Below, piece by piece: positions 1-64,000 of a stretch of DNA of 64,000 bases (the first letter of the stretch is position 1; each line of letters begins with the position of its first letter). The notes beneath the pieces are model-generated. The model was not told the origin of the DNA and made no database searches. It saw only the letters and a list, made by a program, of their open reading frames with translations. Made by a program: the position numbers and the translations under genes. This DNA comes from Cyanobacteriota bacterium. GTDB lineage: Bacteria > Cyanobacteriota > Cyanobacteriia > Cyanobacteriales > Nostocaceae. The stretch spans positions 56,297 to 120,296 of the forward strand of contig JBJOKS010000018.1 of NCBI GenBank assembly GCA_046045965.1, written 5' to 3'.

Positions 1-990
1 TGGTCCACCGGCATTAGTTAAAATTGTTAATCTTGGACCTTTGGGTCGCGGTTGTTTTGCTAATACTTCTGACATATCAAATAAATCAGAAATACTATCA
101 ACTCTTAATACTCCACACCGACGAAAAGCTGCATCTAAAACAGCATCACTTCCTGCTAATGATCCTGTATGAGAAGCGGCCGCTTTTGCTGCTGCTGCGG
201 TACGACCAGCTTTAATAACAATTATCGGTTTTGTTAATGCTACTTCTCGCGCTGCGGAAAGAAAAGAACGCGCATCACCGATTGATTCCATATAGATTAC
301 AATACTTTTTGTATTGGGATCATCTCCCAAATAATAAATTAAGTCTCCCCAACCTATATCTAACATTGAACCGATAGAAACAAAGGCACTAAAACCAACG
401 TTTTCCTGTAAACTCCAATCCAAAATTGATGTACATAATGCCCCACTTTGACTTAAGAAACCTACATTTCCTGGTTGTGCCATTTTACTAGCAAATGTAG
501 CATTTAAACCAGAAATTGGACTCATAACTCCTAAACAGTTTGGTCCAATAATTCTAATTTTTCCTTTGTGTGCTATTTCCAGAATTTCTTGTTCTAAAGC
601 AATTCCTTTTTCTCCTGCTTCTTTAAAACCAGCAGAGATAATTATTGCTCCTTTAATTCCGGCTTTTACGCAATCAGTAATAATTTGTGGTACTGTGGGT
701 GCAGGGGTAGCAATTACCGCTAAATCAATTTTTTCAGGAACATCAAAAATTGTCGGATAGGCTTTAATTCCTAATACACTATTGCGTTTGGGATTGATGG
801 GAAATACTGTACCATTGAAAGGGTTTGTAATTAAATTCCAGAGTAAGGTTCTACCCACACTTCCGGGTTTTTCACTTGCACCAATGACGGCTACGGTTTG
901 AGGGGCAAAAATCGCGTCTAAGGGGTTGATTTTCTCGGTTTGTAAGATGTCGTAAGCTTTGTCTGTCGTTGGTTTGATAGATGCTTGCAT
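1..990 (-). CDS. Acyl/acetate-CoA ligase (NDP-forming) family protein, probably the bifunctional ligase/GNAT acetyltransferase; 5' part only, runs off the window edge
   Basis: Not in the ORF track; translated by hand from ATG at 990 (AGGAG RBS upstream): [46 protein letters not shown]...IIGPNCLG...SQSGAL...YMESIG...KAGRT...SHTGSLAG...TNAGGP, the CoA-binding and ligase motifs. The GNAT part would lie outside the window. Confidence 0.88.
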
Positions 991-1073
991 AATTACTCCT
1001 TAATTAGTTATTAGTCATTAGTTATTGGGTATTAGTGTTTTTTTTCAATTACCCATTACCTATTACCCATTTT

Positions 1074-1541
1074 TCACTCTGAATTCATCCCTAAATTGTT
1101 ATGTTTATCTAGAATTTGCATAATTTTTGATAGTGCAGTGGTAATACCTTTTTGTGCTGTAGGTGAAATGCGATCGCTCAATTCAAAATTAACACCTGGG
1201 ACAGTGACTAACCATGCTAATGGACAATTACCATAGAGAAATTGAGCCAGAAAAAGTAAGGTTTGCGGATCACTTGTATGGGGATTAATAGTATTTGATT
1301 CACTAGGTAATAATGGTTTTACCTGTACTTCATGAGATTGGGAATTAATACAGGCATCCACAAAAATTGCTAACTGAGAATTTGCCAAAGGTTCAGCTAA
1401 TTCTGGTGTAAGTTGGTGAACAGCAACTGATTTTACAGATGATAAACACCAAAATTTTATAGCCTTTGCTACCTGTTGTCCAATGGCATCATCACCCCGT
1501 AATTCATTACCGTAACCAATCACTATTGCAGTTCCACTCAT
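1074..1541 (-). CDS. hoxW: Hydrogenase maturation endopeptidase for HoxH
   Basis: GYGNELRGDDAIG, HQLTPEL, IFVDA and H-x-x-x-P motifs; close to the hox cluster. Confidence 0.9.
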   Translation of the reverse strand: MSGTAIVIGYGNELRGDDAIGQQVAKAIKFWCLSSVKSVAVHQLTPELAEPLANSQLAIFVDACINSQSHEVQVKPLLPSESNTINPHTSDPQTLLFLAQFLYGNCPLAWLVTVPGVNFELSDRISPTAQKGITTALSKIMQILDKHNNLGMNSE

Positions 1542-1725
1542 TACCTGATCATCCTCTTAGTAAGTCACTAATTGCTTGTATTATTAGACATTTTAGCTTT
1601 TGGATTGCTAATTCCCTTTCCCTTGTAAATATACCTTGGTTGAAATCCATCTCTCACAATCATTTGACAAATTAGTAGAATTGGCATATTGTCATTTAAA
1701 ATCAGCATTCTCTTCTTTATATTTG

Positions 1726-1759
1726 AGCTTAAAACAAAAGTTTGAGGAACTTGTGAGGA
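1726..1759 (-). promoter_or_regulatory. Putative OmpR/PhoB-type direct-repeat box (TCCTCAC-AAGT-TCCTCAA) plus -10 element TAAGCT, upstream of hoxW
   Basis: TTTGAGGAACTTGTGAGGA (1741-1759) is exactly repeated at 10429-10447; 7-4-7 repeat followed 10 nt later by TAAGCT on the minus strand. Confidence 0.65.
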
Positions 1760-1909
1760 AATATAATAATTTAACAATTACTATTTTTCGACAACTTGAC
1801 AAATTTATGTTAATACTCTATTCCTTTTCAGAATTATTAGTTATATGATTAATTTGCGTGGTGAAATCAAACCCGTTAAAAAAAATTAGATAAATTGTGA
1901 GGCTGTTTT

Positions 1910-2296
1910 ATGCCTGAAGTAAATTTTCAACAGCCAATTAAGAGTGCTGCTACTCTGATTGAGGAATATGTAGCGGGAAAACGAGACTTTGAACGAGCAG
2001 AATTAGGTGATGCTAATCTGCAAGGTGTAGACTTAAAAGGGTCTGACCTCAGCTATGCTGATTTAAGTACAGCCAACCTCAGCCGTGCTATTCTGCGGGG
2101 ATGTGATCTTAGCTATACTGATTTGAGTCAAGCTAATTTACAAAATGCAGATTTGCGAGGTGCGATGTTGTTTTCTGCGGATCTGCGTCAAGCTGATTTA
2201 CAGGGAACACGTTTAGAAAAAGCAGATTGCGACCATAACACCCATTTTCCCCCAAATTTTGATGCTATTACAGCTGGTGTAAAGATGAGCAAATAA
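1910..2296 (+). CDS. Pentapeptide repeat protein
   Basis: Y-x-A-G-x-R-D-F start followed by tandem A(D/N)Lxx repeats. Confidence 0.92.
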   Translation: MPEVNFQQPIKSAATLIEEYVAGKRDFERAELGDANLQGVDLKGSDLSYADLSTANLSRAILRGCDLSYTDLSQANLQNADLRGAMLFSADLRQADLQGTRLEKADCDHNTHFPPNFDAITAGVKMSK

Positions 2297-2312
2297 CCGG
2301 ATGAATACTGAT

Positions 2313-2338
2313 GCGGCTATATCAGCCGCCTATTTTTA
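2313..2338 (+). terminator. Intrinsic terminator-like hairpin
   Basis: GCGGCT-ATATC-AGCCGC followed by CTATTTTT just after the pentapeptide gene stop. Confidence 0.5.
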
Positions 2339-2409
2339 TACAGATGTAAATATTAAAAGTTAATAAAACCCTAATAGATCACTTGACAAATATAATAGCA
2401 GATTTGATA

Positions 2410-2517
2410 TATAGCAGTTCCCATGCTCGTGAGGTACAAAGTTTTTTAGTTTTAGGGAACAGGGAAATCTTAACAGGGAATAAATTGGTATTTACTTCAT
2501 TAGACTGAGCAACTCTA
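2410..2517. mobile_element. Degenerate MITE-like element (TATAGC-type end)
   Basis: Left end TATAGCAGTTCCCATGCTCGTGAGGTACA; the right end is only a weak inverted match; AGGGAAC-type repeats inside. Confidence 0.4.
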
Positions 2518-2550
2518 CAATATCATACGTTATATTATAGTAAAAATTAC

Positions 2551-2667
2551 TATAGGAATCATATTTGATTCTTGAAAAACACTCCTTACACTTTCCTTGT
2601 TAAGAGTTCCCTGTTAAGATTTCCCTCTCTACACAGATAATTTCAAAAATCAAATACCAGTCCTATA
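2551..2667. mobile_element. MITE with 27-bp terminal inverted repeats and TA ends (IS630/Tc1-mariner-like)
   Basis: TATAGGAATCATATTTGATTCTTGAAA ... TTTCAAAAATCAAATACCAGTCCTATA, 23/27 inverted match. Confidence 0.72.
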
Positions 2668-2689
2668 TCAACCGAAATTAATAAAACCC

Positions 2690-3205
2690 ATGAGAAAGAT
2701 CCGCTTATTTATTGCTTCTAGTCTCGACGGATATATTGCAGATAAAACCGGGAAAGTAGATTGGTTATTTACTGACGATGATTATGGTTATTCTGAGTTT
2801 TTTAACCAAATAGATACTTTAATCATGGGAAATAAAACATATCAACAAATTCTCGGTTTTGGTGAATATCCCTATCCTGGAAAAGAAGCATTTGTTTTTT
2901 CCAAGATGCAGCATGGAGAACAAGATGATCATGTCAAATTTGTCGGGGAAGATTTAGAGAACTTTATCAAAAACTTACGTCGATCTAGTGGTGATGATAT
3001 TTGGCTAGTTGGTGGTTCACAGGTAATCGAATTTTTTATGGAAAAGGGATTTTTGGATGAAATTATTATTGCTATCCATCCAATTATTTTAGGGGATGGT
3101 ATTCCTTTATTTAGCAAGAATACCAATATTACGCAAAGATTAGATTTAATAGATGTGAAAACGTATCCTTCGGGATTAGTGCAAGTTTATTATTTATTCT
3201 GTTAA
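2690..3205 (+). CDS. Dihydrofolate reductase-like / RibD C-terminal domain protein
   Basis: IASSLDGYIA, MGNKTY, IWLVGG, LDEIIIAIHPIILGDGIPLF. Confidence 0.9.
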   Translation: MRKIRLFIASSLDGYIADKTGKVDWLFTDDDYGYSEFFNQIDTLIMGNKTYQQILGFGEYPYPGKEAFVFSKMQHGEQDDHVKFVGEDLENFIKNLRRSSGDDIWLVGGSQVIEFFMEKGFLDEIIIAIHPIILGDGIPLFSKNTNITQRLDLIDVKTYPSGLVQVYYLFC

Positions 3206-3260
3206 ATCAATGATCACCGCTTGACTTCACCCCTTTCAATAACAAAAATTTTTCCTTTTT

Positions 3261-3278
3261 CCTCCCCTGTAGGGGAGG
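3261..3278. repeat. Short palindrome between convergent genes (possible bidirectional terminator)
   Basis: CCTCCCCT-GT-AGGGGAGG. Confidence 0.5.
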
Positions 3279-3303
3279 GTTAGGGAATGGGGAATCTCAA
3301 TAA

Positions 3304-4752
3304 TTAATCCCTGACAATTTGATTAACTATTGTGCCATCTTTTGCCACTAATTCTATTAGTACAGGCATTTGTCCCACCGCATGAGTAGAACAACTTAAA
3401 CAAGGATCAAAAGCCCGAATACCAGCCTCCACACGGTTTAACATTCCTTCTTTAATTTCACTACCTTGGATAAAATAACGGGCAATTTGAGCAACTGTAC
3501 GATTCATTGCTAAGTTATTTTGACCAGTTGCAATAATTAAATTTACCTTCAACATCAAACCATTTTCATCAACTTGATAATGATGGAATAAAGTCCCCCT
3601 TGGTGCTTCACTCACACCCACAGCTTCTAATTGATTAATACCAGCTTCCGCACGCAGACGAGTTGATAAAATCTCTGGGTCATCAAGTAAAATTTCGATG
3701 TGTTCAATACAAGCCAAAATTTCAATTAACCGCGCATAGTGATAAAAGAAAGAAGATTTTACCGTACCAGTTCCATAACTGCGAAATTCTTTTAATTCCT
3801 TATCAGCTAAAGGTGTACCAATGTGACTGCAAATATTCAATCTTGCTAAAGGTCCAACCCGATACATTCCACTATCTAAACGACAATGATCACTTGTGTC
3901 TGGATAGCCTAAAGGACGATAGTAAGGAGATTTCAAATAAGAATCTTCTTGAACTGCTTCACCAAGAAATTCTTGATAATTAGCAGCATCTAATTTATCA
4001 GCAACTATGTTTCCCGCACTATCAACAAAACGGATATGTCCATCATAAGTTTCCCATAAACCTTCTGATGTGACTAACCCCATAAATAAACTAGGGAAAT
4101 TACCAAAAGTTTGCGCTTCTTTTTCGTAATCTTTTAACAAGCCCTTAAATAAATCTATGGCATTTAAAACAGTGGTTTTAGCTTCAGGAATACGTTGTTG
4201 AATGTGAGTGCGATTTTCTTGGGTTAAAGGATCACTAACTCCACCAGGAACCGCCCAAGAAGGATGGATTTTTTTCCCTCCTAATAATTCAATAATTTCT
4301 TGTCCAAATTGCCGTAAACGAATACCACCTCTGGCTAATTCTGGATCTGCGGCTATCAAACCAAATACGTTACGGTTAGCAGGTTCGCTATCCATTCCTA
4401 ATAATAAATCTGGGGCGCTAAGGTGAAAGAAACTCAAAGCATGAGATTGGACAATTTGCCCTAAATTCATTAAACGGCGTAATTTTGTAGCGGTTTTGGG
4501 GATAGTTACAGCCAGAATTTGGTCGCCTGTTTTTGCTGATGCTAACAAATGGCTTACCGGACAAATACCGCAAATTCTCGCAGTAATTCCTGGCATTTCT
4601 GGAAACGGACGACCCACACAAAACTTTTCAAAACCGCGAAATTCTGTCACATGAAACCGCGCATCATTTACTTGACCGTCATCGTCTAAATAAATGCTAA
4701 TTTTCGCGTGTCCTTCAATGCGAGTAACCGGATCAATAATTATTTTTTTCAT
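3304..4752 (-). CDS. hoxH: Bidirectional NiFe-hydrogenase large subunit
   Basis: [16 protein letters not shown] and DPCLSCSTH with a cleavable C-terminal tail. Start placed at ATG 4752 (MKKIIIDP); the upstream extension in the ORF track is STRR read-through. Confidence 0.96.
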
Positions 4753-4756
4753 AAGA

Positions 4757-4791
4757 GACTGGGGACTGGGGACTGGGGACTGGGGACTGGG
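4757..4791. repeat. STRR1-type heptamer array (GACTGGG/CCCAGTC)
   Basis: Five tandem GACTGGG units immediately upstream of the hoxH start. Confidence 0.9.
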
Positions 4792-4836
4792 AATTACTAT
4801 TTTCTCAATCCCCAATTATGAATTACGAATTATCAA

Positions 4837-5451
4837 TTACAGATCATAAACCCTAGCTTCTTCGGCTTCTGGATACTCTTCACAGTATTCTTCAAAAGCT
4901 GTTTTTAGGGGTTTCATAGCCCGTTGGTGAGAAATTTCGGCTTGTATTTCTTCTACCACATCCCAAGCGGCTGCACATTCGGGGGAATTAATACCTTTGT
5001 CTGCACAAACAAGACGGGCTTTTCTAATTTCATCTTGTAATTCTTGTTCTAACAGAATTGAATGAGGTTTTTCTAAAGAACTGCTTCCAGCCAAGATATC
5101 AGTTAATGAGATTATTCCTAATAATTCACCACTAATTACAGGCGCACGCCGCAAATGATGATCAGCAAATAATCTCGCTACATATTCTAAACCCAGACTA
5201 GGATTAACAACAATGCAAGGTTTAGTCATGATTTCATAGATACGGACTTTATTTGGGTCTTTTCCATAAGCTATAACTTTATAAACAATATCGCTTTCAG
5301 TCACAATTCCATAAGCATCTTGTTCATGACGACGATCTACAATTAACGCTCTCCAGTCTCTAGCTTTCATTAAATCAACCGCTTCTTTGACTGTAGCAGA
5401 ACCACGAATCATTGCTACATCTTTTGTCATTACATCTGCTGCTGTTAACAT
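4837..5451 (-). CDS. CBS-pair/CP12 fusion protein
   Basis: Two CBS repeats, then the CP12 core C-x9-CAAAWDVVEE and EEYC...PEAEE.RVYD. Confidence 0.88.
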   Translation of the reverse strand: MLTAADVMTKDVAMIRGSATVKEAVDLMKARDWRALIVDRRHEQDAYGIVTESDIVYKVIAYGKDPNKVRIYEIMTKPCIVVNPSLGLEYVARLFADHHLRRAPVISGELLGIISLTDILAGSSSLEKPHSILLEQELQDEIRKARLVCADKGINSPECAAAWDVVEEIQAEISHQRAMKPLKTAFEEYCEEYPEAEEARVYDL

Positions 5452-5529
5452 AATTCACCTCTTTAAAAAATAGGGTACTGGGTACTGGGTACTGGGTACT
5501 GGGGATAATAATTAATTACCAATTACCAA

Positions 5530-6075
5530 TTACCCAAACTTAATCATTTCTCTGCCTTCCATTAGTGGTTTTTCTCCTTTTAATAATGGTTCAAGTGTGG
5601 CACGAATACGGGGGGCTGAAGGTGGACAACCGGGTAAATAAATATCAACTGGTACTACATAATGAACAGGTATAACTGTATCAAGTAATGGGGGAACTAT
5701 ACCAGGTGAATGGGGAATTTTTTGGTTAATATCAGCACCTTGAATATAAGCTAATTGCAAGCTGACATCAGCATTTCCTGTCGGGTTACGCATGGCGGTT
5801 ACATTACCAGTTACAGCGCAATCTCCAAAGGAAATTATTGTTTTGGTGCGTTGTCTAATAATGTGGATTAATTCTAAATGTTCTTCGTTAGCTATAGCCC
5901 CTTCAACTAATACCACATCCACACCTTCTGGATATTCTTTAATATCAGCAATGGGACTATAAACTACATCCACTTGTTCGGCTAAATCTATTAACCATTC
6001 ATCCAAATCAAGAAAAGACATATGACATCCAGAACAACCACCTAACCATACTGTTGCGAATTTAATTTTAGTCAT
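5530..6075 (-). CDS. hoxY: Bidirectional hydrogenase small subunit
   Basis: WLGGCSGCHMSFLD, FGDCA, LPGCPP. Confidence 0.96.
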   Translation of the reverse strand: MTKIKFATVWLGGCSGCHMSFLDLDEWLIDLAEQVDVVYSPIADIKEYPEGVDVVLVEGAIANEEHLELIHIIRQRTKTIISFGDCAVTGNVTAMRNPTGNADVSLQLAYIQGADINQKIPHSPGIVPPLLDTVIPVHYVVPVDIYLPGCPPSAPRIRATLEPLLKGEKPLMEGREMIKFG

Positions 6076-6103
6076 TTTTTACCTTGTTAGTAATTTGTTT
6101 TTT

Positions 6104-6132
6104 GTAGGGGTTTAGGATTGCTAAAACCTTAC
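6104..6132. repeat. GTAG-type REP-like palindrome
   Basis: GTAGGGGTTTAG-GATTG-CTAAAACCTTAC, an imperfect inverted repeat inside the hox operon. Confidence 0.55.
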
Positions 6133-6134
6133 TT

Positions 6135-6656
6135 TCAATGATCATTTGTAATTAATGATTTCCATTCTTTAACAACATGAACAGGAACTGAGAGATTAAT
6201 AGATTTGAGACCAGGTAAAGGTATTGCTAAATTTAAAGATTCTGGAGGTAATTGGGGCAGTATTTTAGTGAAATCATATTGACCAATAGTAGGGGCTGGT
6301 GCTTCATCTAAAAACACATCTGCTGCATTCCAAACTTTACCTGTATCTGAGGTGATTTTTAAAGGTTGGGGATGAATTAATTCCGCAGTACCAGGAAAAC
6401 CAACTAACCGGAGATTGATTGTAGTTGCTTCACCAGGATAGACTTGTTTAAATAATACAACCTGCCAAACCTTACCTGATTGATCATCTAATTTTGTTTG
6501 TGAGCGATAAAGAATTTCTCCTGGTATTTCTTCTATTTTGGTAACAACAGCAATTGCACTCTTGAAGGTGAAATTTGCTAAACCCAGGAATATAACTATT
6601 GTCAATATTCCCAGTAATATCACCCGTAAAAATATTTTTCCAATCCAGTGGAACAT
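6135..6656 (-). CDS. Exported/membrane-anchored conserved cyanobacterial protein (DUF3122-like) between hoxU and hoxY
   Basis: N-terminal hydrophobic segment; YRS..L.D..G..WQVVLFK and LRLVGFPG...HP.PL motifs; GGAGG RBS. Confidence 0.7.
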   Translation of the reverse strand: MFHWIGKIFLRVILLGILTIVIFLGLANFTFKSAIAVVTKIEEIPGEILYRSQTKLDDQSGKVWQVVLFKQVYPGEATTINLRLVGFPGTAELIHPQPLKITSDTGKVWNAADVFLDEAPAPTIGQYDFTKILPQLPPESLNLAIPLPGLKSINLSVPVHVVKEWKSLITNDH

Positions 6657-6707
6657 CAGATTTACCTCCCGGTAATTGATAAGAAATATTCCCCGGTTCC
6701 CAACCTT

Positions 6708-7424
6708 CTAAAAATTCCATTGTTTTTTCTCCCTTGCAGTGACTAAAAAATCAATTTTGCCCCGTTCATGTACCATTTCACTGACGCTTGAACCTTTATT
6801 AAACAGCGCACCTGTGGGACAGGCATTCACACATTTACCACAGGAAGTACAAGTTTGAGAAGTTCCCCAAGGCTGATTTAAATCAGTAATCACGTGAGAT
6901 TTTGATCCTCTTCCTGCCATATCCCAAGTATGTGCGCCTTCGATTTCATCACAGACACGAACACAACGAGTACAAAGTACACAACGATTATGATCAATCC
7001 CAAAACGGTCATGAGAAGTATCAACGGCACGAACAGGATTTTGATATTCTAATCTGACGTGATCCATACCCATTTCGATAGCTAAATCTTGTAATTCACA
7101 ATTGCCATTAGCAACACAAACAGAACAAATGTGATTACCTTCTGCAAATAGCATTTCGATGATTGTACGACGGTATTTTTGCAAGCGATCGCTGTTTGTC
7201 GTCACCTCCATTCCTTCTGAAACTTTTGTGACACAAGCTGGTAAAAGTCTATTCATCCCCGCAATTTCTACCAAACACAATCTACAAGCTCCCACATCTC
7301 CCACACCTTCTAAATGACAAAGTGTAGGAATATGCACACCCGCTTCTTGCGCTGCTTCTAATAAGGTTTCATCCTCACGGGCGCTAATCATTTGCCCGTT
7401 AATTGTTAATGTTTTTACTGTCAT
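6708..7424 (-). CDS. hoxU: Diaphorase subunit (2Fe-2S/4Fe-4S)
   Basis: [40 protein letters not shown]. Confidence 0.96.
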
Positions 7425-7429
7425 AATAA

Positions 7430-7560
7430 TTTGGTAATGGGTAATGGGTAATTGCTAATTGGTGATTGGTAATTGGTGATAGGGAAGAAAGAATAAACTC
7501 TTGCCTTTTGCCTTTTGCCTCTTGCCTTCTTACTGTTCCCTGTTCCCTGTTCCCTATTCC
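7430..7560. repeat. Composite STRR block (GGTAATT-like array, conserved spacer, TTTTGCC array, CTGTTCC array)
   Basis: Three heptamer arrays; the 25-bp core 7489-7513 is identical to 50210-50234. Confidence 0.85.
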
Positions 7561-9152
7561 CTAACTAATGCCAAATACTCATCATGGAAATAACGCAAAG
7601 TGCTAAAAACGGGATTTGGTGCAGACTGGCCTAAACCACATAAACTTGTGTGTTTCACCATGTCGCAAAGTTCTTCTAATAATTGCAAATCAGCTTTTGC
7701 TGCTTTTCCTTCACTAATCTTGGTTAATAAATCATGTAGTTGCACAGTTCCCACTCGACAAGGAATACATTTACCACAAGATTCATCCATGCAAAATTCC
7801 ATGAAAAATCTCGCCACATCTACCATATTTGTGGTTTGATCCATCACAATCATCCCACCAGATCCCATCATTGAACCTAACGCGGTTAAGGATTCGTAAT
7901 CTACAGGTGTAGCAAATGCTGATGCTGGGATACATCCCCCGGAAGGTCCGCCTGTTTGTACTGCTTTAGCAATACCATCGGGAACTCCTCCCCCCATTTC
8001 TTCGACAATTTGTTGTAAAGTTGTCCCCATTGGAACTTCAATTAAACCAGTGTTGCGGATTTTTCCAGCTAAAGCAAAAACCTTTGTACCTTTACTTTTT
8101 TCTGTGCCAATATTAGCAAACCAATCAGCACCATTTCTGATAATTGGGGCAATATTAGCAAAGGTTTCTACATTGTTAATTAAGGTTGGATAACCCCATA
8201 AACCTGATTCAGCCGGGTATGGTGGACGGGGATGAGGGACACCGCGTTTACCTTCAATAGAAGCCATTAACGCCGTTTCTTCACCGCAAACATAAGCCCC
8301 TGCACCGATGCGAATTTCAATTTTAAAATCAAAAGGTGATTCAAAAATTTGTGAACCTAAAAGTCCTAAACGTTGGGCTTGACGAATTGCAGTTTCTAAT
8401 CTTTTAATAGCAATCGGATATTCTGCCCTGACATAAATATAACCTTGAGTTGCACCGATGGCATAAGCTGCGATCGCCATTCCTTCTAACACTCGATGGG
8501 GATCACTCTCCAACACACTCCGATCCATAAATGCACCGGGATCACCTTCATCAGCATTGCAAATTACAAACTTTTTCTCACCTTTTGATTTTGCTACTGT
8601 CGCCCATTTTAAACCGGTGGGATAACCAGCACCACCCCTTCCTCTTAACCCACTTTTAGTAATAGTTTCTACTACCTCAGTTGGTTTCATTTCTCTTAAT
8701 ACTTGGTAAAGGGCTTGATAACCATTTTCTACAATGTAAGATTGAATTCTTTCTGGGTCAACTTTACCACTGTTTTCTAACACAATCGGTAACTGACCAG
8801 TAAAAAATGGCTGCTGCAAATCTTGTTGTTTTAAATTCGTTTCTTCTCCTTGAATACTTGCAATAACTTTTGCGGCCTCCTCTGGGGTAACTTGTTCATA
8901 AAGTTTCGTTTCTTTGTTGTTTTCTTGATCCACTTGTACCAAAGGACCTTGACAACAAAGCCGCATACAACCCACACCAGAAACATGAATCTGATCTTCT
9001 AAACCCGCAGCTTTTACAGATTTATCTAAATTATCTTTTACTGCTTGAGAACCGGAAGATAAACAACCCGCAGCTGTACAACAACGAATCTGCACAGGTT
9101 TCGCTTGAGAACGTTCAGTTCTCGCAATTTCTAATAATTCATTTAGTTCCAT
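7554..9152 (-). CDS. hoxF: Diaphorase NADH/FMN-binding subunit
   Basis: [53 protein letters not shown]. Confidence 0.96.
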
Positions 9153-9651
9153 TTTCCTGCCATTCTCCCACTTTTTCGCAAACTGATTCTGAGGTTTGAT
9201 TTCCTAAAACTGCACCATCAAAAACTACCGCAGGTGCAATACCACAAGCACCCAAACACCTCGCTGTCATCAAGGAAATTTCCCCATCTGGGGTTGTTTC
9301 TCCAGCTTTAATATGAGTGGCTGTTTCTAAACTTTTTAAAATTTCTTGTGCGCCTTTCACATAACAAGCTGTACCCGTACAAACTACACAATTATGTTTA
9401 CCTTTCGGTGCCAGGGAAAACAAATGATAGAAAGTGGCAACTCCATACACACGACTCGGTGGTAATTTCAATTGATGGGCAATGTACAATAATAAGTCTA
9501 ACTCTAAATAACCGAATAATTCCGAAGCTCGATGGAGAATTTCAATTAGTGCATCTTGTTGATATTGATGACGTTTGATAGTTGCATCCAACATCTTCAA
9601 ACGTTTATCACCACTGGGATGAGTAGATGGGGGTGAAACAGAAGTTTTCAT
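9139..9651 (-). CDS. hoxE: Diaphorase 2Fe-2S subunit (NuoE-like)
   Basis: GVATFYH, CTGTAC, CLGAC; overlaps the hoxF start. Confidence 0.96.
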
Positions 9652-9652
9652 G

Positions 9653-9737
9653 ATTGGTAATTGGTAATTGGTAATTGGTAATTGGTAATTGGTAATTGGT
9701 AATTGGTAATTGGTAATTGGTAATTGGTAATTGGTAA
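9653..9737. repeat. Heptamer STRR array ATTGGTA x12
   Basis: Perfect tandem array abutting the hoxE start codon. Confidence 0.95.
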
Positions 9738-9753
9738 TATTTAAAAATCTTCC

Positions 9754-10251
9754 CTATTCCCCATTCTCTATTCCCTCAAAATGGATAATATGCACAGAAC
9801 AAGGGGCATGATGTAAAACATAATTGCTGACACTACCAATTAAAAATTCGGTGATACCAGAAAGTCCTCTTCTTCCAATCACAATCAAATCAGCATTCCA
9901 TGTCTTAGCCATTTGGCAAATTATTTTACCGGGACTACCCACATTTTGCGTAAATTCTGTGTTAAGGTTTTCTGTATTGGCTTGGGCGCAGAATGCTTGT
10001 AACATTTCCAAACCTTCGTTTTGATGGACTGCCAACTTTTGCAAGTACCTTTTCATACTGTCATCACCCCAGCCTGGATAATAATCCATCTGAGAAATAA
10101 GCATCATATCAGGAATACCATCTTCATCTGGTGATAGAACGTGTAGTAGCATTAAGTTAGCTGATGTCAGCTTTGCTAAAGACAGGGCTTGTTCAAAAAC
10201 TTGCTTACCCATGTCCGAACAATCCAATGCCACTAAAATTTTGTTAAACAT
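9754..10251 (-). CDS. Universal stress protein (UspA family), first gene of the hox operon
   Basis: MFNKILVALD ... ADLIVIGRRG...IGSVSNYVLHHAPCSV; GAGGG RBS favours ATG 10251. Confidence 0.93.
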   Translation of the reverse strand: MFNKILVALDCSDMGKQVFEQALSLAKLTSANLMLLHVLSPDEDGIPDMMLISQMDYYPGWGDDSMKRYLQKLAVHQNEGLEMLQAFCAQANTENLNTEFTQNVGSPGKIICQMAKTWNADLIVIGRRGLSGITEFLIGSVSNYVLHHAPCSVHIIHFEGIENGE

Positions 10252-10413
10252 AGATACCCTCATTTTAGCTCGCTCATGATTAACAATAGCTCTTTCTGTT
10301 GTATGAATTCCTGTTTGGTAAAAATACGTTTATTTCATTTGGATTTCGTTACAATCATCTTCACAATTCGTTAATCTAAACACCTATCCTTGTACTTGGT
10401 TCTACACTTATGC

Positions 10414-10447
10414 TTTATACGCCAACAATTTGAGGAACTTGTGAGGA
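10414..10447 (-). promoter_or_regulatory. Second copy of the OmpR/PhoB-type box plus -10 element TATAAA, upstream of usp-hoxEFUYH
   Basis: 19-bp identity to 1741-1759; the same 10-nt spacing to a -10-like hexamer (10414-10419, minus strand). Confidence 0.65.
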
Positions 10448-10576
10448 TAGATGATTGGTATAGCAGGAGTTAGGTGTCAGAATAAAGATAACTGTTCCCT
10501 ATTTCTGGAGTTGTTTCATTTTTACTACCAATTTACTACCAATTTTTAAAACTACTAGATCAAGGAAGCTTTTAAA

Positions 10577-13500
10577 ATGAAAATTTTAGTGATCGAGGAT
10601 GACGAGTTAAATGCCTATGCACTCACCGCCGTTCTCACTGACCAAAATTATGCGGTAGAAGTGGCGACTGATGGTGATGCAGCCTGGGATTTAGTTGAAA
10701 CCTACGATTATGATTTAATACTTTTAGATGTCATTCTACCTAAGCTAGATGGTATTAGTTTATGCCGGAAAATTCGTTACAGTGGTCGGCAAGTACCAAT
10801 TTTATTATTAACAGGATGTGATAGCTCTCATGATAAAGCTATTGGCTTAGATGCAGGTGCAGATGATTATGTAGTGAAACCTTTTGATCAAGAAGAGCTA
10901 GTAGCCCGTGTTAGGGCATTATTACGACGGGGTAGCATCACCTCAAAACCTGTATTAGAGTGGGGTAATTTACGATTAGATCCCAGTAGCTGTGAAGTCA
11001 CATATCACCAAAACCTCCTCTCACTCACCCCAAAAGAGTACGCTTTGTTAGAACTTTTGATGCGAAATAATCGCCGCGTATTTAGCTGTGGGATGATTTT
11101 AGAACATCTTTGGTCCTATGAAGATACACCTGGAGAAGAAGCCGTTCGCACCCATATTAAAGGTTTACGCATGAAGCTCAAATCAGTGGGAGCGCCTCAT
11201 GATTTAGTAGAAACAGTATATGGGATTGGTTATCGTCTCAAAGCTCAGGAAGAAGGGGAGCAAAACGCAGGGAGCAAGGAGCAGGATACTAATTCAAAAT
11301 CTCAGCAAACTCTGACTGCTATTGGGGAAATTTGGCAGCGATTTCGTGGTCGGATAGAGGAGCAAGTTAGCATTATAGAACAAGCTACACAACAAGTTTT
11401 AAATCCAGTTTTAAATCCAGAATTGCTATCACAAGCTGCTAAAGAAGCCCACACATTAGCAGGTTCTTTAGGCACTTTTGGCTTGGCTTCAGGTTCAGAA
11501 TTAGCTAAAAAAATTGAGAATTTATGGAAATCTCCTAAAAATTTAACTGCAACTGACATAAATAACCTACAAAATTGGGTCAAGTTACTGCGTCAAGAAA
11601 TTGATAGTAAAAATCAGAAAAATCCACACCCTACAATTAATAGCTATCAACAGTCTTTAGTTGTTGAGGAAGAATTAGACCAAACAACAACCAAAGCGAA
11701 AATATTAGTAGTAGATGATGATCCACAAATTTTAGCATTATTACAAACATTCCTGACACCTTGGGGACTGGAGATTATTCCACTTAATGATCCTCTTCAA
11801 TTTTGGGAAACTTGGCAAAAAGTAAAGCCAGATATGCTGATTCTGGATGTAGAAATGCCTGGTAAAAATGGGATTGAATTATGTCAACTGATCCGCAACG
11901 ATCCCCAAGGAAGTGAGCTACCCATCTTGTTTCTCACAGTCCATAATGATGCAGAAATTGTGAATCAGGTGTTTAGCGCCGGTGCTGATGATTTTGTCAG
12001 CAAACCCATTATCGGTTCGGAACTGGTAAACCGCATCATTAACCGATTAGAACGAGTGAAACTCTTGAGAAGAATGGCACAAACCCGAAATCAACAAATT
12101 CATGAACTGGAAAATCAAACTCGATTTATTCAAGAAAGTTATCACAATTTAGTAGAAGTTTATCCAGACGCAATTTTTATTATCAGTGACAATAATTTTG
12201 TGTTTGTAAACAGCGCCGCAGTCACACTTTTTGGTGTTACTTCAATAGCAGAATTATTAGGTAAACCATTTCTCGACTTTGTACATCCCAATTACCAAGC
12301 TGGAATTAGGGAAAATCTCCAATACCTGAAAATAAATAAACAATCAATTCCCTTACATGAAGTTAAGTTTTTAAGGGTGGATGGGAGCGCCATTGATATA
12401 GAAATTGTCGCAGCAGATATTATTTACCAAGGTCAACCAGCATCCCAAATTGTCGCTCGTGATATTACTCAACGCAAGCAAACAGAATTAGCACTAAATA
12501 TAGCTAAGGACGAACTAGAATTAAGAGTTGTAGAACGCACTGCGGAGTTAATTACTGTTAATCATCAGTTGCAGTCTCAACTAGATGAACGACGACGTAC
12601 ACAGGAAGCTCTGCGAATTTCTCAAACTAGATTTGAAGGCATTTTGAGCATTGCTGATGATGCAATTATTTCTATTGATGGTAGTCAAATCATTACTTTA
12701 TTTAATCAAGGTGCAGAAAAGATTTTTGGTTATTCTGCTCAAGAAGTGCTAGGAGAAAAACTAGATTTACTATTACCGATGCGCTTTGCTGAACAACATC
12801 GCCATCATGTATCTGATTTTGGTAAAACTTCTAGTCCTGCTCGCAGAATGGGGGAAAGACGGGAAATATATGGTCGCCGCAAAGATGGTACTGAATTTCC
12901 CTCTGAGGCTTCTATTTCTAAATTAGATGTTGGTGAAGAATGTGTTTATACAGTTATATTGCGAGATATAACTGAACGCAAACAAGTGGAGAAAATGAAA
13001 GATGAGTTTGTCTCTGTTGTCAGTCATGAACTGCGTACTCCCCTAACTTCAATTCATGGATCTTTAGGAATGTTAGCTAGTGGGTTGTTACCAACAAACT
13101 CAGAACAAGGTAAACGCTTGCTACAAATTGCGACAGATAGCACTGAACGTTTGGTGAGGTTAATTAATGATATTCTCGACATTGAGCGCATCGAGTCGGG
13201 TCAGGTAAAAATGGAGCGCGAAAATTGCAATCTGGAGGATCTAATTAAGTCGGCTGTGAATATTATGCAGCCTCTGTCCAATAAAGCTGGAGTAAATTTA
13301 TCTATTTCTAATTTATCTGTACAACTCTGGGCTGATCCAGATCGAATTATCCAAACTTTGACTAATTTGTTGAGTAATGCCATTAAATTTTCTGCTTCTG
13401 GTTCTACGGTTTCATTGATGACGGAACTAAAAGAGAATGAGGTTTTAGTGATCGTCAAAGATACCGGCAGGGGAATACCCGCTGATAAGCTAGATAGTAT

Positions 13501-14482
13501 TTTTGAAAGGTTTCAACAAGTTGATTCTTCAGATTCTCGCAACCACGAAGGTACTGGTTTAGGTTTGGCTATTTCTAAGAGCATTGTACAGCAGCACGGT
13601 GGAGAAATATGGGTAGAAAGTGAGTTAAACACAGGTAGTAATTTTTATTTTACCCTGCCAATTTGCGAGATTTTTCACAATGCTGAATCAGAAAATTCTG
13701 CGGATGAAGAAATGCTAATTGCTAATCAGTATTCTCCTTTAGTTTTAGTTTGTGATGACGATGTTGTGATCCGCAATGAATTACAAAAATTGTTGGAACA
13801 AGGAGGATATCGGGTGATCACGGTAGATAGGGGTGAAGAAGCGATCGCTCAAGCAGTTTCTCAACATCCAGATGTGATTTTACTAGATTTACTCATGCCA
13901 GGTATGAATGGCTGGGAAACAATGGCACTATTAAAAGAAAGCTCAGATACTCAGGATATACCTATTGTGATTTGTAGTGTCTACAAACCCAGTCAAAGTA
14001 ATCCATCAAATGCTGATTTTGTAGATTGGTTAAGTAAGCCAGTAGAAGAAAACTCTCTATTAAATTCCTTGAGAAAAGTGATATCTGAACCTTCTCGAAA
14101 AGCGAGAATTTTAATTGTTGAGGATGATAATGATCTGGCTGATTTATTAGCAACTTTGTTTGAGAGACATGATATTGAAACTTTCATCGCTAAAACTGGT
14201 AGGGAAGCTATTCATCTCAGTCAAAAAATCAATCCTGATTTACTAATTCTTGATTTAATTTTGCCTGAAAGTGATGGTTTTACAGTTGTGGATTGGTTAA
14301 AACAACATAATCACCTTTTTAGTATTCCCGTGGTTGTTTATTCTGCTAAGGATTTGGATGATTCGGAACGCCATAGATTAAAATTAGGACATACAGAATT
14401 TTTGACTAAAGGACGAGTTACTACCCAGGAATTTGAACAACGCGTGATGGATCTGCTCCAAAGAATGACTCAAAATCATTGA
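10577..14482 (+). CDS. Multidomain hybrid: REC - OmpR wHTH - HPt - REC - PAS - PAS (heme-like) - HisKA - HATPase - REC - REC
   Basis: LLDVILP...GADDYVVKPF; LTPKEY.LLE...VRTHIKGLR.KL...ETVYGIGY; EAHTLAGSLGTFG; SHELRTPL; NLLSNAIKF, DTGRGIP, GTGLGLAI; four Asp-containing receiver domains. Confidence 0.93.
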   Translation: MKILVIEDDELNAYALTAVLTDQNYAVEVATDGDAAWDLVETYDYDLILLDVILPKLDGISLCRKIRYSGRQVPILLLTGCDSSHDKAIGLDAGADDYVVKPFDQEELVARVRALLRRGSITSKPVLEWGNLRLDPSSCEVTYHQNLLSLTPKEYALLELLMRNNRRVFSCGMILEHLWSYEDTPGEEAVRTHIKGLRMKLKSVGAPHDLVETVYGIGYRLKAQEEGEQNAGSKEQDTNSKSQQTLTAIGEIWQRFRGRIEEQVSIIEQATQQVLNPVLNPELLSQAAKEAHTLAGSLGTFGLASGSELAKKIENLWKSPKNLTATDINNLQNWVKLLRQEIDSKNQKNPHPTINSYQQSLVVEEELDQTTTKAKILVVDDDPQILALLQTFLTPWGLEIIPLNDPLQFWETWQKVKPDMLILDVEMPGKNGIELCQLIRNDPQGSELPILFLTVHNDAEIVNQVFSAGADDFVSKPIIGSELVNRIINRLERVKLLRRMAQTRNQQIHELENQTRFIQESYHNLVEVYPDAIFIISDNNFVFVNSAAVTLFGVTSIAELLGKPFLDFVHPNYQAGIRENLQYLKINKQSIPLHEVKFLRVDGSAIDIEIVAADIIYQGQPASQIVARDITQRKQTELALNIAKDELELRVVERTAELITVNHQLQSQLDERRRTQEALRISQTRFEGILSIADDAIISIDGSQIITLFNQGAEKIFGYSAQEVLGEKLDLLLPMRFAEQHRHHVSDFGKTSSPARRMGERREIYGRRKDGTEFPSEASISKLDVGEECVYTVILRDITERKQVEKMKDEFVSVVSHELRTPLTSIHGSLGMLASGLLPTNSEQGKRLLQIATDSTERLVRLINDILDIERIESGQVKMERENCNLEDLIKSAVNIMQPLSNKAGVNLSISNLSVQLWADPDRIIQTLTNLLSNAIKFSASGSTVSLMTELKENEVLVIVKDTGRGIPADKLDSIFERFQQVDSSDSRNHEGTGLGLAISKSIVQQHGGEIWVESELNTGSNFYFTLPICEIFHNAESENSADEEMLIANQYSPLVLVCDDDVVIRNELQKLLEQGGYRVITVDRGEEAIAQAVSQHPDVILLDLLMPGMNGWETMALLKESSDTQDIPIVICSVYKPSQSNPSNADFVDWLSKPVEENSLLNSLRKVISEPSRKARILIVEDDNDLADLLATLFERHDIETFIAKTGREAIHLSQKINPDLLILDLILPESDGFTVVDWLKQHNHLFSIPVVVYSAKDLDDSERHRLKLGHTEFLTKGRVTTQEFEQRVMDLLQRMTQNH

Positions 14483-14567
14483 ATAAGGCAGGAAGTAGAT
14501 AATTAAAATGATGTTATAATCTACTTTTAATTATCTAAAATCTAAAATTTATCAGGAGATAGGAATA

Positions 14568-14954
14568 ATGACAAAAAAGCAAATTTTAGTAGTTGATAAT
14601 GAGCCGTATATTCAAGAAATAGCTAAAATTTGTTTGGAAACTGTTGCCGGTTGGGAAGTGCTGACTGCTAGTTCTGGTCAAGAGGGAATAGTACAAGCAG
14701 AAAATCATCAACCAGATGCGATTTTATTAGATGTAATGATGCCGGATATGGATGGAATTGCTGCTTTTGAAAATTTACAAGCAAATCCAAATACAAAAGA
14801 AATTCCGGTGATTTTGTTAACTGCAAAAATCCAAGTTGCTGACCGTCGTCGTTATGCTCAGTTGGGAATAAAAAGTGCGATCGCTAAACCATTTAATCCT
14901 CTAGAATTAGCAGGACAAGTAGCAGCAGCTTTGGGTTGGAATTTGGAAAATTAA
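14568..14954 (+). CDS. Single-domain (CheY-like) response regulator
   Basis: ILVVDN, LLDVMMPDMDG, LLTA, AKPF; AGGAG RBS; directly downstream of the hybrid kinase. Confidence 0.93.
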   Translation: MTKKQILVVDNEPYIQEIAKICLETVAGWEVLTASSGQEGIVQAENHQPDAILLDVMMPDMDGIAAFENLQANPNTKEIPVILLTAKIQVADRRRYAQLGIKSAIAKPFNPLELAGQVAAALGWNLEN

Positions 14955-14964
14955 ATGAAACTAA

Positions 14965-14995
<31 letters not shown>

Positions 14996-15016
14996 ATTCT
15001 GACTCCTGCTGTATAG

Positions 15017-15739
15017 TCATTCAGATAACGACATCGCGTGTAAATGCAATTCCTTTTCCTCAATTGGTGCTAGATAATATTTAAACCATTGACTCGCTAA
15101 TCTTCCTACTTCCTCCATCGCACCAGGTTCACTAAACTTGTGACTAGCTTCAGGAATAATCTCTAGTTGTTTATGCTGGGTGGGAATTTCTGCGATCGCA
15201 TCCTCGTTCATGGCCATTATCGCACAATCATTACCACCAACAATCAACAAAGTTGGAACTTGGATATAGCAAAGGCTTTCGCTTACCAAATCAGTATAAC
15301 CACTACGACAAACAATTGCTCCCACATTCATAGGACGAGCTAATGCAGCTAAAAATACTGCTCCACTACCTCTATTTACACCAAAGTAACCAACTTTTAA
15401 ATCACGAGTAACTGGATTTTCAAACAACCAGTCTGTGACGGTAATTAACCGCGAAGCCATAAACTTAATATCATGTCGAAAATGCTGAGTACGTTGATCA
15501 ATTGCATCTTCCTCTTCAGTCAATAAATCAATTAATATAGTTGCTAATCCTTCCTGCTGACGCAACAAATGGGCTAAATAATGATTGCGGGTACTATAGC
15601 GGCTGCTACCACTACAATGGGCAAATACAACTATTCCCTTAGCTTCTGGGGGTACAACTAATTCTCCTTTGAGTCGCAGCATTCCTAGCTCAATGCTAAC
15701 TATTTGTTCTAAAATATTCCAAGATTGTTTATTATTCAT
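15017..15739 (-). CDS. Dienelactone hydrolase-like alpha/beta hydrolase (PRTase-associated), with a degenerate catalytic motif
   Basis: GIVVFAHCSGSSRYS.RN, DLLT.EE, GYFGVNRG in place of the usual GYFGASTG, PTLLIVGG.D, ASH.F.EPG. Confidence 0.8.
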   Translation of the reverse strand: MNNKQSWNILEQIVSIELGMLRLKGELVVPPEAKGIVVFAHCSGSSRYSTRNHYLAHLLRQQEGLATILIDLLTEEEDAIDQRTQHFRHDIKFMASRLITVTDWLFENPVTRDLKVGYFGVNRGSGAVFLAALARPMNVGAIVCRSGYTDLVSESLCYIQVPTLLIVGGNDCAIMAMNEDAIAEIPTQHKQLEIIPEASHKFSEPGAMEEVGRLASQWFKYYLAPIEEKELHLHAMSLSE

Positions 15740-15822
15740 GGGTTTAACCTTTTAGGTAATAGGTAATAGGTAATCGGTAATCGGTAATCATCAATATCAA
15801 AAAGCAATTAAAAATCTAAAAT

Positions 15823-16464
15823 CTAAAATCTAAAATCTAAAATCTCCTGTACTTCTTCATCAGTAGTTTGGGAAAAATCTTCATACCACACACCAATAGC
15901 AGACAGATTTTCTGGGGTTTGCAAACACACTATTTCATCTACTTCTGACTGCAATTGTTCGTAAGTGCTTGCCGGCGCAACTGGAACTGCAACAACAATT
16001 TTTTTAGGTTTTTGTTGTTTAAGAATAGCAATAGCAGCACGCATGGTTGAACCAGTAGCAATACCATCATCTATCAAAATTACTATTTTATCTTTGACGT
16101 TTATAGGTGGAGCATTCCCCCGATAAGTGCGATCGCGTCGCTGTAATTCTTGCAATTCCTCAGCAGCAACTATCTGAATAGCTTCTCTATCAATTCCCAA
16201 AGTGTTGATCACATTGTAATTTAGTACCCCTATTCCCCCAGAAGCGATCGCCCCCATTGCTAATTCTTTCTGTCCAGGTACACCGAGTTTTCTGACTATA
16301 CAGATATCTAAAGGCGCATTTAAAGCTTTGGCTACTTCAAACGCAACCGGCACACCCCCACGAGGCAAACCTAATACCAACAAGTTTTCTTGGTTAGTAT
16401 AATCTCTGAGATGGTGAACTAACATTTGTCCTGCTTCCGTGCGGTTACGAAATCTCAACACCAT
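15823..16464 (-). CDS. Phosphoribosyltransferase (type I PRTase)
   Basis: LGLPRGGVPVA, VRKLG.PGQ.ELA.GA, ILIDDGIATGST; GGAGG RBS before ATG 16464. Confidence 0.92.
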   Translation of the reverse strand: MVLRFRNRTEAGQMLVHHLRDYTNQENLLVLGLPRGGVPVAFEVAKALNAPLDICIVRKLGVPGQKELAMGAIASGGIGVLNYNVINTLGIDREAIQIVAAEELQELQRRDRTYRGNAPPINVKDKIVILIDDGIATGSTMRAAIAILKQQKPKKIVVAVPVAPASTYEQLQSEVDEIVCLQTPENLSAIGVWYEDFSQTTDEEVQEILDFRF

Positions 16465-16716
16465 CACTATCACCTCCTGGTACTAATTTTAGATTTTAGA
16501 TTTTAGATTTTTAGATTTAAAATTACTGTTTTATCTTGATAATTCACTATTACCCATTACCAGCATAAACAGATGTTATAACTATTCAAACGTACATAAT
16601 ACAAGAATTCAAAATACAGAACCCATCATCATACTCAAGCATAATTTCACTATCATGATTATTATTTTTTATAAACTCTCGAATCTGTTAATTGAATTCC
16701 TGATTTTACAAATATT

Positions 16717-16755
<39 letters not shown>

Positions 16756-16917
16756 ATTCTTACAACAAAATTACAATAATTATTAAAATCCATCTGATGA
16801 GTTATTATTGCTGCATATTTTCAAAAAATTGATTAATATGGCCAATATAGCCCAAGCCATGTCAGATAAAAACCACAATAGGTATAGATTTGAGATACTC
16901 CCCAAGGAATATGAACT

Positions 16918-17445
16918 ATGTTTAACAAAATTTTAGTTGCTCTCGACAACTCTGCCAGCAGTCAGTATATTTTTGAGCAAGCCCTATTTTTAGCCAAAGC
17001 CAGTGAGGCAGAAATGATGTTGCTTCACGTTTTATCTCCTTTAGAAGATCCTTATATCAACCCGATATTTTTGCAGCCAGAAACTATATATCCCACCTTG
17101 CACACTGAAACCATTAATCAATATTTGCAAGCTTGGGATCAACTCAAGCAAGATAGACTAGATTGGATGCGATCGCTAACTCAAACAGCAGTTAATACAG
17201 GTGTCAAAACTGAATTTACTCAAACTGTAGGTGATGCAGGCCGCATTATCTGTGAAATAGCTTTAAGTTGCCCAGCTGACTTAATTATAGTCGGTCGCAG
17301 GGGACGTACTGGTATCAGTGAAGTTTTTTTAGGCAGCGTTAGCAACTACGTTTTACATCATGCTCATTGTTCAGTTCTCACCATCCAAGGCTTAATTCCC
17401 CTCATCACACCAAACACCGAAACCACCCAAGTAGCTTCCACGTAA
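16918..17445 (+). CDS. Universal stress protein (paralogue of 9754-10251)
   Basis: MFNKILVALD ... ADLIIVGRRG...LGSVSNYVLHHA. Confidence 0.93.
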   Translation: MFNKILVALDNSASSQYIFEQALFLAKASEAEMMLLHVLSPLEDPYINPIFLQPETIYPTLHTETINQYLQAWDQLKQDRLDWMRSLTQTAVNTGVKTEFTQTVGDAGRIICEIALSCPADLIIVGRRGRTGISEVFLGSVSNYVLHHAHCSVLTIQGLIPLITPNTETTQVAST

Positions 17446-17667
17446 AAAGATCACAATTTTTTAATTTTTAATAAATGCACATAGAGACAAAATGAGGAAT
17501 TTACGTCTGTAGGCAATAAACCGCCATTGGACTTAGTTACAGCAAGAAGCAAACTTCAAAATGCTCTATTTGTTGAGATAGGAGTGATTTGTATAACTTT
17601 TGTGTTGCACTATACTAGACATTAGCAATTTATCAAAGACATCCAAATTTAAAATCTCGAGGTATCA

Positions 17668-18354
17668 ATGAATTTTACTAAACTTAACCAGAAAACAAAC
17701 GAATATAAAGAACTTAAAGAAAAGCCACATTGGCAAGGGCCACCCGCAATCAAAAACACTGTCAAAGGTCGAGATATCAAGCCACAAGAGACTATTAACG
17801 ACATGAGCATTGGAGATGATCTCAATCGCGGTAGAGTAGCCATTTTCATTGATGGCTTAAGCTTATTTCACGCTGCCTTGCAACTAGGCATTGAAATTGA
17901 CTATGTTAAACTACTTTGTCGTTTAACTCAAACCTCTCGTCTGTTACGCGCTTTCTTTTATACTGGAGTCGATGCCAGCAAAGAAAAACAACAAGGGTTT
18001 TTGCTGTGGATGCGTCGCAACGGCTATCGTGTAGTGACCAAAGATATACTTGCAGTTGCCGAAAATGGCAAAAAACCCAACCTTAATGTAGAAATTGCCG
18101 TTGATATGATTACCCTAGCTCCCTACTATGATACGGCTGTATTAGTCAGTGGGGATGGAGATTTAGCCTATGCTGTCAATGCTGTCAGCAGCTTGGGATC
18201 TAGGGTGGAAGTAATTGGACTGCAAAGCATGACTAGTGATAGCCTGATTGATGTGGCGGATTACTTCGTTGATTTTGACAGTATTAAACAATACATTCAA
18301 AAAGATGCTCAGGTCGGCTATACCTATCGTTCTTCGTCCAATTCCCAACTTTAA
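17668..18354 (+). CDS. NYN/LabA (DUF88) PIN-like domain protein
   Basis: RVAIFIDG, FFYTGVD, VEIAVDM, LVSGDGD; start uncertain. Confidence 0.85.
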   Translation: MNFTKLNQKTNEYKELKEKPHWQGPPAIKNTVKGRDIKPQETINDMSIGDDLNRGRVAIFIDGLSLFHAALQLGIEIDYVKLLCRLTQTSRLLRAFFYTGVDASKEKQQGFLLWMRRNGYRVVTKDILAVAENGKKPNLNVEIAVDMITLAPYYDTAVLVSGDGDLAYAVNAVSSLGSRVEVIGLQSMTSDSLIDVADYFVDFDSIKQYIQKDAQVGYTYRSSSNSQL

Positions 18355-18764
18355 CTTTAAATTCCCATTTAAGTTAGTAATTGCTCCTGGTTTTTAATGT
18401 AAATATCTTTACCGCCATTGAGTCTTTTCTCAACTGCCTGATTCTACTACATCAATGTAGAATGTAGTAAATGCTGCATTTTATTTGCCACTTTTTTAGA
18501 TGTGTGCTATACCAAGGTGAGAATAGCTAATTAACATCTCACTGTATAATTACTATCCTCATCAGCAAAAATTTAAGTCCAGTACAATTATTGCTTAAGG
18601 TGCTTTGAGTATGGGATTTAAATTGATTGAATTGATAAATGTATAGTTAGTATCAAAGTTATTCAAGATCAAAGTCTGTTTACAAACACATCCATTTCCA
18701 CCCCACAAACTATACTAAGAACTTTAATAGAACAATCCTTGCTGGAGATCACATAATCTAAGGA

Positions 18765-19052
18765 GTGCAAACAGTGACTCAGATCCAATTGACTTTAGTG
18801 ATTAGTTACCTGCTAATGACTTGCTATTTTTTTACCAATTGGTTAAGATTTTCCTTTCGTCACCCTGCATCTACTCCAGAAGATAAATTTTTAGCTTTGA
18901 TCATGTCTTTAATAACTACTATCTTCTGGCCTCTCATTATTCCTCTATCTTGTTTCAAAATCCTGAAAAATCGCAAGTTAGAATCTAGTACAGTAATTCC
19001 TGTGCTTTTAGCTATATGTGCTGTGAGTATTTCCTACTATTTCAGTTTTTAA
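18765..19052 (+). CDS. Small membrane protein of unknown function
   Basis: AAGGA upstream of GTG; three hydrophobic segments; FWPL motif. Confidence 0.6.
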   Translation: MQTVTQIQLTLVISYLLMTCYFFTNWLRFSFRHPASTPEDKFLALIMSLITTIFWPLIIPLSCFKILKNRKLESSTVIPVLLAICAVSISYYFSF

Positions 19053-19076
19053 TATTTGGCCAAATTTACGACTAAA

Positions 19077-19093
19077 GGCGGGATCATCCCGCC
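19077..19093. terminator. Hairpin between convergent genes
   Basis: GGCGGGAT-C-ATCCCGCC, followed by TTT on the minus strand. Confidence 0.5.
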
Positions 19094-19190
19094 CCCAATT
19101 CTCAAATATTGCCATGGACAGGGTTGTTAGGACATCAATTGATAATGAAACTCCCACTAAAAAAGGTTTTTACTCCTGACTCCTGTTATA

Positions 19191-20429
19191 TTATTGAACA
19201 TTAGTGGGAAAAGTACCAGGTCTGACAGCAATATTGATATTTTGTCCATTACGACGCAAATCTAAACGCAAATTACCGCCAATTTGTGCTTTTTCTACCG
19301 CTTTCTGGACAGCAGCAGCATCTGTAATTGATTCACCATTCAGCTTTTGAATCACATCCCCAGCACGTATTCCCGCTTTGAATGCCGGTGAATCAGGCAT
19401 CACTTTAACTATTAATACGCCTTGATTTTCATTCACAGTTAAACCACTGTTGGGATCTGAATTAATACGTTGTCTTAACTCAGGTGTTATACCCACCATC
19501 TGAATTCCTAAATATGGATGTTGAGCTTTACCTGTGCTGATTAGTTGATTAGAGATCCGTTGTGCTGTGTTGATGGGAATAGAAAATCCTAAGCCCTGCG
19601 CTCCTTGAATTATAGCCGTATTCATGCCAATCACTTCCCCACGAGCATTCAGCAACGGACCGCCAGAGTTACCAGGGTTAATTGCTGCGTCGGTTTGAAT
19701 AAATTCAACTCGCTTATCAGGAACACCAACCTGGTTGCTAGAGCGTCCAGTGGCGCTGATAATGCCTGTAGTGACTGTATTATCTAACCCCAGGGGATTA
19801 CCAATAGCGATCGCCCATTGTCCCGGTTGTAGCTGATCAGAATTACCCAAAGTTACAGTTGGTAAATTATTCGCCTCAATCTTCACCACCGCCACATCAG
19901 TTAATTCATCTCTCCCTACTACTTTACCTTGAAAGGTACGTCCATCCTTCAGCGTCACAGTCACCTGATCCGCACCTTCTACTACATGAGCATTAGTAAG
20001 AATACGACCATCACCACTAATGATGAAACCTGAACCAGCACCCCGTTCTACTCGGTTTCTTCCTTGAGTTGGTAATTGTGAGCCAAAAAAGCGGCGGAAA
20101 AAGGGATCATTAAATTCTTCCGGTATCCTGCTTTGAACAGTACGAGAAGAATTAATTCGCACCACCGCAGGTCCCACTTTCTGCACTACTTGAGTCACAA
20201 AATTAGGATCTGTGTTGCCTGGTAATGGCGGCGCTGCGTTTACTCTCCCCACAGCTAGTTTAGATGCACTTTCAGCCATATTCTGTTGGTTATTTGCTAG
20301 ATAGCCACCAGCAAAAGTCATTCCTGAACCTAACAACACCAAGGATAAAGAAGCCGCTGCTTTTTTCCAAGGTGCATGATCATGGCTTTTTGCTAACAGA
20401 TTATCTTTGTCTTGTGGTTGGTTTTGCAT
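19191..20429 (-). CDS. HtrA/Deg family serine protease with PDZ domain (HhoA/HhoB-like)
   Basis: GSGFII, TNAHVV, DVAVVK, IQTDAAINPGNSGGPL, C-terminal PDZ. Confidence 0.95.
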   Translation of the reverse strand: MQNQPQDKDNLLAKSHDHAPWKKAAASLSLVLLGSGMTFAGGYLANNQQNMAESASKLAVGRVNAAPPLPGNTDPNFVTQVVQKVGPAVVRINSSRTVQSRIPEEFNDPFFRRFFGSQLPTQGRNRVERGAGSGFIISGDGRILTNAHVVEGADQVTVTLKDGRTFQGKVVGRDELTDVAVVKIEANNLPTVTLGNSDQLQPGQWAIAIGNPLGLDNTVTTGIISATGRSSNQVGVPDKRVEFIQTDAAINPGNSGGPLLNARGEVIGMNTAIIQGAQGLGFSIPINTAQRISNQLISTGKAQHPYLGIQMVGITPELRQRINSDPNSGLTVNENQGVLIVKVMPDSPAFKAGIRAGDVIQKLNGESITDAAAVQKAVEKAQIGGNLRLDLRRNGQNINIAVRPGTFPTNVQ

Positions 20430-20701
20430 TTTTTGTCTAGAAGGATATTAAGGATATTTAGAGCTATTACTAATGTAGATATTTTTTTGGCTGATTTTGT
20501 TGCCCAATTCTAGCATTATCAGCTTTTTGGCCGCTCTCGATCAGCATCAGTCTTTAGATAGATACACCGACAAATGTAAATTTTTCCAAAAAATTAATAA
20601 AATCTGTTAAGATTATAACAACTTTACCAATTTCACTATACAAGACCTACCCAGATTGAGAATTCGGGAAACCGGATAGAAGTTTGTTAAAAATTCACAC
20701 C

Positions 20702-20752
20702 TTGACAAACTCATATCTCTGTATTTAACATAAAATAACGACCGTTCGATAT
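20702..20752 (+). promoter_or_regulatory. Putative sigma70 promoter and TetR operator
   Basis: TTGACA (20702)-18 nt-TAACAT, then the imperfect palindrome ATAACGACCGTTCGATAT (14/18 self-complementary) just before tetR. Confidence 0.5.
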
Positions 20753-20765
20753 AAAAACTGAACCT

Positions 20766-21341
20766 ATGCCGAAAATTGTGGATCATGAACAGTACCGCAA
20801 AGAATTACTCGGCAAGTGTTTTGACTTATTTGCCGAAAAAGGTTATGGCGCTATTACCATGCGGCAAATTGCTCAAGGTTTAGGGGTTTCCACGGGTACG
20901 CTATATCATTACTTCCCCAGTAAACAAGCTTTATTTGAGCAACTGGTAGAAGAAATTAGTCAGCAAGATGTGATTACAGCTTTAGCGGAGTTAGGAGGAA
21001 AAAACAACTTATCAGAAATGATGACTGCTTTGGGCAATTATCTCGTCAAAAATGAAGATTACTTAATTAAATGGACCTATGTCTGGGTTAATTTCTGCCA
21101 ACATCAAGACTCCAAAACTATGCTGACTAACAGTACAGTTTTTAAACACGCTAATCAACGTTGTCAACAAGTAGCCTGTGATTTATTAGGTATTCAAGAT
21201 GTGGTGTTAGCATCCTTTGTTTTGAGTTTTGTTAATGGTGTAATTCTCGAAAAATTATGGGGTAATGAAAACATTAATTTCCATGAACAATGCGAAATTT
21301 TGGGAAAAATGTTAACCGCATATTTTCAACAACAAAAATGA
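20766..21341 (+). CDS. TetR/AcrR family regulator
   Basis: LFAEKGY...MRQIA..LGVSTGTLYHYFPSK HTH. Confidence 0.95.
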   Translation: MPKIVDHEQYRKELLGKCFDLFAEKGYGAITMRQIAQGLGVSTGTLYHYFPSKQALFEQLVEEISQQDVITALAELGGKNNLSEMMTALGNYLVKNEDYLIKWTYVWVNFCQHQDSKTMLTNSTVFKHANQRCQQVACDLLGIQDVVLASFVLSFVNGVILEKLWGNENINFHEQCEILGKMLTAYFQQQK

Positions 21342-21370
21342 TATCTGATTGGGGAGTTTATAGGTAAAAA

Positions 21371-22660
21371 ATGAGTTTTAAAATGTTATTTAAACCTGCT
21401 AATCAAGGGGTAATTGCCTTAGTTTTTGCTGCTACTGCTATTACTGGTGGAATTACCATTTATGGAGTTTCTAATTTTGGAACAATTGGGAAAACAACCG
21501 CTTCCGAATTATCAGAAACATTACCAATTCCTAGTAAGGTAACAGCTTTAGGCAGACTAGAACCAGAAACCCAAGTAATTAAGCTATCTGCACCCTTAGC
21601 ATTAGATGGAGATAGGGTGACAAAAATCCTCTTTCAAGAAGGTGATACTGTGAAATCAGGACAAGTAATAGCAATTTTAGATTCACGGGATAAATTGCAA
21701 AATGCAGTCCAACAAGCCGAGAAAGATGTGAGAGTTTCTCAAGCCAAACTTGAGCAAATTAAAGCCGGAGCTAAATTAGGAGAAATTCAGGCACAAAAAG
21801 CCAGCGTAGACAGAATAAAAGCACAATATGAAGGAGATAAAAACGCCCAACAAGAAAATATTGCCAGGATAGAAGCACAATGGCAAGGTGATAGAATTGC
21901 CCAACAAGCAACCATTAATAAATTAACGGCAGAATTAAATAATGCAGAATCAGAATATCAACGTTATCAACAGTTATATTCAGAAGGAGCAATTTCTAAT
22001 TCTGTAATTGATAGTAAACGTTTAAATGTAGAAACTGCCAAACAACAATTAAGTGAAGCTCAAGCAATTCTTAACCGCATCAATACTACTGCAACTAAAC
22101 AATTAGCAGAAGCGAAAGTAGCATTAAATAGAATTAACACTACTAGCAATAAACAAATTAGTGAAGCCAAAGCTACACTTAACAGTATTGCCGAAGTTCG
22201 TCCTGTAGATGTGAACTTAGCACAAACAGAAGTAGAAAGTGCGATCGCTACCCTCAAACGCGCCCAAACTGACCTAGAAGCGGCTTTTATTCGCGCTCCC
22301 ATGAGGGGACAAATTCTCAAAATTCATACCCGTGTCGGCGAAAAAATTAATGATTCTGGTATTGCAGACTTCGCACAAACAGAACAAATGTTAGCCGTAG
22401 CAGAAGTTTATCAAACTGATATTAGCAAAGTCAAAATAGGACAAAAAGCCGTAATTACCAGTCCTGCATTTACAGGTGAACTGCGGGGAAAAGTTGCCCA
22501 AATTGGCTTACAAGTCAATCGTCAAAATGTGTTTAGTAACCAACCAGGAGAAAATTTAGATAGTCGAGTCGTTGAAGTTAAAATTCGTCTCACTCCTGAA
22601 GACAGTAAAAAAGTTGTCGGTTTAACTAACTTGCAAGTACAAACAGCAATTGAATTGTAA
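21371..22660 (+). CDS. DevB-family membrane fusion protein
   Basis: VTALGRLEP, long coiled coil, VAEVYQTDI, D.RVVEVKI. Confidence 0.92.
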   Translation: MSFKMLFKPANQGVIALVFAATAITGGITIYGVSNFGTIGKTTASELSETLPIPSKVTALGRLEPETQVIKLSAPLALDGDRVTKILFQEGDTVKSGQVIAILDSRDKLQNAVQQAEKDVRVSQAKLEQIKAGAKLGEIQAQKASVDRIKAQYEGDKNAQQENIARIEAQWQGDRIAQQATINKLTAELNNAESEYQRYQQLYSEGAISNSVIDSKRLNVETAKQQLSEAQAILNRINTTATKQLAEAKVALNRINTTSNKQISEAKATLNSIAEVRPVDVNLAQTEVESAIATLKRAQTDLEAAFIRAPMRGQILKIHTRVGEKINDSGIADFAQTEQMLAVAEVYQTDISKVKIGQKAVITSPAFTGELRGKVAQIGLQVNRQNVFSNQPGENLDSRVVEVKIRLTPEDSKKVVGLTNLQVQTAIEL

Positions 22661-22769
22661 TTGGTAATTGGTAATTGGTAATTGGTAATTGGTAATTGGT
22701 AATTGGGGAAAAGACAATATTTATTCTGACTCCTGACTCCTGAATTCTGACAATAAAATCTTTTCAATC

Positions 22770-23948
22770 ATGAATAAATTATTTCTGAAAACGCCTTTAG
22801 CCTTGCGACAGTTAATGAAAGAAAAAACGCGGTTAGCTGTTGCAGTTGCGGGGATTACTTTTGCGGATATGTTGATATTTATTCAGATGGGTTTTGAAAG
22901 TGCATTATTTGATGCTGCTACTCAACCTCATCGGAATTTATCAGCCGATTTAGTATTAATTAATCCTCAATTTCAAACTTTATTTTCAGTCAAAAGCTTT
23001 TCTAGAGAAAGACTGTATCAAGCATTAAGTTATAACGGTGTAAAATCCGTTAATTCTGTTTATATTGGTACAGGACAATGGCGAAATCCTGAAACGCGAG
23101 TTGATCGAGCTATTTTAGTTTGGGGTGTAGATCCAAATAAACCAGGATTGAAATTTCCCGAAGTGCAAAAAAATAAAGATCATCTTAAACTACTAAATCA
23201 AGTGATGTTTGATCAAGCTAGTCGTCCTGAATATGGTGCTGTAGGTAATATATTCAAAAAAACAGGCAATTTTTCCACAGAACTGAATAGCACATCTGTT
23301 AACGTCAAAGGAGTATTTAGTAATGGTGCTTCCTTTGCAGCTGATGGTAATGTTATTGCTAGTGATTCCACATTTCTGCAATTATTTCCTGAACGTAAAG
23401 CAGATCAAATTGAAGTTGGGTTAATTAATCTTCAACCTGATGCAGATATTGAAAAGGTAAAAGCACAACTGAGAAAAGGATTAAATTCAGATCCTAAAAA
23501 TCCTTTTGTGGAAGTAGGAATACCCGAAGACTTTGCTCAAAAAGAAAAGAATTATTGGGCTAATAGTACAGGAATTGGTTTTATTTTTGGTTTGGGTGTA
23601 GGAGTGGGTTTTATTGTTGGTATCGTTATTGTTTACCAAATTCTTTATGCTGACGTTTCCGATCACCTCCCGGAATACGCTACTCTCAAAGCAATGGGTT
23701 ATACAGACACTTATCTTTTAGGAGTATTAGTACAAGAGGCTTTAATCTTAGCTATTTTAGGTTATTTACCTGCATTTTTTCTGTCTTTTGGACTATATAA
23801 ACTAACTTTTGCAGCTACTTTGTTACCCATTTACATGAAAGTAGATCGAGCAATTACCGTGTTTATTATGACCGTAATTATGTGTAGTGTTTCTGGGGCG
23901 ATCGCTCTGAGAAAATTGCGTTCTGCTGACCCAGCAGACATTTTTTAA
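22770..23948 (+). CDS. DevC-family ABC permease
   Basis: AGITFAD.LIF.Q.GF, YQILY.DV.DHLPEYATLKAMGY, ADPADIF. Confidence 0.93.
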   Translation: MNKLFLKTPLALRQLMKEKTRLAVAVAGITFADMLIFIQMGFESALFDAATQPHRNLSADLVLINPQFQTLFSVKSFSRERLYQALSYNGVKSVNSVYIGTGQWRNPETRVDRAILVWGVDPNKPGLKFPEVQKNKDHLKLLNQVMFDQASRPEYGAVGNIFKKTGNFSTELNSTSVNVKGVFSNGASFAADGNVIASDSTFLQLFPERKADQIEVGLINLQPDADIEKVKAQLRKGLNSDPKNPFVEVGIPEDFAQKEKNYWANSTGIGFIFGLGVGVGFIVGIVIVYQILYADVSDHLPEYATLKAMGYTDTYLLGVLVQEALILAILGYLPAFFLSFGLYKLTFAATLLPIYMKVDRAITVFIMTVIMCSVSGAIALRKLRSADPADIF

Positions 23949-24050
23949 GGAGTCAGGAGTCAGGAGTCAGAATATCTGAGCAATTAACAGAGTTGAGAAT
24001 AACGAAATTATACATTTCAGGAAAGTTACAATTACCCTCACAAAAAAACC

Positions 24051-24755
24051 ATGTTAGAAATTCATTCTCAATCAAATATTGCTTCAGATACCGTAATTAA
24101 TGTTTCTCAACTTAATCATTACTTTGGTGAAGGGACATTGAAAAAACAAGTATTATTTGATATTAATTTAGAGATTAAAGCCGGAGAAATTGTGATCATG
24201 ACAGGCCCATCTGGTTCAGGTAAAACCACCCTGTTATCATTAATGGGAGGTTTGCGTTCTGCTCAAACAGGAAGTTTACAAATATTAGATCAAGAAATGC
24301 GTGGAGCGAGTAAAGGAAAATTAACTAAATTGCGTCGTCAGATAGGTTATATTTTCCAAGCACATAACTTGATGACCTTTTTAACAGCCAAAGAAAATGT
24401 GAGAATGTCTTTAGAGTTGCATGAAGAATATTTAAATCAAGATATCAACACCAAAGCTATAGCAATGTTAGCAGAAGTTGGTTTAGGAGATCGTGTTGAT
24501 TATTATCCAGAGAATTTATCAGGAGGACAAAAACAACGGGTAGCGATCGCCCGCGCTTTAGTTAGTCATCCCAAAATAGTATTAGCAGACGAACCCACCG
24601 CTTCATTAGATAAACAATCAGGGCGTGATGTGGTAGAATTAATGCAAAAATTAGCCAAAGAACAAGGTTGTACAATTTTGCTCGTCACCCACGATAACCG
24701 CATTTTAGATATAGCTGATCGCATCATTTATATGGAAGATGGACAGCTAAAATAA
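24051..24755 (+). CDS. DevA-family ABC ATPase
   Basis: GPSGSGKT, LSGGQKQR, LADEPT, VTHD. Confidence 0.94.
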   Translation: MLEIHSQSNIASDTVINVSQLNHYFGEGTLKKQVLFDINLEIKAGEIVIMTGPSGSGKTTLLSLMGGLRSAQTGSLQILDQEMRGASKGKLTKLRRQIGYIFQAHNLMTFLTAKENVRMSLELHEEYLNQDINTKAIAMLAEVGLGDRVDYYPENLSGGQKQRVAIARALVSHPKIVLADEPTASLDKQSGRDVVELMQKLAKEQGCTILLVTHDNRILDIADRIIYMEDGQLK

Positions 24756-24985
24756 AAGTTATAGTGTAAACAAATTAGATATCCGAATTTTTTTATCTTG
24801 TAAATAAATTATGAATTGATCTCACTCGATTTTAGATTTTAGATTTTGGATTTTAGATTTACCCCACAGAAGTTTGAAGGGCTTTTTTGTACTTGCTTCG
24901 GTTTTGTCGAACCGACTTACTTCATTTATTTTCTGGAGTTCCTTTCAGGAAGGATCGGTCAAAGTACATTAACATTTATTAAAAT

Positions 24986-25051
24986 AAAGAAAAATTAAAG
25001 AAAAATTAAAGAAAAATTAAAGAAAAATTAAAGAAAAATTAAAGAAAAATT
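24986..25051. repeat. 11-bp tandem repeat AAAGAAAAATT x6
   Basis: Six perfect units about 100 bp upstream of the large kinase gene. Confidence 0.92.
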
Positions 25052-25152
25052 CATCCTCCTATATCCTACAACCCCTCCCATTATTTGTGATAGATTAGAA
25101 AGATCATCTGCTAAATATATACTTGACTACGTACAATTACTGACGAGGTTCT

Positions 25153-28100
25153 ATGGCAATCTCCCATTACTCAATTATGATTCTGGAAGATTCGCCAGAA
25201 GACAGGGTGCTGTATTCCCGTTATTTAAGTCAGGATAAGATTGCCAGCTATGATTTGATTGAAGTGGAGACAGGATTAGAAGCATTGACAAAACTGGCTG
25301 AAAGCAAGCCAGATTTAATACTTTTAGGCTATCAACTGCCAGATATGGATGGATTGGAATTTCTGAACAAGTTGCAGCTACAATTTGGCAGCCTGGAAAT
25401 TCCAGTAATTATGTTATCAGGGCAGGGGAATGAAAGCATAGCTGTTCAAGCCATGAAAAATGGTTGCCAGGACTATATAGTCAAAAGCAAAATTACCCGT
25501 ACTGGAATCTGCCGCGCTGTTCATACCGTACTAGATAAAACCCATCTGATGCAGAAAATACGATTGCAGGAGCAACAACAACAGTTGCTGGCCAGTATAT
25601 CACTGCGAATTCGTCAGTTTTTGCGTTTAGAGGAAATTCTGCAAACAGCCGTGGAAGAGGTACAGGAATTTCTGAAAACTGATCGGGTAGTAGTATACCA
25701 GTTTGACCCTGATATGAATGGTAAAATTGTTGCTGAATCAGTAGTTTCACCCTGGAAAACTTTGATCAAAACTCCTATTACAGATAATTGCTTTCAGGAC
25801 AATCAAAAAATAGCCTATCGTGATGGCAAAATCCTCGCAATTTCTGACATCGATCATGCTGGACTAACAACCTGCTATATCGACTTTCTGGAGAAATTTC
25901 AGGTTAAAGCTAGTCTTATTGTCCCAATTTTGCTCAACGCACAAGCAACAGAGCCAGAATTCAATACCCATCAACTTTGGGGCTTACTTATTGCTCACCA
26001 GTGCAGCAGAACTCGTCACTGGGAGACAAATGAACTGGATCTACTCCAGCAACTTTCTGTGCAGATAGCTGTTGCTATCCAACAGGCAAAAATTTATGAA
26101 AATATGCAAAATCTCAACGCCATTTTAGAGCAGAAAGTAGAAGAAAGAACACAAGAACTGCAAGCGAGTGAGCGCAGATTTCGGGCTATTTTCGATCAGA
26201 CCTTTCAATTTACGGGACTGCTGACAACCGCAGGAATTTTACTGGAAGCCAACCAAACAGCTTTAAACTTTGGTGGAGTACAATTAGAAAATGTGATCAA
26301 TCGACCTTTCTGGGAAACTTATTGGTGGACAATTTCCCCAGAAACTCAGGACAAATTAAGACAAGCGATCGCCATTGCAGCCCAAGGTGAGTTTATTCGC
26401 TACGAAGTAGATGTATTGGGTGCTGGAGGTGAAATAGCCACCATCGACTTTTCTCTTTGTCCCCTCAAAGATGAATCAGGACAAGTAGTAATGCTGATTA
26501 CAGAGGGGCGAAATATTACTGAGCAAAAGTGCCTTGAACGTGAACGCCAAGAGGCGCTAAAAGCCCTACAAGCCTCAGAGGCTGAATTGCGGGGGTTGTT
26601 TAATGCCATGAGCGATGTCATTCTCGTGGCAGATAGAGAAGGACGTTATCTGAAAATTGCTCCCACCGGTGCAGATAAACTTTACCGACCTGCGGAAGAA
26701 TTGCTCGGTAAAACAGCCCATGAAGTTTTACCCAGTCATCTAGCAGACCAATTTGTAAGCGTGATTGAGCAAACTCTAGCTACACAACAACCCTCAGAAT
26801 GCGAGTATAGCTTCCAGATCGGGAAAAAAGAAATTTGGTTTAATGCCAAAGTTTCACCAATTTCACCAGAAACGGTCATTTGGGCAGCACGAGACATCAC
26901 GGCAGCCAAACGCAACGAAATCATCCAGCGAAATGCAGAAAAAGCATTACAAGAAAACCAAATTCTCTTGCAGCTGATCATGGATAGTCTACCTATGGCC
27001 ATCTTTTGGAAAGATAGAAACAGCCGATTTTTGGGCTGCAACCGTCAACTAGTTTTAGATGCAGGACTATCATCTGCCGCAGAAATTATTGGCAAAACAG
27101 ACTTTGATATGGTCTGGCGAAAACAAGCACCAATTTATCAACAAGGCGATCGCATCGTCATCGAGTCTGGTGAGGCTAAGTTTAATATCGAAGAACCATT
27201 TACAAGAAGTGGCAACATTCACAGGTGGTTACGCACTAACAAAATACCACTGCATAACCCTGAAGGTGAGATTTTTGGCGTTTTGGTCTGCTATGAAGAT
27301 ATTACAGAACGCAAAGAGATTGAACAGGCATTACAGGCAAGTGAACAACGCTATGCAACTTTAGTAACATCAGCCCCTGTTGGTATTTATCGCGCCGATG
27401 CGGTAGGAAATTATTTGTATGTTAACCATCATTGGTGTGAGAAAACTGGCTTGACTCCTGAAGCAGCGGCCGGGTGCGGATGGAAACAAGCTTTGCACCC
27501 AGAAGACCGAGATATAGTTGCCTACGAATGGGATCGCCTTGTGCAAACAGGTGAAACCCTTAGTTTAGAATATCGGTTTGTGCGACCAGATGGCGTGGCC
27601 ACCTGGGTATTTGGACAAGCCGTTCCTGAAAAAGACCCAGAAGGAACCGTGACAGGTTATGTAGGAACAATTACAGATATTAGTCGTAGGAAAAAAGCAG
27701 AAGAAGCCTTGTGTCGCAGTCAACAGCTTTATAGCACCCTGGTAGAAAACTTTCCTAATGGTGTGGTTGTACTGTTTGACCATGACCTGCGATACCTGCT
27801 GGTAGGAGGCTTAGAACTCTCTCGTGCAGGTTTGAATAAAGCAGAGATGGAAGGTAAAACGATTTGGGAAATCTTTTCCCCAGAAGTATGTCAGATCATT
27901 GCCCCTCTGTTTAGGCAAGCATTAGCTGGAGAAACTGTAATTTCTGAGGTTCCTTATGAAGATTTTATCTACCTTTGTCATCATATTCCTGTGCGAGATG
28001 AGCAAGGTCATGTGATTGCAGGTATTCTCATGACCCAAAATATTACCGAAGACAAAAAAATAGAGAATGCACTAAGAGATAGTGAAGAGAAATTTCGACA

Positions 28101-31100
28101 GTTTGCAGAAAACAGTCGGCAAGTCATGTTAATTCGTCAGATTGACTCTGGAGAATTACTTTATATCAATCCTGTCTATGAGGAAATCTGGGGACAAACC
28201 AGAGAAAGCTTGTATGAAAATCCTAACTCCTGGATGAATTTTCTGCACCCTGATGATCGTCAGAGTATTAATGTTAGCTATCAAGCCGCTGATGGCAAGG
28301 GATTATTTAGTGAAGAGTACCGCATTGTTCGATCTGATGGAACGATGCGGTGGATATGGGGAAGATGTTTCCCCATCATCAATGCTGCTGGGGAAATTTA
28401 TCGTATTGGTGCTATAGCCGAAGATATTACAGAACGCAAACAAACAGAACAGGAGCGCGATCGCTTACTGCAAATTTTAGAGACACAAAATCAGACTTTA
28501 GAAGCACAAGTTGAGCAAAGAACAGCAGAACTACAACAAAGCAAAGAACGCTTCCGTAATCTTGTAGAAACATCCAGTGATTGGGTGTGGGAAGTTAATG
28601 AATTGGGGATTTACACCTATAGCAGTCCGCAAATCATCAATGTTTTGGGATATTCCCCAGCGGAAATTTTAGGTAAAACTCCCTTTGATTTAATGCCACC
28701 AGCAGAAGCGGAACGAGTATTGAAAGAGTTTATGAAATTCATTTCTATTCAAGCACCCTTTCAATGCTTAGAAAATACAAACTGCCATAAAGATGGACAA
28801 CTGATTATTTTAGAAACCAGCGCAGTTCCCATTTTTGATGAGAATAAACAATTTCGTGGCTATCGTGGCATGGATCGGGATATCACTTTACGTAAACTCT
28901 CAGAAGCCACGTTACAGCAAAATCAATCCCGGTTTCAGAGAATAGCAGCCAATGTTCCCGGTGTCATGTATCAATATGTTCTCCATCCTGATGGATCTCA
29001 TGAATTTATATATATTAGCGATCGCTGTCTAGAACTGTATGAACTAGAAGCAGCCACCATTTTAGAAAATGCCGAGAATGTATTTAAGTTAACACATCCA
29101 GAAGATTTCCCCTCTTTACAGGAATCTATCATCCTGTCAGCCTCATCCTTACAACAATGGTCATGGGAAGGCCGAGTCATTACCCCATCAGGTCAGATGA
29201 AATGGATACAGGCTATTTCTCAACCACAACAGCAAGCCAACGGTGATATTTTATGGGAGGGATTAATTCTCGATATCAGCCAACGTAAACAGATTGAAAT
29301 TACACTCCATAACCTATCAGACCGATTGGATCTAGCGATCAAATCTGCTCAAATTGGTATTTGGGACTGGGATATCATCAACGATCATCTTGTCTGGGAT
29401 GACCGCATGTATGCACTCTATGGAGTCAAAGCCTCAGACTTTCCAGGTGCTTACCAAGCATGGGAAGCAGGTTTACATCCCGACGATCTTCTATCTGGCC
29501 GCACCGCTATCCAGCAAACACTAGCCGGAGAAAAAGATTTTGAGCTAGAGTTTAGAGTTGTCTGGCCTGATGGCACAATCAAATATATCAAAGCCTACGC
29601 ACTCGTACAGCGTGACGACCAGGGAAAAGCGCAACGGATGATCGGCATTAACTTTGATATTAGCGAAAGGGCGCGACTAGAAGCCGAACGCCAACAATCA
29701 AAAGCCAAGTTAGAAGCAGCAGAAGTACAACTCCGCAACCTCTCAGATCGCCTGAAATTAGCAGTAACATCGGCAAAAATAGGGATTTGGGATTTAGATT
29801 TAGTCAACGACTCCCTGCTTTGGGATGAACGGATGTATCAACTCTTTGGTGTCTCTCCTGTGAGTTTTGACCCCAGTCAGGGAGCTTGGGAAAAATTTGA
29901 ACAGCTGCTCCATCCCGATGATAGAGTTACTGTCCGCCAGACAGTCCAACAAGTCATTGCTGAAGATCAAGAACTAGATACCGAATTCAGAATTATCTTG
30001 CCTAATGGCACAATTCGCATCCTCAAAGCCTATGGACTCGTTCAGCGTAATTACCAAGGGAAACCCCAACGGATGATCGGCATAAACTACGATATCAGCG
30101 ATCGCAAACTAGCAGAAGCTGAGATTATCCGTAGTCGGGATTTGCGAGAAGCAATATTTAATGAATCAGCTGATGCCCTATTCTTAGTTGATAGAGAAAC
30201 CGTCAGAACTATAGACTGTAACCAACGGGCAGTGCAGATGTTTGCAGCTACCAAAAAAACTGACCTGATTGGAATTGAAGGACATGATTTACAAAAAGAG
30301 CAATTCACCCCCGCAGAAATGCAAGCCATTATGGATGAAATGAGTATCCAAGGCTTTTGGAGTCGGGAAATTGAATACAAAACCTTTACAGGTAAATCAT
30401 TTTGGGGAAACCTAGCCGCCAAGCAAATTACCGTAGCCGATCAGAAAATGAATCTGGTGCGGGTGACAGATATTAGTAAACGTAAATTAGCAGAAACCGA
30501 ACTGCAAGAAACAAATAAAAAACTTGCTGCTTCCAATGAAGAACTCGCCCGCGCTACCCGTCTTAAAGATGAGTTTCTAGCTAACATGAGTCATGAACTA
30601 CGCACCCCCCTCAATGCTATTCTCGGTTTATCAGAAGGCTTACAAGACGAGGTATTTGGGTTAATCAATGACAAACAAAGACAGGGTTTGCAAACCATCG
30701 AGCGCAGCGGCAAGCATCTATTAGAATTAATTAACGACATCCTGGATGTATCAAAAATTGAAGCTGGGCAGATGGAATTACACTATACTCCCACAGCTAT
30801 CAGTCCGCTTTGTCAATCTAGTTTGGCATTTATCAAACAGCAAGCATTACAAAAACGTATCCAGCTGCAAGTAAAAATTCAGCCCAATCTGCCAGAATTG
30901 TTACTGGATGAAAGACGCATCCGTCAGGTTTTGATTAACTTGCTGAATAATGCTGTAAAATTCACACCAGAAGGCGGGCGGATCACCTTAGAAGTTAGCC
31001 GCCAACGAACGTCCCCAAATGCAGAGATCACATCCTGGCAAGATTTTATTCGTATTGCAGTGATGGATACAGGTATCGGTATCGCTCCTGAAAATCTCAA

Positions 31101-31719
31101 CAAACTTTTTCAGCCCTTCATCCAAATAGATAGTGCCTTAAACCGCCAATATACTGGCACTGGTTTGGGGCTGGCTCTTGTGAAGCGGCTTGTAGAAATA
31201 CATAATGGTAAGGTGGGGGTAAGGAGTCAACTCGGTGTAGGTAGTTGTTTTACCGTTGATTTACCCTTTGGCAATTTTGAGGGGGCCACCCCTGAGTCTG
31301 TAAACCACGCACCATCTGATTTAGACTGCATTTTCCAGGAAACAGCACAGGAATCTCCCCTAATTTTACTAGCTGAAGATAATGAAGCTAATATTTTTAC
31401 TATCTCTAACTATTTAGAGGCCACAGGATACCGCCTCATCTTGGCGAAAAACGGTAAAGAAGCAGTTAATATGAGCCAATCTCAAATTCCCGACTTAATT
31501 TTAATGGACGTGCAAATGCCAGAAGTAGACGGTTTAGAGGCAATTAAGCAGATTCGATTAAACCCAAAATTGGCAAATACTCCCATTATTGCCCTAACAG
31601 CTTTAGCTATGCCAGATGATCAGGAAAAATGTTTGGCAGTTGGAGCTAACGAATATCTGACAAAACCTGTTAGACTCAAGCAATTGGTAACTATGATCAA
31701 ACAGTTTTTACGCCGTTGA
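25153..31719 (+). CDS. Hybrid sensor kinase: pseudo-REC - cyanobacteriochrome-type GAF - about 11 PAS/PAC - HisKA - HATPase - REC
   Basis: GAF with DRVVVY, AESV, DNCF, TCY, LWGLLIAHQC; eleven PAS units ending in D/N-I-T/S-x-x-K/R-type linkers; ANMSHELRTPL; NLLNNAVKF; LMDVQMP. Confidence 0.93.
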   Translation: MAISHYSIMILEDSPEDRVLYSRYLSQDKIASYDLIEVETGLEALTKLAESKPDLILLGYQLPDMDGLEFLNKLQLQFGSLEIPVIMLSGQGNESIAVQAMKNGCQDYIVKSKITRTGICRAVHTVLDKTHLMQKIRLQEQQQQLLASISLRIRQFLRLEEILQTAVEEVQEFLKTDRVVVYQFDPDMNGKIVAESVVSPWKTLIKTPITDNCFQDNQKIAYRDGKILAISDIDHAGLTTCYIDFLEKFQVKASLIVPILLNAQATEPEFNTHQLWGLLIAHQCSRTRHWETNELDLLQQLSVQIAVAIQQAKIYENMQNLNAILEQKVEERTQELQASERRFRAIFDQTFQFTGLLTTAGILLEANQTALNFGGVQLENVINRPFWETYWWTISPETQDKLRQAIAIAAQGEFIRYEVDVLGAGGEIATIDFSLCPLKDESGQVVMLITEGRNITEQKCLERERQEALKALQASEAELRGLFNAMSDVILVADREGRYLKIAPTGADKLYRPAEELLGKTAHEVLPSHLADQFVSVIEQTLATQQPSECEYSFQIGKKEIWFNAKVSPISPETVIWAARDITAAKRNEIIQRNAEKALQENQILLQLIMDSLPMAIFWKDRNSRFLGCNRQLVLDAGLSSAAEIIGKTDFDMVWRKQAPIYQQGDRIVIESGEAKFNIEEPFTRSGNIHRWLRTNKIPLHNPEGEIFGVLVCYEDITERKEIEQALQASEQRYATLVTSAPVGIYRADAVGNYLYVNHHWCEKTGLTPEAAAGCGWKQALHPEDRDIVAYEWDRLVQTGETLSLEYRFVRPDGVATWVFGQAVPEKDPEGTVTGYVGTITDISRRKKAEEALCRSQQLYSTLVENFPNGVVVLFDHDLRYLLVGGLELSRAGLNKAEMEGKTIWEIFSPEVCQIIAPLFRQALAGETVISEVPYEDFIYLCHHIPVRDEQGHVIAGILMTQNITEDKKIENALRDSEEKFRQFAENSRQVMLIRQIDSGELLYINPVYEEIWGQTRESLYENPNSWMNFLHPDDRQSINVSYQAADGKGLFSEEYRIVRSDGTMRWIWGRCFPIINAAGEIYRIGAIAEDITERKQTEQERDRLLQILETQNQTLEAQVEQRTAELQQSKERFRNLVETSSDWVWEVNELGIYTYSSPQIINVLGYSPAEILGKTPFDLMPPAEAERVLKEFMKFISIQAPFQCLENTNCHKDGQLIILETSAVPIFDENKQFRGYRGMDRDITLRKLSEATLQQNQSRFQRIAANVPGVMYQYVLHPDGSHEFIYISDRCLELYELEAATILENAENVFKLTHPEDFPSLQESIILSASSLQQWSWEGRVITPSGQMKWIQAISQPQQQANGDILWEGLILDISQRKQIEITLHNLSDRLDLAIKSAQIGIWDWDIINDHLVWDDRMYALYGVKASDFPGAYQAWEAGLHPDDLLSGRTAIQQTLAGEKDFELEFRVVWPDGTIKYIKAYALVQRDDQGKAQRMIGINFDISERARLEAERQQSKAKLEAAEVQLRNLSDRLKLAVTSAKIGIWDLDLVNDSLLWDERMYQLFGVSPVSFDPSQGAWEKFEQLLHPDDRVTVRQTVQQVIAEDQELDTEFRIILPNGTIRILKAYGLVQRNYQGKPQRMIGINYDISDRKLAEAEIIRSRDLREAIFNESADALFLVDRETVRTIDCNQRAVQMFAATKKTDLIGIEGHDLQKEQFTPAEMQAIMDEMSIQGFWSREIEYKTFTGKSFWGNLAAKQITVADQKMNLVRVTDISKRKLAETELQETNKKLAASNEELARATRLKDEFLANMSHELRTPLNAILGLSEGLQDEVFGLINDKQRQGLQTIERSGKHLLELINDILDVSKIEAGQMELHYTPTAISPLCQSSLAFIKQQALQKRIQLQVKIQPNLPELLLDERRIRQVLINLLNNAVKFTPEGGRITLEVSRQRTSPNAEITSWQDFIRIAVMDTGIGIAPENLNKLFQPFIQIDSALNRQYTGTGLGLALVKRLVEIHNGKVGVRSQLGVGSCFTVDLPFGNFEGATPESVNHAPSDLDCIFQETAQESPLILLAEDNEANIFTISNYLEATGYRLILAKNGKEAVNMSQSQIPDLILMDVQMPEVDGLEAIKQIRLNPKLANTPIIALTALAMPDDQEKCLAVGANEYLTKPVRLKQLVTMIKQFLRR

Positions 31720-31843
31720 CAAGATGAATAGCCACCCTGATAAGAAAACAGGCTGAATCACAATTGACGAGTTCAATAGTATTCTGAAAGAATCAATAAC
31801 AGTTTGACTAAAATTTTGCCAAAAGATTTAGAAAGAGGTATCT

Positions 31844-32050
31844 ATGACTATTTGGGTAAATGAGCAAATTGATCCATCGGGAATGATTCATGCTTGCATT
31901 GCTTGTTGTAATGAGAGTCAAGCTCAGGATTGTCATGAGTCCTTCCAACAAAAATTGACTGAACAGCAAAAGGCCACCGGCTGGGTTGCACAGTTACGTA
32001 CAGTAGATTCTTGGGATGAAGTTCCAGTCAATGCTTTAAAACTCAATTGA
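31844..32050 (+). CDS. Small conserved-looking cyanobacterial hypothetical protein
   Basis: GAGG RBS; WVNEQIDP...CIAC...DCH...W..VPVNALKL. Confidence 0.7.
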   Translation: MTIWVNEQIDPSGMIHACIACCNESQAQDCHESFQQKLTEQQKATGWVAQLRTVDSWDEVPVNALKLN

Positions 32051-32161
32051 TTTAGAGTTGGTTGAGAAAACCTCGAATCTGTTGACTCCTTAATTCTGAC
32101 TCCTCCTGACTCCTAACTGCTAATTTCTGAATTCTGACATCAAATCTTGATGATTTTTTAT

Positions 32162-32663
32162 AAGAAAAAAGGCTGAAAACCCTGGAGGTTAAGTTTTTCC
32201 GCCAAGCTCAAAAACTTAACCGTCCTTTAGGCAAGGGATGAAAGCCTAAATTTTGGCGTTTACGCCTCGGTGATTTGTGATATGATCGTCCCAACAGGAA
32301 GGGTAATCAACCTGTATAAAAACCTAACTGCCTAACGGTAATCTGTACCTTGACAATTAAATCTATCCGGTTCTACTGCATTATTCTAGTTTCTTCCTAG
32401 CAGTAGGTAAAAGATTTATAGGAGCTAGACGAATCAGAATTTTGAAACTTTACTTGTTTCATACTCAACAGGACTTGCAGTCATGCAACTACGGTCGGGC
32501 AGACCGAAAGTTAACGCTTGGAAGCCAGTGCGTTGGGCGGGTTTCCCGACTTGAAGCAACTGGTGTGGAGAGTCCCACCTCTGAGTTAGATAACGCAAGG
32601 AGTCTAGTTTAAGTGGTCTCATTGAACCAAGAATCCCCGTGTCTTTAGACCGGAGAGTGTCAA
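32162..32663 (+). mobile_element. Non-autonomous IS200/IS605-family element (no tnpA/tnpB) retaining a TnpB 3'/omegaRNA-like right end
   Basis: Right-end hairpin CCCCGTGTC-TTTA-GACCGGAG and TCAA terminus; TnpB C-terminal relic TTVGQTES at 32488; left-end hairpin remnant CGTCC-TTTA-GGCAAGGG; TTTAT just upstream. The left boundary is approximate. Confidence 0.72.
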
Positions 32664-32707
32664 CATAAGCAAGGAATAAAAAACAAACTTGCAAAAACCG
32701 ATTAAAT

Positions 32708-33268
32708 GTGGTGAACTCTTCCAGTGTTTGTGCTTCCCAGCCAGGCTATCCCATTAATTTTGTTGGCAAAACGGGACAAGCTGTGCAAATTTCTATTCAT
32801 AATCCCAGTCAATATATCTGTGCCAACTGCGAACAGATTTTACCAGATTGGAAACAGCAACAGTTTTTGTGGGTGGTGGTTGTTTTACAACAGTCGAGAT
32901 ATCCACTGGTGGAAATGACTGCGGAAATAGAGGGAGAAAAAGAAAGGTTACGGGAAAAGTTTATGCGGTTTGGTTGTGATGTGGCGTTTAATTTGCGCGA
33001 TCGCGGTTATATCACAGACTTAATTGATCCCCGTACTGGCTATCCTTTACTTTCCCATCCAGGACCAGTTCCCCATGATGATACAGCCGTTGCTAAGGCT
33101 TTACTAGATTATCCAGTAATTAAAAATAAATGCTGTGTACTCGTGCATCCTGAGTGGGGTACTGCTGTTTATCCTAGCGTGTTGCTTTCGGCAGCACCTC
33201 CAGAAATAATTGAATCAGTAACGAAAGCGATCGCTCCTCTGCATGGTTGGATGGAAATTGGTGTTTAA
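32708..33268 (+). CDS. MMADHC/CblD-like protein
   Basis: EKE.L...F, L...GY..D.IDP.TG, CCVL.HP.WGT.VYP. Confidence 0.78.
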   Translation: MVNSSSVCASQPGYPINFVGKTGQAVQISIHNPSQYICANCEQILPDWKQQQFLWVVVVLQQSRYPLVEMTAEIEGEKERLREKFMRFGCDVAFNLRDRGYITDLIDPRTGYPLLSHPGPVPHDDTAVAKALLDYPVIKNKCCVLVHPEWGTAVYPSVLLSAAPPEIIESVTKAIAPLHGWMEIGV

Positions 33269-33327
33269 TTTTGTTGAGGCTGGGTGTGCAACAATGTCTA
33301 TTCTCATCGTCAAAATATGCCGAAATA

Positions 33328-34398
33328 TTAAGTATTTCTCGGACTCCGCAGCTGCTGAGAATTAATTGGACTCAGAATTTGATTTAAACTCCGCAATTGT
33401 TCAGCCGTACCCATACAAATTAGCGTATCTCCTGACATTAAAATAGTATCTCCAGTTGGTCCACCAATGAGATTACCATCACTGCGACGAATAGCTAAAA
33501 CTAATGCACCGGTTTGCGATCGCAATTTCGCTTTTTGTAAACTTTGACCCACAAAAGGACACAAAGCAGGTTCTAGTAAAAATTCTTCCATATATAACTG
33601 ACGATCTGTACCAGAAAGCATCCCATCAACAAAGTCTAAAACCTGGGGTCTGAGTGCAGCAGCAGCCATACGTTTACCACCAGTGATATAAGGGGAAATA
33701 ACGGCATCTGCACCGCCTCGTTGTAACTTTTGTACAGCTTCTTCCGTACTTGCCCTGGCGATCGCCCGAATTTTGGGATTGAGAGTTTTTGCTGATAACA
33801 CAGTATATAAATTTTCCGCATCAGAAGGCAAAGCCGCTACAATACAAAGAGCGCGCTCAACGCCAACCTTCAACAAAGTTTCATCTAAAGTCGCATCACC
33901 CTGATAAGCCGTATAACCTTGTGATTCAGCTTTCTGCACAGATTCAAACTCAGCATCAATCACTACAAAAGATACAGCCTCAGCCCGAAACTCCTGAGCA
34001 ATTTGTCGCCCAGTCCGACTAAAACCACAGATGATATAATGTCCTGATAATGATTCCATTAAACGCCTTTGTTGTCTAAGTCGAATCCCTTCTTGAAAAT
34101 AGCCTTCAATAATAGCTTCTGTAAATCTATTGACAATGTAACCAATATTGATCACACCCATCAAAATCAAAGCAATAGTAAACAACCTTCCCCGACTACC
34201 TAGCGGGTTAGTTTCTCCATATCCGACAGTAGCTAAAGTGATCACAGTCATATAAGCCGCATCTTCCCATGACCAGCCCTCTACCAAACAATACCAAAAA
34301 GTGCCAATTAGAAACACCAAAACCAAGGCTAAAGCCCCGGCCATTAACTCTTGTTGAATCCGCTTAAATTTCTCTTCCAGGGTAGAATACACAGGCAA
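33328..34398 (-). CDS. Potassium channel with TrkA/RCK domains
   Basis: TVGYG selectivity filter; HYIICGFSRTG; TrkA-C. Confidence 0.93.
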   Translation of the reverse strand: MPVYSTLEEKFKRIQQELMAGALALVLVFLIGTFWYCLVEGWSWEDAAYMTVITLATVGYGETNPLGSRGRLFTIALILMGVINIGYIVNRFTEAIIEGYFQEGIRLRQQRRLMESLSGHYIICGFSRTGRQIAQEFRAEAVSFVVIDAEFESVQKAESQGYTAYQGDATLDETLLKVGVERALCIVAALPSDAENLYTVLSAKTLNPKIRAIARASTEEAVQKLQRGGADAVISPYITGGKRMAAAALRPQVLDFVDGMLSGTDRQLYMEEFLLEPALCPFVGQSLQKAKLRSQTGALVLAIRRSDGNLIGGPTGDTILMSGDTLICMGTAEQLRSLNQILSPINSQQLRSPRNT

Positions 34399-34550
34399 TT
34401 AAAAATTAAAAATTAAAAATTAAAAATTAAAAATTGAAAATTGAAACAACGTAAGGACTAAGAACACAGAATTGAGTAGCAATCAGGCTTTTCAAGACTA
34501 ACTTGATAATTTCCTGAAAAACTTGCTCCTCTATATTGCTGATGTCAGCC

Positions 34551-34686
34551 CAATACTGTTCGGTTAAGAGTTTTCGTAGGTTGGGTTGAACAAAGTGAAA
34601 CCCAACAAACCCTTGTAAATGTTGGGTTTCCTATCGTCAACCCAACCTACATCATTATATTTTTTGGGCTTAACCGAAAAGTATTG
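34551..34686. mobile_element. 136-bp MITE with 18-bp TIRs and a 10-bp target-site duplication, carrying an internal REP doublet
   Basis: CAATACTGTTCGGTTAAG / CTTAACCGAAAAGTATTG (17/18); GATGTCAGCC at both 34541-34550 and 34687-34696. Confidence 0.9.
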
Positions 34687-34830
34687 GATGTCAGCCAATA
34701 TTCTGACTCCTGACTCCTGACTCCTGAATTCTTACACAAAAACCTGCTACTTCATACTAGAGGAAATTTTGAAATATTGATGAAAAACTGGTAAATAGAG
34801 TATAGGATAAAAATTTCAGGAGGTGCGGTA

Positions 34831-36099
34831 GTGAGTAGCCAAAGTTTAGTTGAACAGCCGATAATCCCCTCAGACATCAATTCCTTTAATGCAGATAGTT
34901 TTAATCAAGCCGTGATGTCCACCTACGGACGGTTTCCCATTGCTTTAGAACGGGGTGCAGGTTGTCGCGTTTGGGATACCCAAGGTAAGGAATATCTGGA
35001 TTTTGTGGCGGGAATAGCCACTTGTACTTTAGGACACGCCCACCCAGTCATGGTAGAAGCGGTAACACGCCAAATCCAAAAACTGCATCATGTCTCTAAT
35101 TTGTACTATATTCCCGAACAAGGTGAATTAGCTAAATGGATTGTGGATCATTCCTGTGCAGATCGGGTGTTTTTCTGCAATTCTGGTGCTGAAGCCAATG
35201 AAGCTGCAATTAAACTAGCGCGAAAATATGCCCATACTGTCTTAGAGATTGCCCACCCGATCATTTTAACCGCTAATGCCAGTTTTCACGGACGGACTTT
35301 AGCAACTGTCACCGCTACCGGACAACCCAAGTATCAAAAGCACTTTGATCCTTTAGTTCCTGGTTTTCACTATGTCAACTATAACGATATTAGAGCCGTT
35401 GAAGCTGCGGTAACTGAATTAGATGAAGGTAATTATCGCGTCGGTGCGATTTTAATTGAACCCTTGCAAGGAGAAGGCGGGGTACGTCCTGGGGATGTGA
35501 AGTATTTCCAAAGGTTGCGGCAAATTTGCGATGAAATCGGCATTTTATTGATTTTCGATGAAGTGCAAGTAGGAATGGGACGCAGTGGTAAATTATGGGC
35601 TTATGAACATCTGGGTGTAGAACCGGATATTTTCACCAGTGCGAAAGGACTTGGTGGCGGTATTCCCATCGGTGCAATGATGAGTAAGAAATTCTGCGAT
35701 ATTTTTGAACCAGGAGAACACGCTAGTACATTTGGTGGAAATCCTTTTGTTTGTGGTGTGGCTTTAAGTGTTTGCCAAACTTTGGAAAAAGAGAACATTT
35801 TAGAGAATGTCCAAGAACAAGGCGCACATTTACGAGAAGGCTTAAAAATGATTGCTCGCAAATATCCTCAGCATATTTCAGAAGTGCGGGGTTGGGGTTT
35901 AATCAACGGTATGGAAATAAAAGCAGATTCTTCTTTAACTGCGGTTGATGTTGTTAAAGCTGCTATGGATGAAGGTTTATTATTAGTACCAGCAGGTCCC
36001 AAAGTCGTCCGGTTTGTGCCTCCTTTAATTGTCACAGATACAGACATAAATCAAGCCTTGCACATTGTAGAAAAGGCATTGGCTAAAGTTACAGCATAA
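34831..36099 (+). CDS. argD: Acetylornithine aminotransferase
   Basis: YLDFVAGIA, FCNSGAEANE, FHGRT, DEVQVG, SAKGLGGG, HASTFGGNP; AGGAGG RBS. Confidence 0.93.
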   Translation: MSSQSLVEQPIIPSDINSFNADSFNQAVMSTYGRFPIALERGAGCRVWDTQGKEYLDFVAGIATCTLGHAHPVMVEAVTRQIQKLHHVSNLYYIPEQGELAKWIVDHSCADRVFFCNSGAEANEAAIKLARKYAHTVLEIAHPIILTANASFHGRTLATVTATGQPKYQKHFDPLVPGFHYVNYNDIRAVEAAVTELDEGNYRVGAILIEPLQGEGGVRPGDVKYFQRLRQICDEIGILLIFDEVQVGMGRSGKLWAYEHLGVEPDIFTSAKGLGGGIPIGAMMSKKFCDIFEPGEHASTFGGNPFVCGVALSVCQTLEKENILENVQEQGAHLREGLKMIARKYPQHISEVRGWGLINGMEIKADSSLTAVDVVKAAMDEGLLLVPAGPKVVRFVPPLIVTDTDINQALHIVEKALAKVTA

Positions 36100-36223
36100 T
36101 TCAGAATAATTCGTAATTCGTAATTCGTGATTTAAGAATTATCAATTACGAATTTTTTTTGATTCCCATTGGAAATAAAATGCTATAAAATAGATTATAT
36201 CTTGCCATATTATCTAAAAAATT

Positions 36224-36541
36224 ATGACAGAAACAAAATCTACTCATACAGTCCGCACAGGAAGGATATTCCCAGAAATTCAATGGACTCAAGAACAGAA
36301 AAATCAATGGAAATCTGAACGCGAAATATTGTATAAACGCTGCAAAATAATTTTTGAAAAGTTACAAACTGAATTAATGAAAACTCACTATAACTGGTAC
36401 ATAGCAATTGAGCCTAATAGTGGTGAATATTTTATTAATCAGGATGCTGTAGTAGCGGCACAGAAGGCACACGAAAAATACCCAAATATCAAACTACACG
36501 TTTTCAGAATTAATGAAACTGGAGTGTGTGGCAGGATATGA
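36224..36541 (+). CDS. Hypothetical protein (DUF5678-like), translationally coupled to the protease gene
   Basis: Y.WYIAIEP.SGEYF.....A...A..KYP; ATGA overlap with the next gene. Confidence 0.7.
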   Translation: MTETKSTHTVRTGRIFPEIQWTQEQKNQWKSEREILYKRCKIIFEKLQTELMKTHYNWYIAIEPNSGEYFINQDAVVAAQKAHEKYPNIKLHVFRINETGVCGRI

Positions 36542-36900
36542 TTTCGGGTAAATTTGGTGATGAGGATGAATTATTTTTTGAGATAGATTTGATAGCTGCT
36601 AACGGATTAGAACTACCAGTAGAAGCTCTTTTTGATACAGGATTTTCTTGGTGGCTGGCAATTAACAACCAGGACATAGAAGCACTTGGTTGGATATATT
36701 TAGAACAACAAACAATGGTAACAGCCCAGGGTGATGCAGAATTTGAAATCTATTTAGGAAAAGTGCGAATTGACGGACAATATTTTGATATTCCTGTCCA
36801 TGTAGGACAAGGATTACCTGAAATTTTACTCGGTCGTCAGTGGTTGAAAAATAGACGGTTAATGGTAGATATATCGTTGGGTTTATTAACACTGGGATAA
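36538..36900 (+). CDS. Clan AA (retroviral-like) aspartic protease
   Basis: ALFDTGF catalytic motif and ILLGRQWL; ATG at 36538 overlaps the upstream TGA. Confidence 0.85.
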   Translation: MISGKFGDEDELFFEIDLIAANGLELPVEALFDTGFSWWLAINNQDIEALGWIYLEQQTMVTAQGDAEFEIYLGKVRIDGQYFDIPVHVGQGLPEILLGRQWLKNRRLMVDISLGLLTLG

Positions 36901-36979
36901 TACATACTACAAATAAAATAAAAGAGAGACTTTTCAAATACACTAATATTATTCATGATCACATCTGAGATTAATTATC

Positions 36980-38035
36980 ATGAAATGCAATAAAATATTT
37001 AGATTAAGTTCCCTCAGAACTTCCATTCATTTAGACGGATGCAATGTTACCCATTATCAACAACTGCATCAATTCTCTTCTGAAGCAGAAGCAGAAGCTT
37101 TTTTCAATCAAAGTATTCAAGAATTACTCACACACGGTTGGTATGATATCGAATCTAGCCCAGTAGACGAAAATAACAAAGACTTTACTCCAGATGAATT
37201 GTATGGAATGTTCTTAGAATTAAAAAATCAAGTAGATGAATTTGCAAATACAATTATCAAACCTTCTATAGAAATTACGCCATTTTCAACAACAGAAACT
37301 ACCTTATGGCAAAGTAAATTTGGTGGTTTACCTTACTTTCCTAAACATCTGGATTATCCTACAGCCCCAGATGGTACTCCCCTTCATCTTTTAGCACAAA
37401 TCAACTTTTCAGAAACTCCTAAATTAGAAGATTTACCAGAAAAAGGTATACTTCAATTTTACATTGAAGCCGCAGGTCAGACAGCCTATGGAATTGAAGA
37501 ATATCCCCAATTAGCACAAACAACTTTTCGAGTTATTTACTTTCCTGAACCAGATTTAAATATTGATAATCTCCTAGATAATTTCGATTTTTTACCTCCA
37601 GGAATAGGTTTACCATTAGAAGACTGTTTAGGCTTGAATTTCGCTGTTAAATCAACTCCTATGAGTGCATCAGATTATCGGTTTAGAACCTTAGTTAAAA
37701 GCTATTTTCCCATCTTTCAACAAAGTAATCTAACTAAAGCACAGGAAAATTCTTTAGAAGAACTGGTAGATGATTTGATCAATGAGTATGAAGAAAAATA
37801 TGAGGAATTACTAGGAGGACATCGTTTAGGAGGATATCCCGCATTTGTGCAGAATGATGATCGTGAAAATGTAGAGGAAGAGGAAGGTTACGATTTTCTG
37901 TTATTGCAAATGGACTCTGATGATGAGCATTCAATTATGTGGGGAGATGCAGGAATTGGTAACTTTTTTATTCAGCCCTCTGCACTTAAACGGTTGGATT
38001 TTTCTAAGGTTTTGTATACTTATGCTTGTTGTTGA
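36980..38035 (+). CDS. YwqG/DUF1963 family protein with an N-terminal WGR-like segment
   Basis: SKFGG.PY.P, LLAQIN, GILQFY, HRLGGYP.F.Q.D, LLQMDS, WGDAG. Confidence 0.85.
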   Translation: MKCNKIFRLSSLRTSIHLDGCNVTHYQQLHQFSSEAEAEAFFNQSIQELLTHGWYDIESSPVDENNKDFTPDELYGMFLELKNQVDEFANTIIKPSIEITPFSTTETTLWQSKFGGLPYFPKHLDYPTAPDGTPLHLLAQINFSETPKLEDLPEKGILQFYIEAAGQTAYGIEEYPQLAQTTFRVIYFPEPDLNIDNLLDNFDFLPPGIGLPLEDCLGLNFAVKSTPMSASDYRFRTLVKSYFPIFQQSNLTKAQENSLEELVDDLINEYEEKYEELLGGHRLGGYPAFVQNDDRENVEEEEGYDFLLLQMDSDDEHSIMWGDAGIGNFFIQPSALKRLDFSKVLYTYACC

Positions 38036-38058
38036 GAAAAGAGGAGAACAATTTATTT

Positions 38059-39042
38059 ATGTTTGAGAAGAATACAGACTCTTTCAAGAATTTTTTAATA
38101 ATTCTAGGGATTATTTTTTCTATCTTCTTTTTTAGTGTTATCTTGATATTTTCTTTTTCGGATTTTGCGTTTTTAAATCCTAAAGGTTTAGAAATAGAGA
38201 AGAGATTACAGTATGGTATTTCAGCCGTAACAACTACAGGAACAATTTTTGCGGGAATAGCAGTTTTTTTTAATGCTTACCAAGCATCGAGAAGTGCTAA
38301 CGCTGCTAATGAAAATGCCAAAGCTGTATACAAAAATGCACAAGCAGCAGAAGATAAACAAATTACAGAACGTTTTTCTAAAGCGATTGAATTGCTTGGT
38401 AATAAAGAGATTGAAATAAAATTAGGCGGAATTTATGCCCTAGAACAAATTGCTAAAGATTCCCCGGAAAAATATCATTGGACAGTTATGGAAGTCCTCA
38501 CAGCTTTTGTGCGAGAAAATGCACCTTTGAACGAGGAAAAAGATGAAGAGGAAGAAGTAACGGGAATAATGCCAAAAGTTCGGACAGATATTCAAGCTGC
38601 CCTAACCGTTATAGGACGGATTAATTGCGAGAATGAAAAGGAAAATAAGAGTTTAGATTTGAGTTGTATTAATATCCGACGGGCAAACCTTTATGAAGCA
38701 AACTTAGAAAGAGTTAATTTTATATACAGCAAGCTGGATTTAGTATCACTCTCTAAGGCTAAATTGCGATATGTATGTCTCTATGGATCTAGCCTTAAAC
38801 TTGTAAATTTTGAGGCTGCCTATCTACAAGAAGCAAACCTTTCTAGAGCAAACCTTTTTAGAGCAAACCTTTCTAGAGCAAACCTTTCTAGAGCAAATCT
38901 TTATGGAGCAAACTTTTCTGGAGCAGATCTTTCTGGAGTTAAAAATCTAGAACAAGAACAGATTGAAGTTGCAAATGGTGATGAAAAGACTATTTTACCT
39001 GATTATCTTGCTAGACCAAAAAGTTGGACAAAATCTGAGTAA
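38059..39042 (+). CDS. Membrane-anchored pentapeptide repeat protein
   Basis: Two TM helices, ITERFSKAIE.LG...GGIYALE, DIQAALTV.G, ANLSR repeats; GAGGAG RBS. Confidence 0.85.
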   Translation: MFEKNTDSFKNFLIILGIIFSIFFFSVILIFSFSDFAFLNPKGLEIEKRLQYGISAVTTTGTIFAGIAVFFNAYQASRSANAANENAKAVYKNAQAAEDKQITERFSKAIELLGNKEIEIKLGGIYALEQIAKDSPEKYHWTVMEVLTAFVRENAPLNEEKDEEEEVTGIMPKVRTDIQAALTVIGRINCENEKENKSLDLSCINIRRANLYEANLERVNFIYSKLDLVSLSKAKLRYVCLYGSSLKLVNFEAAYLQEANLSRANLFRANLSRANLSRANLYGANFSGADLSGVKNLEQEQIEVANGDEKTILPDYLARPKSWTKSE

Positions 39043-39310
39043 TTAGGTATTTGTGATTACTATTTAATTTTCGCAAAACAAATAATTCAACAGCAATTCA
39101 AATTGGAGTTTTATTTATATAGTGGAATCTAAACAATAGTGGAATCTAAACAACACTCTATGTTTCTCTCTTCCTTTGCGCCTTTGCGTCTTTGCGTGAG
39201 ATAAAAAGATGTAGTTCATTTACCTAAAAATCCCTGTAAGCAGCATTTATTCAACCATCACTAACAATAAAAATAACCGTACCATCTACCAAATAACACA
39301 TGAATAACAC

Positions 39311-39628
39311 ATGACCTGGGTTATGATGTTACCAAAGGCATTAGAAGCGGAATTTTGGCAAGATTTTAAACAATTTGAACAGGAGCAGACTATGGCTTAT
39401 ATTACTACAGGTGAGCGCATTGGCTACGAACGAGGAATAACAGAAGGTAAACAAGAAGGTGAGCAAAATATTGTGGTACGACAACTACAAAAACGGGTAG
39501 GAGAGTTACCCAAAGAAACTAAAACAAAAATTCAAACCCTTTCTCTAAATCAGTTGGAAGAACTTGGCGAAGCATTGCTAGATTTTACCGCTATTGAGGA
39601 TTTATTGAACTGGTTGGAAACGCATTAA
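39311..39628 (+). pseudogene. Isolated C-terminus of an Rpn/DUF4351-type gene; a 78-aa product from ATG 39392 may be expressed
   Basis: WVMMLP..LE..FW, MAYITTGERIG, RQL.KRVG...I..LS..QLEELGEALLDF....DL..WL; no upstream nuclease domain. Confidence 0.72.
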
Positions 39629-39679
39629 CCAGAATAGAAAGTTTACCTTTCATCAATTACTACAGCAAGGTTAAAATAA

Positions 39680-40363
39680 CTATCCTAATTTTTCTACAAA
39701 ATTTTGATGTTCTGAACTTGCTAAACCTTGCTGTAAAATCTCTAATACTTTAGCTAAATTTCCAGATAACAAAGCAGATTTATCTAACCATAAACCAGGG
39801 AAAACTTGAGAACAAAAAACACCTTCAGCATTAGCTTCTAACTTTCGATATTCTCCATCTTTTAAAATAAACCAATCAAATTCACCGTCATAAACTCGCC
39901 AGATTAAATATTCCTGTACTTGATTTCGCCGATATACTTTCAGTTTATCATGGGCATCAATAGCCGCACTACTAGCCGCAATTTCTACAATTAATTCTGG
40001 CGCACCTTCAACATAATCATCTGCACTTATCCGTGACTGTCCGCCGTTTTCAATTCTCAAAAGTGCATCTGGTTGAGGTTCGTTATCTGCATCTAGACGG
40101 ACAGTGGCATTATCACCGAGTTCTACTCCTGGTGTAGCTGATTCATAGAAACCTAACCAAGTCATTATATAAGCATGGGGTTTTCCATGACTTCTAATTC
40201 TTACTGGTGATGCCATATAAACAATTCCTTCAATTAAATCCGCTTTTTTCACATCTGGCATGGTATGATAACGACGTTCAAATTCAGAACGGGTAAGTCT
40301 ATCGCCGTTTTCTAGAGGTGGCATTAATTGTACAGTTTTGATAGTATCTTGAGTCAGTGTCAT
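39680..40363 (-). CDS. Uma2 family (restriction endonuclease-like) protein
   Basis: PPLENGD.L...EF, EPQPD, PELIVEIAASS, K..YRRN.V.EY. Confidence 0.92.
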   Translation of the reverse strand: MTLTQDTIKTVQLMPPLENGDRLTRSEFERRYHTMPDVKKADLIEGIVYMASPVRIRSHGKPHAYIMTWLGFYESATPGVELGDNATVRLDADNEPQPDALLRIENGGQSRISADDYVEGAPELIVEIAASSAAIDAHDKLKVYRRNQVQEYLIWRVYDGEFDWFILKDGEYRKLEANAEGVFCSQVFPGLWLDKSALLSGNLAKVLEILQQGLASSEHQNFVEKLG

Positions 40364-40404
40364 AATTTTTAACCCACTAATTCAACCATTAATTAATTCT
40401 ATTA

Positions 40405-41064
40405 TTAAACATCTACAGGATGTTGACCATAATATGGTAAAGCTTCTGACCAATGAAGATGTTTATTTTGTTGCCAATCTAAATAAGCTAATTCTAAAAT
40501 ACTGGTGACAGTTGCAGCTAAACCAGATGTGGCTTTAATTAATTGATATTCTGTTTGCCAATTATTTAAAGTTTCCTGCCATTTTTCTGGTGTAAAAACA
40601 GTATCTGGTAATAATGCAATGATGCCAGAATTATCAGCAGCTATTTGATAAATTGCACCAAAAATTTGCCCTCGTTGGGCTGGCATTTCTACAGCAATAA
40701 TTGGCTGAATTTCTGAATTTTTACTTTTTTCATTCCAAGCGAATGCTGCTAAAGTAGAAATTGCAAATACAGGAATTTCTAACTGTTGTCCTAAAGTCCT
40801 GGCTGTGACTACACCAATGCGACTACCTGTAAAACCTCCTGGACCCTTAGCCACAGCGATAAATGCTAAATCTTGCCATGTTTGAGGTTTAATTAAATCA
40901 ATTAAATATTGATGGATATGACTGGATACATCACGTCCTAAATTCCAAACATGAGCGCGGGTATCGTCTGCAAAATTACTAATTACTAAACCTAATTCTG
41001 GTGTAGTGGTGTGCAGTCCTAAAGCGTATTTTGTGGGGGAGAGAGGTTCTAGTTTAGTGGTCAA
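40405..41064 (-). CDS. tsaB: tRNA t6A biosynthesis protein TsaB
   Basis: AVAKGPGGFTG.RIG...ARTL, A.RG..F, P.Y. Confidence 0.9.
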   Translation of the reverse strand: MTTKLEPLSPTKYALGLHTTTPELGLVISNFADDTRAHVWNLGRDVSSHIHQYLIDLIKPQTWQDLAFIAVAKGPGGFTGSRIGVVTARTLGQQLEIPVFAISTLAAFAWNEKSKNSEIQPIIAVEMPAQRGQIFGAIYQIAADNSGIIALLPDTVFTPEKWQETLNNWQTEYQLIKATSGLAATVTSILELAYLDWQQNKHLHWSEALPYYGQHPVDV

Positions 41065-41132
41065 GGTAGTTTATTGATCATAAATAAGCAAAGTAAATTA
41101 TAATATAAAATCAAACTCTCATTCTCTCATTT

Positions 41133-41230
41133 CTCTGCGTCCTCTGCGCCTCTGCGGTATGCCTACGGCACGCTACGCGAACGTTAATAAAAACATAGAT
41201 ACCCAACTTCTAAGAGAATTTAGGTATCTA
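41133..41230. repeat. Cluster of dispersed repeats: CTCTGCG array with an inserted ~26-nt SDR-like element, then a TAGATACC...GGTATCTA palindrome
   Basis: Related CT(C/T)TGCG arrays at 39173-39200 and 55992-56019; related palindrome at 43489-43513. Confidence 0.65.
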
Positions 41231-41277
41231 GGTCTTAAAAATCCAAAATCCAAAATCTAAAATCTAAAATCTAAAAT

Positions 41278-41526
41278 TCAAGTGGGTACTAATTCACCGG
41301 GACGTAATTTAGACCATTTACCCATTTCTTGTTTGAAGCTGAGACAACCGACTACATCCCATTCCATTTCAATGATGTCATCTTTCGTGCGAATATTAAC
41401 ATTGATGGAAGGTTCATTAGGGTCAAAATTTGGGTTTTCGGTCAAGTGGGGCTGTTGGTGCTGTGCTTCTACTGCATTGTAGGTTACACAACGGTCTACA
41501 TAGTGGCAATTCACGCAAATACACAT
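41278..41526 (-). CDS. ycf34: Ycf34 family Fe-S protein
   Basis: MCICVNC...C..Y..VE.QH...EWDVVGC. Confidence 0.9.
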   Translation of the reverse strand: MCICVNCHYVDRCVTYNAVEAQHQQPHLTENPNFDPNEPSINVNIRTKDDIIEMEWDVVGCLSFKQEMGKWSKLRPGELVPT

Positions 41527-41612
41527 AATAGAACCAACTCCTGGAACCTTTATAGTTAATGTAGCTCAAGCCAAAATGTTAAGCATTAGTTGGTGGGTTG
41601 ATTTTTATTACA

Positions 41613-42884
41613 ATGAATAATTCAATTGTTAATCGTTTGGATGCTCGAAATTGGCCTTTTAGCTTAGAATGGTTGCCGAAAACTGCTTACATGGTAGGTG
41701 GTGCGGTGCGGGATGCGATTTTGGGTAGAAGTCGAGAATATTTAGATTTAGATTTTATTATTGCAGATGATGCGGTCAAAGTTGCAAGGGCGATCGCCAA
41801 ACATTATCAAGCTGGTTTTGTTTTATTGGATGCGGAAAGAAAAATTGCCCGTGTGGTTTTTCCCCATGCTACCGCAGATTTTGCCCAACAGGAAGGAGAG
41901 AGTTTATTAACTGATTTGCATAGAAGGGATTTTACAATAAATGCGATCGCCTATAATCCCCATACCCAGGAAATTATTGACCCTCTGCAAGGTTATAGAG
42001 ATATAGAAGCTGGTTTATTACGGATGATATCACCCCAAAATCTGCAAGATGACCCTTTGCGGTTAATGCGGGCATATCGTCAAGCTGCCCAACTGGGGTT
42101 TACAATTGAACCAACTACCCAAGCCACTATTCGCACCTTAGCAGCAGATATCAGTAAAGTTGCAGCCGAAAGAGTACGGGTAGAAATTGGTTATCTTTTA
42201 GCCAGTTCTCAGGGTACACCTTGGTTAAAAAGTGCCTGGGAAGATAATTTACTCGCTAGTTTTTTTACAAATGCTAACCGTGAAAGCTTGGAGAAATTAG
42301 CCGCAGTTGACAAAGCTTGCAGCTTGATAGGGGAAAAATATCCACAATTAGGGAGAGAACTGGAACAACCTGTCCGTCATACCGTCAAAACCACTTGGTT
42401 AGGTATTGCTAAACTTGCTTGTCTTGTTCACCCCAACCCAGACATAGCAGAAATAGAATTACAGGAACTAACTTATAGCCGTATGGAAATTCGCGGTGTA
42501 ACAACCGCCCTGCGACTGTTCCCGCAGTTCAAAGCGGTTAATATGTCCTTGCGAGAACAGTATTTTTTGTTTCAGGACGTGGGAGTTGTATTTAGTGCTA
42601 CAACTGTCTTAGCCTTAGTAGATGATGTAGTAGAGGCGATGTCTGGCGATAATCCGCTATGCGTCTATGCACCCTTGATCGACCGTTACCTGAACCCTGA
42701 TGATTTGGTAGCTCACCCCTCACCGTTGGTGAGTGGTAAAGAGGTGATTATAGCACTAAATGTTCCAGCTTCACCACTTATTGGAAAAATATTGTGTGAA
42801 ATTGCGATCGCTCAAGCTGAAGGAAAAGTTAACACAAGACAGGAAGCGTTAGAATTTGCAAAACAGGTGACTGGGGACTGGTGA
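41613..42884 (+). CDS. Class II tRNA nucleotidyltransferase, probably CC-adding
   Basis: VGGAVRD...DLD, RRDFTINA, DDPLR; very short loop before motif B. Confidence 0.88.
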   Translation: MNNSIVNRLDARNWPFSLEWLPKTAYMVGGAVRDAILGRSREYLDLDFIIADDAVKVARAIAKHYQAGFVLLDAERKIARVVFPHATADFAQQEGESLLTDLHRRDFTINAIAYNPHTQEIIDPLQGYRDIEAGLLRMISPQNLQDDPLRLMRAYRQAAQLGFTIEPTTQATIRTLAADISKVAAERVRVEIGYLLASSQGTPWLKSAWEDNLLASFFTNANRESLEKLAAVDKACSLIGEKYPQLGRELEQPVRHTVKTTWLGIAKLACLVHPNPDIAEIELQELTYSRMEIRGVTTALRLFPQFKAVNMSLREQYFLFQDVGVVFSATTVLALVDDVVEAMSGDNPLCVYAPLIDRYLNPDDLVAHPSPLVSGKEVIIALNVPASPLIGKILCEIAIAQAEGKVNTRQEALEFAKQVTGDW

Positions 42885-42938
42885 CTGGTGACTGGTGACT
42901 GGGTAGAAAAATAAAGTCTTTATCCTGACTCCTGACTC

Positions 42939-43403
42939 CTATTTAGCATACTTAGGAGAATTAGCCAGTTCTTCTGCAACTCGTTTAAATCTCTTGAGTT
43001 GTGCTTCCATATCTGCTTTTGTCCAAGATGCAGCAAAAGTGTTAAAACCCCAACTAACAACAGGGTTAGGAATTTTAAACTCAAAGCGGTTAATTAAAAG
43101 TGTACCTTTAGGGAGTGGTTGACATTCCCAGCGATCGCTACCTTGGAAAAAGCCCTTAAAACCCCAGATTACTAAACCTGGTTGACGTTCGAGAACTACA
43201 GTATTTAAAGTTGGTTTAATTACAGGAATTTGAATCATAAACCGACTACGACTACCTATTTCCGTACTCCACACTTCTCCCACCGGTTCGCAACGGAGAA
43301 CAGGGTTAAGCCAGCGGTGCATTAAAGTTAAATCTGTAAAACATTGTTCTACTAATGTTGCAGGAGCATTAATTTTAATTGATTGTTCTAAAACCTGGGA
43401 CAT
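42939..43403 (-). CDS. SRPBCC/polyketide cyclase-like protein
   Basis: EQSI.INAP...V...TD.....W.P; START-like pattern. Confidence 0.8.
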   Translation of the reverse strand: MSQVLEQSIKINAPATLVEQCFTDLTLMHRWLNPVLRCEPVGEVWSTEIGSRSRFMIQIPVIKPTLNTVVLERQPGLVIWGFKGFFQGSDRWECQPLPKGTLLINRFEFKIPNPVVSWGFNTFAASWTKADMEAQLKRFKRVAEELANSPKYAK

Positions 43404-43569
43404 TTTTTATTAATAAGGCTATTGCTATGTTTATCATAAGCTACTATAGCAATTTTATCTTATTTATGAAAATCTCTCAAGCTCAGAACCCCAACTTCTC
43501 TGAGAAGTCAGGGATATTGTTGTTAATTGATGATGAGATGTGCTAGATCAGAATCAAATCATACTGCCA

Positions 43570-45150
43570 TCAACTCACAGTTTCTAACTGCAAACTTGCG
43601 GTTTCTTTCTTCTCCAATTCTTGCTGCTGTAATACTGCTAATTCTGCCTCTATTTGTGCTTTGACTTCATGACGAAAATTGAAAAAATGTTCACCCACAC
43701 CCAAGGCAATTAAATAATCATACAATAAATTTGGTTTACGCCATACCATAACTACCAATTGCCACCAAAAATGAAATCTTGTAGAACGCAACATTCCCTG
43801 TCTCCAACAAATAGCCTTTAAAAAATCCCACTCTGCTTTTGTTAAAGTCCGTTGATATTTAGCCCGCCAACCTTCCATCATCATAAAATGCTTAAAAGTA
43901 CGTTTTAGATATGGTAATGGTTCATACAAATTCCAAAAAGTTTCAATAAACTCGTCAGCAATTTCTGTCATGGGACGAGTAGGAATAAAATTAATCAAAG
44001 ATTTTTGAGAACCAACAAATTCACCTAACCCATCCAGTAAACGTCCTTCTTTTTGTAGACGAGTCCACATTGCTGTATTTGGTAATGCTTGCAATAAATT
44101 GAGATGAGCTTGGGGAATATTCGTTTCTTCTACAAACTCTTGAATGCGTTTACCTGCGCCTGGTTTTTCATTATCAAATCCTAAAATAAAACCCGACATA
44201 ATTTGTAATCCGGCTTTAGTAATTTTGTGGCAGGATTCAACTAATGAATTGCGAGTATTTTGTTCTTTATTTGCTCCTACTAAACTCTCAACATCAGGAG
44301 TTTCAATACCCATAAATACCATCACAAAACCAGCTTTTACCATCAATTCTAATAATTCATCATCTTCTGCTAAATTCAAAGACGCTTCTGTTAATAAAGC
44401 AAAAGGATAATTACGTTTTTCCATCCAGGGAATTAGTTCCTTTAAAAATACTTTAGCATTGCGTTTATTGCCGATAAAGTTATCATCAACAATAAATACA
44501 TAACGCCACCAACCCATCTGATATAATACTTCTAATTCTGCTAGAATTTGTTCTGGTGTTTTCGTGCGTGGCTTACGTCCAAAAAGGGTGATAATATCAC
44601 AGAATTCACATTGAAATGGACAACCACGAGAAAACTGGACGGTCATTGCTATATAAGCATTTAAATCTAATAAATCAAATCTTGGTAAGGGAGTTTGGGT
44701 AACATCTGGTTTTTCTGTAGCGCGGAAAATACCTTTTTCTTCTCCCTTTTCTAAAGCTGCTAAAAACATGGGAATAGTGATTTCCCCCTCATCCAAAATT
44801 AAATAATCTGCTCCTGCTTCTAGGGCAAATTCTGGTACAGATGTGGCAAATGGTCCACCAACTGCGACTTTTTTACCTAATTTTTTACCTGTTTGAATTA
44901 ATTCACCAAAATCTTGTTTTTGAATAATCATTGCCGAGATAATTACAATATCACACCATTGCCAATCTGCATCAGTTTCTAGACGAACATTGCGATCGCT
45001 CAACCTAAATTCCCAATCACTTGGTAACATTGCTGCTACTGTGATCAAACCTAATGGGGGATTTGTAGCACGTAAATTAGCTAAATCAAGAGTTTCTTGA
45101 TAAGACCAAAAAGAATTAGGCATGATTGGCCATATTAATAAAGCTTTCAT
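43570..45150 (-). CDS. B12-binding radical SAM protein (DUF4070-type C-terminus)
   Basis: PPLGL.TVAA, VAVGGP, SRGCPFQCEFC, VDDNF. Confidence 0.92.
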   Translation of the reverse strand: MKALLIWPIMPNSFWSYQETLDLANLRATNPPLGLITVAAMLPSDWEFRLSDRNVRLETDADWQWCDIVIISAMIIQKQDFGELIQTGKKLGKKVAVGGPFATSVPEFALEAGADYLILDEGEITIPMFLAALEKGEEKGIFRATEKPDVTQTPLPRFDLLDLNAYIAMTVQFSRGCPFQCEFCDIITLFGRKPRTKTPEQILAELEVLYQMGWWRYVFIVDDNFIGNKRNAKVFLKELIPWMEKRNYPFALLTEASLNLAEDDELLELMVKAGFVMVFMGIETPDVESLVGANKEQNTRNSLVESCHKITKAGLQIMSGFILGFDNEKPGAGKRIQEFVEETNIPQAHLNLLQALPNTAMWTRLQKEGRLLDGLGEFVGSQKSLINFIPTRPMTEIADEFIETFWNLYEPLPYLKRTFKHFMMMEGWRAKYQRTLTKAEWDFLKAICWRQGMLRSTRFHFWWQLVVMVWRKPNLLYDYLIALGVGEHFFNFRHEVKAQIEAELAVLQQQELEKKETASLQLETVS

Positions 45151-45331
45151 CAAGCACATCCCCCAGATTTGCTTTTTTGTAAATACCCATTTAGTCTTGC
45201 AATATAAAGGCTGAAAGAGTTAGTTTTTATCCATCTGGAGGTACAGATTTATAAATTTACATATAGACAAAATATGGACAAGGTATTATAATTATCTCAG
45301 CTATCGAAAAAATATGGGGATTTAAACAGGA

Positions 45332-45631
45332 GTGAATGTTATTAGTCGAAAAATTTTGCGGGATTTCTGTTTAAACCATGCTGATTCCTGCGATGCACTT
45401 TATGACTGGTATAGAGTAGCAAGTAAAGCTCAATGGCAAAACTTGATTGAAGTCCAATCATTTTATAAAAGTGCTGAATCAGTAGGAAAATTTACGGTTT
45501 TTAACATTAGAGGCAATAACTATCGTTTAATAGTTGATATTGTCTATGCTAGTCAAAGAATTTATATAAAATATATTTTAACTCATGCTGAATACGATCA
45601 AGGAAAATGGAAAAATGACCCTTACTTTTAA
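45332..45631 (+). CDS. higB: HigB-family toxin (RelE-like mRNase)
   Basis: VISRK.L..F, VFNI.GN.YRLI, THAEYD; AGGA RBS. Confidence 0.9.
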   Translation: MNVISRKILRDFCLNHADSCDALYDWYRVASKAQWQNLIEVQSFYKSAESVGKFTVFNIRGNNYRLIVDIVYASQRIYIKYILTHAEYDQGKWKNDPYF

Positions 45632-46025
45632 CCCAGAATCCTACGGTGCTTTACTTGCTCAATATCAACCAAAAGTGATCAATACAGAAGAAGAAAATGA
45701 AAACGCGATCGCTATTGTAGAGAATTTAGAACACCGTTCCCATATCACTCCAGAGGAAAAAGCACTATTGGAATTATTGGTAACATTAATTTCCAAATTT
45801 GAGGAAGAAAATTATCCTATACCTCAAGGAACACCACATTCTATTTTACTTCACTTAATGGAAGCGCAAAATGTGACTCAAGAAGATTTGTTTGCAGTGC
45901 TTGGATCACCTAATATAGTGTATGAAATTATTGATAATCAATTACCGATCAATAAAAAACAAGCTCAGGTTTTAGCTGATTTTTTCCATGTAGATGTGGA
46001 ACTTTTATTAACTAATCCCCAATGA
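45615..46025 (+). CDS. higA: HigA-family antitoxin (HTH)
   Basis: MTLTF....Y, LL..LI..FE, L.HLME, QA..LA.FF; overlaps higB. Confidence 0.88.
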   Translation: MTLTFNPESYGALLAQYQPKVINTEEENENAIAIVENLEHRSHITPEEKALLELLVTLISKFEEENYPIPQGTPHSILLHLMEAQNVTQEDLFAVLGSPNIVYEIIDNQLPINKKQAQVLADFFHVDVELLLTNPQ

Positions 46026-46092
46026 CTACTAAAATAGGTTTTGTAACCGCCACCTAAGAAAGCGGGGAAGAGGAGATAACTAAGAAATAATT

Positions 46093-47100
46093 ATGGGTAA
46101 GCAGCGCGTTTTGTCGGGAGTTCAACCAACTGGTAACTTACACTTGGGTAATTACTTGGGTGCTATTCGCAACTGGGTAGAAATTCAAGACCAGTATGAA
46201 AATTTCTTTTGTGTGGTAGATTTACACGCCATTACCGTACCACATAACCCCGCCACTTTAGCGGCTGATACTTACACCATCGCTGCTTTATATTTAGCCT
46301 GTGGCATTGATTTACAACATTCTAACATTTTTGTCCAATCTCACGTTTCTGCCCACAGTGAGCTTTGTTGGTTGTTAAACTGCATCACTCCCTTAAATTG
46401 GTTGCAAGATATGATTCAATTTAAGGAAAAAGCCGTTAAACAAGGTGAAAACGTCGGTGCAGGTTTGTTGACTTATCCGGTTTTAATGGCTGCGGATATT
46501 TTACTTTATCAAGCGGATAAAGTGCCAGTGGGTGAGGATCAAAAGCAACATTTAGAACTAGCGCGGGATATTGTTAACAGGTTTAATCATCAATTTGCGA
46601 AGGATAAGCCTGTATTAAAATTACCAGATCCTTTGATTAGAAAAGAAGGTGCAAGGGTAATGAGTTTAACCGATGGCACAAAGAAAATGTCAAAGTCTGA
46701 TCCTTCGGAGTTAAGCAGAATCAATGTTTTAGATCCACCAGATCAAATTACCAATAAAATTAAACGTTGTAAAACTGATCCAGTGCGCGGTTTAACCTTT
46801 GATGATCCAGAAAGACCGGAATGTAATAACCTGTTAACTCTGTATATGCTGCTGTCTGGGAAAACCAAAGAAGCGGTAGCGTCCGAATGTGCGGATATGG
46901 GTTGGGGTCAATTTAAACCTTTATTGACCGAAACTACGATTAACGCTTTAAAACCGATTCAAGATAAGTATAAGGAGGTAATGGACGAAAAAGGTTATTT
47001 AGAGTCAGTGTTAAAAGATGGAAGGGAGAAAGCGGAAGCGATCGCTAACCAAACTTTAGCAGATGTGAAAGCTGCTTTAGGTTATACAGCGCGGTTGTAA
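46093..47100 (+). CDS. trpS: Tryptophan-tRNA ligase
   Basis: SGVQPTG.LHLGNY, YPVLMAADIL, VPVGEDQ.QH, KMSKS. Confidence 0.97.
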   Translation: MGKQRVLSGVQPTGNLHLGNYLGAIRNWVEIQDQYENFFCVVDLHAITVPHNPATLAADTYTIAALYLACGIDLQHSNIFVQSHVSAHSELCWLLNCITPLNWLQDMIQFKEKAVKQGENVGAGLLTYPVLMAADILLYQADKVPVGEDQKQHLELARDIVNRFNHQFAKDKPVLKLPDPLIRKEGARVMSLTDGTKKMSKSDPSELSRINVLDPPDQITNKIKRCKTDPVRGLTFDDPERPECNNLLTLYMLLSGKTKEAVASECADMGWGQFKPLLTETTINALKPIQDKYKEVMDEKGYLESVLKDGREKAEAIANQTLADVKAALGYTARL

Positions 47101-47120
47101 TAAATAACTGCGAATATAAT

Positions 47121-47232
47121 AGAGCCTCTGGCACGCTTTGCGAACGCGTCTACACAAACAAAATCCGCCTTCGCGGACTGCAATTAACCCACGCAGGTGG
47201 GTTTTGTCTTTGTAGGTGCGATTTCTAATCGT
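47121..47232. repeat. REP-like doublet palindrome with an SDR-like insertion at its left end
   Basis: CTACACAAACAAAA...TTTTGTCTTTGTAG outer inverted repeat with two internal hairpins; GCCTCTGGCACGCTTTGCGAAC matches 41161-41182. Confidence 0.7.
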
Positions 47233-47298
47233 TGAGGTTTACGCTAGAAAGTGTAATTTGTTTTACCCTTTAAGAAAACCTCCAGATAAATTTGAACC

Positions 47299-48213
47299 AT
47301 GCAGGATAGCCATAACACCAGTGTTTTAAACAACTTCCGCAAAGCGGTACAAGCAGGAGAATTTCTTGTTACTGCTGAAGTTGCACCTCCGAAAGGGGGA
47401 GATATCACCCATACACTTGAAATGGCAGCGACTCTTAAGGGGAGAGTTCATGCTGTCAATATTACTGATGGTAGTCGCGCTGTGTTGGGGATGTCGTCTC
47501 TAGCAGCTTCGGTGATTTTATTGCAAAATGGAATTGAGCCGATTTGTCAAGTTGCTTGTCGCGATCGCAATAGAATTGGATTACAAGCAGATTTAATGGG
47601 CGCTCATGCTTTGGGTATTCGTAACATTTTAGCTTTAACCGGCGACCCTGTAAAAGCAGGTGATCATCCTGATGCCAAAGCTGTTTTTGATTTAGAATCT
47701 GTGCGATTATTGCAGTTAATTAGAAACATGAATCAGGGGGTTGATTTTAATCATAAAACCTTGAATGATGGCGCTTTAGATTTATTTACTGGTGCAGCAG
47801 TTGATCCACAAAGTAAAAGTTGGTCAGGTTTACAAAGTCGGTTTGAAAAGAAAATAGAAGCCGGAGCGCAATTTTTTCAAAGTCAATTAATTACTGATTT
47901 TGAAAAATTAGAAAAGTTCATGGATCAAATTGCATCGCGTTACAATAAACCTATTTTAGCGGGAATTTTTCTGTTGAAATCTGCGAAAAATGCCCAATTT
48001 ATTAATAGGATGGTTCCGGGTGTGAATATTCCTGAACACATTATTGATAGGTTAGCAAAAGCTAAACATCCGTTACAGGAAGGGATGAAAATTGCAGCCG
48101 AACAGGTGCAGATGGCGCAGGGTTTGTGTCAGGGTGTGCATATTATGGCGGTGAAAAAAGAAGAGGCGATCGCGCCAATTTTAGATTTAGCGGGAGTGGG
48201 GAAGGTTAGTTAA
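47299..48213 (+). CDS. metF: Methylenetetrahydrofolate reductase
   Basis: E..PPKG, VNITD, CRDRN, LALTGD, KIEAGA.FFQSQ. Confidence 0.9.
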   Translation: MQDSHNTSVLNNFRKAVQAGEFLVTAEVAPPKGGDITHTLEMAATLKGRVHAVNITDGSRAVLGMSSLAASVILLQNGIEPICQVACRDRNRIGLQADLMGAHALGIRNILALTGDPVKAGDHPDAKAVFDLESVRLLQLIRNMNQGVDFNHKTLNDGALDLFTGAAVDPQSKSWSGLQSRFEKKIEAGAQFFQSQLITDFEKLEKFMDQIASRYNKPILAGIFLLKSAKNAQFINRMVPGVNIPEHIIDRLAKAKHPLQEGMKIAAEQVQMAQGLCQGVHIMAVKKEEAIAPILDLAGVGKVS

Positions 48214-48253
48214 GAAAAAGTCTGATCCCCGATGTAGACTATTGTGTATAAAA

Positions 48254-48285
48254 AGCGGTAAGCAATTTTATTTTTACTTACCGCT
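48254..48285. terminator. Hairpin between convergent metF and psaK
   Basis: AGCGGTAAG ... CTTACCGCT, followed by TTT on the minus strand. Confidence 0.45.
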
Positions 48286-48321
48286 GAATTTTGACTCTCT
48301 ATGGCAAGAAAGTATTAAATT

Positions 48322-48573
48322 TTATAAACGACCAATATTAGTCAGTCCTAAAACAATACCAATACCGATCACATGACCAAAAGCCATTGCACCGATAAAC
48401 GCGGGGATAGTAACGGGAAGCACAGGCATTTGGGGTCCAACCTTGGGCGCTTTACTTGCTAAACTCAGTAAGAGTACCACGAAACAGCTGGCACTGATAA
48501 TGATACCGACTGTAGGACTCCACTCAGGTGTTGCGGGTATGGATGCTGCTGCTAGTAAGATAGATGATAACAA
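48322..48573 (-). CDS. psaK: Photosystem I subunit PsaK
   Basis: TPEWSP, two TM helices, FGH.IG.G..LGL; AGGAG RBS before TTG. Confidence 0.9.
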   Translation of the reverse strand: MLSSILLAAASIPATPEWSPTVGIIISASCFVVLLLSLASKAPKVGPQMPVLPVTIPAFIGAMAFGHVIGIGIVLGLTNIGRL

Positions 48574-48700
48574 GATGTATTCTCCTACAATGAAAAAATG
48601 AATGTAAGCCTACAAAATTATAGAATTACGTAGGACAAAGCAAAAGTTTTTCGTTTAACTTAATGTAGTTTTGTGATTATTTGTAATTTTTCAGACTTAA

Positions 48701-49330
48701 ATGCGGGTTAAAATTTGCGGCATTACTCAACCACAGCAGTCTCTAGCAATAGTATCTCTCGGTGCAACTGCACTGGGATTTATTTGTGTACCGACTTCGC
48801 CACGCTACGTTACTATAGAGCAAATTCAGACGGCAGTAGCACCAATACCTAACAATACTGATAGAATTGGCGTTTTTGCCAACAGTAGTATTTCACAAAT
48901 CACTCATACAGTAATTGCATCTAATTTAACTGGTGTGCAGTTACACGGAGACGAATCACCAGAATTTTGTTACCAATTGCGCCAATCTCTACCCTATGTA
49001 GAAATTATTAAAGCCTTGAGAGTTCGCAATTTGCAACAGCTAGAAACCACTGCTAACTATATTGATTATGTAGATACTTTACTACTTGATGCCTATCATC
49101 CTCAACAATTAGGAGGAACAGGTCAAACTTTAGACTGGCAAATGTTACAGGCTTTTAGTCCCAGTCGTCCTTGGTTTTTAGCAGGAGGCCTAACACCAGA
49201 TAATATTTTAACTGCTCTGAGTCAAATTCACCCTGATGGTATTGATTTATCTAGTGGTGTGGAACTTTCCCCAGGGGATAAAGATTTGGATAAGGTAGCA
49301 CTGTTGTTTGCAAGATTAGGTAATGGGTAA
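48701..49330 (+). CDS. trpF: Phosphoribosylanthranilate isomerase
   Basis: VKICGIT, SPRYV, QLHGDE, GGTG, LAGGL, DLSSGVE. Confidence 0.95.
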
Positions 49331-49423
49331 TAGGTAATTGGTAATGGGTAATTGGTAATAGTTTTTCCCAATCCCCAGTCCCCAATACCCAGTCCCCAGT
49401 CCCCAATACCCAGCTTCTAATTC

Positions 49424-50131
49424 CTAAAAGAATGCTGCTTGATGACGAATTAAGTTCAAGAACTCTTCACGGGTTTTTTGCTCATCTTGGAAAACACCCA
49501 CCATAGAACTGGTAACAGTCCAAGAACCGGGTTTTTGTACACCGCGCATCACCATACACATATGGGTCGCTTCCATGACCACAGCAACACCTTGAGGTTC
49601 GAGAATGGTTTGGACTGCTTCAGCAATTTGTCGAGTTAGCCTTTCTTGTACTTGTAAGCGACGAGAATACATTTCTACAATCCGCGCCAGCTTACTTAAG
49701 CCGACAACTTTTTGATTAGGGATATAAGCAACGTGCGCTCTACCCATAAATGGCAGCATATGATGTTCGCAGAGACTAAAAAAACTAATATCTCGAACTA
49801 GCACCATCTCATTATGCCCTTCGTCAAAGATAGCACCATTCACTAATTGTTCTAGAGATTGGTTGTAGCCACCGGTGAGAAACATCATAGCCTCAGCTAC
49901 GCGCTTGGGTGTTTTGAGTAGTCCTTCCCGTTCTGGATCTTCTCCGACACCGATCAGCATTGTCCGCACAGCTTCCATCATTTGCTCCATGCTTTCCTCT
50001 GAGGGTGGATGCAAATCTGCCTGTTTACCATTATGGGTGTTTCTGTCAGGTCTGGTAGTGATAGCTTGCGCTAAATCAGGAATCAGAGGAGATTGTGAGC
50101 GATTGGAACCGTTAGAACTAGCAATAGTCAT
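49424..50131 (-). CDS. folE: GTP cyclohydrolase I
   Basis: GEDP.REGL..TP.R, SLCEHH, GLSKLAR, QERLT, HMCM.MRG. Confidence 0.97.
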
Positions 50132-50267
50132 GGTATAAGTCTTGGTAATTGATAATTGGTCATTGGTAATTGGTAATTGGTGATTGGTAATTGGTCATTG
50201 GTAATTGAGAAGAATAAACTCTTGCCTTTTGCCTCTTGCCTTTTTACTGTCACCTGTCACCTAAAAA

Positions 50268-50993
50268 TTAAAGAATGCCAGCATTAGACATCAGAGTTAA
50301 TTCTTCAATGACTGCTTCCTGTGGTAATAAAGCAGTGTATAGAATTGTCTGAGCCACTATTTCTGGCGTTAACATTTGGGAACGGTCAAAGTTAGCATGA
50401 ACAGTTTCGGTGTCCCAAATTGCAGTATTGACAGCACCTGGACAGATGGAAATTACACGAATGCCGTGGCTTCTTTCTTCTTGTGCTAGGGTTTGAGAAA
50501 GGGCTAGTAAACCAGCTTTGCTCACACAGTAAGCTCCCCAACCTGCAAAGGCTTGTTTGGCAGCGATGGAGGCAATGTTGATAATTGTGCCTTGACCTCG
50601 TTGCCTCATTCCCGGCAAAATTCCCATCATGCACATAAAGACGCTGGTGAGATTTAAATTAATCACCTGCTGCCATTCTTCTAAGGGAGTATCACTCAAA
50701 TTGGCGGTGTATCCCATACCAGCATTGTTTACCAGAATGTCTATGTCGCCAAATTCATGGGCGATCGCCTGTATTTTGGCTTGTACTTGGGAAACACAAC
50801 TTAGATCAACAGTGAAAGCTTTTGCTTCCACTCCTATTTCTTTTGCTGCTGCTGCTACCCCTTCTAATTTTTCCCCAGAACGGCTGACTAAGGCGACATC
50901 TATTCCCGCCTTTGCAAAGGCTAAGGCCGTTGCTTTGCCAATTCCACTGCTTGCACCGGTAATTAAGGCGCGTCGTTTCTGCTCAAAACTCAT
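50268..50993 (-). CDS. Short-chain dehydrogenase/reductase
   Basis: TGASSGIG, NNAG, YCVSK; conserved position between accA and folE. Confidence 0.93.
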   Translation of the reverse strand: MSFEQKRRALITGASSGIGKATALAFAKAGIDVALVSRSGEKLEGVAAAAKEIGVEAKAFTVDLSCVSQVQAKIQAIAHEFGDIDILVNNAGMGYTANLSDTPLEEWQQVINLNLTSVFMCMMGILPGMRQRGQGTIINIASIAAKQAFAGWGAYCVSKAGLLALSQTLAQEERSHGIRVISICPGAVNTAIWDTETVHANFDRSQMLTPEIVAQTILYTALLPQEAVIEELTLMSNAGIL

Positions 50994-51363
50994 GGTGTCT
51001 CCAATTTTTTTGGCAGTGCTGTGAGTTACCAGCCACCCATAAATTAAATAATTCTTAAAATCAATTGTAAATAATTCTTAAAATCAATTGATTTTCTGCT
51101 GAATATTGCTAGAATTGCTTGTCAATATGGGTATATTGCCTATCATTAGCCTTACCAGTCAGATCAAAAAATATCGACCTGGATAATTAGGTTATAAACT
51201 CAAGGCCAATTACTGAATTCTATGCAAACTAGCCCATGAGGTTGGGTTTGTTTACTGAACACACAACACAAATGCCTATAGCTGCTCAGATTGTTAAGAA
51301 TCTTTAAGCTTCCATAGGCAATTATAGCACTGTTGATGTGCTAATCAGTTATAGCTATTATTT

Positions 51364-52344
51364 TTAGTGAGCAAGTTCAGTAAAGACACCAATTTTGCGG
51401 AATTTCTCATAGCGGAGTTGACGGCGTTCAGTAGGAGTTAAGCGGTTTAGTTCGTCCAAATTATCCAACAGGGCTTGTTTGAGATTAGTAGCAGCTGTCA
51501 AGGGATCGGAATGAGCGCCACCGATAGGTTCAGGTAATATCTGGTCAATAATGCCCAAGTTTTTCAAGTCGTGGGAAATAATTTTTAAAGCCACAGCTGC
51601 TTGTGGTGCTTTACCAGCATCTTTCCACAAAATAGCGGCACAGGCTTCTGGGGTAGCAACGGTGTAAACAGAGTGTTCAAACATCAATAAGCGATCGCCT
51701 ACTCCAATACCCAATGCACCACCGGAACCACCTTCACCAATGACGGTACAGAGAATTGGCACATCAAAGCAGAACATTTGCCGTAAGTTATAAGCGATCG
51801 CTTCCCCCTGTCCTTGGTGTTCTGCTTCTATTCCTGCCCAAGCACCGGGAGTATCAATAAAGGTAATAATGGGCATACCAAATTTATTGGCGTGTTCCAT
51901 TAACCGCAGTGCTTTACGGTAGCCACCAGGTGCAGCCATCCCAAAATTCCGGGCGACATTATCTTTAGTATCTCGGCCTTTCTGATGACCTAACATCACC
52001 ACAGGTTGTCCACCCAAACGACCCACACCACCAACCAAAGCTGGATCATCACCACCACAGCGATCGCCATGTAACTCCATCCATTCATCACTAATAGCCT
52101 GGATGTAATCTAAGGTACTAGGGCGGCGCGGATGTCTTGCTACTTGTAATCTTTGAGATGGTGTCAGACTGCTGAAAATTTCCTCGCGCAGCTGTGTAGC
52201 CCTTGTTTCCAGTTGGCGAATTTGTCCAGAAACATCTACTCCATTTTCATCTGCCAGTTGGCGAATTTGGTCAATGCGGGTAGCCAGTTCGGCTAAAGGC
52301 TTTTCAAAATCCAACAGTAGGGGTTTGCGTTCAGTAATTGCCAT
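51364..52344 (-). CDS. accA: Acetyl-CoA carboxylase carboxyltransferase alpha subunit
   Basis: [34 protein letters not shown]. Confidence 0.97.
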
Positions 52345-52490
52345 AGTTAGGGAATAGGGAATAGGGAATAGGAAATAGTGACTGGGGACTGGGGACTGGG
52401 GACTGGGGACTGGGGAAGAAGCAGGGGGAAGTTATTTGTATTTTTCCCAATCACCTGTTCCCCAATCACCTGTTCCCCAATCACCAGCCC

Positions 52491-53510
52491 CTAAACTAAT
52501 AATGGTCTAAATCCGTGTTTAAGCGATAGTTGACCAATATGCTCCATTTTGTCTACGGTAATCTGATTGCGCCCCCAAGAAAAGTTTGTGTATAACTTCT
52601 CAAATTCCAGCAACATAGATTCTGCAAAACAAGCAAATAACTGACGTGCTGGAACATCCATATTGACGATTTTCATAATTTTCCAGTCAATATCCAGAGA
52701 ATGCTCGACAATTCCACCATTTAACACATATACCCCCGGATGCTGAATTTTCGTTCCTAAGTTTTTAGGATAGCCTCCATCAATCAATAAACAGGGTTGT
52801 TTTAACACTGTGGGGTCAATTTCTACACCTTTGGGCATACTAGCAACCCAAACTACAATATCTGCTTGAGGTAGTGCTTCTTCTAAACCCATGATTTTAC
52901 CACGTCCCAATTCAGCTTGTAGTTCTTGGAGACGTTCTTGGTTACGGGCGATCAGCAGTAATTCTTGGACATCTGTTTTTTTATCTAGCCAGCGTGTAAC
53001 TGCACTACCAATATCTCCAGTTGCTCCGCACACGGCTACAGTTGCTTTTGAGAGTTCTATTCCTAGCTGTTTGGAAGCTGCTTCTACCTGCCGGCAGATA
53101 ATGTAAGCTGTGTGGGTGTTTCCTGTGGTGAAGCGTTCAAAGTCTAATGTGACATTACGGACTTGTTTGGACTGCTCTAAATTAAAGTTCTCAAAAATAA
53201 TGGAGGAAAACCCACCTAAAGCCGTAATATTGATATCATGCTTTTGAGCATGAGCCATAGCGTTAAGTATTTTGCGTGTTGCTGCTTTAATCCGCCGATT
53301 TGCCAACATTTCCGGCAAAAAGCAAGATTCCACATACCGTCCTTCTATTTTTTGCCCAGTGATACTGGTGACGGTGATGTGATCAACAATTTGCGGTGGT
53401 GCGCTACACCAAAAATCTAGCCCTTGATCGGCATATTCTGGGTATCCCAATTCTTGAGCTACGGATTGAGCGTGTTCTAAACTAGTCAGATGTCCAATTA
53501 GACCAAACAT
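52491..53510 (-). CDS. aar: Long-chain acyl-ACP reductase
   Basis: [28 protein letters not shown]; follows ado. Confidence 0.96.
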
Positions 53511-53610
53511 TAGTGATATTTTAGGCGTGTGCTATGAAAAGCGTGGGAATAATAATCTCTAATTCTTAAAAATACTACATCCAGGGTCTAAATAGTTCGT
53601 AATTCTTAAA

Positions 53611-53653
<43 letters not shown>

Positions 53654-53712
53654 TAAGAAAGACTTAATTTTCCCCCCCCTGCTCCCCCTGCTCCCCCTGC
53701 TCCCCCTGCTCT

Positions 53713-54411
53713 CTAGACGGTTGCTAGTCCGTAAGCAGAAAGACGCATGATGTCACGGGTGGTAAAGCCAATGTTACTCAATGCTTCTCCGTATTGAATC
53801 ATGAAGTCTTCTACTAATGCTTCTTTTTCCATGCCCAAGATTTTGGCATCGTTGGCTACTTTGTTGAGCATTTGCCAGACAATAGGCAAGTTTTGGCGGT
53901 TTGCTGCTTCTAGTTCTTTTTTGGATTCTTCAAAGTTTGCTTGTAGCCAAACTTCACCAAAGTTAAGATGACTATATTCTTCTTTAACTACACCTTCAGT
54001 AATTTTGCGGGCAAACTCATCAGCTACGGGAATGTAAATGTTATAGGCTGCGATCGCAAAACATTCAATAATCAAAGATTGAATTAACAAACAGGTGACA
54101 ACTTTACCTTCTGCTGCTGCTGTTTGGAAGTTTTCATGCAGTCCTGAGAAAAACTCTTTAGCAAATTCCAAATCTGGAGTAACTTTTAAATTGCGTCCAC
54201 AAGCTTCAAACCCTTTCTTGTGTCTGCTTTCCATCTTGGAGAGCTTAATTAGTTCCTCTTTGCTGTCTTTCAGCAGTTCAGCTAATGTAATGTAATTTTC
54301 ATGGGCTTCTTGTTCCCCTTCAATCACTATCGCATTAATTCGGCTATAAGCGTCTTTATATTTTGCGCTCTGAAAATCAATTTTTTCAATTTGCTCAACA
54401 AGTTGCTGCAT
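53713..54411 (-). CDS. ado: Aldehyde deformylating oxygenase
   Basis: [32 protein letters not shown]. Confidence 0.96.
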
Positions 54412-54636
54412 AGTAGGTTTACTCCGTACCCCTAAGTTATTTTGCTACTGAAATTTAATTCACCCTCTCAATTGTGGGTAATCATCACTATTGTTTAATT
54501 TAACTTAACAAGAAGTTATGGTAATTAGATTAATTTTTACCAATCAGCACTTACCAAAAGTCAAGCATTTCCATCCTTTATTCCCCGTTTTCTATAATCT
54601 GACTAGGAAAAACCAATGATTTTGGAGTTATAAACC

Positions 54637-55464
54637 ATGTCGAAACTCAACAGAAATTGGCAAAACACGAACCTTTGGAGCTTTTTACTGTTACTGCTAG
54701 GAGCATTCATAGTTTTACTACCATTATTCGTGGTTTTTCTCACTTCCTTTGCTCCTGCGGGTGGGACACCGGGAGTTGGAGTCCAAAATAACTGGACTTT
54801 AGCCAATTACCAGGAAGCTTGGGAACGAGGCAAGTTTTTACTGGCTTTTGCTAATTCTACCTTAGTAGCGATCGCAGTTACAGCTTTTCAGATTATCACA
54901 TCTGCTCTGGCTGGTTACGCCCTCGCTAGGTTGAAATTTTGGGGTAGACAAGCAATATTACTAGTTGTATTGGCAACTTTAGTCATTCCCTTTCAGTTAT
55001 TGGTGATTCCTATTTTTCTGGTACTGAAGTGGGGACATCTGATCAATACTTACTGGGCTTTAATTTTACCGACTGCGGTTAATGGTTTTGGGATTTTTTT
55101 GTTACGTCAATATTTCCAGACAATTCCCGTAGAATTGGAGGAAGCTGCTGCTATTGATGGCGCGAACAGATTACAAATTTTATGGCAGGTCATGTTACCT
55201 TTAGCACGTCCAGCTTTAGTAACCTTGTTTTTGTTCACCTTCATCGGTGAATGGAATGATTTATTTAAGCCATTAGTATTTACAACTAGACCTGAATTAA
55301 GAACTGTACAACTAGCTTTAGCAGAATTTCAAGAACAGTTTACCAATAATTGGCCGTTGATGATGGCTGCGGTGACAATTACTACTGTTCCTGTCATGGT
55401 ATTATTTTTAATTGGACAAAAGCAGTTTATTCGCGGTATTGCAGCAACGGGGATTAAGAATTAG
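54637..55464 (+). CDS. Carbohydrate ABC transporter permease
   Basis: ELEEAA.IDGA (EAA motif), AGYALAR, WNDL. Confidence 0.93.
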   Translation: MSKLNRNWQNTNLWSFLLLLLGAFIVLLPLFVVFLTSFAPAGGTPGVGVQNNWTLANYQEAWERGKFLLAFANSTLVAIAVTAFQIITSALAGYALARLKFWGRQAILLVVLATLVIPFQLLVIPIFLVLKWGHLINTYWALILPTAVNGFGIFLLRQYFQTIPVELEEAAAIDGANRLQILWQVMLPLARPALVTLFLFTFIGEWNDLFKPLVFTTRPELRTVQLALAEFQEQFTNNWPLMMAAVTITTVPVMVLFLIGQKQFIRGIAATGIKN

Positions 55465-55716
55465 TCAGAATTAGGATATCCAGGATTTTAGGATGTACAG
55501 GATGTAGGTTTCTATTTTTTTTATGTCAAGACTTGACAAGACGTGAAAATTAAATTACAATTATGTTATGAGTAGAAATCTGTGCGCGCATATATAGTAA
55601 AATTTTCAAGTATTAGCATCATTATTCCTCCAAAATCAAAAAATCGTTAAATCCTCCAAATTGATTACTCAATTTTATCCTGTGAATCCTTAAATCCTGG
55701 ACATCCTGATTCAGAC
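55464..55716. mobile_element. 253-bp MITE-like element with 40-bp TIRs built from 9-bp-periodic AGGAT units; contains a consensus-like promoter
   Basis: 55464-55503 versus the reverse complement of 55677-55716: 34/40 identical; TTGACA-17 nt-TACAAT at 55533-55561. Confidence 0.7.
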
Positions 55717-55721
55717 AAATA

Positions 55722-55906
55722 ACTCGATTTGCTAAAATTACTGTAAAAAAATATCAAGTTAAAATTATAGTATATAATCCAGATCAGGAGGTAATCATAC
55801 AATGGCAAACATAGAACATTATTGTCAGCGTATTCAAACCATCCTCAAAGAACATGGTAAATTTAAGCAATTTCTTCAAGTAGTGCAAAATTCTTGTTTT
55901 TCCTAG
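55722..55906 (+). pseudogene. xisH 3' end / xisI 5' end remnant
   Basis: Hand translation TRFAKITVKKYQVKIIVYNPDQEVIIQWQT* (55722-55814) overlapping MANIEHYCQRIQTILKEH... (ATG 55802, stop 55906). Confidence 0.7.
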
Positions 55907-56102
55907 TTTCCGTTTTCGACGTTAATCTGATCATACAGATATAAAAAGCCAAATCCAAGCAAATGAAATAAACAATTCTTTGCGCTCTTTCCTTTGCGCC
56001 TCTGCGTCTCTGCGTGAAACAAAAAAATCCACAATGTAAGGTAAACCACTCCAGCCTAACATATAAAAATACTAAACTCAGATTCTGTCACAAACAGAAA
56101 AT

Positions 56103-56366
56103 ATGCAAAAGCTGGGTTTGGTTTTAATCATTGTCTCATTTTTACCCTGGTTAGCGATCGCTATCATTTTACCATTTCTACCAATTTCCGTAGCCCAAAA
56201 AGCCTTAATAGTACCAGCTTTGTTGGTTTTGGCTGAAGTTATATTTTGGTTAGGTGCGCTACTTGTTGGGAAGGAAGTAGTACAGCGATATCGACGTTAT
56301 TTGAATTTTCGTTATTTACGGATATTGTTCAAAAGATGGCAACGGAAAAACAGAAAAAGATTGTAA
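56103..56366 (+). CDS. Small two-TM membrane protein (transporter-suffix-domain-like)
   Basis: KLG..L...SF..W, AE..FW.G.LL.GKE...RYR. Confidence 0.75.
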   Translation: MQKLGLVLIIVSFLPWLAIAIILPFLPISVAQKALIVPALLVLAEVIFWLGALLVGKEVVQRYRRYLNFRYLRILFKRWQRKNRKRL

Positions 56367-56410
56367 TTGGATAGAATAAGTATTGAGAAGTATCTGTGTA
56401 AATTAAGAAA

Positions 56411-56704
56411 ATGACAGCACAAAAACTGAGTGAAACCGAACTACAACAAGCCCTCAACAGTTTACCAGGATGGCAAATTAAAGAAGGCAAATTATACAAA
56501 GAATACAAATTTAAAGACTTTGCTACCGCTTTGGGTTGGATGGTTACAGCAGGTGTGTACGCAGAAACAATGGGACATCACCCGGAATGGTTTAATGTTT
56601 ACAACACTGTGATAGTTAATCTTGTTACCCACGATATCGGTAATGCTATCAGTAATTTAGATGTGGAACTAGCTAAGAAAATGGAAGAAATATATAGTAA
56701 CTAG
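56411..56704 (+). CDS. Pterin-4-alpha-carbinolamine dehydratase
   Basis: FKDF..A, AE.MGHHPEW, V.L.THD, D..LA. Confidence 0.93.
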   Translation: MTAQKLSETELQQALNSLPGWQIKEGKLYKEYKFKDFATALGWMVTAGVYAETMGHHPEWFNVYNTVIVNLVTHDIGNAISNLDVELAKKMEEIYSN

Positions 56705-56771
56705 GGAACAGGGAACAGGGAATAGGGGAGAATAACCAATTACCCATTACCAATTACCCATTACCCATTAC

Positions 56772-57833
56772 CTAATTTGTCTCCTGAATTTGTAACCTAA
56801 TAGTATGTTCTGTTGCACCACTGAGTTTAATTTCCATCACTTCCCCTCCTAGTGGTTCAACACAACTCAGGAGCGATCGCAAATTAGGTGTACTTGCTCC
56901 CGTATCTACATACAATCTATCAGCTAAATTACTGATTTTCTTCCAAGTCATGTATAACTTAGCTATACCTTGTTCCATTTGAGATGCTTGGTTTACCAAG
57001 TCCGCTGCAATACTCAAACATCCCATTCTTTGCGCTTCTTCCAATGCGGTTTCAATATCCACATTTTCTTCTGTCAGTGCTTGCACTTGCACAGCAGATT
57101 TGAGATATTTTGCTAATTGACGGGCTTCTGTAGTAGCTTGTTTTAAAGTATCAACATCAGGATTTTCAGATATTTCCCTCTGTAACGCCTTCTGGTGTGA
57201 TTCGGGCAGTTTTTCCATTTCCTTCACCAGAGGGGCGATGTAGCGGGCAGGAAGGCTATTATCTGCGGCTTTTTCCTTGACTGGTTCAGGTAACAATTCT
57301 GAGGACATCGCTGTCCATTCATCCGTGAGTTGACGGACTTCTCTGCGGGTGATGCGATCGCCTTTTTGCGCTGCTTCACTTACCATCTGTTGTACTTCTG
57401 GTGCAGCTTTAGCAGTTTCTACAAAAGCCCGTTTACTAAAATTATTGACGGTACTGGGGTCTAGTTTACCATCTTCAATTAATGTATCAGCACTGTTAGC
57501 TAATTGAATCCAAGAATAAGCTTGAGTTTTACTAATTTCCCGTTCCTTCAACCATTTGAGGAAACCAGTACCTCTACCATCTCCACCTTTTTTCTCTCTG
57601 TCGCGAATAGCGCGTAAAATGCGACCCCGCCAAATTTCCGTTTGCAGATCAAAGCGATCGCATACTTGCCAAGCTACATCTAACTGCTGTAAAAAGTCAG
57701 ACTCAGCAATTTGTTCATCTTCTGGATCTGGTAATTCAAAATCCAAGTCTACAGGCTGTTGCAGTGCAGCAGCAAGGTCATTCATAGAGTCGGTATCTTG
57801 CACGGTAGATAGCTGGTTGGTGGATGCGATCAA
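56772..57833 (-). CDS. Conserved cyanobacterial hypothetical protein with a DUF3102-like HTH segment
   Basis: Long ORF; G..L...R....G.GF..WL....S...AY..IQLA; start uncertain. Confidence 0.7.
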   Translation of the reverse strand: MIASTNQLSTVQDTDSMNDLAAALQQPVDLDFELPDPEDEQIAESDFLQQLDVAWQVCDRFDLQTEIWRGRILRAIRDREKKGGDGRGTGFLKWLKEREISKTQAYSWIQLANSADTLIEDGKLDPSTVNNFSKRAFVETAKAAPEVQQMVSEAAQKGDRITRREVRQLTDEWTAMSSELLPEPVKEKAADNSLPARYIAPLVKEMEKLPESHQKALQREISENPDVDTLKQATTEARQLAKYLKSAVQVQALTEENVDIETALEEAQRMGCLSIAADLVNQASQMEQGIAKLYMTWKKISNLADRLYVDTGASTPNLRSLLSCVEPLGGEVMEIKLSGATEHTIRLQIQETN

Positions 57834-57916
57834 CTCACTGTTACAAATTCTGAGTAATTACACAGGATAAGCAACAATAAGCAGGTAAATATTATAGAGG
57901 AAAAATTCAAAATTAG

Positions 57917-59497
57917 TTAAATCAATTTCACAGAAGTACAACAGCGATCGCGTCCTTGTTGTTTTGCTTGATAAAGTGCCTCATCTGCGGCTTTAATCAA
58001 AAGTGCTGGTGTAGTATCAGAACTGGGAAAAATACCAGCAAGACCTAAACTCAATGTCACCTGCTGACTTACCTGTGATGCAGTATGGGGAATAGCTAAA
58101 GCTTTTACCTGAGAACGGATATTTTCTGCAATCTGCAAAGCTTCCTCTGTGTTAGTATCAGGCATAATCACAGCAAACTCCTCACCCCCATATCTTGCCA
58201 CCAAATGAGCAGGTTTGTTTACACCTTGAATCATAGCTTGAGCAACTTTTTTTAAACAAACATCACCCGCTTGATGTCCATAGGTGTCATTATATCGCTT
58301 AAAAAAATCCACATCACACAAAATCAACGATAAACAAGATTTTTCCCTAGTCATGCTGATCCACTGTTCATGGATATACTCATCAAACCGACGACGATTA
58401 GCCACCTGTGTCAAGCTATCATAGTTAGCAAGATAATAGAGAGATTTATTATCTAATTTGATTTTTCTATGTTCCCGTAAAGCCACCAAACCAGTCGTCA
58501 TTCCTAACAATACTATAGGTGAAGCTACAGGCAACCAATAATTAAGTTTGAGCATCACCAAACTTAAAAATACCCAAATACTCGCCAAAACCACAAAAAA
58601 TAATAATTTAGTTCTAGTTCGCCAGTAATAGCTTACCCAAGCTAAACCAGGACCACCCAGCAAAAATAACATCACCCAACCACCACGGGGAAAAAGGTGC
58701 AAAAAATCACCTTGTAAAAAATTACTAATAATTGTGGCGTGTACACACACCCCACCCGTGGGTGGTTCATAATCAAAGGGAGTGCTTAAACCATCAATAC
58801 CAGGAGCAGTAATTCCCACCAACACTATTTTATTAGCAAATTTCTCAGGGGGAATTTTTTGCTGTGCTACATCTACAAAAGAATACTGTGGGATATCCTC
58901 AGCTTTACTGATCCAATTGATCCACAAAGGATGAGCTAAATTTTCCAGTGGGGGAGTTTGCGCAAAAAAATTATAGCCTTTAACAGCCGCTATTCCCAAT
59001 AACGGGATACCTTTAATGTTTGTTTCCGCTCTGCGAACCATACCATCCCCATCCTTATATCTGAGGATATGGCCTGTACCCATAGCTGCATCTTTGAGTT
59101 CTTTTCTCGGTAGCCACAGTTTTCCTTCAGTATTCCATGCTTGACCTATGATTACTCTACCATGTTGCTTCATGGCTTGTACCAACATAGCATCATCAGG
59201 ACTGGGTTCAGAAAAAATAATATCTAATGCAACTACATTCTGTTGAGCTTTTGCCAAAACGTTTAATAACTCAATATATCTTTGTCGTGACCAGGGAAAC
59301 TGTCCAAATTCACCTAAACTTTTATCATCTATTGCTACCAATACAACACGCTCACTCCAGTTAATAGGTCCCCTGATGCGAAAAAAGTTGTTATAGATGA
59401 TCCATTCTAGTGGTTGAAAGACTTTAAGAAACAGTAACAAAGCAACTATTAATATTGCTATCCAACCCGGAAAGGAGCGCCGAAAGAATTTATTCAC
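57917..59497 (-). CDS. CHASE2-domain diguanylate cyclase
   Basis: VLVAIDD.SL..GQFPWSR, D.DG.VRR, GV..HA; three TMs; DVDFFK.YND.YGH..GD, RYGGEEF. Confidence 0.93.
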   Translation of the reverse strand: MNKFFRRSFPGWIAILIVALLLFLKVFQPLEWIIYNNFFRIRGPINWSERVVLVAIDDKSLGEFGQFPWSRQRYIELLNVLAKAQQNVVALDIIFSEPSPDDAMLVQAMKQHGRVIIGQAWNTEGKLWLPRKELKDAAMGTGHILRYKDGDGMVRRAETNIKGIPLLGIAAVKGYNFFAQTPPLENLAHPLWINWISKAEDIPQYSFVDVAQQKIPPEKFANKIVLVGITAPGIDGLSTPFDYEPPTGGVCVHATIISNFLQGDFLHLFPRGGWVMLFLLGGPGLAWVSYYWRTRTKLLFFVVLASIWVFLSLVMLKLNYWLPVASPIVLLGMTTGLVALREHRKIKLDNKSLYYLANYDSLTQVANRRRFDEYIHEQWISMTREKSCLSLILCDVDFFKRYNDTYGHQAGDVCLKKVAQAMIQGVNKPAHLVARYGGEEFAVIMPDTNTEEALQIAENIRSQVKALAIPHTASQVSQQVTLSLGLAGIFPSSDTTPALLIKAADEALYQAKQQGRDRCCTSVKLI

Positions 59498-59538
59498 AGA
59501 TGGAAGAAAGTTAAAAATAAGCTGATGCTCCTTTTACT

Positions 59539-60369
59539 TCAAGGAACTGCTAACTCATATTCCTGCTTTTTACCTAAAGGTGTCGTCACTGTAACCGCAA
59601 TACGGCGATTAGCAGGAAGCAGTATTAAAATGTCAAAAGTACCATCTCTGTTGGTTGTTAGTGGTTGATTTTCCAGCATAATCAAGTTAACAGGATCAAT
59701 TTTACCTGCAATTCGCGCTTGTTGATTTGCTACTGCTGCTAAAAATCTCACATCTAGGCTAGTATCATTTCTTAATGGTATGGGTGGTGATGGTGGTTCT
59801 CCAGGAATAATTAAACTCTGAAAACCTTTTTTTACCAGCACTGTTTTACCTTGAGCAGATGTAGCTACACTCCCGGTTAAGGTTGCTACTCCTGTTTTAC
59901 CACTGGTTTCTACACTCACACCAAATTCTGTACCCCTGACTCCTGTAATTCCAGCTGGTGTTTCAATTTGCAAGCTAGAATCATCGTGGGTAAAAGGACG
60001 TAATTTTAATCTTACCTGTCCCCCTGTCACCTGTAAATGGGTGATGCGTCCACCTTTGTTGGTAGTTTGCATTTTTTGAATTTGCAGTTTTGTGTTTTCT
60101 GCAACTTGTATAAATCCAATCTCTGTATCTAGTGCCAACATGGTACTAGAACGCTGTCCTATGCTGATACTATCGCCGACTTTTTGTAGTTTTGTCCCTA
60201 CGCGAGCTGGTTGGGAACTCTGTTTATTTTGATAGGTGACATCTCCAGAAACACTACGAACTTCTAAAAAGCGGTTAACTCTTACCTGTAATCTATCCTG
60301 TGCTAATACTTGACTAATGGTTAACGCTACAACAAAAAATATACTCAATAATAACCAATGTCTTTTCAT
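59539..60369 (-). CDS. Secreted FecR-domain protein
   Basis: Signal peptide; TPAG..GVRGTEF.V; upstream of the CHASE2 gene. Confidence 0.85.
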   Translation of the reverse strand: MKRHWLLLSIFFVVALTISQVLAQDRLQVRVNRFLEVRSVSGDVTYQNKQSSQPARVGTKLQKVGDSISIGQRSSTMLALDTEIGFIQVAENTKLQIQKMQTTNKGGRITHLQVTGGQVRLKLRPFTHDDSSLQIETPAGITGVRGTEFGVSVETSGKTGVATLTGSVATSAQGKTVLVKKGFQSLIIPGEPPSPPIPLRNDTSLDVRFLAAVANQQARIAGKIDPVNLIMLENQPLTTNRDGTFDILILLPANRRIAVTVTTPLGKKQEYELAVP

Positions 60370-60470
60370 CTGATTTCGCAGTATATCACCCTTGTATCTA
60401 ATTTACGCGATGATCAGGCAGTTTCTAAATGTTTTCGATAGTCTAGAAATTAGTCTTCAGCTAAACAACA

Positions 60471-61454
60471 ATGAACCAGGTAGACTATCTCCGTATCAGT
60501 TTAATTGATCGCTGTAATTTCCGTTGTCTGTATTGTATGCCGGAAGGTGCAGAATTAGACTACATCCTCAAGCAACAGTTGTTAACTGATGAGGAACTGC
60601 TCACTCTTATTCAAGAGGTCTTTATTCCTGTTGGTTTTACCCGCTTTCGTTTGACTGGTGGTGAACCTCTACTTCGTCCTGGTGTGGTGGAGTTGGTAAG
60701 AAAAATTGCCCATCTTCCCCAAACTGAAGATTTAGCAATGACTACTAATGGGTTTTTATTAGCACCTATAGCTAAAAATCTCTATGATGCAGGTTTAAGA
60801 AGAATTAATATTAGTTTAGATTCTTTAGATGCAGATACTTTTGAGCAAATTATCGGTAATCATGGCCGTGGACGTTGGCCACAAGTCTGGGACGGGATTC
60901 TAGCTGCATATAATGTAGGTTTTGACCCGTTAAAGTTAAATGTAGTGGTAATACCGGGTGTTAATGACCATGAAGTTTTGGATTTAGCTGCTTTAACTCT
61001 TAATAAAAATTGGCACGTTCGATTTATTGAGTTTATGCCTATTGGTAATGGTCAATTATTTGGCGATCGCGGTTGGGTATCTTCTGCTGAGTTACGCGAT
61101 CGCATTCGTCAACGTTGGGGCTTGACAGAATCTCAAGTTCGTGGTAATGGTCCTGCTGATGTATTTCAAATTCCCGGAGCAAAGGGAACACTGGGTTTTA
61201 TCAGCCAGATGTCGGAGTGTTTTTGCGATCGCTGTAACCGAGTCCGTCTTTCTGCTGATGGTTTGCTTCGTCCTTGCTTATTAAACGAAACTGGGCAAAT
61301 TGATTTAAAATCTTCTTTACGTGCTGGTTGTAGCACCAAGCAATTACAAGAACAAGTCAAGCAACTATTAAACTTTAAATCAGAAATAAACTTTCAACAA
61401 CGCGACTCAGGTACAGCTGGCTCTTACACCCGTACCATGTCGCAAATTGGTGGA

Positions 61455-61457
<3 letters not shown>
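60471..61457 (+). CDS. moaA: GTP 3',8-cyclase
   Basis: YLRISL.DRCNFRC.YC, TGGEPL, RFIEFMP, FC..CNR.R, MSQIGG. Confidence 0.96.
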
Positions 61458-61656
<199 letters not shown>

Positions 61657-62265
61657 TTACGCTTGACGTGAGTAGTATTCCACAACCAGCAGTTCATTAA
61701 CTTGGAGTGCTACCCATTCTCTTTCAATCACACTATTAACTTTGCCAGTTAATTTGTTTTTATCAAATTCTAGGTGATTGGGAAGGTTAGCTAAACCGGG
61801 ATATTGCAAGTTTGTTTCTACCAATTTCTTGGAAGCTTCTCTATCTCTAACAGCAATTTCTTCACCAGGACGGCACTGATAGCTGGCAATATTGACTACA
61901 CGACCGTTAACAGTAACGTGACCGTGGTTTACCAACTGACGTGCTGCGGGAATGGTGGGAGCCATACCCATGCGAAAAACTGTGTTATCTAAACGCATTT
62001 CTAACAGTTGTAGCAACACTTGTCCGGTAGAACCAGTCACACGTCTGGCTTTACGAACATAGCGGAGCATTTGCTTTTCTGTTAAACCGTAGTTTAAACG
62101 GAGTTTTTGTTTTTCTTCTAAACGGATAGCATACTCAGACCGTTTCTTACGGTTTTGACCGTGTTGGCCTGGTGCATAGGCACGTCTAGCACTTTTGCGA
62201 GTTAATCCTGGTAATTCGCCTAAGCGGCGGACAATTCTGAGGCGAGGCCCTCTATATCGGGACAT
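61657..62265 (-). CDS. rpsD: 30S ribosomal protein S4
   Basis: [35 protein letters not shown]. Confidence 0.98.
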
Positions 62266-62632
62266 GAGTTTCCTTATTAATCCTGTTTAAACTTTACCCA
62301 AATAAATTATTATGACATTCTTTGCGGCAATGATCCAGAGAAAAATCATAAAAATTATTTTATAGCAGAAGTCAGGAGTTTTGGATTTTGGATTTTGGAT
62401 TTTGGATTTTGGATTTTGGATTGATTTTGGACTGAAGCTATTCCCTATTCCCTGTTCCCTGTCTTAACCGAAATACTTTCTCCCCAAACCCTAATTATTC
62501 CATAACTGAGAAAATTCCTGAATTTAATTACAGGTTGGTAAAAACCTAAGTTAGCATAACTGTGGGTGTTTCGAGAATAAGAGAGAATAACATAGAATAA
62601 CAATAATAACAAGCCAAAAACATCAAAAACAA

Positions 62633-63181
62633 ATGATCAGCAAATTTTTCGCAGCCCCGGTACTAGTAATCGCCGGTTTATTGACAAATATGCTACCAAG
62701 TCAGGCTCAGACAGCTACTAACAACAATGACTACCGTGTCTGTGCAGCACGATTAGTGAGTGTGGGCGTTACAGCACAAGCCGCTGCTGAAGGTTGTGCC
62801 ACTGCACTGCGGCCTAGAGAGTTATCTAGCTGTGTGATTAAAATTAGCAAAGAGACACAAATTGCTACTCAAGATGCACTTAAGTCCTGTCGTCAAGCCC
62901 GCAACCCTAACGATATAGCTACCTGTGTAGTGGATGTCAGCAAAAACACTAACAACGAAATTAACCCTGATGTTTTAAGTTACTGTGGACGCAGTTTATT
63001 ACCTGTCAGGTTTGCCCAGTGCGTAGTGGGTTTGCGTAAAGAAATTGATTTAGCTCCCATTCAGGCTTTTGATAGTTGTATAGATGCCAGTGATCGCACC
63101 GTTGGTAGTGAGGCTGGAAGAACAACACCTAGTTTTGAAACTGTTCCTATACCATCAACTCCCAGTGGTGGTAACAGGTAG
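62633..63181 (+). CDS. Secreted Cys-repeat hypothetical protein
   Basis: Signal peptide (SQA-Q); eight regularly spaced Cys. Confidence 0.75.
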   Translation: MISKFFAAPVLVIAGLLTNMLPSQAQTATNNNDYRVCAARLVSVGVTAQAAAEGCATALRPRELSSCVIKISKETQIATQDALKSCRQARNPNDIATCVVDVSKNTNNEINPDVLSYCGRSLLPVRFAQCVVGLRKEIDLAPIQAFDSCIDASDRTVGSEAGRTTPSFETVPIPSTPSGGNR

Positions 63182-63534
63182 CAGTTAAAAATGGTGGAGT
63201 TTGGTATAGGGGTGTTAGGGTGTAGCGTTTCTTGAGATTTTACCTCTGCTACCACTCAATCACCTCATACCTTCTTTTTCTTTTTTCCACCTTAATTCCT
63301 TACTTTAGAGGGGACTAGAATTTGAGACTCTGTGAAGATAGCGGACTACTACCAACTATGTGAGAAACTTTGCTTTCTCTACATATTAGCCGCACTTGTG
63401 AGTCAATTGAGTCAATCAGGCTGATGTAATGTATATTCAGTTTTGGTGGTGATTTTGGCGAGTTGAGTTAATCAAGTTGTTGTTAGCAGCAGTGAGCAAA
63501 CAACTTCTAGCTTTTTTAACTAAGATTGTTAGTT

Positions 63535-64000
<466 letters not shown>

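What the first reader, a model, noticed from the sequence alone, without database searches (positions are those of the whole stretch)
1726..10447. Identical 19-bp direct-repeat box with pho-box geometry in front of both hox transcription units
Seen: TTTGAGGAACTTGTGAGGA occurs exactly at 1741-1759 and 10429-10447, in the same orientation, in otherwise unrelated intergenic DNA 8.7 kb apart, and it is not an STRR. On the minus strand each copy reads TCCTCAC-AAGT-TCCTCAA (7-4-7, 11-bp period), followed after exactly 10 nt by a -10-like hexamer (TAAGCT at 1726-1731; TATAAA at 10414-10419). The copies point at hoxW-ligase and at usp-hoxEFUYH. Known: this is the layout of PhoB-activated promoters, and the described cyanobacterial hox regulators are LexA and cyAbrB types. 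Inference: this is the operator of an OmpR-family activator, most simply the wHTH-bearing hybrid kinase that starts 130 bp from the second copy.
Basis: partly seen in the sequence, partly recalled or inferred. Interest (0 to 1): 0.86.

Follow-up and report, generated by a model that had tools for sequence, protein, structure and literature searches.

The report
Fermentation-and-hydrogenase promoter box in cyanobacteria
A short DNA repeat sits exactly 10 bases before a promoter-like element in front of hydrogenase, fermentation and stress genes in many cyanobacteria; it is likely the landing site of an unstudied two-component activator whose built-in sensor is predicted to bind haem and possibly sense oxygen.

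Summary
Observation confirmed: the 19-mer is exact at both sites (shuffle mean 0.03). It is wider than hox. This genome has nine boxes, all outside long ORFs, each with TA exactly 10 nt downstream. They precede hoxW, usp-hoxEFUYH, nifJ, ppsA, PTOX and others. The box occurs in several cyanobacterial families (1058 hits vs 8 control in 151 same-family genomes); 31 of 32 unanchored sites keep the 10-nt spacing. It tracks the adjacent RcaC-type regulator: 122 of 122 genomes with the orthologue have two or more boxes, against 4 of 29 without. All 37 box-rich genomes of a 201-genome order sample have a wHTH with the same recognition helix. Five box-bearing genomes showed no such protein. The kinase part has a FixL-like PAS with invariant His (118 of 118). 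In Nostoc PCC 7120, ptox, nifJ, hox and ppsA fall together 42- to 107-fold (PMC7699953), but on a CO2 shift in air, so the signal is open. Binding, TSSs and haem are untested. I found no description in the papers searched. This scan found the same box before on other DNA (e1-7603903; probably e1-3080482).

The parts
1742..1759 (-). Box 1: direct repeat TCCTCAC-AAGT-TCCTCAA, predicted activator site of the hoxW / acetate-CoA ligase unit
   Evidence: PWM 43.6 bits
1726..1731 (-). Predicted -10 element TAAGCT, 10 nt after box 1; predicted TSS near 1719 (inferred)
   Evidence: spacing statistic
1074..1541 (-). hoxW, hydrogenase maturation protease (target)
   Evidence: TIGR00072 54.4 bits, above cut-off
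1..990 (-). 5' part of an ADP-forming acetate-CoA ligase gene with C-terminal acetyltransferase domain (922 aa, runs off the window); likely co-transcribed with hoxW
   Evidence: TIGR02717 above cut-off; coordinates
10430..10447 (-). Box 2: same direct repeat, predicted activator site of the usp-hoxEFUYH unit
   Evidence: PWM 49.1 bits, best in genome; kept in this position in 9 of 9 same-family regulator loci
10414..10419 (-). Predicted -10 element TATAAA, 10 nt after box 2; predicted TSS near 10407 (inferred)
9754..10263 (-). usp (universal stress protein), first gene of the hox unit and commonest target of the box elsewhere
   Evidence: PF00582; 23 of 80 loci
3304..9651 (-). hoxE, hoxF, hoxU, DUF3122, hoxY, CBS-CP12, hoxH (target unit)
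   Evidence: HoxE and HoxU equivalogs above cut-off, NuoF-like, hydrogenase large-subunit-like; DUF3122 and CBS/CP12; hoxY had no hit at 1e-60 and is named by position and recall
10577..14482 (+). Candidate cognate regulator-kinase, 1301 aa: REC-wHTH-Hpt-REC-PAS-PAS-HisKA-HATPase-REC-REC
   Evidence: Pfam; D51, H292 invariant in 120 of 120 and H817 in 119 of 119 homologues
10949..11248 (+). wHTH domain; recognition helix EEAVRTHIKGLR that co-occurs with the box
12620..12985 (+). FixL/DosP-like PAS directly before HisKA, predicted haem-binding (His741 proximal, Arg762 distal)
14568..14954 (+). Single-domain receiver (RcaF-like position), predicted relay between kinase and Hpt
   Evidence: PF00072; a homologue lies near the regulator in most loci, but was not seen in those of G222, G335, G137, G186 and G107

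Best explanation
The repeat is likely the binding site of a phosphorylation-controlled OmpR/PhoB-type activator, most likely the RcaC-type regulator-kinase encoded at 10577, which would switch on a fermentation, hydrogenase and stress regulon. Shown: the box, its fixed position 10 nt before a TAnnnT-like hexamer (so it covers the -35 region), its targets, its co-occurrence with one wHTH recognition helix, and the conserved phospho-acceptor residues. Inferred mechanism: a signal read by the FixL-like PAS, most likely falling O2 at a haem, turns on His817 autophosphorylation. Phosphoryl groups would pass via a receiver (the adjacent single-domain REC or an internal one) to Hpt His292 and then Asp51. 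Two wHTH domains would bind head-to-tail on the 11-bp repeats and recruit sigma region 4, as PhoB does (recalled). Output here: hoxEFUYH, hoxW, acetate-CoA ligase, nifJ-DHODH-pfkA, ppsA, PTOX, usp.
For: Nine of nine PWM hits above 12 bits in the genome lie outside ORFs of 120 aa or more, with one reversed-matrix control hit at 13.4; eight point at a gene 52-218 nt away and one points off a contig end. TA lies at offset 10 in 31 of 32 sites found without a -10 anchor; the next best offset has 10. Hits vs reversed control: 123 vs 1, 1058 vs 8, 301 vs 6. Family: 122 of 122 genomes with the orthologue have two or more boxes vs 4 of 29 without. Order: 37 of 37 genomes with three or more boxes carry the helix E[ED][AS][VI]RT[HQ]IKG. 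In family f34 that helix was found once in each of 8 of 8 genomes read in full, in a protein only about 60% identical in the wHTH, while 0 of 12 box-poor genomes read in full had it. The regulator has no box within its 12-13 kb locus in G137, G186, G125 and G107, so linkage alone does not explain this. The PAS best matches FixL (E 3e-21; Foldseek TM 0.83); His is kept in 118 of 118 and always lies just before HisKA. PMC7699953 Table 2: ptox -65, nifJ -42, hox clusters -74, ppsA -107, while every other down-regulated entry of that table is between -1.9 and -3.3.
Against: No binding, TSS or mutant data. Five same-family genomes have boxes but no protein with the helix was found (G313 6 boxes, G243 4, G471 3, G304 2, G259 2); G313 is 99% complete in 60 contigs. 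Four genomes have the helix but only 1-2 boxes (G143, G152, G190, G083). The haem-like PAS was not found at E 1e-30 in 16 of 37 box-rich genomes, and it occurs in 52 of 164 others, so it is neither required nor specific. The distal Arg is Gln or Lys in 27 of 118. The PCC 7120 co-regulation came from a 3% to 0.04% CO2 shift in air and light, not from an O2 change, and I could not see PCC 7120's own promoters. The E-value cut and the helix signature were chosen after seeing data, and related genomes are not independent.
Confidence: 0.72

Rival explanations
1. Same box and same regulator, but the main input is not O2: it is carbon excess, cellular redox or another ligand read by the variable PAS/GAF modules or by separate kinases, and the haem-like PAS is one optional input.
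For: The regulon is high in 3% CO2 in air and light and collapses 1 h after washing into 0.04% CO2 (PMC7699953). 16 of 37 box-rich genomes lack the PAS at E 1e-30. Sensor modules between REC2 and the haem-like PAS vary (773 to 1885 aa). PTOX needs O2 as substrate (established knowledge). Cys171 in the wHTH is invariant in 120 of 120.
Against: The one sensor module kept in 118 of 120 fused homologues is the FixL-like PAS, always 12-13 aa before HisKA. Targets include O2-sensitive enzymes: PFOR, pyruvate formate-lyase, hydrogenase. hox and nifJ rise under microoxia in Synechocystis (PMC11368403, passages), though the regulators named there are cyAbrB2 and SigE.
Confidence: 0.3
2. The box is read by another factor (an alternative sigma factor, or LexA, cyAbrB, RpaA or another OmpR paralogue) and the 10577 gene merely travels with the usp-hox cluster.
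For: Five box-bearing genomes without the helix. The regulator is often adjacent to a box. LexA and cyAbrB are the published hox regulators (PMC13421787, PMC4463661, passages).
Against: Co-occurrence holds where the regulator locus has no box and in two separate tree branches that share only the helix. The box does not match the LexA, NtcA, ChlR, pho, HLR1 or L-box patterns scanned. The ten other wHTH proteins of the genome are only 27-36% identical and lack the helix. An 11-bp tandem repeat is not a sigma -35 element (established knowledge).
Confidence: 0.1
3. The regulator binds the box as a repressor that blocks the -35 region until a signal releases it.
For: The box overlaps the -35 position. 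RcaC is recalled to both activate and repress through L boxes.
Against: Strict orientation and an exact 10-nt spacing in 31 of 32 sites are expected of an RNA-polymerase contact, not of steric blocking. No TTGACA-like -35 is left under the box.
Confidence: 0.06
4. The 19-mer is a dispersed repeat, a mobile-element end or a chance duplication with no regulatory role.
For: Five exact copies lie within 37 kb of one contig.
Against: Only nine copies per genome, flanks unrelated, oriented toward genes of one pathway, conserved across families with fixed spacing; 1 of 80 loci lies inside an ORF of 100 aa or more.
Confidence: 0.01

Closest known systems
PhoB and the pho box (E. coli); SphR in cyanobacteria (recalled)
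   Same: Two direct repeats with 11-bp period, 10 nt upstream of the -10 element and replacing the -35; OmpR-family wHTH reader.
RcaE-RcaF-RcaC phosphorelay and L box of Fremyella diplosiphon (RcaC architecture and L box recalled; no paper on them was held)
   Same: REC-wHTH-Hpt-REC output module, a neighbouring single-domain receiver, and a direct-repeat operator.
   Different: The kinase is fused and carries PAS domains, no GAF in this protein. The box sequence differs. Targets are fermentation, hydrogenase and stress genes, not phycobiliproteins.
FixL-FixJ of rhizobia and E. coli DosP (haem-PAS O2 sensors)
   Same: PAS fold, proximal His and distal Arg (aligned with the position mutated in the R220A structure 1y28), placed directly before the kinase domain.
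   Different: Output is an OmpR wHTH in a multi-step relay within the same polypeptide, not FixJ; haem binding is not shown here; the domain is missing from some lineages.
cyAbrB1/2, LexA, SigE control of hox and nifJ; ChlR low-oxygen activator (PMC11368403, PMC13421787, passages)
   Same: Overlapping targets (hox, nifJ) or the same presumed signal (low O2).
   Different: Those are nucleoid proteins, a sigma factor or a MarR Fe-S sensor with a palindromic site. No two-component box for Nostocales hox, nifJ, ppsA or ptox appears in the passages read.

Membership tests
PhoB/OmpR-type class II activator site | Tandem direct repeat with 11-bp period | tested here: met
   TCCTCAC-AAGT-TCCTCA(A/C); column counts
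PhoB/OmpR-type class II activator site | Fixed orientation, 10 nt before a -10 element | tested here: met
   TA at offset 10 in 31 of 32, TAnnnT in 24 of 32 (one of the 32 is from this genome)
PhoB/OmpR-type class II activator site | Intergenic, upstream of co-regulated genes | tested here: met
   9 of 9 outside long ORFs; 79 of 80; co-regulation of homologous targets in PCC 7120
PhoB/OmpR-type class II activator site | Mapped TSS about 7 nt after the hexamer | tested here: inconclusive
   The Fischerella TSS table is a gene subset and held no boxed promoter; RNA contigs cannot show starts
PhoB/OmpR-type class II activator site | Bound by a wHTH protein that activates transcription | not testable with these tools
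   Only co-occurrence
Pho regulon (PhoB/SphR pho box proper) | Pho-box sequence and phosphate-uptake targets | tested here: not met
   No match to the recalled SphR pattern in either region; targets
RcaC / L-box system | REC-wHTH-Hpt-REC architecture with intact Asp and His | tested here: met
RcaC / L-box system | L-box sequence, bilin-GAF sensor, phycobiliprotein targets | tested here: not met
   No match to the recalled L-box pattern; no GAF in this protein; no such targets seen
FixL-type haem-PAS O2 sensor kinase | PAS of the FixL/DosP group next to HisKA | tested here: met
   All 14 profile hits at E 1e-8 are FixL, DosP or the FG214 haem PAS; 12-13 aa before HisKA in 118 of 118
FixL-type haem-PAS O2 sensor kinase | Proximal His and distal Arg | tested here: met
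   H741 in 118 of 118; R762 in this protein and 91 of 118
FixL-type haem-PAS O2 sensor kinase | Haem binding and O2-controlled autophosphorylation | not testable with these tools
   I recall, uncertainly, a report that a PAS of PCC 7120 Alr2428 binds haem; the paper I tried was not held
FixL-type haem-PAS O2 sensor kinase | FixJ-type (LuxR HTH) partner | tested here: not met
   The output domain is Trans_reg_C wHTH

The most novel reading that the evidence does not exclude
This is the missing oxygen switch of cyanobacterial fermentation: a FixL-type haem O2 sensor wired through an RcaC-type phosphorelay, fused into one protein in Nostocales, that activates the bidirectional hydrogenase, PFOR, PEP synthase, PFL and PTOX through one DNA box. 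It would be a cyanobacterial counterpart of FNR/ArcA/FixLJ, with its gene already present in the model strain PCC 7120.
Probability: 0.42. Interest if true: 0.9.

Novelty: new variant of a known kind. Interest (0 to 1): 0.77.

Why it matters
What activates the bidirectional hydrogenase and PFOR in filamentous cyanobacteria is open. The reviews and papers read here name LexA, cyAbrB, SigE and RpaA, mostly from unicellular strains. One PCC 7120 study found ptox, nifJ, hox and ppsA collapsing together, called the ptox result surprising, and could only suggest LexA or cyAbrB for hox (PMC7699953). This finding offers a box, a regulon, a candidate regulator (orthologue BAB74127.1 in PCC 7120) and a candidate sensor domain, each testable with one knockout, one gel shift and one spectrum. 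It would also give a tight inducible promoter and a handle on H2 production.

Tried and rejected
Dispersed repeat or STRR: rejected. Hox-specific operator: rejected, since hoxH is in 18 of 37 box-rich and 85 of 164 other genomes. Best wHTH E-value alone as an orthology marker across the order: misleading in f34, f37 and f27, where the best hit is another paralogue; reading the helix resolved this. Monophyly of the helix-bearing proteins was not tested: they fall into a 32-row group drawn open (88/97, includes one long-branch row without the helix) and a 3-row clade. Haem-PAS as a universal marker: not supported. PAS1 matched no informative structure. Single-sequence fold failed (pLDDT 44); the 9-row alignment fold worked (82.6). 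TSS evidence: the Fischerella table held none of six box variants but covers only selected genes; the readable Nodularia supplements hold no TSS table; contigs of one metatranscriptome run could not show starts. The Acaryochloris low-O2 paper had no relevant passage. Papers not held: PMC2042057, PMC3250118, PMC1489541 and two DOIs. Supplements of PMC7699953 could not be read; they would show whether usp, hoxW and the other predicted targets move too. LexA-like matches at 2 mismatches and one NtcA-like palindrome near box 2 were seen and judged weak. No complex prediction was run. Literature searches for the claim 'not found in print' were made; one search listed 30 of 230 papers, none with either 15-mer and none on cyanobacteria; most subscription papers are outside the library.
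Full report
Observation. The 19-mer is exact at 1741-1759 and 10429-10447 on the same strand. Nothing else in the window matches at up to 3 mismatches, and 100 shuffles give a mean of 0.03. The minus-strand layout TCCTCAC-AAGT-TCCTCAA, 10 nt, then TAAGCT or TATAAA is as described. The two intergenic regions share little else. The copies point at hoxW plus an ADP-forming acetate-CoA ligase and at usp-hoxE-hoxF-hoxU-DUF3122-hoxY-CBS/CP12-hoxH (hoxY named by position).

The box in this genome. The 18-mer is exact five times, all on contig C18, and four near copies exist. A matrix trained on 203 sites from fetched loci (nearly all from other genomes; the own-genome loci L001-L006, L032 and L037 were left out) finds nine sites above 12 bits (22-49 bits), none inside an ORF of 120 aa or more; the reversed matrix gives one hit at 13.4. 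Besides the two window sites, they precede ppsA (C18:30157+), a 71-aa CxxC protein with no family (30080-), nifJ-dihydroorotate dehydrogenase-like-pfkA (44113-), a 134-aa phosphatase/sulfur-transferase-like gene (44214+), PTOX (C5:120829-), and a radical SAM gene followed by an NrdG-like gene (C58:11312+). One points off a contig end (C13:231-). Two pairs are back-to-back at divergent genes. All nine have TA at offset 10.

Conservation. The exact pattern CTCACAASTTCCTCAM gave 123 matches in 40 of 201 order-level genomes against 1 for the reversed control. In the 32 distinct sites of the 30 loci returned, found without any -10 anchor, TA lies exactly 10 nt after the box in 31 and TAnnnT in 24; the next best offset has 10 TA (one site is from this genome and several are from close kin). 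With the TA anchor and one mismatch: 1058 matches in 133 of 151 same-family genomes (control 8); 301 in 57 of 201 order genomes (control 6); 36 of 251 phylum-level genomes, with multi-copy genomes in two families of other orders and only one single hit outside the class. 77 titles name cyanobacteria (Nostoc, Anabaena, Calothrix, Fischerella, Chlorogloeopsis, Chroococcidiopsis, Leptolyngbya, Phormidesmis, Kamptonema, Xenococcus and others); three say 'uncultured bacterium'. One of 80 lies inside an ORF of 100 aa or more. Downstream genes: usp 23, ppsA 7, the CxxC protein 5, nifJ 3, PTOX 3, hsp20 3, pyruvate formate-lyase 2, a PflA-like radical SAM 2, acetate-CoA ligase 2, a 4Fe-4S dicluster protein 2, hoxE 2 (one after usp), CBS-CP12 1, and many singletons. 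Boxes also precede hoxW, hoxU, hoxE or hoxF separately where the hox cluster is split (G051, G037, G324). The box is not hox-specific: 18 of 37 box-rich genomes have hoxH, and 85 of 103 hoxH genomes have fewer than three boxes.

The 10577 protein is REC-wHTH-Hpt-REC-PAS-PAS-HisKA-HATPase-REC-REC. The ten other wHTH proteins of the genome are 27-36% identical to its wHTH. In the order sample the 23 best-scoring genomes all have an exact box, against 17 of the other 178. In the family, best E-values have a gap near 1e-40. 122 of 122 genomes above it have two or more boxes (median 7, maximum 24), against 4 of 29 below it. The cut was chosen after seeing the data; the seven borderline genomes were read, six carry EEAVRTQIKG and one QEAVRTQIKG. 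The helix E[ED][AS][VI]RT[HQ]IKG was defined from box-positive genomes and then tested in family f34, where the best hit is another paralogue. Each of 8 of 8 genomes read in full has exactly one protein with PGEEAVRTHIKGLR at about 60% wHTH identity. In all, 37 of 37 order genomes with three or more boxes have it. None of 12 genomes with 0-2 boxes whose paralogues were read in full has it (52 rows); helices of most of the other 164 genomes were not read. Against: G313 (6 boxes), G243 (4, 860 contigs), G471 (3), G304 (2) and G259 (2) showed no such protein, and G143, G152, G190 and G083 have it with only 1-2 boxes. In the tree the helix-bearing rows form a 32-row group drawn open and a separate 3-row clade. 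The regulator lies next to a box in 9 of 9 same-family loci, but has no box within 12-13 kb in G137, G186, G125 and G107, so hitch-hiking does not explain all. Related genomes are not independent, so the Fisher values overstate.

The sensor. The second PAS best matches FixL (E 3e-21) and DosP. Its model (pLDDT 82.6) matches FixL haem domains first (TM 0.83). His741 aligns with the FixL His of the RSRHDSY helix (the haem ligand, recalled), and Arg762 with the position mutated in the R220A structure. Among the 120 best homologues listed (of 1342), 118 have this PAS, His is kept in 118 of 118, Arg in 91, and it always ends 12-13 aa before HisKA. D51, C171 and H292 are kept in 120 of 120 and H817 in 119 of 119. 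Other sensor modules vary. In G110, G253, G294, G212 and G034 the PAS lies in a separate neighbouring protein, a HisKA kinase where enough of it was held. But it was not found at E 1e-30 in 16 of 37 box-rich genomes (family f17, most of f33, G037, G108) and is present in 52 of 164 others. It is therefore the likely input in Nostocales, not a universal one.

Outside evidence. The PCC 7120 orthologue is BAB74127.1, 59-67% identical in two blocks. That it is alr2428 is my recall. One paper names alr2428 only as an uncharacterised hybrid sensor-regulator in a homology list (PMC12267927, passages). In PMC7699953 (abstract, introduction, methods, part of the results, figure legends and Tables 1-3 read; supplements unavailable) ptox (-65), nifJ (-42), both hox clusters including alr0750 (-74) and ppsA (-107) are the only large decreases in Table 2; the rest are -1.9 to -3.3. 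These are the homologues of four box targets here. The shift was from 3% to 0.04% CO2 in air and light after pelleting and washing, so it supports co-regulation but not O2 as the signal. I could not see PCC 7120's promoters. PMC2670836 (section 8 and passages) maps a hoxW start with a -10 (TAGCTT) and no -35 box, which fits an activator but does not show the box. PMC13421787, PMC11368403, PMC4463661, PMC2674450, PMC4183373, PMC5295598, PMC12789804, PMC8707292 and PMC4263535 were seen as passages only. PMC5580265 and PMC3610870 were seen as supplement listings and searches, plus part 1 of one table. No passage describes this box or regulator.

Mechanism, steps marked. Shown: box, spacing, targets, co-occurrence with one helix, intact relay residues, FixL-like PAS. 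Inferred: haem binding; O2 control of His817; relay through a receiver to His292 and Asp51; head-to-tail binding of two wHTH domains over the -35 region and recruitment of RNA polymerase, by analogy with PhoB and RcaC (recalled). Rivals are a non-O2 signal (0.3), another reader (0.1), repression (0.06) and a non-functional repeat (0.01).

Novelty. The parts are of known kinds. The operator, the regulon and the pairing of a FixL-type PAS with an RcaC-type relay were not found in the searches, which miss most subscription papers. This scan's earlier notes describe the same box in another genome (e1-7603903) and probably in a third (e1-3080482), and one note gave me the haem lead (e1-2696106). 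They are unchecked AI notes and are not counted as support. Verdict: real, a new variant of a known kind, interest 0.77.

Noticed in passing
window 11087-11089 (Cys171 of the 10577 protein): A Cys in the wHTH (VFSCGM) is invariant in 120 of 120 homologues but replaced in the f34/f37 branch; a possible thiol switch.
   Followed up: partly
L001:9739-9954 (C18:29739-29954, minus): 71-aa protein starting MNYCPCC with a second CxxC; no Pfam or NCBIfam family; follows a box here and in 5 of 80 other loci. Possibly a small metal-binding redox protein of the regulon.
   Followed up: partly
C18:28800-71300 (left of and including window 1-15000): A 42-kb cluster of polyphosphate kinase 2, ppsA, pyruvate kinase, a hybrid kinase, pfkA, DHODH-like, nifJ, sucrose synthase, GH65/beta-PGM, acetate-CoA ligase, hoxW, hox, usp and the regulator: a near-complete sucrose-to-acetate-plus-H2 route.
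   Followed up: partly
window 10392-10405: A perfect GTAN8TAC (NtcA-like) palindrome just after the predicted usp-hox start; not kept in G114 or G198, so probably chance.
   Followed up: partly
window 16918-17445: A second usp gene 2.4 kb past the regulator has no box by the matrix scan.
   Followed up: partly
L211 (G305) and L212 (G269): The regulator gene is in pieces in these two genomes, in one beside transposase-like ORFs, yet each keeps five boxes: recent decay or assembly error.
   Followed up: no
L092:2581-3729 and L125:2581-3735: A box precedes a 4Fe-4S dicluster (Fer4_22) protein, possibly the first gene of another hydrogenase or sulfite-reductase-like operon.
   Followed up: no
window 7417-7562, 9640-9776, 5476-5547: Heptamer STRR arrays between hox genes; ordinary for Nostocales.
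   Followed up: no
L005:6410-7901 (C58): Box-led radical SAM gene of no assigned family followed by an NrdG-like activase, both below curated cut-offs.
   Followed up: no
window 12620-12985: The FixL-like PAS family is widespread in cyanobacteria (73 of 201 genomes, up to five copies), suggesting many unstudied haem sensors; PDB 10jx is a related haem PAS from a one-component transcription factor.
   Followed up: partly

Follow-up and report, generated by a model that had tools for sequence, protein, structure and literature searches.

The relay RcaE-RcaF-RcaC serves type III chromatic acclimation, and RfpA-RfpC-RfpB serves far-red acclimation. RcaC has the domain order receiver, winged helix, histidine phosphotransfer domain, receiver (REC-wHTH-HPt-REC), the L-box consists of 7-bp direct repeats set 4 bp apart, and activators of the PhoB type bind at the -35 position and recruit RNA polymerase. 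In the accessible parts of the published accounts (PMC5737509, PMC8256508), a kinase, a stand-alone receiver and a regulator form one relay in both systems, the regulator binding a promoter box and activating transcription. To explain how oxygen producers turn on O2-sensitive hydrogenase and fermentation genes, the reviews searched name, in the portions available, only general factors (LexA, cyAbrB, RpaA), and the 2026 review among them has 0 occurrences of 'RcaC' and of 'oxygen sens'. Haem PAS domains and RcaC-type relays are each known; the literature searched contained neither their combination nor the regulon described below.

Here we describe a gene that joins an RcaC-type regulator to a FixL-like PAS histidine kinase, located in a window of 64,000 nucleotides (the whole stretch of DNA analysed) from a member of the Nostocaceae. 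The fusion is genuine and intact, and it recurs widely in this family. Judged from sequence comparison, it likely switches on a set of hydrogenase and fermentation genes that have a promoter signal in common across many filamentous cyanobacteria. The gene and its downstream neighbour are laid out as follows, with conservation counts referring to the 81 one-frame fusions among 88 fetched loci.

10577..14482, + strand: gene for the regulator-kinase fusion, 1301 aa, free of stops and frameshifts; encoded in one frame at 81 of 88 homologous loci; domain order by Pfam scan REC1-wHTH-HPt-REC2-PAS1-PAS2-HisKA-HATPase-REC3-REC4
10583..11239, + strand: REC1 (D51 at 10727-10729) with a winged helix of the OmpR type (residues 148-221); forms the predicted DNA-binding output
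11327..11596, + strand: HPt, H292 at 11450-11452; His in 80/81 fusions
11696..12061, + strand: REC2 (D424); detected in 76/81, absent from some orthologues
12140..12460, + strand: PAS1, variable accessory domain; present at >=45% identity in 27/81
12659..12976, + strand: PAS2, FixL/DosP-type, predicted to bind haem from sequence and fold matches; His741 at 12797-12799
12995..13663, + strand: HisKA (H817) and HATPase (N930, G boxes); H817 and N930 in 81/81
13733..14479, + strand: REC3 (D1104) and REC4 (D1226); detected in 66/81 and 64/81, dispensable in part of the family
14568..14954, + strand: stand-alone receiver (D55), one receiver domain, in the RcaF/RfpC position; predicted kinase-HPt shuttle

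The original prediction, made from the letters of the DNA, was of REC-wHTH-HPt-REC fused to PAS-PAS-HisKA-HATPase-REC-REC. A Pfam scan of the 1301-aa protein agrees, with four receiver stretches, Trans_reg_C at 148-221, Hpt at 251-340, PAS at 522-628 and 695-800, HisKA at 807-875 and HATPase_c at 920-1029. The phospho-acceptors, which had been called apparently intact, are all present (D51, H292, D424, H817, D1104 and D1226 in the fusion, D55 in the stand-alone receiver). No transmembrane segment is evident, because the highest mean hydropathy over 19-residue windows is only 1.55, and the proposal of a soluble kinase is supported. REC1 residues D51, T79 and K101 and winged-helix residues A189, V190, R191, T192, H193, K195 and R198 occur in 81/81 fusions. 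The fusion is the sole member of its wHTH clade in this genome, where the nearest other wHTH paralogue has 36% identity, and a genome search with its HPt matches the fusion gene only. PAS1 gave no cofactor signature or lead, its sole PDB match being ARNT2 (E 8e-4).

The receiver gene, correctly placed by the original prediction in an RcaF-like position, lies 3' of 78/81 fusions, including 12 of the 13 that have neither REC3 nor REC4. Since this separate gene is better kept than REC3 and REC4, the relay probably extends beyond the single polypeptide, and the idea of a one-polypeptide phosphorelay becomes doubtful.

The second PAS domain, adjacent to the kinase core, is FixL-like. FixL (E 1e-22) and DosP head its PDB matches by sequence, and a fold search with the PAS2 model (pLDDT 73) ranks FixL first, as expected from the proposed likeness to their haem PAS domains. 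Identity to the FixL haem domain is 37-39%, and the His at 12797-12799, singled out beforehand as a ligand candidate, is His741 and aligns with the proximal, F-helix His of FixL. In the accessible part of PMC10468136, haem binding in the FixL/DosP cluster (cluster 3) is determined primarily by the F-helix His. Other sensory domains differ from fusion to fusion, while His741 and the FG-loop motif never vary (H741, R756, M758, E760, R761 and E763, each 81/81). The Met and Arg residues noted for the FG-loop region stand as conserved (M758, R756, R761), but not as a DosP-like arrangement: in the alignment the counterpart of Met758 is FixL Ile216, and DosP Met95 belongs to a different position. FixL's proximal Arg206 corresponds to Asp747, the invariant Glu760 takes the place of a hydrophobic distal residue in the FixL alignment, and the distal Arg that holds O2 in FixL, R220, aligns with R762 (69/81) beside a one-residue gap, next to the universal R761. 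Against the FixL kinase family NF041777 the whole protein scores 147 bits vs a cut-off of 850, through its PAS2-kinase part only. We conclude that PAS2 probably binds haem.

The DNA on the other strand contains the promoter signal and its nearest predicted targets.

10431..10447, - strand: direct-repeat box TCCTCA-N5-TCCTCA, 17 bp with an 11-bp period, before usp-hoxE; predicted binding site
10414..10419, - strand: -10-like hexamer TATAAA, 11 nt after the usp-hoxE box
9754..10263, - strand: universal stress protein (Usp) gene, first behind the box and directly opposite the fusion gene
3304..9651, - strand: hoxE, hoxF, hoxU, DUF3122, hoxY, CBS-CP12, hoxH cluster; predicted target
1743..1759, - strand: second identical box, before the hydrogenase-maturation-protease gene and an acetate--CoA ligase gene
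1074..1541, - strand: hydrogenase maturation protease-like gene (TIGR00072, E 1e-14, 54.4 bits vs a curated cut-off of 47.45); predicted target

PhoB-type promoters, used here for comparison, have a direct repeat with a 10-11 bp period at a fixed distance from the -10, and no -35. The box promoters show the same geometry, and no consensus -35/-10 pair was found at the usp-hoxE site. Among 76 boxes collected with no demand for TA, 73 have TA at a fixed offset (+11). At >=21 bits the motif has 9 sites in this genome vs 1 in a random genome, seven of the nine having served as motif seeds; the loose pattern CCTCA-N6-CCTCA is not enriched (12 vs 4-17 for other spacings), enrichment being confined to the full motif. 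The nine promoters include those of usp-hox, nifJ, ppsA and ptox. Two candidate autoregulatory signals were rejected: an 11-bp repeat just 5' of the start codon (10521-10542) recurs in 0/79 orthologue upstream regions, and the box is oriented away from the gene in 30/79 and towards it in 6/79.

Behind the 80 boxes of five other genomes, 77 genes were examined. Hox, maturation protease, nifJ or its partner, ppsA, pfkA or acetate--CoA ligase account for 21, Usp, Hsp20 or ribosome dormancy for 11, and PTOX or protoglobin for 3; no light-harvesting or photosystem gene was recognised among the 77, about a quarter of which are unnamed.

In PCC 7120 the likely orthologue, by sequence, is Alr2428 (P0121, BAB74127.1), with 67% identity to the fusion over the PAS2-kinase half and 59% over the N-terminal half. 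Downstream of the BAB74127.1 gene come a receiver gene and, in opposing orientation, a TamB gene, matching the published order alr2428-alr2429-all2430. Unlike the fusion here, Alr2428 has 1627 aa with an extra PAS and GAF and does not adjoin hox. In print it is named only as a ColR homologue, in the one paper found, and the literature searched yielded no functional study. All0729 was rejected as the orthologue: it is CdgKA, a c-di-GMP kinase given in the accessible part of its report (bioRxiv 10.64898/2026.09.11.750938) as REC-GAF-PAS-GAF-PAS-PAS-GAF-HK-REC with no DNA-binding domain, that is, with neither wHTH nor HPt.

Published expression data bear on the signal. RNA-seq of PCC 7120 upon CO2 step-down (PMC7699953, Tables 1-4) lists six entries at -42 to -146-fold, followed by two at -5.8 and -5.6-fold, and these eight most repressed entries all correspond to box-bearing genes of genome G338, in which 15 boxes are counted. 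The ON state in that study was an illuminated, shaken culture under air plus 3% CO2, and expression of the box-regulon genes dropped once the cells had been washed and kept in air for 1 h; its authors credit LexA/cyAbrB and metabolites. This is not the pattern that a plain anoxia switch predicts, and with an illuminated, aerated culture as the ON state O2 is no more than a candidate signal. Low O2 as the main ON signal is, in our estimate, an even call.

A fusion that activates the same box regulon in response mainly to something other than O2, with PAS2 haem-less or only modulatory, is the first alternative to weigh. Carbon or energy status, NO/CO, the haem redox state and the variable GAF/PAS domains are candidate inputs. 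Besides the CO2 response, this alternative draws on the co-variation of hox and nifJ with calcium shifts (reported in the accessible part of PMC4915528), on the extra domains of the PCC 7120-type orthologue, on pocket residues unlike those of FixL, and on box-bearing genomes without PAS2: 8/122 regulator-positive, box-positive genomes have no PAS2 match, nor do 3/5 box-bearing genomes outside the family. The invariance of His741 and the FG-loop motif while other sensory domains vary argues against it, as do targets that are classic anaerobic genes (PFOR, Hox, FeoB, NrdG-like activase). We regard it as unlikely, though not negligible.

That the box belongs to this regulator at all is indicated by co-occurrence. 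The box is found in 129/151 family genomes, where a reversed control motif matches 2. The regulator's wHTH clade, delimited at E<=1e-41 (a cut chosen after viewing the list, at the gap between 4e-42 and 8e-39), is present in 122/151 genomes, and the box in 122/122 of these, counts that include kin genomes and hence are not independent. PAS2-bearing genomes have the box in 114/114 cases, and 8 of 72 hoxF genomes are without the regulator. Outside the family, three genomes have a wHTH at E<=1e-41 yet no box. Split versions of regulator and His-PAS kinase adjoin each other in G015, G020, G078, G231, G246 and G293. In loci L055-L086 no FixL-like His-PAS was found, so these split relatives were rejected as counterparts and are probably paralogous cassettes; a search of 50%-identity representatives gave mostly multi-PAS proteins and was set aside.

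General factors, namely LexA, cyAbrB, a group-2 sigma factor or a core OmpR protein, might instead read the box, with the fusion merely travelling with the island. LexA and AbrB-like proteins are described as hox regulators in the accessible parts of PMC4463661, PMC3091678 and PMC13421787, 7 of the 29 genomes without the regulator clade have boxes, and the fusion gene does sit within a fermentation island here. The other 22 of these 29, however, are all the genomes without a box, box and regulator contrast within single genera (g67, g70, g22), the LexA box is a pseudo-palindrome in the published text available, unlike the direct repeat here, and in G338 boxes persist with the fusion gene ~2 Mb from hox. 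We find this explanation improbable; the winged helix of the fusion very probably binds the box.

A relay complete in itself and serving only the divergent hox operon, as originally proposed, is less probable still, for divergent synteny within 15 kb (23/37 genomes having both on one contig) and the box before usp-hoxE stand against the missing hoxF match in 36/89 genomes of the synteny table and 58/122 regulator-positive genomes, the 8/9 boxes here away from the hox operon, and the better-kept separate receiver. The regulon is not hox-specific, because boxes stand in front of nifJ, ppsA, pfkA, ptox, usp and other genes, and so many regulator-positive genomes have no hoxF match. The divergent arrangement itself holds in that hoxE follows and the box precedes usp-hoxE, but the gene directly opposite is usp. 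What does endure is a FixL-type PAS kinase fused to its own OmpR-type output, with a regulatory link to hox.

Our preferred reading, which we hold to be reasonably likely, is that a soluble haem-PAS kinase fused to its own activator senses O2 or redox and switches a fermentation and hydrogenase regulon through the box. Haem would sit on His741 of PAS2, which would sense oxygen or the cell's redox state and govern signal-dependent autophosphorylation at H817. By analogy with RcaE-RcaF-RcaC, phosphate would pass from H817 to D55 of the stand-alone receiver, to HPt H292 and on to REC1 D51, with REC3, REC4 and REC2 as optional modulators. The phosphorylated winged helix would then bind the box in place of a -35 element and recruit RNA polymerase. 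The output would carry glycolysis to acetate and H2 (pfkA, ppsA-pyk, nifJ, acetate--CoA ligase, hox) and also cover ptox, usp and dormancy genes.

For a genetically tractable strain there is now a gene to name, a site defined to 17 bp and a set of predicted targets, and with them a single candidate gene for how filamentous cyanobacteria start hydrogen metabolism. If the reading is true, H2 production could be steered through a constitutive allele or through the box, and the same handles would help to understand how bloom-forming Nostocales survive dark and anoxic conditions.

The described low-oxygen and hox regulators of cyanobacteria with overlapping targets (hox, nifJ), namely ChlR, cyAbrB1/2, LexA, Hik31 and RpaA, include neither a haem-PAS kinase nor an activator of the RcaC type in the accessible accounts. 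The fusion shares with the RcaC and RfpB relays a REC-wHTH-HPt-REC module with intact Asp and His and a receiver gene beside the kinase. It differs from them in that kinase and regulator are one gene, that the sensor is a His-PAS, with no GAF or PHY found by Pfam in the 1301-aa protein, and that the predicted targets are fermentation genes and not phycobiliproteins. With FixL-FixJ of rhizobia and the haem PAS of E. coli DosP it shares a PAS directly before HisKA and the aligned proximal His; unlike FixL, it has a WalK/PhoR-like kinase core, an OmpR-type and not a LuxR-type output, a multi-step relay, and differing residues at Arg206 and in the distal pocket. FG214 (PDB 10jx), whose PAS matches PAS2 by sequence and fold, likewise unites a haem-binding PAS and DNA-binding function in one chain, but is titled, in the part of the entry available, a one-component factor, whereas the fusion would signal via kinase, HPt and receivers. 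It is evenly poised whether this pairing of a FixL-like gas sensor with an RcaC-type activator, in PCC 7120 Alr2428-Alr2429, acts as master switch for the fermentation, hydrogenase and PTOX genes of filamentous cyanobacteria; if so, it would be the cyanobacterial counterpart of FNR, ArcAB and FixLJ control, built from a chromatic-acclimation relay.

The fusion gene encodes an unbroken protein of 1301 aa in which Pfam recognizes four receiver stretches, an OmpR-type winged helix (wHTH), HPt, two PAS domains, HisKA and HATPase. The original prediction of this architecture is borne out, as are the stand-alone receiver gene behind it and the intact phospho-acceptors, all present in both proteins. 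Hydropathy over the whole protein likewise agrees that no transmembrane segment is evident. The predicted divergent hox operon does lie on the opposite side, but the gene directly opposite is a Usp gene, with hoxE only after it.

Features of the window:
10577-14482, plus strand: fusion gene, REC1-wHTH-HPt-REC2-PAS1-PAS2-HisKA-HATPase-REC3-REC4
12797-12799: codon of His741 in PAS2
14568-14954: small receiver gene, a single receiver domain by Pfam
10431-10447 and 1743-1759, both minus strand: TCCTCACAAGTTCCTCA, the box (exact matches)
Opposite the fusion, in order: Usp gene, hoxE, hoxF, hoxU, DUF3122, hoxY, CBS-CP12, hoxH
10392-10405: NtcA-like GTA-N8-TAC word, a single match, overlapping the predicted usp-hoxE transcription start
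15017-17445: hydrolase-like, phosphoribosyltransferase and second Usp genes after the receiver gene; the same set adjoins it at three other loci, and a phosphoribosyltransferase gene is behind a box at another
9655-9740 (usp/hoxE gap) and 14966-15010 (after the receiver gene): short tandem 7-mer arrays, typical of heterocystous cyanobacteria

PAS2 matches FixL first (E 1e-22), then DosP and FG214, with LOV domains far behind. A fold search with its predicted model (pLDDT 73, built with 23 sequences) also ranks FixL haem domains first. As predicted, the histidine at 12797-12799 aligns with the proximal histidine of FixL, and His741, R756, M758, E760, R761 and E763 are invariant across 81 fusions. 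PAS2 also differs from its models: Met758 is out of register with DosP Met95, and FixL Arg206 and a hydrophobic distal residue align with Asp747 and Glu760, respectively. Early surveys of PAS and two-component proteins of Nostoc/Anabaena PCC 7120 (Ohmori, Narikawa; Ashby and Houmard, 2006) are said to include the likely orthologue, Alr2428, in their lists, perhaps with mention of a PAS of haem type. A histidine at this position is described as the main determinant of haem binding in the FixL/DosP cluster, where 60% of members retain it (PMC10468136). On alignment and model, PAS2 is likely to bind haem.

The two matches to TCCTCACAAGTTCCTCA in the window compare with 0.33 expected, weak evidence alone. 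A matrix built from 7 seed sites finds, at ≥21 bits, 9 sites in the source genome versus 1 in a random genome. The nine stand before usp-hoxE, maturation protease-acetate--CoA ligase, nifJ-DHODH-like-pfkA, ppsA-pyk, a Blh-like gene, a radical SAM-NrdG-like pair, ptox (recognized because its start is identical with that of AOX-positive homologues), the gene of a 71-aa Cys protein and, in one case, the end of a contig; six are within 37 kb of the regulator. Among boxes found without requiring a -10 element, 73/76 have TA exactly 11 nt downstream. Genes were found behind 77 of 80 fetched boxes, drawn from six genomes and from 150 listed (692 more lie beyond those listed): 21 belong to the fermentation/hydrogenase core, 11 to Usp/Hsp20/ribosome dormancy and 3 to PTOX or protoglobin, the rest being mixed or unnamed.

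Contig positions 30051-70775, reaching into window 1-14954, form a 40-kb fermentation island with six boxes, carrying ppsA-pyk, pfkA, DHODH-like, nifJ, sucrose synthase, GH65/HAD, acetate--CoA ligase with a GNAT domain, maturation protease, hox, usp and the regulator. In several genomes a CPCC...CxxCW protein of 71-100 aa stands behind a box divergent from ppsA (here contig 30051-30078, minus strand); three homologues scanned gave no Pfam family. A protein of at least 407 aa with an N-terminal PSNYWR motif, behind a box in three genomes, matches nothing in Pfam or NCBIfam. A box variant at CopM-family copper chaperone genes (four loci, among them a small contig of G338, a PCC 7120-type genome) may be bound by a related OmpR regulator and not by the fusion.

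G338 encodes a protein identical to BAB74127.1, the probable Alr2428, followed by a receiver gene and TamB as published for alr2428-all2430. The genome has 15 boxes (≤2 mismatches); among the genes behind them are usp-hoxE, hoxU, nifJ, ppsA, ptox, feoB, a LysR regulator gene and a Mo-nitro_C gene. After a shift from 3% to 0.04% CO2, the tables of PMC7699953, their authors' selection from 211 repressed genes, give the strongest falls for all4986 LysR (-146), ppsA (-107), both hox clusters (-74) and ptox (-65), then the feo operon (-43), nifJ (-42), asr1714 (-5.8) and alr1713 (Mo-nitrogenase C-terminus-like, -5.6). By product and position, all eight of these entries appear to match box-bearing units of G338, which supports one tight regulon. 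The same tables cut against a plain anoxia switch, since the genes were ON in an illuminated, shaken culture under air with added CO2 (the methods text gives no dissolved O2 figure). That culture also favours a non-O2 input to the same box regulon, a reading we consider rather unlikely. A box stands before the LysR gene at G338:C1:5957031-5960059, which by product and position is probably all4986, described as an orthologue of ndhR; the regulon may thus act on the control of CO2-uptake genes.

Within the family the box occurs in 129/151 genomes (reversed control, 2). With a cut of E≤1e-41, chosen after viewing the list, and among related genomes that are not independent, the box is present in 122/122 genomes with a wHTH match; in those without a match it is present in 7/29 and absent in 22/29. 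In a phylum sample outside the family, 8/174 genomes have the box, which tracks the regulator less closely there. The source genome (92% complete) has no member of this wHTH clade besides the fusion. That another factor reads the box is very unlikely.

Best protein matches to the fusion come from Anabaena, Sphaerospermopsis, Cylindrospermopsis, Nostoc and Fischerella; 2031 of 7988 scored reach E≤1e-100, not all of them fusions, and 120/151 family genomes have a match at E≤1e-130. For the comparison we chose the 89 genomes in which the best match listed covers PAS2 or kinase at ≥53% identity, leaving out those with only N-terminal or ~50% kinase matches among those listed (110 further matches lie beyond the list). 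At 81 of the 88 loci fetched, a single ORF holds both winged helix and kinase; of the other seven, three have a broken gene, two have the kinase alone, one is a split pair and one lies at the end of a contig. Fusion genes in pieces, with stops or frame changes, were seen at four loci. All 81 fusions have REC1, wHTH, HPt, PAS2 and the kinase, whereas REC2 (76), REC3 (66), REC4 (64) and PAS1 (27) vary. The small receiver gene follows 78/81, and 12 of the 13 lacking both C-terminal receivers. The conserved core is thus regulator, PAS2-kinase and separate receiver, so the phosphorelay probably leaves the fusion chain, contrary to the one-polypeptide relay first proposed. In six genomes regulator and His-PAS kinase adjoin as separate genes, which suggests that a cognate pair was joined to give the fusion.

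A regulatory link to hox is supported by the box before usp-hoxE and by placement: hoxF is matched in 53/89 genomes (no match in 36), divergent within 15 kb in 23, farther on the same contig in 14 and on another contig in 16. In the 151-genome set, however, 58/122 regulator-positive genomes have no hoxF match, and 8/72 hoxF genomes have no regulator. The link is real, yet neither exclusive nor required, and with the small receiver kept in 78/81, a self-contained relay serving hox only is very unlikely. In the regulon we favour, the haem state of PAS2 would most likely set kinase activity, phosphate would run from H817 (HisKA) through the small receiver and H292 (HPt) to D51 (REC1), and the winged helix would activate transcription by binding the box at the place of a -35 element.

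One passing mention of alr2428 was found, and the titles and listings searched held no paper on such a haem-PAS/RcaC-type regulator; subscription papers and supplements may hold more. Passages from two reviews name only LexA, AbrB-like proteins, RpaA and ChlR. The box regulon is apparently undescribed so far and directly testable. The fusion belongs neither to the FixL family nor, having no bilin sensor and other targets, to the RcaE-RcaF-RcaC/RfpABC light relays; the system would resemble those relays in its working, with a FixL-type sensor in place.
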